NCBI RefSeq assembly: GCF_023055435.1
Contig: NW_025963890.1
Span: 73,966,001-74,030,000, forward strand
Reading direction: 5' to 3'
Length of the DNA stretch: 64,000 nt
Source of the DNA: Haliotis rufescens
Taxonomy: Eukaryota
In this document: positions 1 to 64,000 of the stretch, piece after piece
Layout of the letters: each line of letters opens with the position of its first letter
Position numbering within the stretch: the stretch's first letter is position 1
Notes under the pieces: generated by a model
What the model was told of the DNA's origin: nothing
The model's input: only the letters and a program-made list of their open reading frames with translations
Databases searched by the model: none
Position numbers and translations under genes: made by a program

Positions 1-7
1 TAACAGA

Positions 8-168
8 ATGAGTGGGTATGGTTTTACGCCGCTTTTAGCAATATTCAAGCAATATCACGGCGGGGGACACCAGAAATGGGCTTCACACATTGTACCCATG
101 TCGGGATTGGAACCCGGGTCTTCGGCGTGACGATCGAACGCTCTAACCACTAGGCTACCCGACCGCCC
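8..168 (-). mobile_element. tRNA-derived SINE, family A
   Basis: The minus strand has box A (TAGCCTAGTGG), box B (GGTTCCAATCC) and an (ACTC)n-like tail. Near-identical copies occur elsewhere in the window. Confidence 0.85.
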
Positions 169-524
169 CGGATTACAGAGGCGATGCGACATGAATGCAG
201 ATGAATAATGTGTTTGGTTTGCATGGATCACTCAGCTGCCATCACTGTGTAATGTCCTGTAAATTCTATTTCACAATGATATTGCTGAAGGATAATGACA
301 TTGGAACAGTATCATGATTTGATCTGCTTTTAACAAGATATTTTTCCATTACTAACTTTGAAAACTGAAATCATTGGTGCATATTTCATCAAGAGAAGTT
401 GGTTTCAGATCTCCAAAAGCCAGGATTAAAGATTCTGAAATGCTTGAAACAACAGGGAACACGAAACGAAAATCCACTGGAATGAGACAGTTACGCTACA
501 GTGGCTCCCTCAGGTAAACCCAGA

Positions 525-3500
525 ATGTATGGTCGACAAACACCTATCAGATCTACATCAACTGCAAAGTCTGTCTCCAAAGCAGATGGGCAATTATGTG
601 GATCTTCGTCAAAATCTTCAGCTACCAAGATACCTCAAGTGAAATATCCCCCACGGTCTAAGGAGGATAAACATGAACTATCACCTGTGAAAGACACAAA
701 ACACCCAACGGCTTCAAGTACCCATGCAAAGAAAGAGAGAAGTGAACTTAATTCAAAATTACGAGTGTCAAAACAAGATGACACACATCCCCTTTTCCCA
801 TCTGATAAGGTCAAACTACCCAAAGTAAAATATCCTCCCCGGACAAAGGAGGAAAAACGTGAACTATCATCTGTGAAAGACACAAAACATCCAGTAATAT
901 CAGCTTCAAGTTCTTGGTCAAAGAAAGAGGATAACCAAATCAGGCCAAAATTTGATCATTTAAATGTCTCTCCAATGATAGAAGATGAAAATAAACTAAC
1001 CACAGCACTATTGAAGGAGAAATGTACGACGACGAGGCATAGACGTGCTAATTCTAATCGTCTTGTTAAAGCAAATGTGTCTTTGCCGGGAAATAATAAT
1101 GACTGTTTACTAACCAGACAATCAAAGACGGCAGGGAAAGTTGAACATGAAGAAGAAACTGCTGGGGATTCAACAACAAAAGGGCAACCACAAAGAGAAT
1201 GTGGAGAAGAAGAAATGTTTTCAACCTCAGGAGTGGACCTGCCTTTTTCGTTTAAAAATAATTCTTTTCTACATAGTGTTTTCAAACCTGTTATTTCATT
1301 TTGCATCGAAAATACATCCAGGATCTCAGTTTTTGTCCGGAGAATTATTATTTATTGCATTTCAAAGTTAACTTTTCAGCATTTTTCAGACCAAATTCAA
1401 GGGAAATCCACTGATAAAATGAAATCATGTGACCATAAGGTTACTAAACTATCAACTACCAAGTCACAAATATGTCTTAAGCAGGACTCTTGGCAGTTGG
1501 CAAGAAGTTTTGAAAAAACAAAAATATGTCATTCACAGAAGACATTCACCAGACACAAACACTATAACCTTGACACATCAAAGATGGATGCATTGGTCAG
1601 TGGAATGGTAGACAGACATATCATTCGCAACTCTGACAATCCAACAAGGGACATCAAGTATTTTTTTGAAAATGAAGTTAAGATGGAGCAGAGGGACATC
1701 CAGCCGGCGTTGGTGCACTATAAATGGTTGAGAGAAAAGATTGTTGGACGATTAAACAGTGAGATGAACTTTGGGACATGGAAGGTTTGCAATGCAGGGT
1801 CGCATTTTGATGGCACTAAGGTAAGAATATGATCATTGCAATATAAGTTTTTGTTTCCTAAAGTTATTACAAATATTGTTTGTCGTACATTTGGGAATTC
1901 TAATATTTTTAACACGTGACGTAAGAATACTGACATAAAAAATTAGATTTATGAGTCACATCCTTCTACAGGTGGCTCGACCAAATGAAATGGACTGCAC
2001 AATGTTCCCAATTCTTCAGACCAAACTTGAGGCTGTGTTTGATGACACCTGCAAAGCTGGAGCCTGCAAGGTGAAGGTCATCGGGGATGTGGATGACCAC
2101 GAGGAGGATCTCCGGCTATTCCTTGATGGAGGCTTTGTTAACTCTAAAAAGTTCAGGAAATACGTCTTTGAGAAGCTTGAACGTGTTCTTGAGAGTGATA
2201 GAAAGTTAAAGGGTTCGTTGATTTATGTCACATCTTCAAATTCATAAATGTCTGTCAATATGATGTACGGTTGTATAAATCTATTATTTTTGAGACGCAA
2301 CATCAGTTTATCAGCATACAGTTTAACTTCACACATTTGAGGTTGAGGTCTTACTACCAGCAGGAAACACAAATTACTACAAATACGTTTTGTTTCAGAT
2401 GCTCGCAAGTTCAAAGATTCACAGTCTTTTGCAGTCAGGTATGAGGGTATTCCATCTGATGAAGGGATGAAAAGTATTGACATAGACTTTGTGCCATCCT
2501 TAAACATTAAACCCTGGCCTAGAAAGAACGTTTCCCGAGACATCACAGACATTCTCCCAGACCAACGGAAACGTACAGCTGCATCAATTAAGAAATATGG
2601 ATTCAATGCAACACCGAAGTTCTGGTATCAAGGTTAGTAATTAACGATGGAATATTTATGCTAGCTCTATATGTTGATGCATCAATTAAGAAAAATGAAT
2701 TCAATGCAACACCGAAGCTCTGGTATCAAGGTTAGTAATTAACGATGGAATATTTATGCTAGCTCTATGCATGTATGTTGATGCATCAATTAAGAAAAAT
2801 GGATTCAGTGCAACACCGAAGCTCTGGTATCAAGGTTAGTAATTAACGATTGAATATTTATGCTAGCTCTAAATGTTGATGCCCCTGAGAGGGGCATATA
2901 AACCTGATCTTAAATTGTTCATACAAGTTGTATACAGAAATGTGTAGACATGAAAAGACAAGACAGATAATCAACCCATCTCCTGCAGAAGATCTGCTAC
3001 TGAATTTCAAAGAGAGTTTGAGATTGCTGATAGCCCCAGTCATCCTATTTTCTTTGAAAAATAATTAGTAAGTCGATTTTGTCTTTGGAGAAATTTGGGG
3101 GGACCTCATGCACATGGGGGTACGTCTAAGGTGCCTCACCTCTCAATGAAGACTTGTGTCCTAATTATGTGTCTAGGTCAGCACCATTAGTGTGCTCATG
3201 GGTCTTGCTTAATCGGGGCTTTCACCTGCATTATGTTCACCAACTTTGGTAGAAATTCGGAATTGTTCAATATCAACTGTTGAACTGTTTTAAACAGCAA
3301 ATGTACATATCTGAAGAAATCCTTGAAAATATCTTTCTTTTGAAAAGCAAAAGATCCAGACCTCCTGTGGCAAGTTTCCTTTTCCTATGCAGAGAAGGCC
3401 ATCACTAAACATGCTGACAAGATTTCTTGGAAACCATCACTTAGAACATTGAAAAGAGTCTTGGAAATTGCAAAAGGCAACAGTGATTGTTGTGCCAAGG

Positions 3501-3847
3501 GTAACAGTCCAGAACTCGTGCAGATCCAGGAAGCAGTGAGATATGTCAAGGAGCATAATCCTAAACTGCGTTCCTCCCGACTGACGACATACCACATCAG
3601 AACACTCATGTGGTGGCAGCTGTATGATCTTACAGCAGGGGAGCACGTATGGAGGCAGGAAACAATGGCTGCAAGATTCCAGGACTGTCTCCGGAAGTTC
3701 CAGAAGATGATGACAGGGGAGATAGTGGTGCCACACTTCTTCCTACCCCAGATCAAGAACATCTTACCGTGGATACCAGAAGAGGAGAGGGTATTTCTCT
3801 ATGTCATAGCAAAGGCAACTGAGGTTGTGTTCACACAAAAAAAATGA
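525..3847 (+). CDS. cGAS-like receptor (cGLR, Mab-21 NTase), copy A; exons 525-1820, 1972-2212, 2399-2632, 3348-3847 (~756 aa from ATG 525; true 5' end uncertain)
   Basis: GT-AG junctions join in phases 0,1,1. They give GSHFDGTK|VARPNEMD (cGAS GSYYEHVKISAPNEFD), SIDIDFVPSL (third catalytic Asp), WQVSFSYAEK (cGAS WRLSFSHIEK), TTYHIRTLMW (cGAS SSYHVKT) and VPHFFLPQIKNIL. The N-terminus is Lys/Ser-rich. Region 1240-1390 looks intron-like but is open in frame. Confidence 0.88.
2581..2880 (+). repeat. Three tandem ~100-bp copies of the cGLR-A exon 3 end plus its splice donor
   Basis: GCATCAATTAAGAAA...CACCGAAG.TCTGGTATCAAG|GTTAGTAATTAACGAT occurs three times, with donors at 2633, 2731 and 2835. 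Confidence 0.9.
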
Positions 3848-5446
3848 CCCTCAAACTTGATTCATTATAAAAAAACTGTTAAGTCATTGCTATATATTTG
3901 TCAGTCCATCTTCAAGGTACAGAGGAGAAAATGAAAACAAACATAATTTTCATTTGAGTTTTTCTGCTCGTGTTTTGTCAAGCCCTGTCTACTTTAGTAC
4001 ATTGAAAGTTGAAATATGGAATTGTCCTATCGCCAGATTCTTTACTTGATAATTTTTAACTTCTCCATTTTATATCCTTCTCTATAGTTTTTGTCCAGTT
4101 ACAAAGCAAATTGAGGATAACAGATTTAACAGCAAAAATAACTGTGTACAATTACACTGTTTTTTTTATAATATTGTTACTGTGTGTCAGTCATACCAGG
4201 GAGTGTAGAAAAAGGGGACTCGGAACTGGTCCCTTTCCACCATATGTTTGAGTTGCAATGTCTCTGCACATCGACACGTCTCTCTCCGCGTCTCTCCCAC
4301 ATTCAGTGATTTTGCATTTGTTAAAAGTTGTCCATTTACATTTAGATTTGACGCTTCACAAGATGAGAAGCTGTAACTAAATAAACTAAAGCCCACAAAG
4401 CCTTCTTGTATTCGGTCTCCCTTTGTATCATGCGAGTGTGACAAATCCTGTTAAAGTGATTCATGAAATGCTTTTATTGTAATCACCCTAGAAGACAGGT
4501 CTATTTCGAAATGAGTATTAGAAACACACGACATTTCTTAATTATAACTTTTTTAAGTCAAGACAAATTGTTAGTCATGTTAGCAATTATATATACAGTC
4601 ACTTTTGTAAATTGCTCCATTAGTCACCGTCTGGCCATACTGTCTTGGACTATCAACTGTACCATGAGCCCTGGTGTACACAAGTCCTGAATAAAGAATA
4701 TGTCAGTAAAAGTTTTGTGACTCCATATTTGTACACCATGGCGTATGAAACGTTCACGCGTAGCCTCCTAAATTTAAATTTCTTTGGCAATAATTAATCT
4801 TTGTGAAAGAGAGCTTTATAGAATGTCCATTTTACCAAACTGCATGAAATATGATGTTTCATAGCACTGAAATTGGTAAAAACAAGCTCTTTTATTGCTC
4901 TGTGAAGCTCCGTGAAGATAAATATGAAGATTTGTTCAAATGTAATTATCGTTTTTCTACACTTGAAAAAGTGCTCTAGAACTACCTGGTTTCTTTTAAA
5001 ACATGTTCACGACAAAGTGCGTGTCATTGTGCATTGTAATAATCATGTTCACATGTCTGTATTTTGGGCCATTGGCCTTTTACTGAATAAACATGTCTGT
5101 CTGTCTGTCTGTCTGTAATAATCTAATCATGTTTAAATATAGTGCATATCATTTTGCATTAAGTCAAATGTGGATAAGGTGTATAATTAAATTAAATGTA
5201 CAATCAGAGTCACAGGCACTTGCATAGCACATATACCACCAGGAGTTACAATGAACTGTCTACACTATTAACATGATAATGTACAAATAAACCAAGCTTA
5301 GATACTGGTGATTGGAACATTTGACATGTGTGACTCATGGTATTTCTATGATACAGCAAATGGAAGCTTACAACGAAAGTATGTATGATTTCTACAACAG
5401 ACTCCCAAAGGGACATATTCCCATTAAACGCTAAAAACATAAAAAG

Positions 5447-5805
5447 TAGGTGAGGTGAGGTGAAATGGGGTTTGACGTCGCCTCCAAGATTATTGCACTT
5501 ATAAAGCGACGTGCATGCACGTGAATGTGTGTGTATGGCTGCTTGTACTAGTCCGGACTAATGCCGATTTATGGTGCTAGCACACTGAGATACCATGCCG
5601 CAGTTTAACATGAATACCCCACTCAGACACAGTATACTGACTCCGAGCCGACCAGTCCTTGTTTTAGTCCCTAAATGCTGAGCGCCAGACAGGGTAACAA
5701 CAAGTATCATCTTTGAAAGTCTTTTCGTATGACGCAGCTGGGGACTGAACCCGGGACCTTCCGCTCTCCGGGCGGACTCTCTACCACTGGACCACGGAGG
5801 CGGTC
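5447..5805 (-). mobile_element. tRNA-derived SINE, family B (V-SINE-like central domain)
   Basis: Minus strand: tRNA-like head (GTGGTCCAGTGG...GGTTCAGTCCC), then GTCATACGAAAAGACTTTCAAAGATGATACTTGTTG...GGCGCTCAGCATT, then a (CACCT)n tail. Related pieces at 13140-13220 and 50855-51140. Confidence 0.7.
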
Positions 5806-6902
5806 ACATAAAAAGTACCTACAATGACCCGGGTCTTTCCAACATTTAGACCCTAAACACGTTTAGCTGTTAAGCACAATCATAAACCTGTTTAGACCCT
5901 ACACGCCTCAGAATTCTGGGAAAAGGGGTGCACTTAGATACGTGTTTAGGATCTAAACACAGTTTAACAATGTATGCAAACTAACATAATCAGCATCTCA
6001 TAATACTTCAAGAACACAAAGTTCAGAAAGACAACTAAATCAAAGAACCTACAAAACCGAAACAATGTTCTTTATACCGCTTACCCAAGGGAAACACTAC
6101 CTTCCAATTCCACGAATTGTGTATGAAGTAGGGATGCAATTCTGACCTCCTTAAGATCCTAAGGACCAATATAGATCACAAAGAAAATGTGATTTCACAA
6201 GTCTTCAAATCTACATTATGCCAGTGCTCTATTCTTGATCTTCAGATAAGGATAAGGATTAAAAGGAGTAAACAGTTGTGACACGCTGATTGGATCCTAA
6301 TTAAAATAGTCTATTGCTTGATTAGATCTTCACAGGCAAAAGAGATGTAATACCCTTGATCTCTGCGAGATTTCTTTTAATGAAACTCTGGTGGTTTGGT
6401 TGGGAGGATTTAGACTTTGTCAAACAGAATTTGAATTTGCTGGCGGTCTGAGAGGGTTGATCTGCTCTCAGTTTTGACTGTTGAAGTGTCATGTTTTTTT
6501 TATGCATGTATCTTTTTAATCCTTATCCTTATCTGGCTTCATTACCCATGAACTTCATTGCATGTGTGCTATTTGTTATTCTTACTGTACATTGAAACGT
6601 CACTATATGCAATAAACCAGAAGTTGTTATCCATAAAGTTATGTGTCTTCTTACTTACTCGCCAACTTCTAGAATGCCAATCAAACAGTCAAATTGTATG
6701 GCCATTCGTGTCAATGTACATACGCGTTACTGGAACCGGCACGTCTCACACAACAGATATAATGGACTACATATTAGAACCTGTACAGTGGCTACATAAT
6801 AGGTATACAATACGCATATAGAGAACTTGTACTTCATCATACAACAGGTACAATATACAAATTACTGAAACTTTACACAGGTCATATGGCAGGTAGAAGA
6901 AA

Positions 6903-9900
6903 TTAGTTCATATGACCTATACATGGGTCATTCAAAAGCCATATACATGTGATAACTTGAATAAATAGGGACATAATCATTGAGAACAGTTGGACACTGG
7001 TTGAACCAGAAACTACAGAAGCTGCTGTTTCCACAATATGGAGTGGAGGTAAGGAGTGGTACACTTTGGAGTGGAACGGTGTCCCACGGGGAGGGCCTTT
7101 GCGCACATCTGAGAGTGTTCCATCTGCAAATTATGTCATCAAATATTAATACAAGTACATATTGGAAAATTGCATAGACTCTGATGGGTGCCAAAGAATA
7201 GAGGTACATATATGAAATGAATCTTGTTTTGGTTGTATCACCTGAAGAAGCTGTGACAACATTCTAAATGGCTGAAAATATCCACATAATAAATGGGGGA
7301 ACTTGGTGGCTTTACATCAATTTGACATACTTTTCGTTTCAGCTCATGTATCATGTCAACCAACATATGCTGGATATACTTCTGATGCACACTACAGAAC
7401 CATATACCCAAATGGTGCAAATCCATACATCTAACGAACAAAGGTATTCATTATAATGTTCACTAACCTTCTCTAGCTCTGATATAATCATGGAGAGTTC
7501 TTATTTGTTGCTGTCCTGTGTCAGTCGTCCTCCTTGGAAGCAGTGCCGTGAGTCTCTGGGAGGTTGGGGACATGCCAGGGATATATTCAAGCAGATGACA
7601 TAAGTTCCATTTTCGTATGACTTCTAAAATCTGCAGAAAAGGTTAAAACAACACCATGATAGGCGATGATAATGCAGTAAATTTCAAAGATTGACATATA
7701 CTTAGTCAAATTAAAAACTTCACATTTTTAAAAGTAATCCCATATATGATAAACAACGGACAAATGTATCAGAGTAGGTAATTTTTAATCATTAATGTCC
7801 AAAGAAGGATTTTAATTAACGGTGGTAACCATAATTTGTTCGAAGCACCTACGGTATTCGGTAATAACATCAACAGTTTAAATCATAAGTCCCAAGCACG
7901 AGAATCTGATGGCACACAAGTTCAGTAGCGTGTATGGCCATCATGTGCGTTGACAACTGCCACACAACGCCTCCGCATGGACCTTGTGATGCTTGTGAAC
8001 ACATGATTGGGAAGACGACGCCATTGTTGCTGCAAAATGGTGCCAAGATCTTGCAAATTCTATGGTTGGTTCTGGAGAGTGCGCAGATTTCTGCCAAGAG
8101 CATCCCAGAGGTGTTCGATGGGATTGAGGTCGGGAGACCTTGACGGCCAGTCCATGATGTTGACTCCCGCATTCTGAAGGAAATTCCTTGTCAAAATTGC
8201 TGTGTGGGGTCTGGCCTTGTCGTGTTGGAAGATCAAACCGGGTACATGTGCTGCCATAAAAGGCAGAAGTTCTGGTGCCAGTACCTGGTCGCGGTAAGCA
8301 GCAGCGTTGAGGTTGCCACGGATGACAAGAAGTCTGGAACGTGCATTGCCACAGAAAGCACCCCACACCATGACACTTCCGCCTCGAAATCTGTCAACTT
8401 CCTGTACACCACACTGGGCGTAACGTTCATGACGGCGCCTCCAAACCCTCGCCCTACCATCAGCAAATCGAAGATTAAATCGGGATTCATCACTGAAGAC
8501 GACTTTATTCCAATTCCTCTGAGTCCATCGTAAGTGTCGCTGTGCCCACAATTGACGTTGACGTCTGTGTAATTGAGTCAGAATCGGCCCGCAGTATGGC
8601 CGTCGTGCTTGAAGGTGAGCAGTTCTCAGACGGTTTCGAACAGTTTGCGCACCCAGTCTACCCCTAAACAGTTAATTTCTGGTTGATGTAGCCGTTAAAA
8701 ATCGGTTATGGAGTTGAAGTAAGACAATCTGACGATCCTCTGCACGTGACGTCACACGTGGTCGACCTGTCCGAGGGCGATCAGCGGTGGCACCCGTTTG
8801 CTGTAGACGCGTCTGTTAATCATAAACAGTCCGTCGACTACAACCCATCGTCCTTGCGACTTCAGCTATGGACGTTCCCGTCTGCAACATGCCGATGGCA
8901 CGTTCACGTTGCACATGTGAAAGGCGTGGCATGACAAATGGCCGTAAAGTCTTTTGTTTTCTTGTGTTTTTTGTGTTTTTTGAATGACTGCTAACAAGAA
9001 TAGCTGAAAACACGGGGGGGGGGGGGGGGGGGGGGGGGGTGCTGATCAGTGCTGATCGATTCACCTGCACAAAAACGGGTGTTATCTGAAGACAATACGT
9101 GGCCATTACTGTTTAAATACACAATAAGGGCCCACAATGATAACTGGTCAAAACGTTAAAATTTTAAGCTTGTGAAGTTTTTAATTTGGTTCAGGATATA
9201 TACATACATTTTATCAAGCTATGCGTGTGATTAACAAATGATAACTACTGATTATTGCTGTCACATCCGTTGAAGTGTAATTATAACATTGTTTCAGTTG
9301 ATGAACTTCGGTATATGCTCACCCCACAGTGTTGTAGTCCCTCTGTAAGCTGGTTCAACATTGGTTTGCTGCTGAACAGCACAAAGTGTTGGATACACCC
9401 TTTGACAAACTCAGCCCTAGTAGCCATTGTGACATGTGATGGGAGTGTGTCTATGGATGCCCTCCACTCACAGATCTTCAAGGCTTCGTGCAGTTCACCC
9501 TCGGTCTCAGCACTTTGCACCTGTCAGAAGAGCAATGTCTGGAGTCACTGAAAAATGCTGGTTACAGAACAGTTTTGATTTTAGCTGTAGTGTAAGAAAG
9601 TTTCAATTGACATGTTCAATCTAGTTCAGAGAATACCATATCTTACAAAGTTCACCTTAAGGAAAAGAATTTATGGATGTCAACTTACTCCTTCATCAGG
9701 TGGTCATTCAGTGGTCATCCACCTGATGAAGGAATAAGCACATACTTCGAAACGTTGTGTTCCTCACCATAAAGAAGTTGACATCCATACATTCTCTTCC
9801 TTATGTGTATGACTTCTAAATGCCTCTCTAAGACTTGAAAGTTCACCTTGCTTAAAGCATCTCTAATGTGTGGATATGGCACATGTTCTAGTGATGCACA

Positions 9901-12268
9901 TGTGTTGACTCCTAGGATGGCATCTGCTACAGGTCGTGCGAAGATAGCAGCACCTTGTCCTCCCTGAGCTATGATGGTGGCGAGCATGACCCCCAGAACC
10001 CGGAAGTAGCCTTGGTCTAATAGTGATTGGCTTGGACGGATACATAGGCCATGTTCATTGCCTGGTAACATAATTGAAAATGATTTGTAACAGTGCATTA
10101 TGAAAAGTGAGACTTATTTGTTTAATGATAAACTCTCAGGAAACAAAGGATCTGCTATTATTATTCAGTGATCTATGAAACTGAAATCAGTAAGTAAAAT
10201 TATGGCATGGTTAAATGAAAAGTTTTACATACGAAAGTCTCTTCTAAGAGAACAAACATAAGGGCATGGTGTATAGCATCTTCCCGAGGCAAGAGTGTAA
10301 ACTGGAAAAGTTTCCACCCTTGCCGAACCAGGCTGGAATTCCTCGCCTAGATCGTAGCGCCACCAGTGGCTATTAGGAGTTATGTCCCTTCTATGCCTCT
10401 CATATGGACCAATCAGATTCAACCTCTCGTATGACTTGTTTCAAACAAAATGGCGGCGCCCAGTCAAGACGATCTGGACGATAATCAAGAACTATATTGT
10501 GATAAGACGGTCGCTAAGAGCATCAAATCACGTGAACACCTTAATTAAAAACATGGAAAAAAATGGAAATATCAGTTGACAACGAGTTGCGCTGTACCTG
10601 CTTTGCAAATCCTAATCAAATGAAATCTGCATGACAGTTTAAGAAAAGGATTTCGATTTCGTTGCGTGAGTTTGATTAGGGTATGCATAGTCTGGTTAGT
10701 CCAGCCAATATCTAACTCCATAATACCAGCCTAGTTCGGGAAGGGTGGAAAGTGGACTATTATAGTCAGTTAATTCTCTTGGCTCGGGAAGATGGGTTTA
10801 TAGCAGTTGATTGTGAATAAGATACATATATATCTTTCTGTTTTCTCGATTAACCCAAGTGACGATTGCTCCATTACTTACCATGTACCATTTTGCTGTC
10901 AGTGATGATGACATCCAATAACAGATTCAGATATTCCTTCCTTGAAGAATCGGCGTCAACAACAGCCTCCCGATGCCCCTTACCATCCTCAAACACCACC
11001 TACAAAACATAAATGGCGCCAATGCTGTAATAAATATGTCATTTAAAATAACATAAGTGTCTTCTGGTTTGGATTCCTGCTTTTAAAAAATTGTTCTTGC
11101 CTCTTAAACATAAATACTACTCACCATCAAACTATTTGCAGAGTTGGCAACTGCGACAGTGCAGAAGAAGTTAATGCTGCTGTCCCACACGTCCTGTCTA
11201 TCGACCATGATGATTACAGAGGGATATCTCACACATCTCTCAACATGATCCTGAAGTGCTATGGCTTGTACCCTCTCAAAGGGGTCTTCTCTGATAACAG
11301 ATCAGGATGTTGTTTTTAAAAAGATTGTTCAAGAGTCATATTTTTTTAGTAACTATTATACGTTTATATTTTACTTCTTGAATAATAGTGAAAGTGAGAT
11401 ATATCAAATCATTGTTTTGGAGATTGTACATCTATAACAGAAACCATGATCCTACATACGTATCATGTTGGGGATTATAGTGATGAGATTTTTTAAATCC
11501 GTTCCTTGAAGGCTCATCGTTGATTTCCATTGCTGAAGGCCTGGTGTAGCTTTGTTTTTCTAATAACTGTCCCTGAGGATCTTCACCAGACACGATCTCT
11601 TGGTCTAATGACTGGTTCTCAGGGGAATTTTCATCACTGTACTGGTTTTCTTGTGGCTCAAATTGATCCGTAACACTTGTATCAATAAGTCCCATGGGTG
11701 TTGCTTCGGGAAGAAAATCCATTCCAATGTATTCTTGGTCAGCTCCCTCTTCACTGAGACTCATCATGTGACTCTGTTGCTTTTGATATAAATAATTGCT
11801 TGTCTGACGATCAAACGAAGCATTTTGACTTCTAAGGTCGACAAGTGCCCGAGAATTCGTGTGTGCACACCTTTGCAGGTGCTGTGGTGGAGTTAGAACT
11901 AGTCTCTTCAACCGTGTATCAAATTTAACGGAAAATGAGCTGATGATACTTAGGTCATGACGATGTTTCGCTGATCTGGTGGAGGTTATCACATGTCTTG
12001 AATGACAAGCGTGATCACCGGGACTCATACCAGCATCGCTACAGCTGGAACAAATCGTCTTCATTGCTTTTGGTCGGTAGGTGGTCTGCCTCAACCCAAG
12101 CCTGCATTTGACCAGGTCTTTGAAGCTTGCACCACAGTGGGGACATGGTTTCATGGCGACAACGACTGTACAGTCCCAGCCTCCTCTCCGGGAGAAGACC
12201 TTTGAGGTGTTACTTCTCCTCCTGAAGACAGGTACCCCTGAACGACACCAAGTACAGCTTATACGCAT
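6903..12268 (-). CDS. Divergent G2E3-like HECT-domain protein; exons 12268-11460, 11290-11125, 10999-10882, 10061-9847, 9520-9323, 7630-7468, 7123-6903 (629 aa from ATG 12268)
   Basis: Six GT-AG introns with matching phases (2,0,1,0,0,1) give a stop-free 1890-nt ORF. HECT-like motifs: IMVDRQDVWDSS; VVFED...EAVVDADSSRKEY (cf. AVDxGGPxREF); YFRVLGVMLATIIAQGGQG; LEHVPYPHIRDAL; MLNQLTEGLQHCGILEVIRK. The family call is by eye, not by HMM. Confidence 0.7.
7699..9197 (-). mobile_element. Tc1/mariner DNA transposon (DD34E-type transposase, inactivated) in an intron of the HECT-like gene
   Basis: Transposase starts at ATG 8932 (MPRLSHVQRERAIGML) and contains GRPRVTS, FSDESRF, VMVWG, FQHDKARPH and WPSRSPDLNPIEHLWD. 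In-frame stops (e.g. 8816-8818). Imperfect TIRs CAAATTAAAAACTTCAC / GTGAAGTTTTTAATTTG with TA flanks. Confidence 0.9.
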
Positions 12269-13317
12269 CGTGTAAACCTATGACAGAAATAGCATTTCAT
12301 TTGTATTGGTAGAATGAGGACTAACCCTAAATTCTCTGTCAATCTCTTCATATAACGTATAGCCTTTTATGATGTATGGCTATTGTTAGCAATGAGACAA
12401 ACCAACCCGGTAAATTTAGTATCTTGGTCTGATAAATATGCAAATGAGCTCGCTTAGCAGGAACTACTTTCAAGATCAATACATCGCTGCAATGGCCTCC
12501 TCCTGTGTAAAGTATTGACTAACGTCCTGATGTTTAGATAGGGTTTTCGCAATGTGTTGCTGTGTTTCTGCAGACATGGATGCAATTAATTTGGCACCAT
12601 ATGATAAACTTGGAGGTTCTTTCAGACATTGTATTTATACACCTTTTTCAGAAGCTTCACATATCCTTACTTCGATATATTCTCTTCCTTGCTGTTTAAC
12701 ATTGTACTTTTATGATAATGGTGAACCTGTCTCAACTCCTGTGGGACGGAACGTTTAGTCTGGTTTAGACAGAGGTCTGGATCAGTGAGGTATGGCTGGG
12801 GATAAAGTAACAGGAAATAAAGAATGGTTGAAAGATATTATCGTAGCAAATTCAGAATTACATTTGAAGGTTTTATTATTTCTGTCAGCTCTTCAATTTG
12901 TTCATTCATTTCTCAGAACAAGAAGTAAAAATGTTCATTTCTTCAGAATGTCTTGTGAACGATTTATTTTAGTGTTTGCTAAAACTGGGAACAGGTTATT
13001 TTTCCAGCATTTTAGGGAACAGACTATTTTGGTGTGTTTGTGTGTGTGTTACTTTGTAAGTGTGTGGTGTGGTGTGGTGTGGTGTGGTGTGGCGTGGTGT
13101 GGTGTGGTGTGGTGTGGTGTGGTGTGGTGTGGTGTGGTGTGTGTTCTTGTACTAGTCCGGACTAATGCCGATTTATAGTGCTAGCTCACTGAGATACCAT
13201 ACCGCAGTTTAACATAAATACTCAATTCAATTCAATTCAATTCGGTTTATTTTCGTAAGTGTAGGCCATCGGCCCATAGTTACATTTGTATTACAATGGA
13301 CGTGATGTACACAGCTG

Positions 13318-16300
13318 TTATTGTTGTGGCAATAATGTACTACGAAGTGACATCGCTTGATAGATATAGATAGCTAGACGTTCAATTAATTTACAATCAG
13401 TTGTAGACATAATGATATTAAATTTTTGTATGGTCGGATATTCATAAAATGTCTGTGGTAAGTGATCCATGCGTATCTTGTTATAACCGGGGCAAACTAA
13501 CAAAAAATGAAACTCGTCCTCCACATACCCAGCATTACAAACACAACATAGTCTTCTGTTACGTGGGATATCAGCATATCTCCCAGTTTCAACACACAGC
13601 TGATGCAAAAAACATCTAAATCGAGCTAGCGCCACTCTCAGTTTACTGACGGTCATACAGCTAAGATACAACTCTGTACCAAACGATACCTTGAATAGAG
13701 AATACGAGAAAGATTTACTACCCTTTACCAGAAGACTATGCCAATCCTGTTCATAACTACATTTCAGACGCGACATAAATTCTGTCAAAAACGAATGAGG
13801 ATGACTAAAACACTGGTTTTCCCATACAGAGCCAAAACCCAAACGGAACAATAAAAATTTACATTTTGATACCCAATTAATTTTACCATTACTTTCTGCC
13901 TGAAGCATCATATTATAACATTTCTTTGGAAAGCGACAATCGCACATACTCAATAACCTTATCCAATAACCAATAACTCTTTTGTATGCATTAATATATA
14001 ATGGATACCGCCCACATTCACCTCGAACCATGTTGTTGGGTGTTGACGATTTGACACCTAGAAAGCGCTTGCATGCCAATGTATGTATAGTTTCCATTTC
14101 ATCATTCTGGTGTAGACCCCAGACTTCGGAACCATAGAGCAAAATTGGGACTATTTTCATATCAAATATTTTAAAATATAAGTCATATCGAAGAGGATGT
14201 ATTTTTATCAATGACTTTAAAATTCCAAACATTGCTTTTTTCCCCTGTAGACCAGCATTAGAAAAATGACTTGACCAGGACAGACTTCTCGTAAAAGTAA
14301 CGCCCAAATATTTACAGGAGGACACACACTCCAACTTTAGACCTTTATAGTACCAAATCTCTTTTCTTGACAACACTCCGCCTTTCTTAAAAACAACCAC
14401 CTTGGTTTTATCCAAATTGACATCTAGATCATAATCATTACAATATTTTTCTAGAACATCAATACGCTTCTGAAGTCCACCTATAGTATCTGCGATTAAA
14501 ATAATATCGTCTGCAAATAATAACAGGAATATCTCTGTAATATCAGGATGAAGTTGTATTCCTGGTCCAGAATTCTGTTCAACTTCAGCAGCTAGTTCGT
14601 TAATAAACATCGAGAATAAAAGGGGGCTTAACACACAACCCTGACGTACTCCTCTTGGACACTGAAACATTTCAGAAAATGTATGTTTAAATTTAACACT
14701 GGCCTTAACAGCTGTATAAATAGACCGTATAGCTTTTATCATTTTGCCAGCGACACCTTTATTAGCTAGCACTGACCATAATTTCATCCGGTTTACACTG
14801 TCGAAGGCTTTTGCAAAATCGACAAACAAACCACATACCCTACCCTTACGCTTACTAATATATCTCTGGATAATACACTGTAATATAAAGATATTATCTA
14901 TGGTGGAGTAATCATGACGAAAACCAGCCTGGGACTCTGCAATTTTACCATAGACCTCACACCAAGACGTGACCCTTCTGTTCAAAATAGAAACATACAA
15001 CTTACTCAGTGCACTAAGGACTGATATACCCCTATAGTTGGATGGGGAATGGATGTCTCCTCGCTTATGTATCGGAACAATAATTCCCAAAGACTAAGAT
15101 TCAGGAAAGTATGCATTATCAAACAAATTATTAAACAACACTGTAAGATACGGGACAAAAATATCATTCGCATATTTAAAAAATTCTGAAATGAGGTGGT
15201 CATTTCCTCCGGATTTATCAATTTTCAAAGAGTTGATAGCACAAAGCACCTCCTCTTGTGAAATGGGGGAGTCCAGAATATAGCAACTCATATCATCATG
15301 ACGTGTCGGTGTTAACCATATCTTCAGCTCTCGGATTGTCAAACACATCTTTAAAATGATCGACCCATTGTTCTAGTGATATGTTAGGTACACGAGTTGC
15401 CGTACTCTTATGGTAGACCAGAAACATTTACTATTTGGAAGACTAGATAAAACCTTATTACGCATATATTCATTATAACTTTTCTTTTTATCACGTAATA
15501 AACTTGTATAAGTATTTCTTGATTTTAAATAACTAACTAAGGTGCTATCACTTTTAAGATGCCTATATATTCTGAGACACCTCTCTCTCTCCCACCTGTA
15601 GTACCGACACACGCTATCAAACCAGGGTTGTGTGTGACTGTCGCGAGACTTACAAGTCCTTTTCATGCACTGAGCAGCTGTACAAATGGCGTCCGTGAAT
15701 GAGTTAATAGCACCATCTATATTATCTGGTAGTAACAGAGTACATTGTTCAAAACAATCAGCCACATGTGGCAGTACAAGATTATCCCTGAACTGTTGTA
15801 GTTTCGCCATGTCCCACACATAGTGGTAGTTTTCACGAGGCGCACGTGCGGCCCCTGCTGTCACAACGGGAATCTCCAGGTCACGTTCTTGAAATGAACA
15901 AGATAGTGGAAGGTGTGATGATTCTGCCCTGGACACAATATCAAATGTATAACAGAGGAAGAATAGACTGTTGGATACAATAATGTAGTCTATTACACTG
16001 GAGCCTGAGTGACCGATGTAAGTATAATCACCTATACCTAAATCCGTACCACAGCGACCATTTAGAATAGACATATCGAGAGCGGCACACATATTGACAA
16101 GATGTTTTCCGGCATTGTTTATAATGTTATCACATGACGCTCTATCTATGTTGATACTATCGGACATAACTGACATATTCTCGTCACCTAAAACCTCGGC
16201 GATATCATCATCAATATGATCAGACAGTGTCCCAGTCCGGGCGTTGAAATCCCCGCCTATGAGGATGTGTATATCTCTGTTTAGTGACCCAATAACTTCT

Positions 16301-16720
16301 ATAAGTGAGTTGAAGAATAAAGTCAAACCACACTTAGTTTGTCTGTTATTAAACCAACTTGATCCTGGTGGGTTGACATATACACAGCAAATAAGAATGT
16401 CTTTCTCAAGATTAAATGCACTTTTATCGAAAAGTAAAAATATAGCATTATCTGCAATTCTGGACAATTTCACATAGACACTGATGGATTTTTTCACAAT
16501 CACGGTTAAACCTCCCTAGAATCGTCCTCTGTCTGCTGTTTTAATTGCATTTAGGCTGTAGGCTGTAAAGTTGTGGAATATCTGGTCATAAGGAAAGTCA
16601 ATTGTCCATGTCTCTATTAATCCAACAAGATCTGCATTAGATAAAAAGTTTATAAAGTTTACGTCGGAAACTTTATTTACTAAACCAGATATATTCCAGA
16701 AGAGAAGCTTAGTAGATAAT
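13318..16720 (-). pseudogene. LINE ORF2 (APE endonuclease + reverse transcriptase + C-terminal Zn knuckle), broken into several ORFs
   Basis: WNISGL, GLIETW, GDFNARTG, SSVIDY, SSHLP (APE); NYRGIS, QAGFR, DFAKAFD, GVRQGCVLSPLLF, LLFADD, KYLG (RT); CCVC...EDEFHFLLVC. Split by stops or frameshifts near 16517, 15373-15420 and 15094. Confidence 0.9.
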
Positions 16721-16767
16721 ACTTGTTTTGGACATCGACGAGAATTTGCTTGGACTGGACCACACCC

Positions 16768-17796
16768 CTATTTGCCAGCACTGGCCGTGTTATGACCACC
16801 TTGCTCAGCATCATCAGATCTCTCACCACTGTATGCAGCATATGCTGTGTCTTGGTTGGAGTCAGTAACAATAAGTACGCCATTCTTGAAGTATCCTCGT
16901 TTGTTTTGTACACGTAGTTCTTGTAGCTTATTCCGCTGTCTCTGTGTGAGATCGCTGGCGATTCCATACCCTGAACTTTTGATGTCACTACGTCGACTAA
17001 GGGAACATATTTTCCAGTCGATAGTGAGGAATTTGATAATAATTGGCCTTGGCCGCTTTGAATGTGAAGAACGATGCCCAAGTCTGTGAGCTTCGGCAAT
17101 GTCATGTGGACGTATCTCAACGATGTCATCTGTTGTATTACCTGAGTTTAGAATGTCACAAACAACATCTTTACAACCAGTTTTGTTTTCGTCACTGTTT
17201 TCCGAAACTCCAAATAACAAAACATTGTTCTTTCTGCTATAGTGTTCTAGTCTTTCTACTTCGTTCTGTAGCTGTATAACTGTAGCTGTGGGTTCTGCAG
17301 GTGTACTGTGAGTCTGCTCTATTTGGTCCAAACGTTCGTTTACTGCCTCAATATCTAAACGTACTATAGCCTGTTCACCCTTTAGGTCTTCCATATTTCG
17401 CTTAATATCTTCCACGGTAGCACTGAGTTTGCGAGTTTGGGTTTTAATGTCCCTAATATCACGTGCAAGCTCACTTTTCATTGAACGAAGTTCCTGTATA
17501 ATCTCTGATTTTGACGCAGTAAGTTCAGAACTGTCAAAACCTTTACCATTAGGTCCAGGATTTGTTTCCACGTCCCCCGAAAGTAGAATATTATCCCAGC
17601 AGGTACTGATGATACAGCTCGCGTTGTACATACATGTCAGTAACACCCATGTAGCAAGGACCCGATAGCCCACATCAACATACGGCGACCAATTCGAGTA
17701 AGGGGAGTAGGGCTCAAGATGGCCGATTTGACGAGTCCCTCGTGGTTGAGAGAAATTACCAATTCTCGCCCTCCAGAGTTCCAAACAGATGCCCAT
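16768..17796 (-). CDS. LINE ORF1 (2A-like motif, coiled coil, RRM-like domain)
   Basis: MGICLELWRARIG...LLSGDVETNPGP, then a heptad-rich segment, then LEHYSRKNNVLLFGVSEN, AHRLG and PRPIIIKF, typical ORF1 motifs. Confidence 0.8.
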   Translation of the reverse strand: MGICLELWRARIGNFSQPRGTRQIGHLEPYSPYSNWSPYVDVGYRVLATWVLLTCMYNASCIISTCWDNILLSGDVETNPGPNGKGFDSSELTASKSEIIQELRSMKSELARDIRDIKTQTRKLSATVEDIKRNMEDLKGEQAIVRLDIEAVNERLDQIEQTHSTPAEPTATVIQLQNEVERLEHYSRKNNVLLFGVSENSDENKTGCKDVVCDILNSGNTTDDIVEIRPHDIAEAHRLGHRSSHSKRPRPIIIKFLTIDWKICSLSRRSDIKSSGYGIASDLTQRQRNKLQELRVQNKRGYFKNGVLIVTDSNQDTAYAAYSGERSDDAEQGGHNTASAGK

Positions 17797-18099
17797 TCTA
17801 CAGCTGAACTGTTCAGCAACTTTGTGGAAACCAATTTGTATTGTTTGTTGTATACTATAATACTCAGACACAATAGACTCCGAGCCGTGTGTGTGTGTGT
17901 GTGTGTGTGTGTCGGCGCGTGCGTGCGTGTGTGTGTGTGTGTGTCTCATTGGTAATGGATTTGATTTACGTCAGGCTCTTTTTGATAGGTGGGTGAGTGG
18001 GCGCGAGCATGGTTTTACGCGGCAATATCACGACTGTTACACCAAAAGTAGGATTTACACATCGTACCTATGTGTGGAATGGAACCCAGGCCTTCAGGG

Positions 18100-18305
18100 T
18101 GACGAACGAGGCGACTAATGGTATTGGGTGGTCAGGCTCGCTGACATGGTTGAAACATGTCGTCGTATCCCAGGTGCGTGGATTGATGCTCATGATGTCA
18201 ATCACTGGATTGGCTGGGCCATACTCCATTATTTATAGACCGCCGTCATATAGCTGGAATATTGCTTAGTACGGCGTTAAACAAACAAACAAACAAACAA
18301 ACAAA
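18100..18305 (+). mobile_element. SINE-like interspersed repeat, family D; other copies at ~37460-37640 (-), 40655-40920 (+), 50635-50850 (-), 58020-58260 (+), 63200-63460 (+)
   Basis: Shared GGTCAGGCTCGCTGAC...CCAGACTCGATTATTTACAGACCGCCGTCATATAGCTGGAATATTGCT core and an (AAAC)n tail. Confidence 0.75.
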
Positions 18306-18469
18306 CATAATTCACATTCCCCACCAGTCACTGATTAACATAATTATGAGATGATAGTGCTATTATGATTATTGTGTCAACACTGTAGGCACTGTTCGTG
18401 GAAATTTTCAAACATGTATGAAACATACCTGGAATATTCTGTCGATGAGTATCGCTGCCACACCTAGTC

Positions 18470-18486
18470 AAAACGAAAGTGAAAGT
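18470..18486 (+). promoter_or_regulatory. ISRE / IRF-binding consensus
   Basis: AAAACGAAAGTGAAAGT matches GAAANNGAAA. It lies ~45 bp upstream (minus-strand sense) of a candidate donor CAG|GTATGT at 18428 that could end a non-coding first exon of the HECT-like gene. Confidence 0.5.
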
Positions 18487-18896
18487 AGCTTTAATAACGA
18501 TCAATAGTTACCTCACACGTGGGTTTGCCAGCCACTACATGAATAGCGGGTTGATACCAGAGGACAATTAAGTTTTCCGCATGCTTCAATATGACAGTGT
18601 CTGTCTGAACCTTTCCTCATATTTTGCTTGGCTTATAAATTGAATTGCTTAAATTGCTTCTCAGATTTTTGAAATATATTTTTAGTACGGTATTTAATTA
18701 ATTCTATTCATCTGTAACTGGGAATATTGTTGGTGAATTGCATTTATTCAGTCACCGTTTTAATTCTTTAGTAGGTGTCCAGCATGTACAGCGAACAATT
18801 AAATTTGATTTGGCTGTTAGTTCTGAGGCAATTTATTTCTCAGATAGAAATGACTTAAGGTGGATGTTCACTGTATGGACACCATCTTCTAGGTTT

Positions 18897-19067
18897 ATGA
18901 GTGAGTGAGTGAGTATGGTTTTACGCCGCTTTTAGCAATATTCCAGCAATATCACGGCGGGGGACACCAGAAATGGGCTTCACACATTGTACCCATGTCG
19001 GGAATCGAACCCGGGTCTTCGGCGTGACGAGCGAACGCTTTAACCACTAGGCTACCCGACCGCCCCT
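18897..19067 (-). mobile_element. tRNA-derived SINE family A with target-site duplication
   Basis: Full copy flanked by TAGGTTTATG direct repeats. Confidence 0.88.
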
Positions 19068-20238
19068 TTAGGTTTATGTCTCCATAATTGTAACAAAAAT
19101 TGAAGTCAGTTCTTAAATAGCTGTACTATATGTAATTTTAAGAAAACTAAATTCGTATTTCCTTTGACAACTGACAAAGATCCTTTCAAGTAGGAAAGTA
19201 CTGACACCCAGGTACACATACAAAACACTTTCTGTCACACTTTTTCAAGGTCTGTGTTCTGACATGATCAAAAACGTAAGTTTGGCCAAAATGAGTTAAA
19301 CGTTTTGGCTAGTGATACAGGGCGTAGAAGGCTTCGAATCGCCCTCGTCCCGTTCGTATATCGGTACATCCAGCCTTCTAGAAACTGCTACCTCGCGGAT
19401 CCAATGAACAATCAAGTGACCCCGGAAGTGTATCTACAACGATTCCCACTATATCATGAGCATGTGTTTATGCATGTCACTATCCAATAGTTATGGTACC
19501 AGGACTGGTGTTCGCAAAAAGGTTAGTGCATCCTGCCCCACCGGTGATACCCAGCACAAACACATGCAAAGGCAAGTCAATTGTTCTTATATTTTTTTAT
19601 ATCACTATTTTTTACCTCTTTCATACAATGTTTGGCCCTCACTCTACGTAGGTCCATACTGCAATGAACTCACACAGAGTGAAAGTGAATAAAGTAGTTC
19701 CTCAAAAAGAGAGGTGACGTGAGCGTATGTATGCTCAACTTGCTCTACAGGAACATCTGTCGAAGTTTGTTTAAAACAAATTTATTCAAATAATATCCAC
19801 ATTGGATGAGAAAGATGTGTTAACAACTACCTCAGTAAGTCATTCACAATGACAGCGCGTCGAAATATTAGTACATCAACTACAAGACGTCAAAAATGGC
19901 CGACACGATAAACGTGACGGGAGAGATTTCTGTTGTTCATGAACCTGTGGTGGTTACATATGTTGGTCATCACTGATCAAACGGCCTACCATTGAAAGGT
20001 GATTATAAAGATGTGACACAAAGGTAAATTCATAGATTTAGTCCAGACAGGGATCGAGTCGATACTACGATAGTTTGATATGTGCATTTCTTCGTTTTGT
20101 TGATATGTTTTGTATGATATTCGCGGACAACCATGCTGTCAAACTCTCTGACGTTTCTCAGTGTATGCTAAAACGCTTAGTTGAAGAATTACATGGTCTA
20201 AATGATCAGAAACAACGTTTCTGTGTGTATTCGTGCTA

Positions 20239-20258
20239 GGGAATTCCCGGGATTTCCC
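20239..20258. promoter_or_regulatory. Two abutting NF-kB consensus sites
   Basis: GGGAATTCCC is immediately followed by GGGATTTCCC; both fit GGGRNWYYCC. Confidence 0.55.
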
Positions 20259-20969
20259 CTGGAATGTGTCAGTAGTCAGTCAGTGTTTACGTCATTTCAA
20301 GAATACGGTCTTGTGAGAAACATAAGTCAAATTTGCGGTCATGTGACCGACCTCTCGTCCAAATGGAAAAGCCATATATAGTGTAAACATTTCATTAACA
20401 AATTCAAATTTTGTATATAATTTTCGCCATAAGTGAAATAATTTTGAAAAACCCAGGTTCCCCTCACTACCGCATCAACATGAAGATAAGGCCGTCACTG
20501 TAACTGCATCAACATGAAGATAAGGCCGTCACTGTAACTGCATTAACAACAGTTTTGGATTTGGCTACCTCCTTCATTTAAACTTTGTTTGCAATGCTCG
20601 ATTGTAACTATGGATATGTATTGACACTGTCTATTTTGCAGCTTATAATAGCTGATTGTACAGCATATATGTCTGACTGAATGAAACTGCATTAGAAAGG
20701 TGAAAGCGTTATATAATACGTCGCTGTAGATGTTCTTGGATGGACTGAACTGTTAAAAGCGAAAGTGTCCCTAGACTACTCACTAAAGTAAATAGACTGA
20801 TCAACAATGTTCAGCCGGGTACCTCAGAAAACATCATAAGAAGGCTTTGTATACATTATAAGACGGCTTGTATTGACACTGGTCATTTTGCAGCTCATAC
20901 TATGATACTGAATGTACACCATTCTCGTACAAGCCTTAATGTTCCTTGCCTGGTGTGTATCTCACCATT

Positions 20970-21127
20970 AGTGAGTATGGTTTTACGCCGTTTTTAGCAA
21001 TATTCCAGCAATATCACGGCGGGGGACACCAGATATGGGCTTCACACATTGTACCCATGTCGGGAATCGAACCCGGGTCTTCGGCGTGACGAGCGAACGC
21101 TTTAACCACTAGGCTACCCGACCGCCC
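20970..21127 (-). mobile_element. tRNA-derived SINE family A
   Basis: Full copy, flanked by GTGTATCTCAC direct repeats. Confidence 0.85.
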
Positions 21128-21890
21128 GTGTATCTCACTGACTCCTATCACAGTGTATCTCGCTTTGTTGATGATATCATACCATGCGTTCTGAGAGAAA
21201 TACAATAATATGTGTAGGACGTTAAGCTTGAATGTTGTTTTATGCCATAGTCATCACACCTGTCAATAATTGGGCCTTGGCAAGGCAAAGCAGTGACTGG
21301 AAAAGTGAACAACTCTCCACGTAATCGGATGGATAAATGGATGGATGGATATGGAATATTTATCAAGTTGCACTAATATTTTCAGTATCAGAATCCCGAA
21401 TTATACAACGTCTCATTCCATATCAGCACAATGATCACGATTGAATGAAAAGTAGTAACGGCTGAGTCATTTATAGAAAAACTGCAATTCATAAGAACGT
21501 TAGAGAACATTTAATACCCTCTCTCCGGCTTCCATAATGGGTAAAATATGTCTGTATTGACAGTGTCTGTTTGGCAGCTCGTAATAACGTACAGCATTCC
21601 TCTGGCAATACGTTACTGCATAAGAGAGGTGATGGTGTTATATAGCACGTAGCCGTGGAGGTTTAACAAGCAACAAAGGCGACACCTTGGATGAATTCAA
21701 GCGTTGAAAGCGAAAGAAGCCCTGACTGACGAATGTTCAGCTGGGTCAGTGATATACAACCATAAGAAGACATTACACAGTACACCTGAACGATCTGAGT
21801 GAGTGAGTATGGTTTTACGTCGCTTTTTTAAGACACAATGGATGAAGTAAATTGATTTTCATTTATCCTCTCTGTGTGGGTGATGAACAG

Positions 21891-21900
21891 GGGAATTTCC
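21891..21900 (+). promoter_or_regulatory. NF-kB consensus upstream of cGLR-B (same site at 29783-29792 upstream of cGLR-C)
   Basis: GGGAATTTCC ~0.8 kb upstream of each ATG. Confidence 0.45.
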
Positions 21901-22708
21901 ACGAAATATTGATTGACTGCTGTTGGCGGAACCTTTAAACGTGTTTGTACCTGGAAATATAAGGTGAAAAAATGCTGGTATTTCAGGTGAGCGTTGTATG
22001 TTTGTTTGTTATTGTACACATTAATCAGCAACATAGTAATTGGGTTGAATTCTGAATTGTCTGAAGTTATATTGCTGAAATGATTCCTTCTTTTAACTGA
22101 CCCGATCGTTATATTCTTGTCAACAGATCATGTTAGTCTCCTTTAGCGACAATCAATAGGGTGCTTGGGATGTATACTTACCTGGAGCAAAGTTTTAACA
22201 TTAGTTGGACGCACTTTATATTTAATAGTATGTCAGCCATATCACAGTGCCCGGTCACCCTTGTCTTCTCGTATGACAAGTAATAGTGTGCAGGGAACCT
22301 AATGAACCTGAGATCATAGATTGGTTAAACTTGCGATTTGAGTTTTGTAGGAATACATGTTAGGTATTACCCAAACCTATTTTTAGTGGCAGGTGACTGG
22401 CTTTATCTGTATGCTATTTCATAGAAGCGGAAATTGTGCTCCACTCAATTGTGCGGGTCGGTTGTGCAAGTGAGTCGGGGTTTCCGCTTGGGTTGGCAGT
22501 GTCAGGGCGAGGTAATTTAGCCAAGAGTTTTAAACTTTAACTATCAGATATGTTGTGATAAGCAGCAGACATCAACATCCAATCATCTGTATGCTACTTA
22601 CTATCTATTACCTGGTGTTATCATTTAGCTGTCAAGTTATAATGAGCCATTCAATGTTTATAAACTGTGATATTATTTATCAGTACACCACGGGGAGTTC
22701 TGGCCAAC

Positions 22709-25700
22709 ATGAGTGAGGTCTGCCCCCACTGCGGGGAGGGCTTTCAACGCCTTGCGTCTCACGAGTGGAGGTGCAAGGAGAAGGGAACAGCCGTCCCTGC
22801 TTCCTCCCGCCCCCAGTCTCGTTCATCTGGGAGGTCCAGTACAAAATCAGCCTCAGCAAGGAATAGTGCTGGGCGATATACCACACCATCAGCCTCAGTA
22901 GGGAAGAGTGCTGAGAGATCTACCACACCATCAGTCTCAGTAGGGAAGAGTGCTGAGCGATCTACCACACCATCAGCCTCAGTGGGGAATAGTGCTGAGA
23001 GATCTACCACACCATCAGTCTCAGTAGGGAAGAGTGCTGAGCGATCTACCACACCATCAGCCTCAGTGGGGAATAGTGCTGGGCGATATACTACACCATC
23101 AGCCTCAGTGGGGAAGAGTGCTAAGAGATCTACCAACTCATCAGCCTCAGCAGGGAAGAATGCTGAGAGATCTACCACCTCATCAGCCTCAGCGGGGAAG
23201 AGTGCTGAGAGATCTACCACCTCATCAGCCTCAGCAGGGAAGAGTGCTGGGCGATCAACCACATCATCAGCCTCAGCAGGGAAGAGTGCTGGGGGATCTA
23301 CCACACCATCAGCCTCAGCGGGGAAGAGTGCTGAGAGATCTACCACGCCATCAGCCTCAGCGGGGAAAAGTGCTGGGCGATCAACCACATCATCAGCCTC
23401 AGCGGGGAAGAGTGCTGGGGGATCTACCACACCATCAGCCTCAGCGGGGAAGAGTGCTGAGAGATCTACCACCTCATCAGCCTCAGCGGGGAAGAGTGCT
23501 GAGAGATCAACCACCTCATCAGCCTCAGCAGGGAAGAGTGCTGGGGGATCTACCACACCATCAACTTCAGCAGGTAACGGTGCTTGGCGATCTACCACGC
23601 CATCAGCCTCAGCGGGGAACATCGCTGGGCGATCTACCACACCATCAGCCTCAGCGGGGAACAGTGTTGGGCAATCTACCACACCATCAGCCTCAGCAGG
23701 TAAAGGTGCAGGTGCTGGGCCATCTACCACGCCATCAGCCTCAGCTGGGGGGAATAGTGCTGGGCGAACTACCACATCATCAGCCTCAGCGGGTAACACT
23801 GCAGGTGCAAGGAATGGCTACGTTTGTTCCAGAGATGCAGAAACAGAACAAACACAGATATGGGAAACTACTATTCAAACAACGCGCCCAAAGGACATAC
23901 CACAAAAGGACATCCTGGACACGTTGGAGATGGATGCATTGGTCAAAGAGATGGTAGAGAGAAACATCATTTGGAACTCTGACGATCCAAAAAAGGACAT
24001 CAAAAGGTTTTTTGAAAATGAAGTTAAGATGGAGCAGAGGGACATCCAGCCGGCGTTAGTGCACTTTAAGTGGTTGAGGGAAAAGATTGTTGGACGATTA
24101 AACAGTGAGATGAACTTTGGGACATGGAAGGTTTGCAATGCAGGGTCGCATTTCGATGGAACTAAGGTAAGAATATGATCATTGCAATATAAGGTTTTGT
24201 TTCCTAAAGTTATTACAAATCTTGTTTGTCATACATTTGGGAATTCTAATATTTTTAACACGTGACGTAAGAACACTGACATAAAAAAATAGATTTATGA
24301 GTCACATCCTTCTCCAGGTGGCTCGACCAAATGAAATGGACTGCACAATGTTCCCAATTCTTCAGACCAAACTTGAGGCTGTGTTTGATGACACCTGCGA
24401 AGCTGGAACCTGCAAGGTGAAGGTCGTCGGTGTCGTGGATGACCACGAAAAGGATCTCGAGCTATTCCTTGATGGAGGCTATGTTAACTTTAAAAAGTTC
24501 AGGAAATACGTCTTTGAGAAACTTGAACGTGTTCTTGAGACTGATAGAAAGTTAAAGGGTTCGTTGATTTATGTTACATCTTCAAGTTCATAAATGTCTG
24601 TCAGTATGATGGACGGTTGTATAAATCTATTGTTTACGAGACGCAACATCAATTTATAAACTTGACACATTTGAGGCTGAGATCTCACTACAAGCAGGAA
24701 ACACATATCACTACAGACACGTTTTGTTACAGATGCTCGCAAGTTCAAAGATTCACAGTCTTTTGCAGTCAGGTATGAGGGTATTGCATCTGAGGAAGGG
24801 ATGAAAAGTATTGACATTGACTTTGTGCCATCCTTAAACATTAAACCCTGGCCTAGAAAGAACGTTTCCCGGGACATTGAAGACATCCTCCCGGACAAAG
24901 CTAAAGCTGCATCCATTAAGGAAAACGGATTCAATGTAACACCGAAGCAACAGAATCAAGGTAAGTATTTATGTGCTGAAACATATTTATGCTTCACTAA
25001 ACGTTCAAGGGAGGCGACTGTCTTTCCGTCGAGAGAAAGTACACTTTTTCAGGTGCGTCATTATGTGCTGACGTCATGACGCTGTTCAAATTAGCTCCCC
25101 ATGATCTAACGTATCATTGGAAAATCGTTCTTTCATTACTGTCAAGCAAGGTAGTGCATTGTGAAATAGTTCAAACGTGTCGAATTACTGGACATTATTC
25201 CCAAGGAAGAAATATAGCAAGATGATATGAGCTATCTCTTACGCCACAGGGTTATTCCATGCCACAGCAGCCACAAAGTTGCCCAAGGCGGGTGTTGGTG
25301 ACATTGGAATGTTATGACTGTGTCTGAACATAGGCATGACAGGTTATTGAAGAGCTTCATGACACCATGTAAACCTGTTGCTCAGCGTAGGGCATTTAGC
25401 CAAAATACTGCAGTCAAACAAAACGACCGCTGTTACTCTACCTCTGCCTCTGCCTTGTTCGTCCCATGGCGATATCATGCCCATATCACGCCCCTCGCCT
25501 TCGATTCACGTCGGTTGCGATATCATTAGTGAGTGAGTGAGTATGGGTTTACGCCGCTTTTAGCAATATTCCAGCAATATCACAGCGAGGGACACCAGAA
25601 ATGGGCTTCACACATTGTACCCATGTCGGGAATCGAACCCGGGTCTTTGGCATGAAGAGCGAACGCCTTAACCACTAGGCTACCCGACCGCCCGCGATAT

Positions 25701-26939
25701 CATTAAGTGTAACCAACTCGGTAAGCACATTGTTTCATGACCTGCAGTTGCATGATTTGATTTAACTGTGTCCAATAAATATAACAACTTATTTATTATT
25801 GATAATCATATATTAACGGATAATAACTTATAAATTATAGTGGTGTTTTTATCATGTTTAAAATGTATACTTTTTCTCTTAACAATAGACTACAGGCAAT
25901 TAGGTGAAACAGAACCGGCAATTAGCCCTGTTCATGGATTTTCAATTTATGGTCCCGTGTATTGCGGATTTGATATTAAACCCATCTCCAATAAACATAA
26001 GATTATTCAGCATCTAAGAAAACTGAAAAGGTTGGCTGTGCCCATGTATAGTCCTCCTGCTTTAAGTTGATGGTTCAGGGCAAAACTATACTTTATTACA
26101 CTGCGCAAACATTATTCCCTTTCTTTCTAATAGGAACCCTCCTACGGATAAAAGCCATTACTGAATGCCTGAAACTATAGTTTGCGAGGCAGAGTTGCGT
26201 CCCTTAGGCGTGCCCTAAACCAATGATCGAAGATTCGAATAACAGATTCGCCCTGGTAGTGTTTCTAGATCAGCGCCATAACTGGGCTCATGGGTCCTGC
26301 TTATTTTGGGCTTTCTTCTGCATCATGTTCACTTACTTAGACAGATATTAGGAATTGTTCATGGTCAACTGTTGAACTGTTTGTTTGGAACAGCAAATGT
26401 ACATATCCGATGAATTCCTTGAAACATTTTTTTTAAAAGGAAAATATCCAGACCTCCAGTGGCAAGTTTCCTTTTCCTATGCAGAGAAGGCCATCACCAA
26501 ACATGCTGACAAGATTTCTTGGAAACCGTCACTTAGAACATTGAAAAGAGTCTTGGAAATTGCAAACGGCAACAGTGATTGTTGTGCCAAGGGCAAGAGT
26601 CCAGAACTCGTGCAGATCCAGGAAGCAGTGAGATATGTCAAGGAGCATAATCCTAAACTGCGTTCCTCCCGACTGACGACATACCACATCAGAACACTTA
26701 TGTGGTGGCAGCTGTATGATCTTACAGCAGGGGAGCACGTTTGGAGGCAGGAAACAATGGCTGCAAGATTTCAGGACTGTCTCCGGAAGTTCCAGAAAAT
26801 GATGACAGGGGAGATAGTGGTGCCACACTTCTTCCTACCCCAGATCAAGAACATCTTACCGAGGATGCACAAGGAGGAGAGGGCATTTCTCTATGTCATA
26901 GCAAAGGCAACTGAGGTTGTGTTCACCAAAAAACAATGA
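22709..26939 (+). CDS. cGLR copy B; exons 22709-24166, 24318-24558, 24733-24960, 26440-26939 (808 aa): N-terminal C2HC finger + 14-aa S/T repeats + Mab-21 NTase
   Basis: MSEVCPHCGEGFQRLASHEWRC, then (SAGRSTTPSASAGK)n, then the same spliced NTase motifs as copy A. An acceptor lies at 22683, with a candidate upstream UTR donor GAG|GTAATT at 22512. Confidence 0.9.
22847..23800 (+). repeat. Coding 42-bp (14-aa) tandem repeat, ~23 units
   Basis: Unit approx. AGTGCTGGGCGATCTACCACACCATCAGCCTCAGCGGGGAAG. Confidence 0.92.
25528..25693 (-). mobile_element. SINE family A insertion present only in cGLR-B intron 3
   Basis: TSD GCGATATCATTA. The empty site is present in cGLR-C at ~33536-33548. Confidence 0.88.
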
Positions 26940-27139
26940 CGCTCAAACTTGACATTTCAAATCATTGGTAGGCCAAGGATATTTATTTGTCAATTCAACT
27001 TCAGAGTGAGTGAGTGGGGATGAGGGGTTGGCAGACGAGGAAATGGAATGGCATGGCATTGATATGTATGTGTTGTTGTTATATACCATCTCCCTGTATA
27101 TCATGTGAGCGTTAATATTGATACGCAACTTGTGTGATC

Positions 27140-27245
27140 ACTGGGAAAGTAGGAATAATACAGAGGGAGAAAATCAGCGAGAACAGTTGGACACTGGTTA
27201 CACCAGAAACTACAAAAGCTGCTGTTTCCACAAAATGGAGTGAAG
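27140..27245 (-). pseudogene. Remnant of the HECT-like gene's terminal exon (second copy ~35570-35675)
   Basis: DNA similar to ~6975-7045. It translates as LHFVETAAFVVSGVTSVQLFSLI versus LHIVETAASVVSGSTSVQLFSMI in the intact gene, with stops upstream in that frame. Confidence 0.6.
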
Positions 27246-28449
27246 AACAGTGAATTCTGTGTTGTTATCAGTCCAGATCATGCATGTATTTCGACTCGTC
27301 CTTTGGTATGAAACAGCCAGGGAAACGAACCATTACCCTTAGGCAGTGTAGGACGACTGATGCCAAAGGACAATGGCCAAATTGCAACACATGAAGCATG
27401 GATTGGAATGATCTCAATGTCGTGGCTGGCGCCTGGCGACAGGCGTTTTGTGTGTGGAAATGAGACACTCTCAGGCTCCTGTCGGCCAACAGGGGAGATA
27501 ACTAGTGGATATTAAACCAACTTCAGACAGGGTGGACAGGGATGCATAACTAGAAGACCTTGCTGGACACTAAAACATTCAGGTAATCCTGGGAATGATA
27601 TTACAAATCCCTGTCTCAAAGATTAGCCATAACCCTAAATACAATCAAGGAAGGACATTCTTTTGTTTGCAGACAGTATTTAAGGCAAGTGGAAATAGTG
27701 TAGCAGTGACGTTTTCACGTTATATTTTGTTATACAAATTTTTTTTGTTCGTGTTATACAGTTTTGTTGGCAACAGTATTATTCGTGGTATTCTCTTTGC
27801 CTGATCTTTGTCTGGCCCAGGTTAATGAATATGTATAGCACGTGAATTTCATGTTAGTGAGAATCTTAGTTATAATAAAGAGTATTTTGATTGGCTGATG
27901 TGATCGTCTGGTCCAATAAAATTGTACCTCGTGGTTTCGTATGGCTGGTTAAGTGAAATTGTACCTCGTGGTTTCGTACGGCTGGTTCAATGAAATTGCA
28001 TTTTGAGAGGTACACATGTGCAGTCTTACAGAGACGAAGAGTTGCTTTGTCTTATAGACGGGGTATTAAAAACCCTTCACGTCTCGTAAAAATAAACGGA
28101 TTCACGACCTCATAGCAAGTCGTGTTTTGCTCGGCGCTATCCAACTGTTACATTAATACCATGTGGATTCTCAAAAACCTGAAGCATTTGCTTGAAGGTT
28201 TGCAATCTCAGTACAGAATCAGATTCATTTCTGTCAAAACATTTGAGTTTTCAACTTTGTACACACCATCCCCCATGACAAACCTAAGAAAAAGCTTCAT
28301 TCCTCGGGACACTTGGTACTAAAGCGGTGACCATACATATTGTTTCATAGATATACGAGTTTCAGGGCATTTGCCAAAAATGAAAGCAGATTTCATCTGA
28401 AGTGGAATAAAAAAACATGATACCTCCCGTAACAGTATCATGGCTGTAT

Positions 28450-28715
28450 TGAGTGAGTGAGTGAGTTGGGTTTCACGCCGCTTTTAACAGTATTCCAGTC
28501 ATATCACGGCGTGTCAGCTTAATGTGGGAGGAAAGCCCGAAGTGGTGCAGGTCTCAGACGTTTACCACTTCGGTGAAAACCACGAGCACGGGTATGGTGC
28601 TGACAAACCTAGAAACATAAACATGGGTGAACCACGATTCGAACCAATAATCATTGGGACGCAACTCTGCACAGCGAATCGCGGCGCCTTAGACGACTGG
28701 GCCACCCCTGCTCCC
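28450..28715 (-). mobile_element. SINE family C; other copies at ~36930-37210 (-), 38140-38420 (+), 51620-51900 (-), 55110-55325 (+), 58495-58780 (-)
   Basis: Head GGTGGCCCAGTCGTCTAAGGCG...GGTTCGAATC; body GATTCGCTGTGCAGAGTTGCGTCCC...CAGCACCATACCCGTGCTCGTGG; (ACTC)n tail. Confidence 0.75.
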
Positions 28716-29545
28716 CATGGCTGCATTGTCTTTGTTTGACAACACGTAGGCTATAGTCCGTTTTCTTATGACATTAACATACAGCATATATTGCGTAATC
28801 CTATTACCCACTGTCATCTTGTGCACCATTATTGTGTTGCGTGAACGTTGTTGCAATATTTGCAGTAGTTATTGAATACATTCTGGTTACACGTATGGTG
28901 TCATTTGTTGATGATATCATACCATGCGTTCTGAGAGAAATACAATAATATGTGTAGGACGTTAAGCATGAATGTTGTTTTATGCCATAGTCATCACACC
29001 AGTCAATAATCGGGCCTTGGCAAGGCAAAGCAGTGACTGGAAACATGGCCAACGGTCCACGTTATCGGATGGATGGATGGATGGATGGATGGATAAGGAA
29101 CATTTGTCAAGTTACACTAACATTTTCAGTATCAGAATCCCGAATTATACAACGTCTCATTCCATATCAGCACAGTGATCACGATTAAATGAAAAGTAGT
29201 AACGGCTACCAATGAGTCATTCATAGAAAAACTGCAATTCATAAGAACGTTAGAGAACATTTAATACCCTCTCTCCGGCTTCCATAATGGGTAAAGTATG
29301 TCTGTATTGACAGTGTCTATTTGGCAGCTCGTAATAACGTTCAGCATTCCTCTGGCCATACGTTACTGCATAAGAGAGCTGATAGTGTTATATAGCACGT
29401 AGCATTGGAGGTTTACCAAGCAACAAAGGCGACACCTTGGATGAATTCAAGCGTTGAAAGCGAAAGTAGCCCTGACTGACGAATGTTCAGCTGGGTCAGT
29501 GATATACAACCATAAGAAGACATTACACAGTACACCTGAACGATC

Positions 29546-29710
29546 TGAGTGAGTGAGTATGGTTTTACGTCGCTTTTAGCAATATTCCAGCAATATCAAG
29601 ACGGGGGACCCCAGAAATGGGCTTCACACATCGTACCCATGTCGGGAATCGAACCCGGGTCTTCGGCGTCACGAGAGAATGCTTTAACCACTAGGCTACC
29701 CGACCGCCCC
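29546..29710 (-). mobile_element. SINE family A with TSD; only a ~30-bp stub remains at the paralogous site 21796-21828
   Basis: Flanked by CTGAACGATCTGA direct repeats. Confidence 0.88.
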
Positions 29711-30606
29711 TGAACGATCTGAAGACACAATGGATGAAGTAAATTGATTTTTATTTATCCTCTCTGTGTGGGTGATGAACAGGGGAATTTCCACGAAATA
29801 TTGATTGACTGCTGTTGGCGGAACCATTAAACGTGTTTGTACCTGGAAATGTAAGGTGAAACAACTGCTGGCATTTTAGGTGAGCGTTGTATGTTGTTTG
29901 TTATTGTACACATTAATCAGCAACATAGTAATTGGGTTGAATTCTGAATTGTCTGAAGTTATATTGCTGAAATGATTCCTTCTTTTAACTGACCCGATCG
30001 TTATATTCTTGTCAACAGATCATGTTAGTCTCCTTTAGCGACAATCAATAGGGTGCTTGGGATGTATACTTACCTGGAGCATAGTTCTAACATTAGTTGG
30101 ACGCACTTTATATTTATTAGTATGTCAGCCATATCACAGAGCCTGGTCACCCTTGTCTTCTCGTATGACAAGTAATAGTGTGCAGGGAACCTGATGAACC
30201 TGGGTCAGAGATCATAGATTGGTTAAACTTGCGATTTGAGTTTTGTAGGAATACATGTTAGGTATTACCAAAACCTATTTTTAGTGGCAAGTGACTGGCT
30301 ATATCTGTATGCTATTTCATAGAAGCGGAAATTTTGCTCCACTCCATTGTGCGGGTCGGTTGTGCAAGTGAGTCGGGGTTTCCGCTGGGGTTGGCAGTGT
30401 CAGGGCAAGGTAATTTAGCCAAGAGTTTAAAATTTTAACTATCAGATATGTTGTGATAAGCAGCAGACATCAACATCCAATCATCTGTATGCTACTTACT
30501 ATCTATTACCTGGTGTTATCATTTAGCTGTCAAGTTATAATGAGCCATTCAATGTTTATAAACTGTGATATTATTTATCAGTACACCACGGGGAGTTCTG
30601 GCCAAC

Positions 30607-33600
30607 ATGAGTAAGGTCTGCCCCCACTGCGGGAAGGGCTTTCAACGCCTTGCGTCTCACGAGTGGAGGTGCAAGGAGAAGGGAACAGCCGTCCCTGCTT
30701 CCTCCGTCCCCCAGTCTCGTTCATCTGGGAGCTCAAGTACAAAATCAGCCTCAGCAAGGAAAAGTCCTGGGCGATCTACCACACCATCAGCCTCAGTAGG
30801 GAATAGTGCTGGGAGAACTACCACACCATCAGCCTCAGCAGGGAGGAGTGCTGAGCGATCTACCACGCCATCAGCCTCAGAAGGGAAGAGTGCTGGGCGA
30901 TCTACCACACCATCAGCCTCAGCAGGGAAGAGTGCTGGTCGATCAATCACGCCATCTGCCTCAGCAGGGAATAGTGCTGGACGATCTTCCACGCCATCAG
31001 CCTCAGCGGGGAAGAGTGCTGGGCGATCAACCACACCATCAGCCTCAGCGGGGAACAGTGTTGGGCGATCTGCCACGCCATCATCCTCAGCAGGTAAAGG
31101 TGCTGGGCGATCTACCACACCATCAGCCTCAGCAGGGAACAGTTCTGGGCGATCTACCACACCATCAGCTTCATCGGGGAAAAGTGCTGGGCGATCTACC
31201 ATACCATCAGCCTCAGCGGGGAAGAGTGCTGGGCGATCTACCACACCATCAGCCTCAGCTGGGAACAGTGCTGGGCAATCTACCACACCATCAGCCTCAG
31301 TGGGGAATAGTGCTGGGAGAACTACCACACCATCAGCCTCAGCGGGGAAAAGAGCTTGGCGATCTACCACACCATCAGCCTCAGTGGGGAATAGTGCTGG
31401 GAGAACTACCACACCATCAGCCTCAGCGGGGAGGAGTGCTGAGCGATCTACCACGCCATCAGCCTCAGAAGGGAAGAGTGCTGGGCGATCAACCACACCA
31501 TCAGCCTCAGCAGGGAAGAGTGCTGGGCGATCAATCACGCCATCTGCCTCAGCAGGGAATAGTGCTCGACGATCTACCACACCATCAGCCTCAGCAGGGA
31601 AGAGTGCTGGGCGATCAACCACACCATCAGCCTCAGCGGGGAACAGTGCTGGGCGATCTACCACGCCATCATCCTCAGCAGGGAACAGTTCTGGGCGATC
31701 TACCACACCATCAGCTTCATCGGGGAAGAGTGCTGGGCGATCTACCATACCATCAGCCTCAGCGGGGAACATCGCTGGGCGATCTACCACACCATCAGTC
31801 TCAGCAGGTGAAGGTGCTGGGCGATCTACCACACCATCAGCCTTAACGGGGAAAAGTGCTAAGCAATCTACCACACCATCAGCCTCAGTGGGTACCATTG
31901 CAGGTGCTTGGCGTTCCGATGATGCAACAAGGAATGGCTACGTTTGTTCCACAGACTCAGAAACAGAATTCACAGAGATATGGGAGATGGATGCATTGGT
32001 CAAAGAGATGGTCGAGAGAAACATCATTCGGAACTCTGACAATCCAAAAAAGAACATCAAAAGGTTTTTTGAAAATGAAGTTAAGATGGAGCAGAAGGAC
32101 ATCCAGCAGGCGTTGGTGCACTTTAAATGGTTGAGGGAAAGGATTGTAGGACAACTAAACAGTGGGATGAACTTTGGAACATGGAAGGCTTGCAATGCAG
32201 GGTCGCATTTCGATGGAACTAAGGTAAGAATATGATCATTGCAATATAAGTTTTTGTTTCCTAAAGTTATTACAAATATTGTTTGTCGTACATTTGGGAA
32301 TTCTAATATTTTTAACACGTGACGTAAGAACACTGACATAAAAAATTAGATTTATGAGTCACATCCTTCTACAGGTGGCTCGACCAAATGAAATGGACTG
32401 CACAATGTTCCCAATTCTTCAGACCAAACTTGAGGCTGTGTTTGATGACACCTGCGAAGTTGGAACCTGCAAGGTGAAGGTCGTCGGTGTCGTGGATGAC
32501 CACGAGGAGGATCTCCGGCTATTCCTTGATGGAGGCTTTGTTAACTCTAAAAAGTTCAGGATATACGTCTTTGAGAAGCTTGAACGAGTTCTTGAGACAG
32601 ATAGAAAGTTAAAGGGTTCGTTGATTTCTGTCACATCTTCAAATTCATAAATGTCTTTCAGTATGATGTACGGTTGTATAAATCTATTGTTTACAAGACG
32701 CAACATCAATTTATAAACTTGACACATTTGAGGCTGAGATCTAACTACAAGCAGGAAACACAAATCACTACAGATACGTTTTGTTTCAGGTGCACGCAAG
32801 TTCAAAGATTCACAGTCTTTTGCAGTCAAGTATGAGGGTATTCCATCTGAGGAAGGGATGAAAAGTATTGACATTGACTTTGTGCCATCCTTAAACATTA
32901 AACCCTGGCCTAGAAAGAACGTTTCCCGGGACATTGAAGACATCCTCCCGGACCAAGCTAAAGCTGCATCCATTAAGGAAAACGGATTCAATGTAACACC
33001 GAAGCAACAGAATCAAGGCAAGTATTTATGTGCTGAAACATATTTATGCTTCACTAAACGTTCAAGGAAGGCGACTGTCTTTCCGTCGAGAGAAAGTACA
33101 CTTTTTCAGGTGCGTCATTATGTGCTGACGTCATGACGCTGTTCAAATTACCTCCCCATGATCTAACGTATCATTGGAAAATCGTTCTTTCATTACTGTC
33201 AAGCAAGGTAGTGCATTGTGAAATAGTTCAAACGTGTCGAATTACTGGGCATTATTCCCAAGGAAGAAATAAGGCAAGCTGATATGAGCTATCTCTCACG
33301 CCACAGGGTTATTCTATGCCACAGCAGCCACAGCAGCCACAATGTTACGACTGTCTGAACATAGGCATGACAGGTTATTGAAGAGCTTAATGACACCATG
33401 TAAACCTGTTGCTCAGCGTAGGGCATTTAGCCAAAATACTGCAATCAAACAAAACGACCGCTGTTGCTCTACCTCTGCCTCTGCCTTGTTCGTCCCATGG
33501 CGATATCACGCCCCTCGCCTTCGATTCACGTCGGTTGCGATATCATTAAGTGTAACCAACTCGGTAAGCACATTGTTTCATGACATGCAGTTGCATGATT

Positions 33601-35375
33601 TGATTTAACTGTGTCCAATTAATATAACAATTTACTTGTTATTGATTATCATATATTGACGGATAATAACATGAGACTTATCAATTTTTGTGGTGTTTTT
33701 ATCATGTTTAAAATGTATACTTTGTCTCTGAACAATAGGCTGCAGGAAATAAGGTGAAACAGAACCGGCACTTAGCCCTGTTAATGGATTTTCAATTTAT
33801 GGCCCCCGTGTATTGCGGATTTGATATTAAACCCATCTCCAATAAAACATAAGATTATTCAGCATCTAAGAAAGCTAAAAAGGTTGGCTGTGCCCGTGTG
33901 TAGCCCTCCTGCTTTAACTGTTTTGTTCAGGGCAAAACCATACTTTATTACACTGAGCAAACATCATTCCCTTTCTTTCTAAGAGGAACCCTCCTACAGA
34001 TAATAGCCACTACTGAGTGCCTAAAGTACTCACGGAAATGAAAAACACAATAACTGTTTTTTCGATCTCAGATTTTAAATAAATGCAGTTAATATACAAA
34101 ATATATAAATATTCAAACAACTCAATTAGTACTAATTGGGCCTTGGTACAAATACCGCGTATCAAAGGTATGAACAAAACAGACTGTTGTGAAACTGAGC
34201 ATAACCAGGTGTTAGTAGATCAAGGTGAATGTCCATGACATATGACACCTTGACGACAGGTGAAAACAGGTGCTTGAAACCCACGTGCATGGGATTTGCC
34301 AGTGGTTAGTGATTTGTGAGTGGCATTGTGGGATAGTGAATCATCGTCCAGATATCAGAACGTACAAGTAATATATTCCCTTCTCAAACAACAACTTACA
34401 TGTCATTATTATTATGTACATAAACATAGCTGTTATTTTTATTGTTGTTTTGATAACTTTTATTCAAGGCTAATTTGCATAATGCCTATAGCCTGTTTCT
34501 GCCATGTCAATTTGTTTTGTTATTTCGTATTTCCATCTACGTAATGCTTTGTGTCGATTATTAAATCCAGCAAAACAGGGTTTTTTTCATTTCCATGAGT
34601 ACTTTAATACTTTAGTTTGCAATGCAGAGTTGCGTCCCTTAGGCGTGCCTGAAACCAATGATCGAAGATTTGAATAACAGATTCGCCCTGGTAGTGTTTC
34701 TAGATCAGCGCCATAACTGGGCTCATGGGTCTTGCCTATTTTGGGCTTTCTTCTGCATCATATACACTAACGTAGACAGAAAATAGGAATTGTTCATGGT
34801 CAGCATTTGAACTCTTTGCTTTGAACAGCAAATGTACATATCTGATGAATTCCATTAAATATTTTCTTTTAAAAGGAAACGATCCAGACCTCCTGTGGCA
34901 AGTTTCCTTTTCCTATGCAGAGAAGGCCATCACTAAACATGCTGATAAGATTTCTTGGAAACCGTCACTTAGAACATGGAAAAGAGTCTTGGAAATTGCA
35001 AAAGGCAACAGTGATTGTTGTGCCAAGGGGAACAGTCCAGAACTCGTGCAGATCCAGGAAGCAGTGAGATATGTCAAGGAGCATAATCCTAAACTGCGTT
35101 CCTCCCGACTGACGACATACCACATCAGAACACTCATGTGGTGGCAGCTGTATGGTCTAACAGCAGGGGAGCACGTTTGGAGGCAGGAAACAATGGCTAC
35201 AAGATTTCAGGACTGTCTCCGGAAATTCCAGAAAATGATGGCAGGGGAGATAGTGGTTCCACACTTCTTCCTACCCCAGATCAAGAACATCTTACCGAGG
35301 ATGCACAAGGAGGAGAGGGCATTTCTCTATGTCATAGCAAAGGCAACTGAGGTTGTGTTCACCAAAAAACAATGA
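30607..35375 (+). CDS. cGLR copy C; exons 30607-32223, 32375-32615, 32790-33017, 34876-35375 (861 aa); intron 3 has a GC donor
   Basis: MSKVCPHCGKGFQRLASHEWRC plus ~27 14-aa repeats and intact NTase motifs. The donor is AAG|GCAAGT at 33018, where copy B has AAG|GTAAGT. Confidence 0.85.
30745..31900 (+). repeat. Coding 42-bp (14-aa) tandem repeat, ~27 units
   Basis: Same unit as in copy B, with different copy number and variant order. Confidence 0.92.
34023..34605. mobile_element. MITE present only in cGLR-C intron 3
   Basis: TIRs AAAGTACTCACGGAAATGAAAAA / TTTTTCATTTCCATGAGTACTTT. Absent at the paralogous site (~26170) in copy B. Confidence 0.8.
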
Positions 35376-38300
35376 CGCTCAAACTTGACATTCTTGGTAG
35401 GCCAAGGATATTTATTTGTCAATTCAACTTCAGAGTGAGTGAGTTGGGATGAGGGGTTGGCAGACGAGGAAATGGAATGGCATGGCATTGATATGTATGT
35501 GTTGTTGTTATATACCATCTCCCTGTATATCATGTGAGCGTTAATATTGATACGCTGCTTGTGTGATCACTGGGAAAGTAGGAATAAAACAGAGGGAGAA
35601 AATCAGCGAGAACAGTTGGACACTGGTTACACCAGAAACTACAAAAGCTGCTGTTTCCACAAAATGGAGTGAAGAACAGTGAATTCTGTGTTGTTATCAG
35701 TCCAGATCATGCATGTATTTCGACTCGTCCTTTGGTATGAAGCAGCCAGGGAAACGAACCATTACCCTTAGGCAGTGTAGGACGACTGATGCCAAAGGAC
35801 AATGGCCAAATTGCAACACATGAAGCATGGATTGGAATGATCTCAATGTCGTGGCTGGCGCCTGGCGACAGGCGTTTTGTGTGTGGAAATGAGACACTCT
35901 CAGGCTCCTGTCGGCCAACAGGGGAGATAACTACTGGATATTAAACCAACTTCAGACAGGGTGGACAGGGATGCATAACTAGAAGAACTTGCTGGACATA
36001 CTAAAACATTCAGGTAATCCTGGGAATGATATTAGAAATCCCTGTCACAAAGATTAGCCATGACCCTAAATACAATCAAGGAAGGACATTGTTTTGTTTG
36101 CAGACAGTATTTGAGGCAAGTGGAAATAGTGTAGCAGTGACGTTTTCACGTTATATTTGGTTATACAATAAAAAAAAAAATTGTTCGTGTTATACAGTTT
36201 TGTTGGCAACAGTATTATTCGTGGTATTCTCTTTGCCTGATCTTTGTCTGGCCCAGGTTAATGAATATGTATAGCACGTGAATTTCATGTTAGTGAGAAT
36301 CTTAGTTATAATAAAGAGTATTTTAATTGGCTGATGTGATCGTCTGGTCCAATAAAATTGTACCTCGTGGTTTCGTACGGCTGGTTAAGTGAAATTGTAC
36401 CTCGTGGTTTCGTACGGCTGGTTCAATGAAATTGCATTTTGAGAGGTAAACGTGTGAGGTTGAACACAAGAGTGGTCACCGGGTATAACGTGTTAGTTTG
36501 CAGTCTTACAGACACGAAGAGTTGCTTTGTCTTATAGACGGGGTATTAAAAAGGCTTCACGTCTCGTAAAAATAAACGGATTCACACCCTCAGAGCAAGT
36601 CGTGATTTGCTCGGCGCTTTCCAACTGTTACATTAATACCATGTGGATTCTCAAAAACCTGAAGTATTTGCTTGAAGTTTTGCAATCTCAGTATAGAATC
36701 AGATTCAATTCTGTCAAAACATTTGAGTTTTCAACTTTGTACACACCATCCCCCATGACAAACCTAAGAAAAAGCTTCATTCCTGGGGACACTTGGTACT
36801 AACGCGGTGACCATACATATTGTTTCATAGATATACGAGTTTCAGGGCATTTGCCAAAAATGAAAGCAGATTTCATCTGAAGTGGAATCAACAAACATGT
36901 TACCTCACGTAACAGTATCATGGCTGCATTGAGTGAGTGAGTGAGTTGGGTTTCACGCCGCTTTTAACAGTATTCCAGTCATATCACGGCGTGTCAGCTT
37001 AATGTGGGAGGAAAGCCCGAAGTGGTGCAGGTCTCAGACGTTTACCACTTCGGTGAAAACCACGAGCACGGGTATGGTGCTGAAAAACCTAGGAACATAA
37101 TCGGGGCGAACCAGATTCGAACCAATAATCATAGGTTTCTGGCGTGCCCAAGGGACGCAACTCTGCACAGCGAATCGCGGCGCCTTAGACGACTGGGCCA
37201 CCCCTGCTCCCCATGGCTGCATTGTCTTTGTTTGACAACACGTAGGCTATAGTCCGTTTTCTTATGACATTAACATACAGCATATATTGTGTAATCCTAT
37301 TACCCACTGTCATCTTGTGCACCATTATTGTGTTGCGTGAACGTTGTTGCAATATTTGCAGTAGTTATTGAATACATTCTGGTTACACGTATGGTGTCAT
37401 ATGTTCTCGTTATTACTTCAATGTCATATGCAAAGTATAACGAGAAATTTTTGACCAACTGGTTTGTTTGTTTGTTTGTTGTTTAACGCCGCACTCAGCA
37501 ATATTCCATCGATATTGTAAATAATCGAGTTTGGACCAGACAATCCGGTCATTGACAGACATCATGAACATCGATCCACACACTCGGCATACGATGACAT
37601 GCATGAACCAAGTCAGCGAGCCTGACCACCCCATCTCGTAATTGTACTGCAGTCCTAAATAATAGATTAAGGACTATGGGATTTACATTTCATTTCATAA
37701 GCAAGCTAAATATATAGACAGTATTTTCATAATTATATGCGTTATATTTAAGATGTTTCTTAAAATTTAAAATATTAACATGTAAATTTTGTGGTTGATA
37801 TTTCATAGTTTCACCATAAGCTGGACAAATAAACGTGAAATGAAATTCTTCTATACCGATTTAAGATAATGGACATATTCTCAGTGATTTTTTGTCACCT
37901 ACCTTCGTTTATTTTGAAACGTAGTAGCCCTGTTCTTTTTGTATCTAATATTTTTCGAAATTTGAAGTCAACGATAACATTAAGGTATTTCTCGGGTGCA
38001 AGCAACGTCTTACATTCCTTATAAAAAAAACTATACCTTGGACTACCTTTGAGATCCGATCTCTAATTCTGATTTTTTTTAAATGTATTGTACGTTTCTT
38101 AAATATATTAATGAAATATACGGGATTTCCAACAGTCTGTGGGGACACGGGTGGCCAAGGCGTCTAAGGCGCCGCGATTCGCTGTGCAGCGTTGCGTCCC
38201 TTGGGCACGCTAGAAACCTATGCTTGTGGGTTCGAATCCCGGTTCGCCCCGATTATGTTTCTAGGTTTGTCAGCACCATACCAGTGCTCATGGGTTTCAT

Positions 38301-39139
38301 CGAAGTGGTAAACGTCTGAGACCTGCATCACTTCGGGCTTTCCTCCCACATTAAGATGACAGGCCGCGATATAACTGGAATACTGTTAAAAATGGCGTTA
38401 AACCCAATTCACTCACTCAACAGTCTCTGACAGCTAGACAAATCCAAATCCATACAAGAAAAGTAAATGTCTGATTTCGGAAGCCCATTTTGTTATGTCC
38501 AGCATAGTCAATATGCAATAACATAGGTTTTTCTTGGTAAACGATATCCGTGCATTAACAATAGTTTTTGCCAGAATTTGAGACTGTGAGCAGCTAAATT
38601 AATACAAATTGAAAAACGGCAAATTCGCCATATACTATTGCATTTGGTGTATGAGGTTCAACATTTAAGAAACATTTACATGCTGTAAGGTGTATTTTCT
38701 CAAACTTCAGATGCATACGTAAGGATTGGTTGTACCTGGCTGTCAAATATTTTTAAAAAATACCTCAGGTGATATTGATATATCTCCTATTTTTCAAAGG
38801 TTTACACTCCATTAGTGCTTTCATGTCGCGTAAAGAGGTGTCAGAGAGAGCCTTTCCCATACCAAGTGGGTCCCATAGTACCACATCTTATCATCCAAAA
38901 CTGTCTTCCATGGGAGATATTGCTATTTATATCTTTCCCAAAGAAGCTGGTTCCCTCTACTTTCTATACTCATAGCCCTGTGCTTGATGTTTTTCAACTG
39001 AAATAATGAGTTTGAATGATAAACAGATCTCACCACTTTTATCAACGAGTGTTGGTATGTATTCGATATCAAAAGACACATTTTGTAATATCCGCTATCT
39101 AATAAACTGGTAATTGTAGGACAGCTGGTCAGGCCTGTT

Positions 39140-42100
39140 TTATGAGTATCGGTCAGTGCTTCTAGAAAACAGGATTTCCGTGGCCCTGACCAAGATGTAC
39201 ATGAACTCCCTGTCCCTCCACCGCACTGTACTCATCATGTCCCCGACTGCAGGCAGGAAGAAGTGGGGCACCCTCATCTCGCCAGTCAACATTTTCTTGA
39301 GTTTGCCCAGAGAGAAGTGCAACCTGCTCTCTCGAGTATCCTCCCTCCACACATGGCTCCCGGCGGTGAGGTCGTACAGCAACGTCCACATCAAGGTCCT
39401 AATGTGGTAGGTTGTGAAACATAACCGGAACGAGTCGTCTCTGAAGTAATGTTTTCTTGTGTGTTGGGCTACTTCATGAATCATCTCGGACTTTCCTGTG
39501 ACCATGAGCCCCTTTTGTCCTTTGGCAATCTCCATTACTCTTTTGATTGTTCGGAGGATAGGCTTCCAGCTTTCGGTGTCACCATGTAAAGTGAGGTTCT
39601 TCTCAGCGAGGGAGAAGGACATCTGCCACTGCAGACGGTCTGGTTGGTCACCTGAAACAGATACCATGGTGATGACCAGGGCCCACTTGCACAATGCGAT
39701 CATAGCGCTAAGATGATCTTAACACCATACTTTAACAAAGGGTTACAATAGTCTCAGCGCCAAGATCGTTTTGCGCAAGCGGGCCCTGAACATTAGTGGT
39801 TCAACCAGGTCAGTGGGATATCATGCAAATGAACATATGAGACATAATGCAAATGAACATATGAGACATCATGCAAATGAACATATGAGACATCATGCAA
39901 ATGAACATATGAGACATCATGCAAATGAACATATGTGAGACATCATGCAAATGAACATATGAGACATCATGCAAATGAACATATGAGACATCATGCAAAT
40001 GAACATATGAGACATCATGCAAATGAACATATGTGAGACATCATGCAAATGAACATATGAGAGACATAATGCAAATGAACATATGAGACATCATGCAAAT
40101 GAACAAATGAGACACATCATGCAAATGAACATATGTGAGACATCATGCAAATGAACATATGAGAGACATCATGCAAATGAACATATGAGATTCATCATGC
40201 AAATGAACATATGTGAGACATCATGCAAATGAACATATGAGAGACATCATGCAAATGAACATATGTGAGACATCATGCAAATGAACATATGAGAGACATC
40301 ATGAAAATGAACATATGTGAGACATCATGCAAATGAACATATCAGAGACATTATCCACTTGGCATATTCAAATAAAATTTTACTCAAGAATGACTGCGAG
40401 GTCCTTACCAGGGCAGCGCTTTGTTGTTATGTTGAAACCTTTTTCCATGATGTCAGTGACGTTGATTGAAGGGGATATGCCCTTGGGTAGGGTTTTTTTC
40501 AGATCCCGAGCAATCAACGGCTGTGGCCAGTGTGGGATGTTGAGGGCTGGAACGATGTCAACATCGATGTCAAGGGTGCCGTGGTAGGTAGTGGTGCCAG
40601 TGTAGGTGATGCCGAATGATGGGGATCCAGCATGTGTTTTGTTCTCTGTCAGAAAAATCCAGGGTAGAATTGGTCTTCAGCAACCCATGCTTGCCGTTAC
40701 TGGCGACTATGCTTGTCGGAGGAGGCGACTAACTGGATCGGGTTTAGGCTCGCTGACTTGGTTGATGCATGTCACCGTATACCAATTGCGTGGATCGATG
40801 CTCATTGCGTCAATCACTGGATTGTCTGGTCCAGACTCGATTGTTTACAGACCGCCGTCATATAGCTGGAATATTGCTGAGTGCGGCGTTAAACAACATA
40901 TTGACAAACAAACAAAACTGTGAGAAAGCAATGTACTCAATGCAGGTGTCAATGACGAAATAATTACTTATGCAAGCAAAAAACAATGCATTGAAAAAGA
41001 TGTCACTTAATGTTGACAAGTCTTTACCCAGGATTTAATATTGAAGGACTGAACAATGGGCCTTTTGGATACAGAAAGTGTTGTTTCTTTTGTTTTGTTA
41101 CCATTGACAACGCTGTAAGAATCTACATCGAAACTTCGCTAAATGCAGTAAAACGGAAGTTGTTGTCCATAACATTGTACTTTTTCTTACTTACTCACCA
41201 ACTTCTAGATTGCAAATATTACTTACCCCTACATTTGGAATTGTGGCGTATATATTTGTCCATCAGTTCAAAGAAGAAATTCCGATATTTCTCAGCGTTG
41301 ATGAAGCTGTTGTCGCATAAATAGTTTAAAGATGGTGATGCATTTACCACTCTGACTTTGCAATAGCCAGGATGGCAGTCCTCGTACACGGGTTGAAGAT
41401 CGGAATCAACTTTCGGAATGAATAAACAATCCATTTCGTTAGGCCGGGACACCTTAAAATAAGACAACTGTGGGGTTGGCCGTGTGGATATAGGTAGACA
41501 TATAAGTATAAAGAGATCCCTGAGAGTCGGATTTTATCGAATTTCTTTTTTGTCCCAAGCCATTTCATTTCATAAGGTCGGGACAGCTTTAAAACAAGAG
41601 ACAACTGTGGGATTGGTTGTATGGATATAAGAAAACAAATACTTAAAATATAAAGAGATCATTTACAGTTGGATTTTATCGAATAATTGTCCCTGAAAAT
41701 TCTTGGAAAATATAATTACATTGTTGCAAATATTTTCTTTTTAATAAAAATACATTCAAGCTCATGCCTCTCAAAGTCCGGCGGTCGTCGTTGTCCTTGG
41801 TCTTCACGTATTGAGAATTGTTGACCCTAAAATTTTAATTCTCTTGCCGTTCAATAGCACACTTTTGGCATGTATTGATTTGATGGCTGTTTGCTACCTT
41901 CTTCGTGTATTGAAGAAGTTTTTGTTACTTCGACTTTCACGCATTAGCCGGATTACCTGGCTCTTGTTGAAATTTCTCTTGCATTTTTGGTCATTTTTGG
42001 CACCTCAATAATACATAGTATTAGTACATATCTGGTTGTAAATCTTTAGTGGTACTGTTGGGTAGCGTATGTTCAGCGCTATATTTTGGTACTTACATGT

Positions 42101-45100
42101 TCCATATTGGTTCAATAGTTAGTTTGCTATTCGGGTTTTCCTATGCCTACCCCCTGCTGACCAGGAATGGCTGTTCTCTACGACGTGCACGCATACGGGT
42201 TTAAACCTTGTCTTTACCTCCAGGCATCGCTAGACCGTTTACCAGTCGTCTTGCTACTGGTTTGCTCAGGTCGAAACTTCGTTAGTAAGTCATTATGGGG
42301 AGGTATCTCTCTCTGGGAGTCAGGTTACTCTTTTGGTCAAGTACCTATTGACTATTGGGAGTCAGGTTACTCTTTTGGTCAAGTACCTATTGACTATTGG
42401 GAGTCAGGTTACTCTTTTGGTCAAGTACCTATTGACTATTGGGAGTCAGGTTACTCTTTTGGTCAAGAACCTATTGACTATTGGGAGTCAGGTTACTCTT
42501 TTGGTCAAGAACCTATTGACTATTGGGAGTCAGGTTACTCTTTTGGTCAAGTACCTATTGACTATTGGGAGTCAGGTTACTCTTTTGGTCAAGAACCTAT
42601 TGACTATTGGGAGTCAGGTTACTCTTTTGGTCAAGAACCTATTGACTATTGGGAGTCAGGTTACTCTTTTGGTCAAGAACCTATTGACTACTGGGAGTCA
42701 GGTTACTCTTTTGGTCAAGAACCTATTGACTATTGGGTGTCAGGTTACTCTTTTGGTCAAGAACCTATTGACTATTGGGAGTCAGGTTACTCTTTTGGTC
42801 AAGAACCTATTGACTATTGGGAGTCAGGTTACTCTTTTGGTCAAGAACCTATTGACTATTGGGTGTCAGGTTACTCTTTTGGTCAAGTACCTATTGAATA
42901 TAAGGAGTCAGGTTACAAGTACCTTTTTAATTATTATGAGTCAAGAGACTCCATAGGTCAAGTACCTTATAGTTTCGGGAAGTAGAATTTCCTTGCCCAG
43001 TTAAAGTGACAGAGTCTTCAGTTCTCTTTGCCATTAACTTGTAAAATTGTTGATTTAGCTTCTTCTTAATTACTCTATTACAGTTGCTTAGTTAATCAGC
43101 TTGTGTATTTGTTCTGATTTAAATAGTCAGCGATCACTGTCAGTGTAAATTGGGTTTTTGATCCTTTATATTGTCGTCTATTGATACAATTTGCTGATTA
43201 TAATAAACCTGTGAACCTATCATCACGTTTTCCTTATAACGTTATAAATGTTTTTATACACCCTGGTCTCTGGGGCAGAGCTCCGTGAGAGTAAGGTACA
43301 ATTTTCAGTAAGTGGTTATTTTATGTAATACCAATACTACTTTAACTTACACCAAGAATAATTCCAGCACACATGATAGACACGGGTTATAATATACTGA
43401 ACCGCAAAAGAAACGTCACCATGGGTACATATATGAGAAACCTTATTTGTGTCCAAACACTGTACACATACTTTCAGACATATTAAAAAAATGAAACTTG
43501 ACAAAACTGATCATAAAGGTTGAAATTGAAGTGTCAAATGTTCTAAAGTGAAACACAGCACAAGTCTCTGAGAAAATCGCATTACAAGTCAGTATCTCGT
43601 GTGTCAGCCATGTGCATTGATGACTGCCGTGCAACGTCGATACATGGAATGGATGAGGCTGTTGATGAAGGCCATAGGGACTTGAACCCACACTCTGAGG
43701 AACGCATGACGCAATTCAGCTGCAGTTGTCGGCCTTGGTCGGACGTCATTCAGCCGTCTGTGAATCTCGTCCCGCAGGAGCACAATGTGATTTAAATGGG
43801 GACTGAGGGCAGGCCACTGCATGGTTCTGATGCCATTCTGCTGGAGGAAGTCTCTTGTTGCTCTCGCAGTGTTGGCACGGGCGTTATCATGCTGAAACTC
43901 GTGGTTGTGGCGACGTGCCAAATGAGGTATGGCGTGTGGACTTGATCAGTGTACCGAACTGCTGTGACACTATTGCCTCTCCCTGGACCGATGTTCTGGA
44001 AGACCACAGGGCCGACGCTCTGTGCAAGACCAATCCCACTCCACACCAAGATGCTCAGGCCACCCTACGAGTCTCTCTCCACAACACAAGCATCCGAATA
44101 ACATTCCCCATGGCGTCGCCAGATTCACTCTCTCTGCCATCTGCTGTTGAGATACAGTAACGGCTCTCGCCTGAGAAGAGGACACTTCTCCACTGCTGGT
44201 GGCGCTAATGCTAGTGCTGTGTTGCCCACTGAAGACGATCCCAGCGATGACGTGGTGTCAGGATGGGTCCTCGGTGTGGCCTGTAATAGCGGAGGTGTCT
44301 GCTCGTCAATCGTCGAGGCACGGTGTCCGCACTAATGTCTCGCTGGTGTGTCCCCATGGTCTGTCGAGCAGTTTCCGCAGCAGTAACAAAGCGATCTTGA
44401 AGATGCTGTCGCACAATCTGACGATCCTGTCGTCAGGTGGTGACCCTTGGTCTTCCACTATGTGGTCGGTCATCTGTAGTGTTGGTGGTCTGGTACCGTT
44501 GCTGGAGCCTGTATGTGGTCCTAATCGTCCAAGGGCTTGGTGTCGCTGATTTCTTGTCAATCTTGGCATGTGGTAGCAATTCAATAACGAATGAATGTAA
44601 TCCGATCAGAGTGGATTTTTATAGGGAAAGAAATGGGGGAACGGTTTTATTGTCATCTGCTTTGTTTTTTATCATCAAATTTCATTTTTCCGGACAAGGT
44701 AATGTTAAATTTTAGAAACTTTGACAAAAATTACCAGATATTTAAATGACAACGTTTCAATGTTACTTGGTGTGACGTTTCTTTTGCGGTTCAGTATATA
44801 TTCTACGTCCATATTATTGTATATACTTCTCCTGTACATACTCTTTGCGTTGTTTAATAATATAAAGAATGCACCCTCACCTTAGTTTTGTCATAATAAG
44901 AACCTCCTCGAAACGTTGTCCATTTCCAATGTGTCTTTGACTCGAGAAAGTCACAGATATTGTTCTGCAAGTTATTAAAAACTTCTGCCGTATTTTCGAT
45001 TTCATTTTGTTTAAGTGACACTTCATCCTCAAAAAACTTTGAAATTTCAGTTCTAGGATTTCTTGAATGTTCCAGTATTCCAGTATCGACCATGTTTCTA

Positions 45101-45960
45101 ACAGTGTCTTCCATCGTTGACACTGCATCTCTGTCCATCCTGTTTGAGTTTGTTCTGTGTTGCCAACTAGTTGTCACCCTTTTTGGGGAACAGAAGCCTA
45201 GGGGTTTGGTATGGACACACAGAGATCGTTTATCGTCTAACGACATTCCTGAACGACCTCTGCCATCACATTTCTTGTGGTTATTCAAATCCACAAACCA
45301 CTTGTTGCAATCGGGACACTGCTCTTTGTCATCGGACGAGCTACGACTAACTGATTGGCGTCTGCCATCACATTTCTTGTGCTTATTCAAATCCACAAAC
45401 CACTTCTTGCAATCGGGACACTGCAGTTTGTCATCAGACGAGCAAGGACTAACTGATTGGCGTCTGCCATCACATTTCTTGTGGTTATTCAAATCCACAA
45501 ACCACTTGTTGCAATCGGGACACTGCTCTTTGTCATCGGACGAGCTACGACTAACTGATTGGCGTCTGCCATCACATTTCTTGTGCTTATTCAAATCCAC
45601 AAACCACTTCTTGCAATCGGGACACTGCAGTTTGTCATCGGACGAGTAAGGACTAACTGATTGGCGTCTGCCATCACATTTCTTGTGCTTATTCAAATCC
45701 ACAAACCACTTGTTGCAATTGGGACACTGCTCTTTGTCATCGGACGAGCTACGACTAACTGATTGGCGTCTGCCATCACATTTCTTGTGCTTATTCAAAT
45801 CCACAAACCACTTCTTGCAATCGGAACACTGCAGTTTGTCATCAGACGAGCAAGGACTAACTGATTGGCCTCTGCCATCACATTTCTTGTGGTTATTCAA
45901 ATCCACAAACCACTTGTTGCAATCGGGACACTGCTGGTTTGGGTTCTTTTTCTTCGGCAT
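39140..45960 (-). CDS. cGLR copy D; exons 45960-44881, 41452-41227, 40645-40409, 39651-39140 (684 aa): seven C2HC zinc fingers + Mab-21 NTase
   Basis: Same intron positions and phases as A-C. GSYYDKTK|VSRPNEMD, GSPSFGI (cGAS GSPAVTL), DIDVDIVPAL, WQMSFSLAEK, TTYHIRTLMW, VPHFFLP. Confidence 0.9.
39817..40345 (+). repeat. 24-26-bp minisatellite (~21 units) in cGLR-D intron 3
   Basis: Unit GAGACATCATGCAAATGAACATAT(GT/GA). Confidence 0.95.
42314..42960 (+). repeat. 42-bp minisatellite (~15 units) in cGLR-D intron 1
   Basis: Unit GGGAGTCAGGTTACTCTTTTGGTCAAGWACCTATTGACTATT. Confidence 0.95.
43395..44796 (-). mobile_element. Decayed Tc1 transposon in cGLR-D intron 1
   Basis: TIRs TACTGAACCGCAAAAGAAACGTCAC / GTGACGTTTCTTTTGCGGTTCAGTA with TA flanks. 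Fragmented transposase: MPRLTRNQRHQALGRL, VWSGI, FQHDNARA, WPALSPHLNHI. Confidence 0.88.
45268..45930 (-). repeat. Coding 102-bp (34-aa) repeat x7 encoding C-x2-C-x9-H-x2-C fingers
   Basis: CPDC(N/K)KWFVDLN(N/K)HKKC with alternating linkers ending DDKLQ / DDKEQ. Confidence 0.92.
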
Positions 45961-47011
45961 GATTGTATAGACTCGCTATACAGCAGTCTGGACACACTGC
46001 CTGTGGGGTGTGTGGATTCGCCTGCAGCAAATAGGACATGCTGTCCGTTGGGTGTGTGGATTCGCTGCAGCAGCTAGGACATGCTGTCTGTTGTGTGTGT
46101 GGATTCGCCTGCAGCAGTTGGGACACACTTTCTGTTGGTTGTGTAGATTCACCTCCAGCAGTTAGGACACAATTTCTGTGACTATTGGGTCGCCTCGTGG
46201 TAGTCAGGTCACATTATATCTGTGTGTAACTGGTGTTTGGAGACACGCTGCGATAAAGAAAGAAATTACATTGAATAGAAATGTAACGCCCTCTGGCGTA
46301 GAGCTTCAATATGGTGGGAACAGCTGTGAAAGAGGTCATGCATACCGCTCCTTAATCCACTTACTGAGCCTCCGCAATTGAGTGTTTGTCTACTTTCGTT
46401 CTTGGAGCATGCTAGGAGCATGTTACAGGAAGCCCTGAATGATTCCGAGAATAGATCACCAGCAACCTTTGCTTGTTTCGGGGGCGGCTTCCTCGAGTCG
46501 TCGGGTTCGGTGGCATGGTTGACTGCATGTCAGCGTGCCCGACATGCTGATAATGTCACTGGGTTGTCAGGTTCAGGCTCAAGTTCTTACAGGATGACGT
46601 CATGTAGCTCGGATGTTGCGACGTTTAGCAATAAACAAACAAATGTTCAGGCAAACGTGAACTCAAAGAAGAGACGATAACATAATCAATGTTAGTGCTC
46701 TGGAAGCTCAATCTATTGATTCACCAATTCCACCAAGTCGATATGTTTAACAACTGGTATCATCACTATTTCATAGAGATTCATAAACACATACTTATGT
46801 CACAGTCGTGCAATGGACTCCAAGGGGAAATTCAGCATGTGTAAAAGGAGGACCCCCCCTCCCCACACACACACACACACACCTCACTCTGGATCCGCCT
46901 ATGGTTTTAGCACAGATTCTTTATGATATCGAAAAGGGTTTTGTCGTTTTTATTTACAACGAGAACAATCAAAATGTCGTTCTCGTCAAGGACTACAGTT
47001 TATAACCTTAA

Positions 47012-49940
47012 AAGGGCCCTGATCTAAATCAATTTCCCGGAACTGGTTGTTGCCTTTGTTACTGTTTTTTCCCGTGAGTACCCGGATGATACAGTAGAAA
47101 TCTAGACTAGTTCGCGACCTGTGCTGCGCAATTCGTAAGCGCATTTGTCACTTTTATTGATAGTATGACGGCGTATGGTCACATTGTTCAATAAAATGAA
47201 ATACAGTTTTGGAAGTAATAAGGAAATGTAGGTATCTTTGTGGGTAGCATCGGTAATGGTGCCGAAGTTTTGATAAGTCACTTGCTTGATAATTGTGCGA
47301 TTTTCGTTTACACTATTTGACTTGCAACACAAAGTAAATGTTTCTCCTGAGTATTGCTTATTTTATCGTGTTTATATTTTTACAGTCAAAATATGCAAAA
47401 TCTTCACTTAGGAACTTTATTAAACGCCTAAATATTCAGTTATTTTACAAATTGACTGAAACATATGTCCATCTGTATTATTATAAAACGAATTCCACAG
47501 ATGTTTAATATCATCACCATGAGACTGTAAATGTTACGATGAAAAGCCCAACCTACATAATAATCTATAATGATGTTTTTAGGCTCTTTTGGTCGTATTC
47601 ATCAATTTTAGTCAATCTGTTAAAGATATAGACAGATTTTTCAGTCAAAATGACTGAAATATTTACACATTTTTATAAATTGTCTGAGAAAATCACATTT
47701 TACAAATTGACTGTAATATATACACGCTTACAAAGGAATAGAAAAGGCGTGTGAAAACAACGTCTATAGCGCATCGAAGAATAGCGCATTTGTATAATTT
47801 TAGACAGCTTCCTTGTTCGAGGAATGTATCCGTGAATATCCACACAAAGGAACAATATCCCACACGTCTGCAGCTGTACAAAGAAACTAATTCGATGCCA
47901 CGTGTCTCTGTAACAATCAAATATTTTAAAATATATATATCGTTTCGGGATATTATAACCCTTGTTCATTACTCAACTGATCGCATAGATTGTTTCAGGT
48001 GTTTCACATAGGTGTCAAGTCTCAAAGGTCTGCTGAGAAAGCCCACGTGACAAATATTTTCATAACGTCCACGGTTCCTAAAAAAATCCATTTAGTTAGA
48101 AAACAATAACCAATCAATCAACGTATTATCGGTTAACCCTTTGAACAAAGTATGTTGTTTTTACATCGGCACTTCACGCCATGATATGAGTGTATGCCCT
48201 TCGTTTTAGTAAACCTAGACATGTAAACACTCACTTTTGACATGGTGTCCTCCCATTAGTTAGACGTCCCAATAGTTAGACAGCTTAAAACAACACTTTA
48301 AACGGTTGAGTGCACTCAAATCCTTTTGCCTGTTACCTCTGACTTTAAAATGGAATAGTCCAGATAAGATCTGACAAACAAAGCAAAGCAGCTTTGTATA
48401 GATACCATAATATTATACTTAACATTTAATGACACTTTACATCTGATAAATTTTATACAGTTTGGATTTGTAGATTGCTGATTGTGTATTGCTGAGGCCA
48501 TGCCCATTAGTTCGGCCGTGAATATGGATTGGTTGTTTGGGAGTCGGTAAGATTGTGTGTTTTGGGTTGGTTGTGCGATGTGGACTCCGAAACCAGTGTG
48601 TTTTGAGATCGGATCTGAGGATCGTTAATCATAATATTGAAGAGTGTTGGGCTAAGGATGCTGCCCTGGGGAGTGCCATTTTCTAGGGGACATTGGTCCG
48701 ATAGCGTTTGGTCTATGCCCACGGTGATTTTGCTGTTTGTTAGGAAACTTTGGATGTAGTTAATTATTTGATCTTTAAAACCTGTTTTTTGTACTTACTT
48801 CCACGCCGCGAGGTGAAGTACTCTACTTTCCTTAAACCAGTCATATCGATACTGATAATGATACATACCCCATGATCATTTTTATTTGTTGGATAAGTAG
48901 ATAATCTAAACTCAAGTCCTTCAACTGAACATACATTAAGACCTTAGTTTACATAGTTAATCTCATGCCTATTGAACCTGTGCTGAGAGTAAGGTAATTT
49001 AGGTTAATTAAACGAAATTGTAACATATATACTCCCTATACTGTGAGTCCCCTATCCCTACTCAGTAATTTAATCTAATTAGGACTGATCCATTATACCT
49101 GTAGGTATATTCGATCTTTGCCTAAATAAAAATGTCTAACAAATGGGACGTCTAACTAATGGGACGTCTAACTAATGGGATATAACCTTTGACATATCCA
49201 CTGTGCAAGATAACAGTGATTAATCAATCAACGTATTTTCTGTTAATCCTTTGATGACTAGGAACGATCCGTTGATTCACAAAAAAGTAAATCAACTGAT
49301 CATTCATCTCTTACTGGGCTGCCACGTGCATATTACATAACACACATTTCACCTCACTTCAAACCTGTATTTAGATTGAATAATTACCCCAGACACAATA
49401 AATGCCAAATGGGAACCTTTGTCAGGTAATTTGAGTGGTGCTACCACTAATTATACCTGTAACAAATTCATTAACTGAGCATCAAGTGAATGACGACAAA
49501 TACACAAATGTAGGGTTATACCAGAAAACGTGGATGACAACAAGGGAGTAGCAATCGTATTATCGACGCAATCCGAAATCCGAAAATGCTTTCACTGCAT
49601 GGATGGTTTTTTTTATGATTAAACTATAACCATCTGGGGTATTTCGAAATGACGACATCCGATGAACTCCGCCGTTCTTTTTGTCTGTTTGTTTAGGCTG
49701 AAGAAATTAATTAACATGCGCCCTTTTTTCGAAATCTTTATAGATCACGGTTAACCAATCAGTGTTCAAAAATGTGTTAAACAAATATTGCCTCAAAGTT
49801 TATATAGCTGTCCTTGCAGACGGTAGCCCAGTCTCTTGTCACGCTCAGTTGCGTTGCGTATCATCCGGGTACTCATGGGGAAAAACCAACATAACAAAGG
49901 CAACAACCAGTCCCGGGGAATTGCTTTAGATCAGTGCCAC
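47012..49940 (+). mobile_element. Non-autonomous DNA transposon, ~80-bp TIRs, carrying a nested insertion
   Basis: TIR core CTGATCTAA...ACTGGTTGTTGCCTTTGTTA...GAGTACCCGGATGATAC at both ends, inverted. The internal sequence matches 58940-60990 in opposite orientation. Confidence 0.85.
48244..49187. mobile_element. Nested TIR element with 8-bp TSD, carrying a reverse-transcriptase fragment
   Basis: TSD TTTGACAT (48236-48243, 49188-49195). Ends are GG...TCCCATTAGTTAGACGTCCC / GGGACGTCTAACTAATGGGA...CC. Internal minus-strand LENGTPQGSILSPTLFNIMIND. The empty site is at ~59675-59695. Confidence 0.8.
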
Positions 49941-51141
49941 TAAATTCATGGGGGGACCCCAAAGTTTTTCGTTTACTGTACTCACTCAATCAGGCCTATT
50001 GATTCTTCTTTTCCGTGGACCGTGCACCTGTGCGTTCACGTCACGCAAGGTGCACTCTTCTTTATGAATCGATAAGTGTATATCACGTGATACCGGTTTG
50101 TGGGGACGTATGCTAGGGTATCGTGTTGCTGGGTGTGCATGGCTTTCTCTATAGTCAGTGGTAATAGTACGTGTATATGTTACAAATGTTCCATGGTTAA
50201 ATGTGAAAATGGGGCTTAAAATGTATGTAACAAGCTACAGCATGACATGTCGCCATGGGATTAACAAAACTCACTGCTATTGCTATACTGAATGAAGGCT
50301 TGTCAATGAAATTTATTTATACAACGCCATTGTGGGTGTTGTGTTGCGGTGTGGCAACCGGCGTTCAGGTTCAGTCGGTTCACGTAAGAGAAAACCGGCT
50401 TGCATACGTGGAAAGGTCTCGTGTTTACTTTTGACTCTTTTCCAGGAAATTGGGTTTTCTAAGAAGACCTTCTTTCACGACTGGTGGTGTCAGTGTCGCC
50501 CTTAACAGCCTCATGCGTCATCGCCCGTCCAACATAGATACTTAGAATAGGATTTTAAGAAAGGCAGTGCATAGAATACGAAATGATGTGGCTGAGGGAA
50601 CAGTTTGCATGTAGGGAGTCTGAAATACAGAGAGTGAGTGAGTGAGTTGAGTTGAGTTTAAGGCCGTACTCAGCAATATTCCAGCTATAAGACGTCGGTC
50701 TTTAAATAATCGAGTATGGACCAGACAATCAAGTGACTGACATTATAAACATCGATCCACGCAATTTGGATACGATGACATGCATGAATCAAGTCAGCGA
50801 GCCTGACCACCTGATCCCGTTAGTCGCCTTTTATGACAAGCATAGTCCCTTTTAGGTGAGGTGAGGTGAGATAAAGTGAAATTGGGTTTAACGTCGCGTC
50901 CAAGATTATTGCACTTATATAGCGGCGTGCATGTACGTGTGTGTGTTTGTGTGGCTGCTTGTACTAGTCCAGACTGATGCCGTTTTACAGTGCTAGCTCA
51001 CTGAGATACCATGCCGCAGTTTAACATGAATACCCAACTCAGACACAGTATACTGACTCCGAGCCGAACAGTTCTTGTTATAGCCCCTTAATGCCGAGCA
51101 CCAGACAGGGTAACAAGTACCATCTTTTAACGTCTTTTGGT

Positions 51142-51514
51142 TACCGTATTTCCTCTATTAGACGCCCGGGCTTCTATTTATTTCGGACAAGCCTTTGACC
51201 CGGCGTCAATTAGAGGCCCGACTTCTACTAATATCATATCAGAGAAAAGGAGTCCTCATTATGTAATTTAGGTCCCAAAAAGGGATAATTAATTGTATCA
51301 ATTGATCGACCCGGCGTCTATTGGAGGCCCGGCTCCTATTAATACCCCCAAGAGAAAGGGAGTCCTCATTGTGTAATTTAGGTCCCAAAAAGGGATAATT
51401 AATTGTATCAATTGATCGACCCGGCGTCTATCAGAGGCCCGGCTTCTATTTTTTGCACTGAACAATTGACCCGGCTTCTATTATAGGCCGGCGTCTAATA
51501 GAGGAAATACGGTA
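51142..51514. mobile_element. Tc1/pogo-type MITE with internal direct repeats
   Basis: TIRs TACCGTATTTCCTCTATTAGACGCC / GGCGTCTAATAGAGGAAATACGGTA. Confidence 0.85.
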
Positions 51515-53559
51515 GTCGCCTTTTAGGGCAAGCATGGGTTAGTGAAGACCTGTTCCACCCCGGATCTTCACGGGTCGATTAAGTGAGTAGTTGGTGTTTG
51601 GGTTAGATTGTGAGTGAGGTGGGATGAGGTGAGTGAGTGGGTTTAACGCGGCTTCCAACAGTATCCCAGTTATATCACACCGTGTCAGCTTAACGTGGTA
51701 AAAATCCGAATAGACGTAGGTCTCAGACCTTTACCAATGTGGCGGAACCCACCAGCTTGGGTATGGTGCTGTCAAATGGAGGAATATAATTTGGGTGAAT
51801 CGGGATTCTAACCCACGATCATAGGGTCGTGGCTGGCCCAAGGGACGCAACTCTGCACAGCGAATTGCAACACTTTAGACGACTGGGCCACCATTGCCCC
51901 TTTTCAAGTACAGGTGCTTAATGAATAAGAACTTCTGCTCTAGTGGAGGATCTTCTGGAGAGCTGAAGGTTGGCGGTTCCATGCCATTGTAGCACCATAC
52001 CTAAAGAGGTTAAAAGATGGTACTTCTTGTTAGCCTGCCTGGCGCTCGGCATTACATAACAAAACAATGACTGGTCAGCTCTATTCAGTTTTCTGTGTCG
52101 GAGTGGTGTCCATGTTAACTGCCATATGGTACAGTGGGATAGCACTATAAAAACAGCATAAGTGCACAAATCTTGTTAAACCCCATTTCCACCTATCACC
52201 AACTATCATTGGTCAAATGTCATGATTCTTCTGTTCGAATGTTCTGCTGCAATCCTAGTGCAGTCTTGACATCGGAAGGCTCACATGGTTGCCAAAATAT
52301 TTCATCTTTGTTGAATGTCTGTACATAGTCATCAAAGTCATGAAGTAAAAACAAAACTGAGATAATTTAAGGAATTTTATTTCAAAACAAAAACATTATC
52401 ATATATAATTATTGTGTCGGTAAATTTCATTTTAATATTTTGGTCACTACATTACATAGAAGCTGCCTTTTATTATCATATGTATAAACGACGACCAAAC
52501 AAACTGTCATATTCTCTCCATTTCTACACAAGAAGAAGTAAAATTCTAAGCAAACAAACAAACAAACAAACAGGACTGTGTACGACAATGATGATTGGTT
52601 GATGAGTAGATGTGTGGTGAATGAGCCACTTGTACTTCTGAGAGCGGAAGGTTGGTGATTCAATGCCCTGGTAGCGTCATACCTAAAGAGGTAAAAAAAT
52701 GGTAATTCTTGTTGCCCTTCCTGGTGCTCGGCATTAAGTGAATAAAACAATAACTGTTTGGCCCAGAGTCAGTATGCTGGGGTATCCATGATATACTGTT
52801 GTATGGTATCTTGATGGGATAGCACCATGAAATCAGCAGAAGTGCAATAATTTTAATACAGACTTCTGACAGTCATAGCACTAGGACCCCTTAGTAGAAC
52901 AGTCCCCTGATTGTGATCACATTCAACATTTTCACTGGCTTTAAACAAGGACATAAATCCGAATAGATACCTGAAAAATCAGGTTGACACCTATGCCATA
53001 TTTCATTACATAATGAGTATAATAATAGAAACAATAATAAAAGTAATAACATTAACATAGAATTCAATAGATATCACAGAGAATACATTGAATATAGGCA
53101 CTCTTTCTTAATTTACAAAATTATTTCATTCATTTAAAAGGGTTCAGCAAGACTACATGTATTATTAATAATTTCTAACACACAATCTACTTCTATGGTC
53201 CATACAGTGAAAAGATATATGGCATTTCTACAACTCGCATCACTCCCAGTAATTGGTAAGCTTCTTGAAATATCTTTTTTTCTTTCTTCACATGAACACA
53301 AAATGTCTGGTTCTGCAGACTGCTTACCCTGAACATCTAATCATATGGGTGGGTCACAGGTGTGCAGTCTTTGTTTTCCTTGTTCCTTGTTTTGGCTGGT
53401 GGGATGTGATCATATGAGGAAATGGTTGCAATATCCTGAGGTTAAGTAGAATTCCAGATAAATGGATACCCTAGGCCCCGTCCCTTACATTGCCACTGAA
53501 TCTCAATAACAAACATGGACTGTATTGGAGCCAGGAGGAGCTATTATATCTATCAATAT

Positions 53560-53775
53560 GACCAGTATAGACCAGTGTAGACTAGTGTAGACTAGTGTAG
53601 ACCAGTGTAGACCAGTATGGACCAGTGTAGACCTGCATGCTTCACATGACTGAATGACTGAGAGTGAGTGAAAGGTTTAAACCAAAGTGAACCAGTGAAA
53701 ACCAGTGTAGGTCAGTGTAAACCAGCAAAGGCCAGTGTGAACCAGTGTAAACCAGTAAAGGCCATTGTAAACCAG
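53560..53775 (+). repeat. 10-bp-unit simple repeat (ACCAGTGTAG variants)
   Basis: Directly visible. Confidence 0.75.
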
Positions 53776-54230
53776 GGGTGATCAAGATAAACCACACTAC
53801 CCTGCTCTGCCTTGAAAAAGATTGTTAACAACAGTATCCTTTATGTGACAATTTAGAATGAGTGAGTGAATGTTATTAAGACCACAGAACATATGAATCC
53901 CAAATTTGAAAAAAATAATCTTTTCGACATTTTAGATGACAATGAGTCAATGTCCCAGTTCTCCATCCACTGCTGTGTCTGACAACCACTTTGACTAATA
54001 TAAACACACTGCTGCATCAATGTGACCTTGTGTTTGCTCCTGGTACTACAAAACTGCACTAAAAGCGGAACTTTGTTCAACTACATTAAATTCACAAGAG
54101 CTTGCTTAAGTTGGGTGAGCACTTTAGCAATATTCCAGACATACCATGGCAAGGGGACACCAGAAGATGTACCATGCGGGGATGATAAGCCAAGGCTGTG
54201 TAAAACCATACTCACTCACTCACTCATTCA

Positions 54231-57200
54231 TTAACTAGAATTGACAGAGGGTATAACAAGGTCTACTTTTTCTCCTAGACGTTCTCTAAGTGATTTTATG
54301 TCTGCTTCAGTAAGGTTGCAACCTTCAAGGATGAGGTTACGAAGAGTAGGAGCTGCAGCCAGCTGGGTCAGGCCCTCCAGATTGATCTGACTGCAATAGG
54401 AGAGATTCAGACTCTGCAGCTCCTTCAGAGCCCCGGCTATCGTCCCGAGACTCGACTGGCTCATCTGCCCACATTTTGACAGGTTTAGATGCTCCAGATG
54501 AGGTAGATTGCGGCACATGTGGTGGATGGTGAGATCTGAGCAAGCTGTATCAGACAGCTCCAGATGGGTAAGGTCTGTGAGCGTGGTAACAATCTTCTCA
54601 AAACCTGGATCCGTTGCACGGTAGCAATGATTCAGGACAAGATGTTTCAAATTGGGGAACTTCTCTGCGATGTCAATTAGATCAAACCTGTCAACGCGAG
54701 AACATTTTGTGAGGTCAAGTTCTGTAAGGTCAAGGTCAGTTGATGTGTTTAGCCAGCGTGGTGTCCATGAACACTGGTTCATTGTCAGATGTTTCAAGGA
54801 GCGTGGCAGGTTTTTGCAGTTTAGATTGTCTGTGTTGCATTTCACCAAGGTCAAGGACACCATTTTAGGACATCTCTCTTGCAGATCCAGTAGCATTGCA
54901 TCAGATAAGGAATGCTTCTTCCATTTGGTGGATTCTGAAAGATCAAGGATGTCAATAGTTATCATGGTTATGAACCTGTGCTTTCTTCATCTCCAATAAA
55001 ATATTTCCACCTTAAACATTTCAACATACATATTTGGTCATAGAAACACTTCGAAAATCTTCCATTGTGTTCTGCCATGTACAGGGAGCACGGATGGACA
55101 AGTCTTGTGAGGCGATGCCATTATCTTTGCAGAGTTGCACCCCTTGGGCATGCCAGAAACCTATGACTGTGGTTTCGAATCCTTCTAGCCACGATTATGT
55201 TTCTAGGTTTGTCAGCACCATACCCGTGCTCGTGGGTTTCAACAAAGTGGTAAATGTCTAAGCCCTGCATCACTTCGGACGTTTCTCCCACAGAAGTGGC
55301 ATTAAACTGAACTCACTCAACCACTCTTCAATGTGATACTGTCATAAATATATATATATACCGTACATCACCGTCTATAAAGCGACCCCATGTATAAGGC
55401 GACCCCCTGTACAAGCCTTCAAAATCAATGCTAATTTATATATCCCGTCTATAAATCGAATCTAAATGAAGCATGTCTTCAGCACATACACAATCCCTAC
55501 ATTTGCAATAAAAACGTGTTTGTCTTCCGCAGAAAAACATTACATCTATCCATTAAGCAAATTCAGGGAAACGAACAGATCAAGAAATTAAACTTTGCCA
55601 ATACAAATTCAAAATGAGGGATAAAACATCACGAGACATGATAATTTACCGATTAAATTGTACTTCCTGTTCTGCTAGGCATTGTGTTATAAGCAGATTC
55701 AGACTACCGTTTGTATAGTCTCGTAAACTAAGCCGGAAGTAGCAGCCAGCTGTGCACACCTTTTTTTTAATCTGCCGGTGATTCGGTTAAAAATTACCCA
55801 ATAACATAACTTTAAAGAATGTCTGTACAATGATCGGGTGAATTGTTTCTGAAACTATTATTTTATCAGGAATAATTTATTCCAATATCATGTTATCTAA
55901 GTTGCAGCTTTACTATATATATTTGAAATATATGTTCTGGTGCCGTTGTGTCATAGGATTGCCCACAGTCACAGTCACTTTTACAGTAAAAGCGACACAA
56001 CCCTTTCCATAGCCACAAGGAATCTCTGCTGAAAGCAGGGTCCATAGTACGGTTCCGACTGTATCATGAGCATGTAGTTATGAATCACCATCAAATAGTG
56101 ATGATACCATGAGCATATCCTGAGGAGAGCATATCCTGCCCCACTGGTGACATCCATCACAAACACATGCAAAGGCATGAAAAAACCTCGGAACATATGA
56201 AACTAGTCCAAATAAAAAAAACCTGATTAGGTGGCAAAATTTAATTATATTTCTTATTTCGATTCCCAAAAACTACTAATTTTTAAAAAAACGATAACAA
56301 TGACATAAACACATAATAATGATTAAAAAGAATTACCCGATAATGAATAGCAATGCTTGTTGTGAGAACTGGTAACATCAAAAAGTGCAATTTTAGAATG
56401 GAAAGAAATTACAGAAAGGCAGAAAGAGAGATCAAACTTTTCATGCAAAAAAAAAACCCCAAACATTAGCAGTCAGGATAGAGATTATGGTCAGGTTAAT
56501 TCTTTGGGTCAGTTGGTGTCAACAAGCAGGAATGCTGAATTTGGGGGCTATTATGGTAACCGGCACTTACTTGGGTCACAGAAGCCCCCCAGCTTCATTG
56601 TCAGGAGACATTCGGAGAAGTGAGCCCGCATCACCTTCCACAGCTTGTTGAGGCTGAGAACATACGGCAGCAGATCAACATGGCGCCACAGGGAGTTGTC
56701 TTGAACAATACGGCGCCATCTTCTACACACTCTGAAAATACAGTTTCATTTCTTTCAAGATTTTTGTCAATTTGTCAAGTCTCACCAAGTTGATGCCTTA
56801 TTTTCACAACATCCCATTCACTAAAGGTAATTTATTATGCGGTGGGGGTCGGTGTGGCATATTGTTTTGATTGACCCCACTCCATTTAACGCAACATTTT
56901 TACATGAACCCCACCCCATACATGTCACATTTCTTCATGACCCTGTATAATAAAAGAGCAGCCTGTAATTAATGTTCAAATATATAAAGATTCTCACCTG
57001 AGTGTCTTTTGATATCAAATATATCAACATAAGTTAATAAAAGAGGGAAAACACCGATGCTTGCCGAGGACTTTTTCCTCTTTTATCAACGAGTGTTGAT
57101 AAATTTGATATCAAAAGACACGAGGGTGAGATTTTATTTATCATCCAACATCATTCTTTCAACTTTTTCAGTATATAGACAGTAATAAGAAGTGTCTTAA

Positions 57201-60200
57201 GTGTAAAAAATACTACTTACAGCTTCAGTAGCAGAACCATTAGTGATGTCATTTGATCGTGACGTCATGGTAACCAATGACAACACAATGGTCTACAAAT
57301 CATTGTGATGCAATTTCATTGCAGCGATATCTACAGTGTAGATATCGCTTGATCTCACCCAAGCGATATCTCCTGTGGGAGCCAGTTTTGGATGATAAAT
57401 AAAACTCTCACCACCTACACCACCCACCTGAACGATGAGTTCACCAGATAATTGACCCAGTGGAAAATGCTGAGTAATATTTATGATTACATTAACATGA
57501 TCAGATGCGTTTCTGATATACATGATAATTCATATTATCATGTTTATGATTCATATCTAATTATCATACCTCAACATCATTCAAACAGCTGTTACAGTGC
57601 AGGGGTCCTATCGGAAGCAAACACTAATGACATACAACACAGGTTTTATACACTGGCAATTAATCTTACAGTTCCATGAACTAGAAAACAAGAATTACTC
57701 CTGACTACTGTATCAATGCATCAAATGTTAAAATAATACAGTTTGGATGTCCCTTGTGAATATGTCTATTGTGATGGTGATACACACCCCAGCTTACTGT
57801 GGAGCATATTCCTAGAGCAGGTGTCATCAACAGGAGTTGCCACAAGTCACTTTCACTTTACTGACACATAATTCATAGTATAGTGTTTTTCTCATAATTT
57901 TGTAATCTAATTGTGCAACTTGACAATTTTGTAATAACATCCTTGCTAGCTTCTATGGTTGGAATTTGTCCATTTTTACTAAAATGTACAACATGTTATA
58001 GACCGATTTAAAATAGGTTTTCAGCAACCCATGCTTGCTGTAAGAGGTGACTATGCTTGTCGTAAGAAGCGACTAACAGGATCGGGTGGTCAGGCTTGCT
58101 GACTTGGTTGGTGCATGTCATTGCGTTGATTGATGTTCATGATATCAATTACCAATTGATTACTGGATAGTCTGGTCCAGACTTGATTATCTACCGACCG
58201 CCGTTATATAGCTGGAATATTGCTGCGTGCAGTGTTAAACAACAAACAAACAAACATGTCATAGCAGATATAGGAAGGACTGCATTGAACTCACATTTAA
58301 GCCGTGTAACCAGCTTGCAGCAAGACTTGGCTCATGTAGTGCTTGTCTGCTTTGTGTGCATAGGAGTCCACTTTTTTTTGCAAACTCACCACTTGATAAC
58401 AAAAGGAATGGATTCACCTCAGATTACATTGGACTAAGTTTATTTTAGAGAAGTGACAAAGCAAACCCGAACCTTGGCACACACCTATCCCTAAGTGAGA
58501 AAGTGAGTGAGTTGGGTTTCACACCGGTTTGAACAGTATTCCAGTTATATCACGGCGTGTCAGCTTGTTGCAAGGGGACAGCACGAAATGATGCAAGTGG
58601 CTAATAGGATAGCGAAGATGTCAGATCCTACTTAGATATTTACCACTTTCGTGAAACCCACAACCACAGGTATGTTGCTCACAAACCTAAAAACCTATGT
58701 ACAAATCTGGGATTCGAATCCAGATCGTATGTTTCTGGCACAACCTAAGGGAGGCAACTCCGCACACTGAATTGCGACGTTGTGCCAACATTCCTTTAGG
58801 ATAGATAGGATAGGGGTACATAACCATGCTTACACTAATGATCCTAATGAGGTATTGATATTATTTAAATGGGATTCTGTTGCAAGGGCGATAAAGGAAA
58901 ACCTAGCAATTTGAGCTAACCTTCCCAAAACCTAACTTAAAGGGGCACTGATCTAACGGACTGGTTGTTGCCTTTGTTATTGTTTTTCCCCCGTGAGTAC
59001 CCGGATGATACGCAACGCAACTGAGCGTGACCAGAGACTGGGGTACCGTCTGCAAGGACAGCTAAATAAACTTGGAGGCTGGAGGCAATATTTGTTTTAC
59101 GCATTTTTGAACACTGATTGGTTAACTGTGATCTATAAAGATTTCGACAAAGGGCGCATGTTAATTCATTTCTTCAGCCTAAACAAACAGACAAAAAGAA
59201 CAAGGGAGCTCATCGGATGTCGTCATTTGGAAATACCCCAGATGGTTATAGTTTAATACTAAAAACAGTATCCATGCAGTGAAAGCATTTTCGGATTTCG
59301 GATTGCGTCGATAATACGATTACTACTCCCTTGTTGTCATCCACGTTTTCTCGTATAACCCTACACTTGTGTATTTGTCGTCATTCACTTGATGCTCAGT
59401 TAATGAATTTATTACAGGTACAATTAGTGGTAGCACCACTTATATTACCTGACAAAGGTTCCCATTTGGCATTTATTGTGTCTGGGGTAATTATTCAATC
59501 TAAATCCAGGTTTGAAGTGAGGTGAAATGTGTGTTATGTAATATGCACGTGGCAGCCCAGCAAGAGATGAATGATCAGTTGATTTACTTTTTTTGTAAAT
59601 CAACGGATCGTTCCTAGTCATCAAAGGATTAACAGAAAATACGTTGATTGATTAATCACTGTTATCTTGCACAGTGGATATGTCAAGAGTGAGTGTTTAC
59701 ATGTCTAGGTTTACTAAAACAAAGGGAATACACTCATATCATGGCGCGAAGTGCCGATGTAAAAACAACATACTTTGTTCAAAGGGTTAACTGATAATAC
59801 GTTGATTGATTGATCATTGTTATCTATCACTCAATGGAATTTTTAGGAACCGTGGATGCTATGAAAATAGTTGTCACGTGGGCTTTCTCAGCCGACCATT
59901 GAGACTTGACACCTATGTAAAACACCTGAAACAATCCAAGCGATCAGTTGAGAAACGAACACGGGTTATAATATCCTGAAACGATATATATCTTTTAAAA
60001 TATTTGATTGTTACTGAGACACGTGACATCGAATAAGTTTCTTTGTACAGCTGCAGACGAGTGGGATATTGTTCCTTTGTGTGGATTTTAACGGATACAT
60101 TCCTCGAACAAGGAAGCTGCCTAAAACTTATACACATAAATTTGGTAGGTTGTAATTATGATATCTGCATTTTGTTTTCCTTCATTTGAACCGATTCGTT

Positions 60201-61587
60201 CTTGTCACTCTACGTCTTGGTTGGGAAATTCTTCAATGCGCGATAGACGTTGTTTTCACAGGTCTTTTCCTATGTAAGCGTGTATATATTACCGTCAATT
60301 TGTAAAATGTGATTCTCTCAGGCAATTTATAAAATGTGTAAATATTTCAGTCATTTTGACCAAAAAATCTGTCCAGATTGATCAAGACGATCAAAAGGGC
60401 CTACAAACATCACAACAGATTATTATGTAGGATTAAAAGCCAAACAACTTTGAAATGTACTTTTCAACGTTACATTTTCAGTCTCTTGGTGATGACATTA
60501 AACATCAAAATGTTTGGAATTCGTTATCATAATAATACAGATGGAAATGTTTTTCAGTCACTTTGTAAAATAACTGAATATTTAGACGTTTAATAAATTT
60601 GTTACACATTTGACAGTAAAAAAAAATACACACTATAAAAAAAGCAATGCTCAGGTGAAATATGTACTTTGTGTTGCAAGTCAAAATAGTGTAAACGAAA
60701 ATCGCAAAATTACCAAGCAAGTGACTTATCAAAACTTCGTCACCATTACCGATGCTACCCACAAAGATACCTACATTTCCTTATTATCTCGAAAACTATT
60801 TCATTTTGTTGATCAATGTGACCACACGCCCTTATTACTACCCATAAAAGTGACTAATGCGCTTACGAATGGCGCAGCTGAGGTCGCGAACTAGTCTAGA
60901 TTTCTGGTATACATCCGGGTATTCACTGGGAAAAAACAATAACAAAGGCAACAACCAGTCCCGGGGAATTGCGTTAGATCAGTGCCCCTTTAACTATTGG
61001 TCTACGAGGATCAAATAGGCATGAGAAATCTGTGGAGAGTGAGCCACAGCTGGAGCTAATTATTGCAATGGCTTTGCACCTGTTTCTTGTCATTGGTTTA
61101 CCTAAAGTAAGCTGCCAACCACAAGGAATTGGTCAACACGATCAAATCATTGGATGAAGCGATTAGCTATAATTTGGCTGTACACATCAAACTGGTTAGA
61201 TAGATGCAGGAAAAATGAAATTGCAGTCAAAGACAATCTTTGAAAAACTACTTCGTTTGCCAAACATCATGCAGATCAAATTATTAATGATTAATTCTGA
61301 TAACATGGAGACAATTGTTTCAGTTTCAATACTTTCATAGAGATGAAATGTAGGCCTACATCAGGTCCTGTACATCTAAACATGCTAAATGACACTAATT
61401 ATTGCTTACATTCATTATTTTATTTCAGTTCGGAAATGCGTTCTTATCCTCATATATATTGTCGGTAGGAGGCAAATATGTTTGCTCACCTGCCGGAGAT
61501 GCAGCGATATTTGACAGGAAGATAAGCCAATATTTCTAGTATGATGTTATCCGGAAGCGAGTTCATGCCTACATTGGGGGCCGCCAT
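54231..61587 (-). CDS. FBXL12: F-box/LRR protein 12-like; exons 61587-61490, 56731-56571, 54934-54231 (320 aa)
   Basis: F-box LPDNIILEILAYLPVKYRCISGR|VCRRWRRIVQDNSLWRHVDLLPY, then MKLGGF and QERCPKM, as remembered for FBXL12. These are followed by cysteine-containing LRRs (LxxLxLxxC). Intron phases 2,1 are consistent. Confidence 0.8.
56985..57412. mobile_element. Palindromic MITE-like repeat (related fragment at ~39018-39100)
   Basis: Inverted repeats CTCACC...GTGTCTTTTGATATCAAAT / ATTTGATATCAAAAGACAC...GGTGAG and TTTATTTATCATCC / GGATGATAAATAAA. Confidence 0.55.
58940..60990 (-). mobile_element. Second copy of the ~2-kb non-autonomous DNA transposon, in FBXL12 intron 1
   Basis: Same TIRs (AAGGGGCACTGATCTAA... 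/ ...TTAGATCAGTGCCCCTT). Inverted relative to 47012-49940 and lacks the nested insert. Confidence 0.85.
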
Positions 61588-62432
61588 TTTGATACATAGG
61601 ATCACATGATACTTATATGTACGCTTCCAATATTTCCAGTACAGAAGCGTAAAAACTCTACTTAAACGCATTCGAACATTTTATGATAACATATCCTACC
61701 AGGAAAGTTTCTATGGTTTTCAAGGTGATTAACTACTTAGTTTTCGAATAAATCTTTGATAAACGTTTTGTGAACAAGGGAGGTAACTCTTGCAGTGGCA
61801 CGAATGACAGCAGTTGTGTGCCAGTTCGACTGCAGGTCAAAGGGTAGATCTAGTTGGTATAAACGTGAGCGGACATTGTTTACAGTCCCCAGTGCCACCG
61901 ACGCCTGTTCCGAGTTCCTGCTGCTATCAGAGTACAGTTTTATGTCATCTGCAAGGATTTAGTTTTCTGGTTTTTTTCAGAAATTGTTTTGACGTGTGTC
62001 GCAAAATTGTATTGAAAAAATGGCATAAGCAGCTGATCGAATGTATAGTATACTCATAGATCTATATTACTTGTAGACCTCTTGTTGGTCTCTTGTGAAT
62101 CATACATACTCACTCATATTATGTGTATAAATGGCAGCGTTCCATAGAAGGCCTAATTTAAATAATGTCATGTTGACAGATCCAGATAGAAAGATACCTG
62201 AGGCAGCTAGAGCATAGGAAGTAGAAAAAAACCTTCAAGTTTTGCAGATTTAAGAAGCAATATTTTTCAACAAAAGTGATTTGTTTAACAGTCTTACACA
62301 TCTAGCTTTATTGGTGGTAAAATCCCAACATGCCAACATTCTTTAGTTACCAAAACTCATTTAAATAGTGCATTTTTTTTGGCTACCACTCATTTTCTTG
62401 CCCTAGTTTCATGATCAGTCAGGAAACTTGAG

Positions 62433-62610
62433 TACAGTAAACTGCGTTTATAACGAACACGCTTATAACGAACTGACAGATTAAACAAACTGTTTCTTGG
62501 TCCCATCCATTGGCTGTATATATGCTGTAAATGTGCTGATAATGAACCACAGTTATAACGAACTAAATTTAATGGTCCCTTTTAGTTTTTTGCAACCGTA
62601 GTTTACTGTA
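62433..62610. mobile_element. Short Tc1/pogo-type MITE
   Basis: TACAGTAAACT / AGTTTACTGTA termini and TTATAACGAA subterminal repeats. Confidence 0.65.
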
Positions 62611-62642
62611 TGCCATATACATTTGTACACTAGGGTTTCTCC

Positions 62643-63063
62643 TAGGGCTGGGATGAGTCAAAATTTACTACTGAGGTACCTGACACCCTATTACCGGACC
62701 CTACCCGGGTACCCACTGCAGATCTCAAGAATTGGGAACAAAATGTCTGTTTGGGACTTGTTTTACCGCAGCCCTGGCCAAAATGATTTAGATACATGTA
62801 TCAAACAATCAGATCATGTTTACACTGAAGTTGACTGAAGCTTTATCTTTACTCGAACATATACAAGTCAAAAGGAATGTGTGCATCGTCAGAAACAAAT
62901 GCGAACATTAACGACTTGTAGTTTAACCACTGTGCTATAGTGAGTTTTTGTCATTAAAGAATGTCTCATGTGACTAACCACAGGTCCGGGCAGTCCTGTG
63001 AGTTGCCGGGTCCTACTCAGGACCCACCCGACCCGAGTACCCAAGTTACCCGTCCCAGCCCTA
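62643..63063. mobile_element. hAT-like MITE
   Basis: TAGGGCTGGGA / TCCCAGCCCTA termini, imperfect 8-bp TSD (GTTTCTCC / GTTTACCC) and ACCCG subterminal repeats. Confidence 0.6.
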
Positions 63064-64000
63064 GTTTACCCACAGATGATAATGATGCTATGGTGTTCAT
63101 GTGTTTTGGCTTGATTTCAGTTTGAATTCCAATTTGAGGAATGAAATATACTTCTGTCAAGACCAGTTGCGACTTGTCCAAAGCTAAATGATATTTTTAC
63201 CTTAATGGGACCAGGGTTAGAATAGGTTTCCAGCACTGTAAAGGTCATAACATTGGATTGGGTGGTCAGGTGAGCTGACTTGGCGTGTCATCCCCCAGCA
63301 ATGTGTGAGGTTGCTCATAATATCAGCCACCAGTTTATCTGGCTCAAACGTCATTATTTACAGGTTGGATAAAAATGTTCTGGTCCAGACTTGAGTATTT
63401 ATAGACTGTTGTGTTATAGCTGGACTATTGCTGAGTGCAGCATTATACAACAAACAAACCTACAACAAATATAGTTTTTGACACTGTTCAAAATGATGTC
63501 ATAATATGATGCAATTAGTTGACTTGTGATCATGAAATGGATATAAATATCTATATCCATACTTGAAGCATCTTCCTGAGGCAAGGGAGTTAACTGACTA
63601 TAAAAGCCAAGTTTCCACCCTTGCTGAACTAGGCTGGAATTATGTTTACATATTGGCTGGACTAACGAGTCTATCCATAGTCCAATCAAAATTGCGCAAC
63701 AAACTAGACAACCGGTTCAGAAACAACATGGATTTCAACATGCAGATATCAATTGTCTGCAGGATTTGCAAAACATGCCTACCGTCAACTGGGCGTCCAC
63801 AGATATTTTCCAAATCTTTTAAGGTTTTTAATCAAGGTGCTCAAATGATTTGATGCACTTCACGAGGTAAGACCCGTTTAATTACAATATAGATCTTGAG
63901 TATCGATCAGATCGTCTTGACTGGTCGCCAGCATTTTGTTGGCAGCAAATGCAAGTGATATGAGAGGTGGAATCTGATTGGTCAATAGAAGGTATATTAA

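What the first reader, a model, noticed from the sequence alone, without database searches (positions are those of the whole stretch)
6903..12268. Intact but apparently catalytically altered HECT-like gene embedded in the cGLR cluster
Seen: a 7-exon stop-free ORF not visible as a unit in the ORF track, tail-to-tail with cGLR-A and head-to-head with cGLR-B. By-eye alignment places VVSGSTSVQLF at the HECT P-x-A-x-T-C motif, i.e. Ser (AGT) in place of the catalytic Cys (TGT). The N-lobe DxGGP motif is also altered (DADSS), and the C-terminus (IGHMN) lacks the usual -4 Phe. Inference: a pseudo-ligase or decoy, or a non-canonical ligase, co-located with the cGLRs. The alignment is tentative.
Basis: partly seen in the sequence, partly recalled or inferred. 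Interest (0 to 1): 0.7.

Follow-up and report, generated by a model that had tools for sequence, protein, structure and literature searches.

The report
Abalone headless HECT ligase, UTR-born tail
A spliced abalone gene keeps the first half of a ubiquitin-ligase domain but has lost the catalytic half, ending instead in a greasy tail that matches the reverse strand of neighbouring immune-sensor genes, so it likely acts as a non-catalytic decoy or regulator rather than an enzyme.

Summary
The gene is real. Seven GT-AG coding exons give 629 aa, identical to NCBI LOC124133246 (Haliotis rufescens). It is spliced in related species and has a 95%-identical H. cracherodii orthologue. The Cys-to-Ser claim is wrong. 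VVSGS falls at the C-lobe FxTG position, about 30 residues before the catalytic motif, and is not HECT-derived. HECT homology stops at about P583. From there the frame reads the antisense of a segment 88% identical to the cGLR-B/C 3' flank. The catalytic core (PxAxTC, beta-sheet, -4 Phe) is absent; three intact paralogues lie 30-76 kb upstream. The N-lobe folds as HECT (pLDDT>90; Z 16-18). Exons 4-5 are conserved (1 change in 138 aa against 28 in 491 elsewhere). The new tail has a transmembrane-like helix. Best reading: a pseudo-ligase without a C-lobe core, likely an E2/ubiquitin-binding decoy or scaffold (about 0.5). Main rival: a transcribed, decaying duplicate (0.25). Side finding: the cluster's cGLRs and HECT ligases share an N-terminal C-x2-C-x9-H-x2/3-C finger whose strong genome matches all lie in this cluster. 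No functional link is shown.

The parts
11460..12268 (-). Coding exon 1 (aa 1-270): two degenerate C2HC-type zinc fingers (aa 42-88) and a disordered acidic linker. Preceded by a splice acceptor after 12279, so a non-coding 5' exon lies further upstream (not located). The start may be M1 or M39; the paralogues' Met aligns near M39.
12005..12145 (-). Degenerate double zinc finger. Finger 1, CPHC..F..L.KC, has lost the His and last Cys positions; finger 2 keeps C-x2-C-x9-H-x-C-HSR. Homologous to the paralogues' and cGLRs' C-x2-C-x9-H-x2/3-C fingers.
   Evidence: cysteines 42, 45, 55, 73, 76, 88 kept in H. cracherodii
11125..11290 (-). Coding exon 2, start of the HECT N-lobe
10882..10999 (-). Coding exon 3, acidic loop: E336, D340, E347 kept; GGP changed to DSS (DADSS at 10957-10943)
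9847..10061 (-). Coding exon 4, N-lobe; most conserved part
9323..9520 (-). Coding exon 5, N-lobe (inferred to hold part of the E2-binding subdomain)
7468..7630 (-). Coding exon 6, end of N-lobe, hinge and first C-lobe helices
7049..7123 (-). HECT-derived part of exon 7 (aa 557 to about 583), homologous to the start of the paralogues' last exon
   Evidence: ungapped shuffle p<=1e-4 against 4 of 4 paralogues; BLASTP alignments end at 583-587 for 8 of the 10 close paralogue hits with that reach
6903..7048 (-). Non-HECT tail (aa about 583-629). Holds VVSGSTSVQLF (S599 at 6998-6996) and VITC. 6948-7048 is the antisense of the cGLR-B/C 3' flank (88% over 89 nt).
6933..6989 (-). Hydrophobic helix aa 602-620 (Kyte-Doolittle 19-mer mean 2.24), candidate tail anchor or degron
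27133..27245 (+). cGLR-B 3' flank, 218 nt past its stop; matches the tail DNA. Lies in a cGLR-type contig of depth 85 in run X17.
35586..35674 (+). cGLR-C 3' flank, second match to the tail DNA
7696..9199 (-). Tc1/mariner-type element in intron 5 (38-nt terminal inverted repeats; DDE_3 and HTH_Tnp_Tc3_2 hits). It is spliced out or absent in the contigs that join exons 5 and 6.
10277..10794 (.). High-copy inverted-repeat element (MITE-like) in intron 3; a smaller one at 9658-9803 in intron 4
486..3847 (+). cGLR-A (tail-to-tail neighbour; Mab-21_C exon ends at 3847)
22664..26939 (+). cGLR-B with N-terminal C2HC finger (head-to-head neighbour, a LINE between them)

Best explanation
This is a spliced, conserved copy of the cluster's zinc-finger-HECT ligases that has lost the catalytic core of its C-lobe and ends in a hydrophobic tail matching the antisense of the cGLR 3' flank, and it likely works as a non-catalytic HECT N-lobe that would bind E2~ubiquitin or ubiquitin without transferring it, possibly at a membrane. 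SHOWN: gene structure and splicing; paralogy; N-lobe fold in the model; absence of the catalytic motif and -4 Phe; DNA match of the tail; low change rate in exons 4-5. INFERRED: a rearrangement broke the last exon at the LxP motif and joined it to cGLR-A's 3' flank read backwards; the protein is made and stable; the tail is an anchor; the N-lobe still binds E2; it damps the three active paralogues that would act in the cGLR pathway.
For: Five HECT-region introns sit at the same positions and phases as in paralogue 2. A profile of 66 intact homologues matches aa 281-544 at E 1e-58 and stops there. A C-lobe-core profile finds only the three paralogues in six frames of 204 kb. AF2: pLDDT>90 over about 281-520, 70-80 to 560, under 50 for most of 603-629, no C-lobe strands; the control paralogue has three strands at 443-467 with pLDDT>=90. 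VIA-align: 30 of 50 rows end by residue 528 (best Z 18.4, rmsd 3.2, 234 aligned); in the control 45 of 50 reach the C-terminal end (best Z 26.0, 343 aligned). HECT homology and cGLR-flank homology end at the same point (P583 / base 7048). The junction is bridged in organisms B, C and D and present in H. cracherodii. Selection after truncation: exons 4-5 show 1 aa change in 138 against 28 in 491 elsewhere (Fisher p about 0.02); exon 4 differs at 2/217 nt against 21/533 in the 3' transcribed flank in run X18 (p=0.03); the tail shows 4 synonymous to 1 replacement against organism D (p=0.012). No indel in exons 6-7 in 4 runs. The N-lobe carries the E2 site and the C-lobe the Cys (PMC6457168, passages). 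Tail hydrophobicity is reached by 2.2% of 1520 random frame ends.
Against: No binding or protein-level data. 7 of 23 conserved N-lobe columns are lost (GGP, R346, Y384, P402, G461), against 0-2 in four intact homologues, which were part of the set that defined conservation. The HECT part of exons 6-7 shows 2 synonymous to 5 replacement changes (p=0.54). The tail has 3 aa changes in 47 in H. cracherodii, the same rate as exon 1. The counts are small, come from contigs of depth 5-12, and the regions were chosen after seeing the data. Hydrophobic tails from non-coding DNA are often degraded through BAG6 (10.1101/2022.07.20.500724, abstract). The zinc fingers that link paralogues and cGLRs are degenerate here. 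Contigs of this gene are shallow (5-12) beside the cGLR-type contig (85 in X17), though contig depth is a poor measure. Timing is unresolved: dS to paralogues is saturated and dN is 0.45, while tail against flank is only 12% diverged.
Confidence: 0.5

Rival explanations
1. A transcribed duplicate in early decay: the truncation killed the ligase, the hydrophobic tail sends the product to degradation, and the open frame has simply not yet been hit.
For: Loss of 7 of 23 conserved N-lobe columns and degenerate fingers; near-neutral pattern in aa 503-582; transposon insertions in three introns; shallow contigs; BAG6 route (10.1101/2022.07.20.500724, abstract). The tail is only 12% from the cGLR flank, about three times the 4% flank divergence to organisms C and D.
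Against: Exons 4-5 are several-fold more conserved than exon 1 or the 3' flank. The frame is open and 629 aa long in H. cracherodii, with two one-residue indels in exon 1. Indels are common in the 3' flank (24-25 gap letters) but none was listed in exons 6-7.
Confidence: 0.25
2. A non-catalytic protein with a role unrelated to E2 capture or to cGLRs: the N-lobe is kept as a folded scaffold, and its place in the cluster reflects descent by local duplication only.
For: Long branch (1.17 changes per site against about 0.3 between H. asinina and H. rufescens paralogues); degenerate fingers; no data link it to immunity. Human G2E3 has a HECT domain described as inactive (PMC12511632, one passage).
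Against: The conserved block (aa 365-502) is where the E2-binding subdomain is expected (inference from the fold; residue mapping not available). The shared finger and interleaved genes suggest common function for the paralogues.
Confidence: 0.12
3. The mRNA is the active agent: its last exon is complementary to the cGLR-B/C 3' UTR and its long 3' region runs towards cGLR-A, so it regulates cGLR transcripts as a natural antisense RNA.
For: 89 nt at 88% complementarity, predicted duplex -123 kcal/mol; both kinds of contig occur in runs X15 and X17; contigs cover 5800-6900.
Against: Does not explain conservation of exons 4-5. A strong duplex follows from homology alone. Contigs are unstranded. 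The segment has no unusual structure (z -0.3 to -0.8).
Confidence: 0.07
4. A non-canonical active ligase that uses C616 (VITC) or S599 as nucleophile in a remodelled C-lobe.
For: MAFFT puts T615-C616 on the family TC column and G596 on the FxTG Gly. The acidic residues matching Rsp5 D495 and E502 (D340, E347) are kept (PMC3738095 passages; mapping by spacing). VITC is unchanged in H. cracherodii and shows only synonymous changes in C and D. Two Rsp5 rows in VIA-align run past Cys777.
Against: Tail against C-lobe profile p=0.42; hhalign probability 0.9%, and to the N-lobe; tail DNA against paralogue exon 7 p=0.42, control exon 5 p=0.001; 13 residues follow C616 against 35 in paralogues; no sheet, no -4 Phe; the tail DNA matches a 3' flank.
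Confidence: 0.04
5. Origin reversed: the tail is the older sequence and the cGLR-B/C flank pieces are remnants copied from it when the cGLR unit duplicated. The function question is unchanged.
For: The antisense frame is also open for 43 codons in B and C, and the one gap against the tail is 12 nt, in frame. cGLR-A's homology to B stops 67 nt after its stop and resumes only here, 3 kb on.
Against: The match ends exactly where HECT homology ends, as expected of a fusion point and a coincidence otherwise. In B and C the segment lies in a contig continuous with the cGLR flank.
Confidence: 0.15

Closest known systems
Haliotis zinc-finger-HECT paralogues annotated 'G2/M phase-specific E3 ubiquitin-protein ligase-like' (XP_048256495.1, XP_048256493.1, XP_071119431.1; H. 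rubra and H. asinina relatives)
   Same: 44-48% identity over the HECT region, five shared intron positions and phases, N-terminal double finger, same cluster
   Different: They keep DTGGP, FVTG, LPSA(A/S)TCSN and the -4 Phe and pass the Pfam cut-off (58-62 bits); this gene has none of these and lies on the opposite strand
HECT E3 ligases (PF00632; solved NEDD4-family, Rsp5, HUWE1, UBR5, E6AP, AREL1)
   Same: N-lobe fold: Foldseek E 2e-8, VIA Z 16-18 over about 230 residues
   Different: No catalytic C-lobe core; Pfam 20.4 bits against cut-off 23.9, profile positions 10-183 of 306 only
Human G2E3 (PHD/RING + HECT described as catalytically inactive; PMC12511632 passage, PMC6457168 table passage)
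   Same: Precedent for a non-catalytic HECT; NCBI gives the paralogues its name
   Different: G2E3 ligates through RING-like domains; no RING or PHD was found here. Orthology to G2E3 was not tested.
Hydrophobic C-terminal tails from non-coding DNA, triaged by BAG6 (10.1101/2022.07.20.500724, abstract and outline)
   Same: Tail from T-rich non-coding strand, hydrophobic, at the C-terminus
   Different: Here it is fixed across several species and attached to a conserved folded domain; its fate is untested
C17orf80 N-terminal CCHC finger, Cys-X2-Cys-X9-His-X3-Cys (PMC10445727, passages)
   Same: Same spacing as the cGLR-B/C finger
   Different: Only spacing was compared; homology was not tested; the HECT paralogues have X2 before the last Cys

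Membership tests
HECT E3 ligase (PF00632) | N-lobe fold | tested here: met
   AF2 pLDDT>90 over about 281-520; Foldseek and VIA hits to solved HECTs; family HMM E 1e-58
HECT E3 ligase (PF00632) | Pfam gathering score | tested here: not met
   20.4 and 19.9 bits against 23.9 for the protein and its orthologue
HECT E3 ligase (PF00632) | C-lobe core with catalytic Cys in P-x-A-x-T-C | tested here: not met
   No profile match in the tail or in six frames nearby; no strands in the model; motif present in 64 of 66 homologues
HECT E3 ligase (PF00632) | -4 phenylalanine (needed for ligation, PMC3738095) | tested here: not met
   C-terminus IGHMN; paralogues end ...F-S/T-T-A
HECT E3 ligase (PF00632) | N-lobe acidic loop E-x3-D-x-G-G-x2-R-E | tested here: inconclusive
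   E336, D340, E347 kept; GGP changed to DSS; R346 is K (R in H. cracherodii)
HECT E3 ligase (PF00632) | E2 binding and ubiquitin thioester formation | not testable with these tools
   Needs biochemistry
G2E3 (human type) | N-terminal PHD/RING domains | tested here: not met
   No such Pfam hit at E<=1
Haliotis cluster zinc-finger-HECT paralogue family | Shared intron positions and HECT sequence | tested here: met
   5 of 5 HECT-region introns match paralogue 2; groups with these proteins at 100/99 support, position within the group unresolved
Haliotis cluster zinc-finger-HECT paralogue family | Intact N-terminal C-x2-C-x9-H-x2-C fingers | tested here: not met
   Full pattern absent, remnants only
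Tail-anchored membrane protein | Single hydrophobic helix near the C-terminus | tested here: inconclusive
   KD 2.24 at 602-620, nine residues from the end; helix at pLDDT<50; no dedicated membrane predictor was run

The most novel reading that the evidence does not exclude
The locus is a co-evolving immune cassette. cGLR sensors and HECT ligases carry the same cluster-private C2HC zinc finger, which sends them to the same ligand or to each other. This gene is the cassette's built-in brake: a membrane-anchored HECT N-lobe that soaks up E2~ubiquitin, with an anchor newly born from the antisense strand of the cGLR 3' UTR.
Probability: 0.15. Interest if true: 0.75.

Novelty: new variant of a known kind. 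Interest (0 to 1): 0.5.

Why it matters
Inactive HECT domains are rare in print (G2E3 is the usual example). I found no description of a conserved, expressed HECT lacking its C-lobe core (searches), nor of HECT genes clustered with cGLRs or sharing a finger with them. The library lacks most subscription papers. If the decoy reading holds, it gives a natural tool for separating E2 binding from catalysis and a traceable case of a membrane tail born from antisense UTR. The shared finger offers a concrete, testable route by which ubiquitin could control invertebrate cGLRs in a farmed animal with viral disease. If the gene is decaying, it is an ordinary casualty of a fast-turning immune cluster.

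Tried and rejected
First exon guess for exons 4 and 6 gave stops; corrected from the splice sites. Pfam on single exons gave no HECT hit; only the whole protein did, below cut-off. phmmer of the protein against PDB sequences: 0 hits at E<=1. Transposon-cargo idea: rejected; the exon-4 search finds 4 loci, all in this cluster (a lower bound), and no inverted repeats frame the gene. Tail as a dispersed repeat: only 3 matches in the genome (this does not prove rarity). Displaced C-lobe exon in another frame or nearby: none in 204 kb. Orthologue in H. rubra or H. asinina: none seen; the searches are length- and cluster-limited, so absence is not shown. Conserved RNA structure in the shared 89 nt: none. 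No run on record as RNA held the stretch; I relied on spliced joins in 'RNA?' contigs. No complex prediction was sent: the canonical E2 hits in the genome were exon pieces, and the one long single-frame hit scored low and was not examined; a HECT-E2 pass would also mostly reflect solved structures. ESM Atlas with the finger gave only unnamed clusters. Earlier scan notes: nothing near, by words or by sequence; 8 of 14 genome notes shown. The tree (19 rows) leaves the gene's position among Haliotis paralogues open and warns of long branches. PMC2837046 and PMC11353290 (passages) say nothing on truncated or cGLR-linked HECTs. Supplements were not read.
Full report
OBSERVATION. The seven coding exons are real. 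With GT-AG ends they give 1890 nt and 629 aa without a stop. The protein is identical to NCBI LOC124133246 of Haliotis rufescens and has a 629-aa, 95%-identical orthologue in H. cracherodii. Logan contigs of runs guessed to be RNA are spliced. One 2243-nt contig of organism D holds exons 1, 4, 6 and 7 at offsets that leave exactly the room for exons 2, 3 and 5. The intron-6 joint appears in 2 of 4 runs, and the exon 5-6 join shows as a loose end in 3 of 4. Contigs in 3 of 4 runs stop at the acceptor after 12279 and carry extra letters, so a 5' non-coding exon exists upstream.

WHAT IT IS. Exon 4 finds three paralogues 30-76 kb upstream on the other strand. They are complete HECT proteins with DTGGP, FVTG, LPSA(A/S)TCSN and a -4 Phe and pass the Pfam cut-off. 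The five introns in the HECT region match paralogue 2 in position and phase. The duplication is old or the copy evolved fast: dS is saturated, dN is 0.45, and the stem is 1.17 changes per site; its place among the Haliotis paralogues is unresolved.

THE CYS-TO-SER CLAIM FAILS. In the paralogue alignment VVSGS sits on FVTGC, about 30 residues before the catalytic Cys. A profile of 66 intact homologues matches aa 281-544 (E 1e-58) and no further. A profile of the C-lobe core scores the paralogue at 90 bits, does not report this protein, and in six frames of 204 kb finds only the three paralogues. Residues 556-586 are still homologous to the start of the paralogues' last exon (p<=1e-4 for 4 of 4; the distal 22 residues p 0.001-0.08); residues 587-629 are not (p 0.83-1.0). 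MAFFT forces T615-C616 onto the family TC column. That needs an 11-residue deletion and keeps 3 of 15 conserved core columns. The tail scores as chance against the profile (p=0.42; controls 144 and 112 bits) and at DNA level (p=0.42; control p=0.001); hhalign gives 0.9%. AlphaFold2, fed that alignment, builds a confident N-lobe, weaker first C-lobe helices and a low-confidence helical tail with no strands. The control paralogue has the full sheet. Foldseek's listed hits are all HECT ligases. In VIA-align 30 of 50 rows end by residue 528; 20 run on into the low-confidence part, two of them past Rsp5 Cys777 by range, with no residue mapping given. In the control 45 of 50 rows reach the C-terminal end.

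WHERE THE TAIL COMES FROM. Bases 6960-7048 are 88% identical to 27157-27245 and 35586-35674, about 220 nt past the stops of cGLR-B and -C, on the cGLR strand; a weaker match runs to 6948. A genome search gives only these three places. In run X17 the segment lies in a 751-nt contig of depth 85 whose flanks are cGLR-B/C type, consistent with a 3' UTR. The match ends at base 7048, codon P583, where BLASTP alignments to most paralogues also end. The simplest history (inferred) is a rearrangement that broke the last exon there and let the frame run into cGLR-A's 3' flank backwards. The junction is bridged in organisms B, C and D and present in H. cracherodii, so it is fixed and not an assembly error. 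The reverse direction of copying is not excluded. One puzzle remains: the tail is 12% from the flank, similar to cGLR-A against B (dS 0.10), while the N-lobe is far more diverged from its paralogues. Most of that divergence, perhaps including DADSS, would then predate the break, unless gene conversion refreshed the tail.

IS IT UNDER SELECTION? Against H. cracherodii, exons 4-5 have 1 change in 138 aa and the rest 28 in 491 (p about 0.02). In run X18 exon 4 differs at 2 of 217 nt and the 3' transcribed flank at 21 of 533 (p=0.03). Exons 6-7 against organism D give 6 synonymous and 6 replacement changes (p=0.044): 4 to 1 in the tail (p=0.012) but 2 to 5 in the HECT-derived part (p=0.54). The tail has 3 changes in 47 aa in H. 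cracherodii, no better than exon 1. Seven of 23 conserved N-lobe columns are lost. So the N-lobe core is constrained, the C-lobe remnant is not, and the tail is uncertain. The counts are small and the regions were chosen after the fact.

MECHANISM. The N-lobe carries the E2 site and the C-lobe the catalytic Cys (PMC6457168, passages); the -4 Phe and an N-lobe acidic loop are needed for ligation (PMC3738095, passages). A protein with a conserved N-lobe and no C-lobe core cannot take ubiquitin from E2 in the usual way, but could still bind E2~ubiquitin or ubiquitin. I commit to a decoy or scaffold that would damp the active paralogues (about 0.5). The tail has a 19-residue hydrophobic stretch (KD 2.24) nine residues from the end, matched by 2.2% of 1520 random frame ends. 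It may be an anchor, or a degron of the kind described for non-coding tails (10.1101/2022.07.20.500724, abstract). Rivals: decaying duplicate 0.25, unrelated scaffold 0.12, antisense RNA 0.07, active ligase 0.04.

LINK TO cGLRs. Beyond adjacency, the HECT paralogues and 4 of the 5 cGLRs located in 204 kb (B, C, D and one about 87 kb upstream) begin with the same C-x2-C-x9-H-x2/3-C finger. An exon 9 kb upstream carries one cGLR-type and two HECT-type fingers. All 8 genome matches at E<1e-4 to the paralogue's fingers lie in this cluster (a lower bound). The other Mab-21 loci found (3 on other contigs) were not examined for it. In this gene the fingers are degenerate. This points to domain sharing within the cluster; it does not show a pathway.

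KNOWN AND NEW. It works like a pseudo-enzyme paralogue in an immune cluster. It is a HECT-family derivative but fails the defining tests for an active HECT ligase. G2E3 is a precedent for an inactive HECT (PMC12511632, one passage). Eight searches found no account of this gene, of a HECT without its C-lobe, or of cGLR-HECT clusters; an abalone immune survey mentions cGAS annotations only (PMC11103948, passages). Verdict: new variant of a known kind, interest 0.5.

Noticed in passing
G000:C112:73.875-74.012 Mb (window 22721, 30619, 45318-45930; L005, L006/L007, L009, L012, L013): cGLRs and HECT ligases of the cluster share an N-terminal C-x2-C-x9-H-x2/3-C zinc finger (1-8 copies per gene); all 8 strong genome matches lie in the cluster. 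It may deserve its own follow-up.
   Followed up: partly
L012, G000:C112:73956710-73957285 (+): A 191-aa open exon with one cGLR-type finger followed by two HECT-type fingers and a splice donor; possibly the first coding exon of cGLR-A, suggesting exon exchange between the two families. Its splice partner was not established.
   Followed up: partly
L014/L013, about 86.5-91.3 kb upstream of the window start (-): A fifth, more divergent cGLR with four identical finger repeats and GS...DEMD motifs
   Followed up: partly
window:5800-6900: Covered by contigs in the RNA-like runs, so the 3' region of this gene or of cGLR-A is long and the two convergent transcripts may overlap; strand unknown.
   Followed up: no
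proteins P0024 and P0046: 2 of 66 homologues with an otherwise complete C-lobe have Ser or Arg in place of the catalytic Cys, so true Cys-substituted members exist elsewhere in the family (sources unnamed).
   Followed up: no
protein P0016; L009: A predicted protein matching paralogue 3 has DTGRP for DTGGP and stops after the exon-5 equivalent, although a C-lobe exon is present at that locus.
   Followed up: no
window:13318-17970 (-): LINE-like element (coiled-coil ORF1, endonuclease, reverse transcriptase) broken by stops, lying between this gene and cGLR-B
   Followed up: no
L007-L010, about 45-53 kb and 21-29 kb upstream of the window start (+): Two related broken LTR-retroelement-like copies with an envelope-like ORF (judged by eye from translations), each just downstream of a HECT paralogue; described only.
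   Followed up: no
window:22664-24178 and 30562-32235 (+): cGLR-B and -C carry long Ser/Thr/Ala-rich 13-residue repeats between the finger and the nucleotidyltransferase domain
   Followed up: no
window:54231-54986 (-): Leucine-rich-repeat exon (F-box/LRR-like Pfam hits)
   Followed up: no

Follow-up and report, generated by a model that had tools for sequence, protein, structure and literature searches.

The window analysed here, a 64,000-nucleotide stretch of contig NW_025963890.1 of Haliotis rufescens, contains the cGLR genes B and C, the later exons of a paralogue A, and a paralogue D (Table 1). The finger exon of A, with its proto-repeat units, is found some 9.3 kb ahead of the window (L003:1501-2058). 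Our analyses revealed that B and C are intact and transcribed, transcription being judged from spliced joints in contigs of sequencing runs. The B model (808 aa) and the C model (861 aa) are identical, letter for letter, to the RefSeq H. rufescens proteins P0013 and P0001. The two units of the tandem duplication from which B and C derive are 88–94% identical by self-BLAST, and their flanks and introns differ by 1–6%. The intron after exon 3 of C has a GC donor. The spliced leader contig of run X1 carries C's letter at 22736, and may therefore be C's transcript. The contigs break inside the repeat array. The database names nucleoporin NSP1-like and serine-rich adhesin-like are composition-based, and were rejected.

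Table 1. Features of the cGLR cluster, in window coordinates
Feature	Position	Strand	Remarks
Paralogue A, later exons	523..3847	+	
Tandem duplication	21164-28909 + 28904-37405 (whole 21164..37405)	+	~8-kb unit, source of B and C; self-BLAST
B leader exon, non-coding	22444..22511	+	Spliced contig, run X1; 5' end not fixed
B leader intron	22512-22683	+	GT/AG ends
B coding exon 1	22709..24166	+	Finger, linker, repeat, NTase core start
B finger	22721..22774	+	Motif; predicted beta-beta-alpha fold
B coding minisatellite	22865..23797	+	22 units of 42 bp, net charge +24; tandem period 42, 22.4 copies at 22846-23793
B coding exon 2	24318..24558	+	Catalytic E492-M-D494; splice joint in contig
B coding exon 3	24733..24960	+	Third catalytic Asp in IDIDFVP; joint to last exon in contig
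B last exon	26440..26939	+	Mab-21_C helical bundle; contig joint
C coding exon 1	30607..32223	+	Finger, linker, repeat, core start
C finger	30619..30672	+	Motif as in B
C coding minisatellite	30763..31896	+	27 units, net charge +37; tandem period 42, 27.3 copies at 30744-31888
C coding exons 2 and 3	32375-32615, 32790-33017	+	
C last exon	34876..35375	+	
Paralogue D	39140..45960	-	
D fingers	45259-45934		7 tandem C-x2-C-x9-H-x2-C fingers

By core sequence and predicted fold, both proteins belong to the cGLRs. B has an activation loop with GS479-480 and the triad E492-M-D494 plus IDIDFVP, and the same is found in C, in agreement with the G[S/G] loop and [E/D]h[E/D]...[E/D] triad expected of cGLRs (PMC9980059). 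Homology to the NTase core and the C-terminal helical bundle is present in both, with Mab-21 at 53.9 and 55.3 bits and Mab-21_C at 36.9 and 35.6 bits in B and C, respectively (cut-off 24.1). The best solved match by sequence is Cv-cGLR1 (8GJW, E 4.8e-17), and the same structure ranks first in Foldseek (E 4e-9, TM 0.64 by target), so that predicted structural homology is also present. The literal published pattern is h[QT]GS X8-20 [DE]h[DE]h X50-90 h[DE]h (PMC9980059), versus NAGS and 97–99 residues before the third acid in B and C. Cg-cGLR1 reads KSGS with 95–97 residues (hand count from the alignment), and since this proven enzyme departs in the same two ways, the literal pattern is non-discriminating. 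The core pI values of 9.1 and 9.2 exceed the 8.5 given as a mark of nucleic-acid sensors (PMC9980059), and a STING domain is present in the genome. Table S1 of that paper has three Haliotis rows, with B and C not among them. Likeness to the oyster enzymes is only about 30% over the cores, which makes the ligand and product of B and C an extrapolation. In our tree, B and C do not fall inside the vertebrate cGAS clade. Vertebrate cGAS carries a zinc-thumb insertion with the motif H-x5-CC-x6-C. Among the fetched rows, this motif is absent from B, C, D and Cg-cGLR1 and present in catshark, caecilian and loris, with one Cys changed in the Myotis row.

At the N-terminus, a finger of the sequence CPHCG(E/K)GFQRLASHEWRC and the spacing C-x2-C-x9-H-x3-C is followed in frame by the whole repeat units, as the initial annotation had described. 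What that annotation missed is that the finger is the conserved part, common to a mollusc-wide cGLR clade. Relative to A, its 26 codons carry 11 synonymous and 3 non-synonymous changes (dN/dS 0.04, p 8e-7). B, C and the C types of H. cracherodii all retain the four ligands, and a profile of 8 bivalve fingers scores the B finger at 31 bits, a value reached by 0 of 1953 scored ligand-keeping shuffles. Judged from these codons and alignments, the finger is under strong purifying selection and was inherited, not newly acquired. A first tree built by strict motif lost 10 of 35 rows, and was rebuilt with 32 rows by position. N-terminal fingers are found in 17 of the 21 rows on its mollusc-type side, including the dsDNA sensor Cg-cGLR1, and in none of the 11 on the other side, where five rows have fewer than 50 residues before the core. 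The abalone cluster holds variants on related cores with no finger, with one on a long tether, and with 3, 4 or 7–11 fingers.

The finger received no family name from Pfam, PDB sequence search, Atlas features or Foldseek, and its 30-mer matched no Pfam family over the cut-off. Ubiquitin-binding fingers account for 4 of the 6 rows of its weak fold neighbours (Z 2.3–2.5). The nearest solved folds are the UBZs of RAD18, TAX1BP1 and Pol eta (rmsd 1.1–1.8 over 26–29 aligned residues), and among the Atlas structure rows is the N-terminus of WRNIP1 (TM 0.82 by query), which falls below the naming bar. These neighbours, the conserved exposed E19-W20, and the layout of a single N-terminal CCHC finger of predicted beta-beta-alpha fold on a disordered chain would suit a protein-binding module, for ubiquitin or a partner, whose tether gives reach for localisation, turnover or restraint, apart from sensing. 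The predicted CCHC beta-beta-alpha fold and the N-terminal position fit the UBZ fingers of RAD18, WRNIP1, FAAP20 and Pol eta. However, the spacing in B and C is shorter, and none of the scores is strong or specific for a fold of 26 residues. The FAAP20-type helix motif DxHxAxCL (PMC4267625) is not in B or C, which read A-S-H-E-W-R-C-K, other UBZ types using other residues. The B finger is near neutral in charge; the related fingers of the mollusc-type clade are lysine-rich, which fits nucleic acid better. Moreover, the nucleoid-associated C17orf80/MTNAP1 has an N-terminal finger of identical Cys-X2-Cys-X9-His-X3-Cys spacing on a mostly disordered chain (PMC10445727). Unlike B and C, C17orf80/MTNAP1 is a mitochondrial vertebrate protein with no NTase; the target of its own finger is likewise putative, and its Atlas match is under the naming bar (structure rows TM 0.68–0.72; PF28519 rows, score 188–190). 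A complex prediction that paired the finger with zinc and with ubiquitin encoded in the same genome scored 0.00, and was counted neither way. On balance, we consider a protein-binding role apart from sensing unlikely.

Behind the finger, the repeat unit has the consensus SAGRSTTPSASAGK, and within the C array a block of units is duplicated, offset by 14 units. The initial annotation took this region to be disordered, basic and variable in length between paralogues, and our analyses agree: AlphaFold2 predicts disorder (pLDDT <50 for residues 26–400), the N-terminal net charge is +27 in B and +41 in C, and the length differs between species also, with 23, 24, 26 and 28 units among relatives and paralogues, all from one counter. 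Acidic variants are indeed commoner in B, which has 8 copies of SAERS against 2 in C, with D+E at 9 versus 5 and K+R at 33 versus 42 in the arrays. The K+R share of the chain is 0.12, below the 0.13–0.23 of the cGAS-like rows, and aromatic residues are almost absent. A mucin-type secreted role was rejected, the predicted protein opening directly with the finger. The arrays' opposite frame is also free of stops, and a protein read from it was likewise rejected.

The annotation also held that length changes keep the frame. In support, the coding frame of both arrays has no stop. Whole-unit changes, on the other hand, preserve the frame by construction, because 42 nucleotides are 14 codons, and this part of the claim does not count. 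The real tests of the frame are the two sub-unit insertions of B (+6 and +3), both in-frame, and one 3-nt deletion in the RNA contigs of 2 of the 4 runs. Open frames are cheap in 42-mer arrays: an intronic 42-bp array at 42314-42916 is open in 2 of its 6 frames. Spliced contigs lead from the 5' leader through the ATG and the finger into repeat unit 1, and from the last repeat units into the NTase exons. As they cross into the array from each side, both array ends are exonic. This contig evidence concerns the two ends, outside the interior at 22991-23662, and an intronic minisatellite read through by the gene models could hide there; there are two donor-like AGGTAA in B and one in C, and 27–45 of 400 unselected simulations yield stop-free arrays. 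Nevertheless, neither array contains a pyrimidine-tract acceptor, and the repeat unit has its origin in a coding part of A. Together with the contigs entering from both sides, this makes an untranslated repeat very improbable.

In a genome search the repeat was found only in B and C, and it aligns to exon 1 of A, where about two degenerate proto-units are present; a transposon or dispersed-satellite origin was rejected on these grounds. The alignment indicates that the repeat was amplified from about two degenerate units of A's first exon. B and C have lost A's two further Cys/His motifs and its middle region, and the amplification came after the loss of that region. The suggestion that this N-terminus was built independently of vertebrate cGAS is thus borne out by the proto-units of A. 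Unequal crossing-over in the cluster likely stretches whatever segment of the first exon is repetitive, the finger itself in D and the linker in B and C.

The T-P and RxxT sites of the array had been proposed to form a phospho-rheostat, in which periodic R/K drive DNA condensates, kinases acting at RxT, T-P and RxxTP switch them off, and the repeat number sets the threshold. The [R/K]x[S/T] sites, 22 in B and 27 in C, recur about once per 14 residues, a spacing comparable to that of the mitotic sites of human cGAS, which are about 13 residues apart, two of them fitting [R/K]XpS (PMC8171060). RxxTP is kept in 22–23 units in C and the H. cracherodii C types, and in S+T content the array comes close to exceeding drift (4–5% of simulations, one of seven features, uncorrected). 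However, the retention of RxxTP, RxT and T-P is matched by 22–48% of neutral minisatellite simulations (one recent array, low power), and selection on these sites is therefore not upheld. Whereas C has RxxTP in 23 units, B keeps it in only 9, and T-P in 14 of its 22, and the full CDK consensus occurs 0 times in B and once in C. In the A-type genes, D and Cg-cGLR1, the N-terminus is basic although it has no such array (0–2 RxxTP), the chain has almost no aromatic residues, and tandem amplification alone suffices for the periodicity. The phospho-rheostat is thus possible but unsupported, and we regard it as quite unlikely. Independently of the rheostat, the net charge per unit, 1.25, is below that of the drift simulation (1.7–1.8, started from the K-ending consensus), and G-to-E units were amplified in B, which is unlike selection for charge; the comparison is ambiguous because A's proto-unit ends in N.

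Another explanation is that the whole N-terminal arm of B and C is now dispensable, the array being a passive minisatellite in which only the frame matters. The distinct unit variants comprise 14 synonymous and 34 non-synonymous changes versus 39 and 81 possible, and the synonymous share was reached by 21–29 of 400 simulations in which only stops were purged. A frame-only constraint on the array is not rejected by the simulations. Cg-cGLR1 lacking the fingers and linker is activated by dsDNA (PMC9980059 supplement 3), so that the region is dispensable for in vitro activity; P0026, of the mollusc-type clade, has no N-terminal extension, and the H. cracherodii model P0004 has no finger. Against a passive arm as a whole stand the strong constraint on the finger over the older split of A from B/C, its intact ligands, and the spanning-tree dN/dS of the units, 0.65–0.67 (p 0.03–0.04 uncalibrated, 5–7% once calibrated by simulation). 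Net basic N-termini are also the rule of the family, being found in 25 of 30 relatives (N-termini of at least 100 residues). We regard a wholly dispensable arm as unlikely. The disordered, net-basic N-terminus of B and C resembles that of most relatives, as far as predicted disorder indicates, and 9 of the 30 have repeat-built N-termini, including bat, loris and catshark cGAS.

The closest known systems are the oyster enzymes Cg-cGLR1 (XP_011418942.2, Swiss-Prot P0DXB9) and Cv-cGLR1 (PDB 8GJW), which are dsDNA-activated and make 2'3'-cUA (PMC9980059). They share with B and C the side of the tree, the best structural match and the basic core. Oyster cGLR1 also has N-terminal zinc fingers and a basic linker, in this case with an internal duplication, and the combination of fingers with Mab-21 in oyster has been published before (PMC8218723). 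The oyster fingers, however, are C2H2 with longer spacing and number two, or three in the 590-aa CgcGAS (PMC8218723), while B and C have one short CCHC finger and a 22–27-unit S/T/A/G/P array. A literature search whose coverage left out most subscription journals found no paper on the abalone repeat or the short cGLR finger. The vertebrate cGAS N-terminus (PMC8171060) is likewise disordered, net basic and rich in S/T, and is repeat-expanded in catshark, Myotis and slow loris. B and C differ in their independent origin, lower K+R share, S+T of about 0.38, the finger preceding the chain, and a core without the zinc-thumb. Their likeness to the cGAS condensate region is one of predicted disorder and charge, read from sequence.

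B and C are transcribed tandem copies of a cGLR gene, and we put at about one in two the probability that their repeat acts as a length-tolerant, weakly basic flexible tether that helps to gather the enzyme on long nucleic acid of foreign origin, probably dsDNA. By itself the core would behave like Cg-cGLR1, being activated by dsDNA and supplying STING with a cyclic dinucleotide. The minisatellite joins the conserved finger to the catalytic core and would keep it attached, and finger and basic chain together would contribute avidity for long nucleic acid and a lower threshold. The repeat would be selected for frame and bulk composition, and not for single sites or exact length. Counting against this reading are the dsDNA activation of Cg-cGLR1 deprived of its fingers, the charge per unit below that of simulated drift, the low K+R share, the near-neutral B finger with its mostly UBZ-type neighbours, and the distance of the cores from the oyster enzymes. 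A broader proposal, which we regard as unlikely, is that mollusc cGLRs possess a putative second sensing arm of short CCHC/C2H2 fingers on repeat-variable disordered chains. Abalone paralogues would tune reach (the 22–27-unit linker of B and C) and valency (the 7–11 fingers of D), giving a heritable, VNTR-set threshold or ligand preference, with kinase control on top in C.

Even if the repeat is neutral, our work corrects misleading database names and shows with what ease disordered regions of the cGAS-like kind are rebuilt. Assays of the best-studied relative used only a bare core, and the N-terminal fingers of most members of the mollusc-type clade are a putative part of invertebrate DNA sensing. 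The abalone cluster provides natural finger and tether variants on related cores, making the question of the finger directly testable, with relevance to the antiviral immunity of a farmed species.

Our analyses revealed that the finger-repeat-cGLR gene arrangement is real and expressed. The window, positions 73966001-74030000 of contig C112, holds four cGAS-like receptor (cGLR) genes: A, B and C are + strand genes and D lies on the - strand. A search with B's last exon found six related genes within ~190 kb of this contig. B and C arose by tandem duplication of a unit of ~8 kb, and their four-exon models (808 and 861 residues) are identical letter for letter to the Haliotis rufescens RefSeq proteins P0013 and P0001. 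C's third coding intron, at window 33018, starts with GC, its B counterpart with GT. Contig evidence came from 5 of 24 listed sequencing runs, tentatively presumed to be RNA; contigs join across predicted introns. In run X1, a 274-nt contig links a leader exon with the ATG, the finger and unit 1; a second, of 661 nt, begins within the B array, extends through 23663-24164 and enters the next exon. Exons 3 and 4 are joined in a 546-nt contig, and a 209-nt contig of run X4 equals B at the leader/finger region with 0 differences. No pyrimidine-tract acceptor was found in the array interior, and that the array goes untranslated is very improbable.

The finger and the 42-bp unit of B and C are as the initial annotation describes; its copy numbers (~23 and ~27) agree with the 22 (B) and 27 (C) whole units counted, and its excess of SAERS in B recurs as 8 versus 2. 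Its view that length changes keep the frame is informed by two in-frame insertions in B and a 3-nt deletion at 23746, present in contigs from X4 and X10; whole-unit changes keep it automatically. The repeat is recent in origin and loosely constrained. A genome search, which sets a lower bound, located the unit solely in B and C; H. cracherodii proteins of B/C type have 23, 24 and 26 units by a counter giving 23 for B and 28 for C, none occurred among the annotated proteins of H. asinina and H. rubra that were compared, and C carries a block duplication with an offset of 14 units. In a DNA alignment, the first exon of A matches the finger and linker of B plus about two degenerate units. The B/C ancestor, judged from sequence, thus probably amplified this proto-unit and lost the long middle region of A along with its two other Cys/His motifs. 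Divergence between A and B is 22% across the first 45 codons but 4% in intron 1, where A and C differ by 0.7%; in intron 2 the difference is 9-11%. The intron 1 similarity likely reflects recent gene conversion, and the first-codon and intron 1 values suggest that conversion homogenised the cores while the first exons diverged.

The 47 standard units carry 48 distinct variants, 14 synonymous (39 possible) and 34 non-synonymous (81 possible), with 0 stops where 2.3 are expected and a dN/dS of 0.65-0.67 on the unit spanning tree. The same synonymous share was reached by 21-29 of 400 simulated arrays purged only of stops, and 27-45 of 400 unselected arrays were stop-free. The annotation had also proposed a possible phospho-rheostat or tether. 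Human cGAS mitotic sites lie ~13 residues apart (PMC8171060), near the 14-residue period of B and C, but any S/T-rich tandem unit gives a similar spacing. RxxTP, RxT and T-P were as well or better kept in 22-48% of 35217 and 17026 arrays drifting in a toy model that starts from the consensus. Net charge per unit fell below the simulated mean, and S+T content alone was marginal (4-5% of simulations). A phospho-rheostat is unlikely. The likeliest reading, to which we give about an even chance, is that the array is a tolerant tether, which would tolerate length change and add avidity for long nucleic acid.

The chain would measure ~137-156 nm stretched and, by a scaling law, roughly 14-15 nm as a coil. 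The N-terminus is predicted to be disordered (AlphaFold2 pLDDT <50 over residues 26-400), as the annotation had inferred, and is basic: the part preceding the core has a net charge per residue of +0.064 (B) and +0.087 (C). These values lie within the range of cGAS-like rows (+0.054 to +0.18), although the K+R share is lower than in those rows and S/T much more abundant. N-termini are net basic in 25 of 30 relatives (four negative, one zero) and contain internal tandem repeats in 9 of 30, including the cGAS models of catshark (P0063), Myotis daubentonii (P0069) and slow loris (P0077).

Both proteins score above the Pfam cut-off for Mab-21 and Mab-21_C. GS, E-M-D and the third Asp are conserved in each, and neither has the vertebrate zinc-thumb. 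Comparing the B and C cores gives a dN/dS of 0.43-0.51 (p 0.006-0.036). Among solved structures, oyster Cv-cGLR1 matches best in both sequence and fold; it and Cg-cGLR1 are dsDNA-activated and produce 2'3'-cUA (PMC9980059). The core pI of 9.1-9.2 compares with >8.5 in nucleic-acid sensors (PMC9980059). By analogy, dsDNA may be the ligand of B and C and a cyclic dinucleotide their product. A STING domain was found in the genome, and STING is also reported in this species (PMC11103948).

Further features are tabulated below. H. cracherodii has 8 finger units of the D type and H. rubra has 11. One of the three upstream finger frames was searched and matched no Pfam family above cut-off.

Positions of features in the window and in nearby stretches (L numbers; negative positions precede the window)
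Feature	Position	Strand	Basis or remark
Intron 1 of A, B, C	window 1821-1971, 24167-24317, 32224-32374		pairwise difference
A upstream exons (3)	L003:1501-2058 and window ~-7680, ~-7297 (L004)		in-phase match to P0018
98-bp triplication	window 2580-2882		spans end of A's third core exon and donor site
D finger units, seven, 34-residue, tandem	window 45259-45934	-	finger motif
Second 42-bp minisatellite, unrelated, D intron	window 42314-42916		two + strand frames open
Three upstream open frames	L023:1465-2517, L024:1465-1878, window ~-37240		D-like fingers, then P/T-rich, partly repeated sequence
Two alike, broken LTR-retroelement-like copies	window ~-53000 to -45000, ~-29000 to -21000 (L005-L009)		protease, reverse transcriptase, integrase, env-like frames, named by eye
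LINE-like endonuclease and reverse transcriptase frames, ORF1-like frame, Tc1-like transposase fragments	window 13318-16515, 16768-17970, 8060-8671, 43604-43945	-	named by eye
~165 bp short interspersed repeat	window 25528-25693 and similar copies		very high depth in run contigs
Leucine-rich-repeat exon of neighbouring gene	window 54231-54986	-	Pfam LRR families

On sequence comparison the finger is of old origin; A's first exon, other abalone cGLRs and mollusc relatives carry fingers. A 30-residue search placed a third copy ~9.3 kb before the window, in A's first exon. A's three upstream exons, missing from its RefSeq protein P0005, align in phase with H. cracherodii P0018 (1011 residues); full A bears the finger, proto-units and two C-x2-C-x6-H-x2-C motifs, a layout shared by H. 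asinina P0010. Across the first 26 codons, comparison with A shows 11 changes that are synonymous and 3 that are not (dN/dS 0.04, p 8e-7). The screened Cg-cGLR1 construct starts past its fingers and linker (PMC9980059 supplement 3). A dispensable N-terminal arm in B and C is unlikely.

The finger is predicted to adopt a beta-beta-alpha fold (AlphaFold2, mean pLDDT 76.6). Structural comparison gave six weak neighbours, of which four are UBZ domains (Z 2.3-2.5), and C17orf80 has a finger of equal spacing (PMC10445727). An oyster cGAS is described as combining Mab-21 with three zinc fingers suggested to aid nucleic-acid binding (PMC8218723). A protein-binding role for the B/C finger is unlikely.

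A search with the B core gave 64 proteins. We examined the N-termini of 42; the others were 4 abalone proteins already compared and 18 matches that were fragmentary or short. Other abalone cGLRs carry 1-11 short C-x2-C-x9-H-x2/3-C fingers, which are also present in two proteins from freshwater mussels, one of them having six copies of the KRLASH type; oyster, Mytilus and Solemya proteins have C2H2-type fingers. B scored 31 bits against a profile of 8 mussel fingers and 24 bits against one of 23 non-A/B/C fingers, scores reached by 0 of 1953 and 0 of 1914 scored shuffles keeping the four ligands. In a quick, midpoint-rooted tree of 32 cores, a branch with SH-aLRT 96 parts 21 rows (molluscs wherever a name is given) from 11, comprising vertebrate cGAS and two others; fingers occur in 17 of the 21, Cg-cGLR1 included, and in 0 of the 11. 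The domain table of PMC9980059 has no entry for C2H2, ZnF, zinc or C2HC, and our literature searches found no paper on the abalone repeat. With their finger, basic disordered chain and cGLR core, B and C exemplify a broader mollusc design, in which the first exon grows through tandem repeats.

Follow-up and report, generated by a model that had tools for sequence, protein, structure and literature searches.

A cGLR gene of the red abalone Haliotis rufescens, here called D, encodes an intact NTase preceded, within one mRNA, by an N-terminal array of seven CCHC fingers. It lies on the minus strand of the window (the whole 64,000-nucleotide stretch analysed), in a cluster of related genes with different finger numbers. 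We propose, with a probability of about 0.55, that the array is an accessory module for multivalent ligand capture and a putative binder of polyanions such as nucleic acid.

The gene corresponds to LOC124133248 and its 684-aa product to XP_046353534.2, an "uncharacterized protein" in RefSeq. The coding sequence is divided among four exons (Table 1). The gene model was checked exon by exon, not by an independent joining of the exons: each translation is an exact substring of XP_046353534.2, that of exon 1 matching residues 1-360. The introns are of the GT-AG type, are 3428, 581 and 757 nt long, and leave a 684-codon frame. Five codons 5' of the ATG there is an in-frame stop, and the 5'UTR contains a 44-bp tandem repeat at 45981-46179 (TRF). 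At its 3' end exon 1 reads ...FRGGSYYDKTK and is followed by the donor AAG/GTGAGG (GT at 44880-44879), with the codons for G353-S354 at about 44899-44904. The array had been predicted from the DNA letters alone to be in frame with GSYYDKTK, and both are indeed in this one exon, separated by a linker of about 40 residues modelled at low confidence and by the N-terminal helices of the Mab21 core.

Table 1. Features of cGLR gene D and of the neighbouring HECT-like gene (positions are those of the window)
Feature	Position	Strand	Description and basis
5'UTR	45961..46200, continuing upstream	minus	RNA-type contigs of X8, X16 and X17
Coding exon 1	44881..45960	minus	1080 nt; ATG at 45960, seven fingers, linker, Mab21 N-terminal helices to GGS
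Seven-unit CCHC finger array	45268..45930	minus	TRF, regex on six-frame translation, unit comparison, AF2
Fingers 1 to 7, Cys to Cys	45880-45930, 45778-45828, 45676-45726, 45574-45624, 45472-45522, 45370-45420, 45268-45318	minus	
Exon 2	41227..41452	minus	...SRPNEMDCLF...; catalytic E366 and D368; XP_046353534.2 residues 361-435
Exon 3	40409..40645	minus	...TLDIDVDIVPAL...; third catalytic Asp, D465; XP_046353534.2 residues 437-514
Exon 4	39140..39651	minus	C-terminal helical bundle, WQMSFSLAEKNLTLHGDTESWK, stop; XP_046353534.2 residues 516-684
HECT-like gene, opening ORF	12268..11432	minus	degenerate finger copy

Expression was examined in Logan contigs from four runs, three presumed to be RNA (from three studies) and one DNA, which were compared with positions 40380-46200. 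The three RNA-type runs behave as transcriptomes, since the unique intron bins have zero depth in them. Contigs of all three skip 581 nt (40645/41227) and 3428 nt (41449/44878, a cut displaced by +3 that joins 44881 to 41452); both skipped stretches end in CT..AC on the plus strand, that is GT..AG on the minus strand, and neither joint is present in the contigs of the DNA run. One 1574-nt contig passes from exon 3 through exon 2 into exon 1, where it reaches position 45286 within finger 7; at its other end it extends 703 nt past the exon 3 end of the compared stretch. Further RNA contigs span 45795-45898 and 45904/45906-46200, the latter continuing for 107-187 nt upstream of 46200. Transcriptome contigs from three studies thus cover both edges of the array, the 5'UTR and two splice joints. 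A transcript starting downstream of the repeats had been named beforehand as a result that would speak against the fusion; RNA contigs reach 5' past the array, so the transcript starts upstream of it. Array and intact NTase are transcribed in cis, as parts of one mRNA.

The enzyme part is readily identified. Pfam Mab-21 (PF03281) matches residues 355-534 of XP_046353534.2 (E 2.8e-17, 63.9 bits against a cut-off of 24.1), and the closest solved sequence by phmmer is Cv-cGLR1 (8GJW; 1.7e-29). An AF2 model built with an alignment of 13 family members shows a caged cGLR fold, an NTase core with a C-terminal helix bundle, at a pLDDT of 80-95; Foldseek places 8GJW first against this model (E 4.8e-21, TM 0.83) and lists dozens of cGAS chains after it. 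All 13 family members retain G353, S354, E366, D368 and D465. Li et al. 2023 (PMC9980059) give the active-site motif of cGLRs as GS [x8-20] [DE]h[DE]h [x50-90] h[DE]h. D has this arrangement, with a spacer of 11 from GS to E and a second spacer of 94, slightly above the published 90. The residue before GS is Gly in D, against Q/T in the published motif; this position is evidently not strict, because the biochemically active Cv-cGLR1 has Ser and 8GJY has Lys there. The locus is therefore a Mab21/cGLR gene with intact GS...E.D...D residues and the cGLR/cGAS fold. As to a downstream receptor, one locus encoding a STING ligand-binding domain was found in the H. rufescens genome, which agrees both with Li et al. 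2023 (PMC9980059, Table S5) and with PMC11103948.

The repeated DNA (45259-45935) is a single array, scored by Tandem Repeats Finder at a period of 102 (6.6 copies, 93% matches) and also at a period of 204 (3.3 copies, 97% matches). Translation and a regex search gave seven units, all C-x2-C-x9-H-x2-C and spaced exactly 34 aa; the array as tabulated is bounded by the codons for the first Cys of finger 1 and the last Cys of finger 7. These units make up the N-terminal 240 residues of the protein, and in each of them a 17-aa core, basic and aromatic, is joined to a linker rich in Ser. Compared one by one, units 4 and 6 are identical at 102/102 nt and unit 2 is 1 nt away; two unit types, 7-8 nt apart, alternate along the array. 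All four ligand positions, the W-F aromatic pair and the conserved Leu are spared by these differences. The original prediction had described just such an array, with its exact coordinates, its near-identical units of alternating type and a 204-bp higher-order repeat, and all of this holds. The count of seven comes from an assembly at chromosome scale together with the RefSeq model, which is identical, and is one that short-read contigs cannot confirm: the units share 31-mers, and this k-mer ambiguity breaks the Logan contigs within the array.

What kind of finger is this? Among 13 paralogous units taken singly, no Pfam family scored above its curated cut-off. Weak matches were obtained to zf-C2H2_4 (7/13 units), zf-LYAR (PF08790; 6/13), zf-C2H2 (4/13) and zf-C2HC_2 (4/13). 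By layout, zf-LYAR is the closest CCHC family, the alignments being near full-length with a best E of 0.011; the D finger lies below its cut-off and is not a member (13.8 bits against 20.7 for the first unit, over profile positions 3-21 of 28). Assignment to the classical C2H2 families (PF00096/PF13894) likewise failed, with single-unit E values of 0.0005-0.02 that are below the cut-offs, and the D spacing C-x2-C-x9-H-x2-C differs from the classical C-x2-4-C-x12-H-x3-5-H. A profile of the 13 fingers searched against PDB sequences hit classical C2H2 proteins only, and over the CP-x-C-G-K-x-F half only. Zn_ribbon_19 (PF14369), which scores 60.9 bits with the whole protein, was rejected: the score is the sum of six partial matches to the CP-x-C...F half and second knuckle, three of 13 single units match (best E 0.012), and the D ligands are CCHC as against the C-x2-C...C-x2-C of a four-Cys ribbon. 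ESM Atlas searches with the array returned C2H2-type leads only, all below 0.9.

The residues C, C, L, H and C do not vary among the paralogous fingers, and throughout the clade a Cys at H+2 to H+4 (H-x1-3-C) serves as the last ligand. With the family alignment, AF2 models each unit as strand-strand-one-turn helix at a pLDDT of about 75, with linkers below 50; exon 1 modelled from its single sequence gave a pLDDT of 37. On these matches and models together, the finger looks like an unclassified CCHC type, related to the C2H2-like fingers of beta-beta-alpha fold but shortened. It is about three residues shorter than a classical C2H2 finger between the conserved aromatic residue and the Leu, and since the shortened spacing removes these residues, canonical base-specific reading of the C2H2 kind would be unlikely for D.

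The finger is confined to one place in the genome. A finger profile searched against the 1.33-Gb genome matched only within about 135 kb (C112, 73.878-74.012 Mb) on the same chromosome; matches of exon 1 on contigs C24, C57 and C157 proved to be low-complexity repeats, not fingers. Mapping 224 kb around the window with the D exons by tblastn revealed six four-exon cGLR genes, A to F. E has four fingers, as 52-aa units in the same exon as SGSYYDGTK; B and C each have one finger followed by Ser/Thr-Pro repeats; the main first exon of A is without fingers, and no finger was found for F. An A orthologue-like protein of H. asinina has an N-terminal finger of this type plus two shorter variants, a region matched by the ORF at C112:73956710, which lies some 9 kb upstream of the window. 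At the DNA level, blastn with the D array and its 5' region found no similarity to the other finger exons of the 224-kb cluster, and so there is no sign of recent exon shuffling.

The clade as a whole is small: with D exon 4 as query, HMMER recovered just 18 related clusters from 1.84 billion representatives. This type of finger is what marks out these gastropod cGLRs. In H. rufescens, Li et al. 2023 (PMC9980059) counted two cGLRs. As the 224-kb region alone has six, the clade has probably been overlooked and under-counted so far.

The paralogues also bear on how array and enzyme are related. The core of D had been predicted to lack the Zn-thumb cysteines of cGAS, and the alignment agrees: the stretch in question (AEKNLTLHGDTESWK), encoded in exon 4, has neither an insert nor a Cys at the thumb site and reads ...AEKNLTLHGDTESWKPIL..., the H-x5-CC-x6-C insert that follows SFS..AEK in cGAS proper being absent. 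In the 13-member alignment the deletion after the conserved SFS.AEK is common to D and the paralogues A, B, C and F. The E lineage and the Nucella relatives have an insert with H...C...C at the thumb position, and the aligned stretch of Cv-cGLR1 has just a 3-residue insert with one Cys there. It had further been suggested that the array substitutes for the Zn thumb. This idea is weakened: thumb-less paralogues have none or one finger, E has an insert plus four, and Cv-cGLR1, with its 3-residue insert, is reported to be activated by dsDNA (Li et al. 2023, PMC9980059). Since paralogues with a like core have none or one finger, the fold can do without the array, and basic activity probably can as well.

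Comparison between species indicates how the array has evolved. Finger number turns over quickly: D has seven fingers in H. rufescens, eight in H. cracherodii and 11 in H. rubra, with a period of 34 aa throughout and a homologous linker; E has four in red abalone, five in black abalone and one in H. asinina; and a relative in Nucella lapillus has three near-identical 48-aa units. The four ligand positions are kept in 26 of the 26 fingers of the three D orthologues. Between H. rubra and H. rufescens the protein after the array is 67% identical and the linker has diverged, yet the 17-aa core of ten of the 11 H. rubra units is identical, letter for letter, to that of three of the seven H. rufescens units. 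Within a species the units share species-specific substitutions (all five units of black-abalone E read ...HIIC, all four of red-abalone E ...HKKC), which argues for concerted evolution. On this comparative evidence the array is old and has been homogenised by concerted evolution, and its finger core is subject to strong purifying selection. It is not simply a recent expansion, because three species share its period and linker and the core is identical against a 67% background; the near-identity of the DNA units reflects ongoing exchange, not recent origin. Of the original prediction of a recent expansion by unequal crossing-over, the mechanism stands, copy number having shifted by unequal exchange (7/8/11), and the recent origin does not.

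The same data bear on the possibility that the array has no function, being a neutral, recently expanded coding minisatellite or an artefact of assembly or annotation. Units nearly identical in DNA, in a number that short-read contigs do not verify, might be read in this way. This explanation is very improbable and is largely refuted by the recurrence of the period in independent assemblies of three species, by the transcription and open frame of the array, by the conservation of ligands and core just described, and by the parallel arrays in paralogue E and in Nucella.

If the array is functional, what does it do? It has a net charge of +18 and a pI of 9.1, and the finger core a pI of 8.85. 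Li et al. 2023 (PMC9980059) report a pI above 8.5 for cGLRs that sense nucleic acid, and its basic array places D in this basic group. Many weak, identical, flexibly linked units are, moreover, the architecture expected for avidity capture of a long or clustered polyanion. We propose that each finger would bind a polyanion weakly, a long nucleic acid being the likeliest ligand, and that fingers in tandem would raise the avidity and give a preference for long or clustered ligands. The array would hold the NTase on its activator, and the cyclic dinucleotide formed would be made for the single STING of the genome. Unequal crossing-over and gene conversion would keep the units alike, with copy number drifting or being selected.

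Some features of the array would also suit a regulatory or localisation tether, that is, a basic, Ser-rich, phosphorylatable N-terminus comparable to the disordered one of vertebrate cGAS, which would govern the place or time of NTase activity and in which the fingers are structured spacers. RRxS occurs in 5/6 linkers and S-x-x-[DE] in every linker (these kinase motifs being consensus matches only), the linkers are predicted to be disordered, and B and C have their long Ser/Thr-Pro repeats in place of extra fingers, suggesting that the length or modification of a tether matters. Conservation points the other way: the linker diverges between species and the finger core is invariant, so that selection seems to act on the fingers and not on the spacer. 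We accordingly regard a tether as distinctly unlikely.

The neighbourhood of the finger exons raises another alternative. Some 6 kb upstream of exons for a HECT C-lobe (Pfam HECT 3.2e-10, L037:3684-4127) there are two-finger ORFs on the same strand, and the HECT-like gene of the window itself opens with a degenerate finger copy (Table 1). Between one finger exon and the HECT exons there is a UIM-like stretch; Pfam gave no match for this ORF or for most of the internal HECT-like ORFs. The occurrence of this kind of finger at the start of exons that precede HECT-type exons is a counterpoint to the nucleic-acid reading, for it fits a role in protein or ubiquitin binding equally well. The fingers could thus be protein-binding modules (for ubiquitin, a UBL or a partner) that couple the cGLR to the neighbouring HECT-type E3s or to a shared platform, the copies again providing avidity, here for chains or oligomers. 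The CCHC ligand pattern is found in UBZ4 and NEMO fingers as well, and a distant relative, P0010, has an N-terminal C-x2-C...H-x4-H with an FP pair that is reminiscent of UBZ1. UBZ4 fingers, however, require an acidic residue (Asp) after the His, and in the abalone fingers this position is basic or hydrophobic (K, I or E-W-R, as in HKKC, HKIC, HIIC and HEWRC). Nor was any UBZ family among the Pfam matches listed for the whole protein or for single fingers. The UBZ-like ubiquitin-binding array offered as an alternative in the original prediction has consequently gained no positive support, and we consider protein binding in general rather unlikely.

A module common to a cGLR and E3 ligases could also bind a common ligand, which would be compatible with capture of nucleic acid. 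A broader version of this idea, which we hold to be unlikely, is that the finger is a new, lineage-specific pattern-recognition module that cGLR synthases and HECT-type ligases have in common within a single gastropod immune gene cluster, its copy number (1-11) being tuned by unequal crossing-over under host-pathogen conflict. If so, one ligand (a viral nucleic acid or protein) would trigger both cyclic-dinucleotide signalling and ubiquitination, and animals would have a counterpart of bacterial CBASS, where CD-NTases are paired with enzymes of ubiquitin-like conjugation.

For the preferred reading, nucleic-acid capture by a multivalent array, the clade offers favourable material. An activator, and a route to specificity, are known for only a minority of animal cGLRs; here there is a discrete, conserved and countable module, of an unclassified finger type confined to an immune gene cluster. 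Natural variants with 0, 1, 3, 4, 5, 7, 8 and 11 copies form a series in which valency can be tested against ligand length or threshold. Abalone are farmed and suffer herpesvirus epizootics, which gives antiviral sensors a practical interest.

The architecture had been flagged as uncharacterised, and this seems to be so: we found no description of a cGLR with a zinc-finger array, or of any gastropod cGLR, in the literature searched and in that part of the published cGLR domain table that was covered. The nearest characterised enzyme is Cv-cGLR1 of Crassostrea virginica, which is activated by dsDNA and produces 2'3'-cUA (Li et al. 2023, PMC9980059). Like D it is a mollusc cGLR with a GS...E/D.D...D site (NEMD in D, DEFD in Cv-cGLR1), but the matched part of 8GJW is the NTase core only and has within it no counterpart of the 240-aa array. 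Vertebrate cGAS has the same fold and, like D, an N-terminal basic extension on the NTase; this extension is disordered and adds DNA-binding valency. In D the extension consists instead of repeated CCHC units predicted to be structured, and the H-x5-CC-x6-C thumb is deleted. A functional analogy, with no homology claimed, may be drawn with ZCCHC3, a CCHC-finger protein that is a dsDNA co-sensor for cGAS (PMC6105683). There, tandem CCHC fingers help a cGAS-type enzyme to capture its ligand and add to its valency; in the mechanism proposed for D, a comparable aid would be part of the enzyme's own chain. The fingers of ZCCHC3 are retroviral-type knuckles (C-x2-C-x4-H-x4-C) on a separate protein, whereas those of D have another spacing and are fused in cis. 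With C2H2, LYAR-type C2HC and zf-C2HC_2 (PF13913) fingers the D finger shares the CP-x-C-G-K-x-F start, the conserved Leu, the His and the strand-strand-helix order; it differs from these families in its spacer (9 against 11-12), in having Cys as the last ligand, and in single-unit scores below the cut-offs. Fusion of a cGLR core to a module presumed to bind a ligand or partner is itself known, from the ankyrin-repeat and death-domain cGLRs of Stylophora pistillata (Li et al. 2023, PMC9980059). D differs from these in that its module is a CCHC finger array, is N-terminal, evolves in concert and changes in copy number between species. The kind of enzyme is thus already known; the accessory finger module and its dynamics are new.

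The CCHC finger module seems to be common to the cGLR and the HECT E3 genes of this cluster, as indicated by HECT-type exons near finger-headed ORFs and by the degenerate finger that heads a HECT-like gene within the window. The finger-headed ORFs are found in three copies of the same arrangement, the initial finger or fingers (two, two and one, respectively) being followed by Pro-rich repeats, with HECT-type exons about 6 kb downstream on the same strand. The HECT C-lobe ORF (...RLPSASTCSNQ...) matches the Pfam HECT family at 3.2e-10. A UIM-like stretch (SDEDALSVAIAASRDQQEA) lies in an ORF between a two-finger exon and the HECT-type exons; this ORF had no Pfam match.

Fingers also accompany one further cGLR paralogue and probably a second. 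In cGLR-E, four identical fingers in 52-aa units form an independent array (CPYCNGKYTSLAKHKKC); the black abalone ortholog has five fingers and that of H. asinina one. cGLR-E retains an H...C...C insert at the position of the cGAS Zn thumb. The second case is an ORF located upstream of the window, some 9 kb from its start, that encodes one canonical finger and two shorter C-x2-C-x7-H-x2-C variants, and whose N-terminus is the same as that of a 1069-aa H. asinina cGLR (P0005). It is probably a distant first exon of cGLR-A.

Several repeats and mobile elements occur in and around cGLR-D. Directly upstream of the ATG, the transcribed 5'UTR carries 4.5 tandem copies of a 44-bp unit (82% matches). 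Intron 1 holds a long 48-bp tandem repeat with two frames open and a Tc1/mariner transposase remnant with broken ORFs (e.g. ...HDNARANTARATRDFLQQNGI...), over which read depth is very high; a second Tc1/mariner copy lies elsewhere in the window. The SINE-like element in intron 2 has a summed contig word depth of hundreds of thousands to millions, and chimeric joints are numerous there in all runs. Intron 3 contains a satellite of the CATGATGTCTCATATGTTCATTTG type (unit about 24 bp).

Features in and near the window (C112, chromosome carrying the window)
Feature	Location	Strand	Remark
Finger-bearing ORF	C112:73956710-73957282	+	
cGLR-A	window 421-3838		
cGLR-E (L006)	C112:73874713-73879400	-	XP_046353510.2, 674 aa
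Finger-headed ORF, HECT-type exons	C112:73889542-73896256	+	fingers at 73889542
UIM-like stretch	C112:73891161-73891331	+	
Duplicate of arrangement	near C112:73904452-73910127		fingers at 73904452
Duplicate of arrangement	near C112:73928718-73934617		finger at 73928718
HECT-like gene	window 11432-12268	-	coordinates of the ORF with the degenerate finger (CPHCGASFKDLVKC) at the head of the gene
44-bp repeat	window 45981-46179		
Tc1/mariner remnant	window 43600-44580	-	
Second Tc1/mariner	window 8060-9106	-	
48-bp repeat	window 42167-42985		
SINE-like element	window 40660-40930		
Satellite	window 39790-40330		

The black abalone protein P0001 (H. cracherodii XP_071119160.1) is annotated as isoform X2 and uses an acceptor internal to exon 3, so that the segment containing the third catalytic Asp (..DIDVDIVP..) is lost. 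If real, it would be a finger-bearing isoform without catalysis.

Six four-exon Mab21 genes were mapped within 224 kb (C112:73.87-74.08 Mb). Of the H. rufescens proteins, A, B, D and E were read, and all four have intact GS/E/D/D catalytic residues. The same residues are preserved in the black abalone relatives of F and in those of B/C type. For H. rufescens, Li et al. 2023 (PMC9980059, Table S5) give only two cGLRs, along with one STING.
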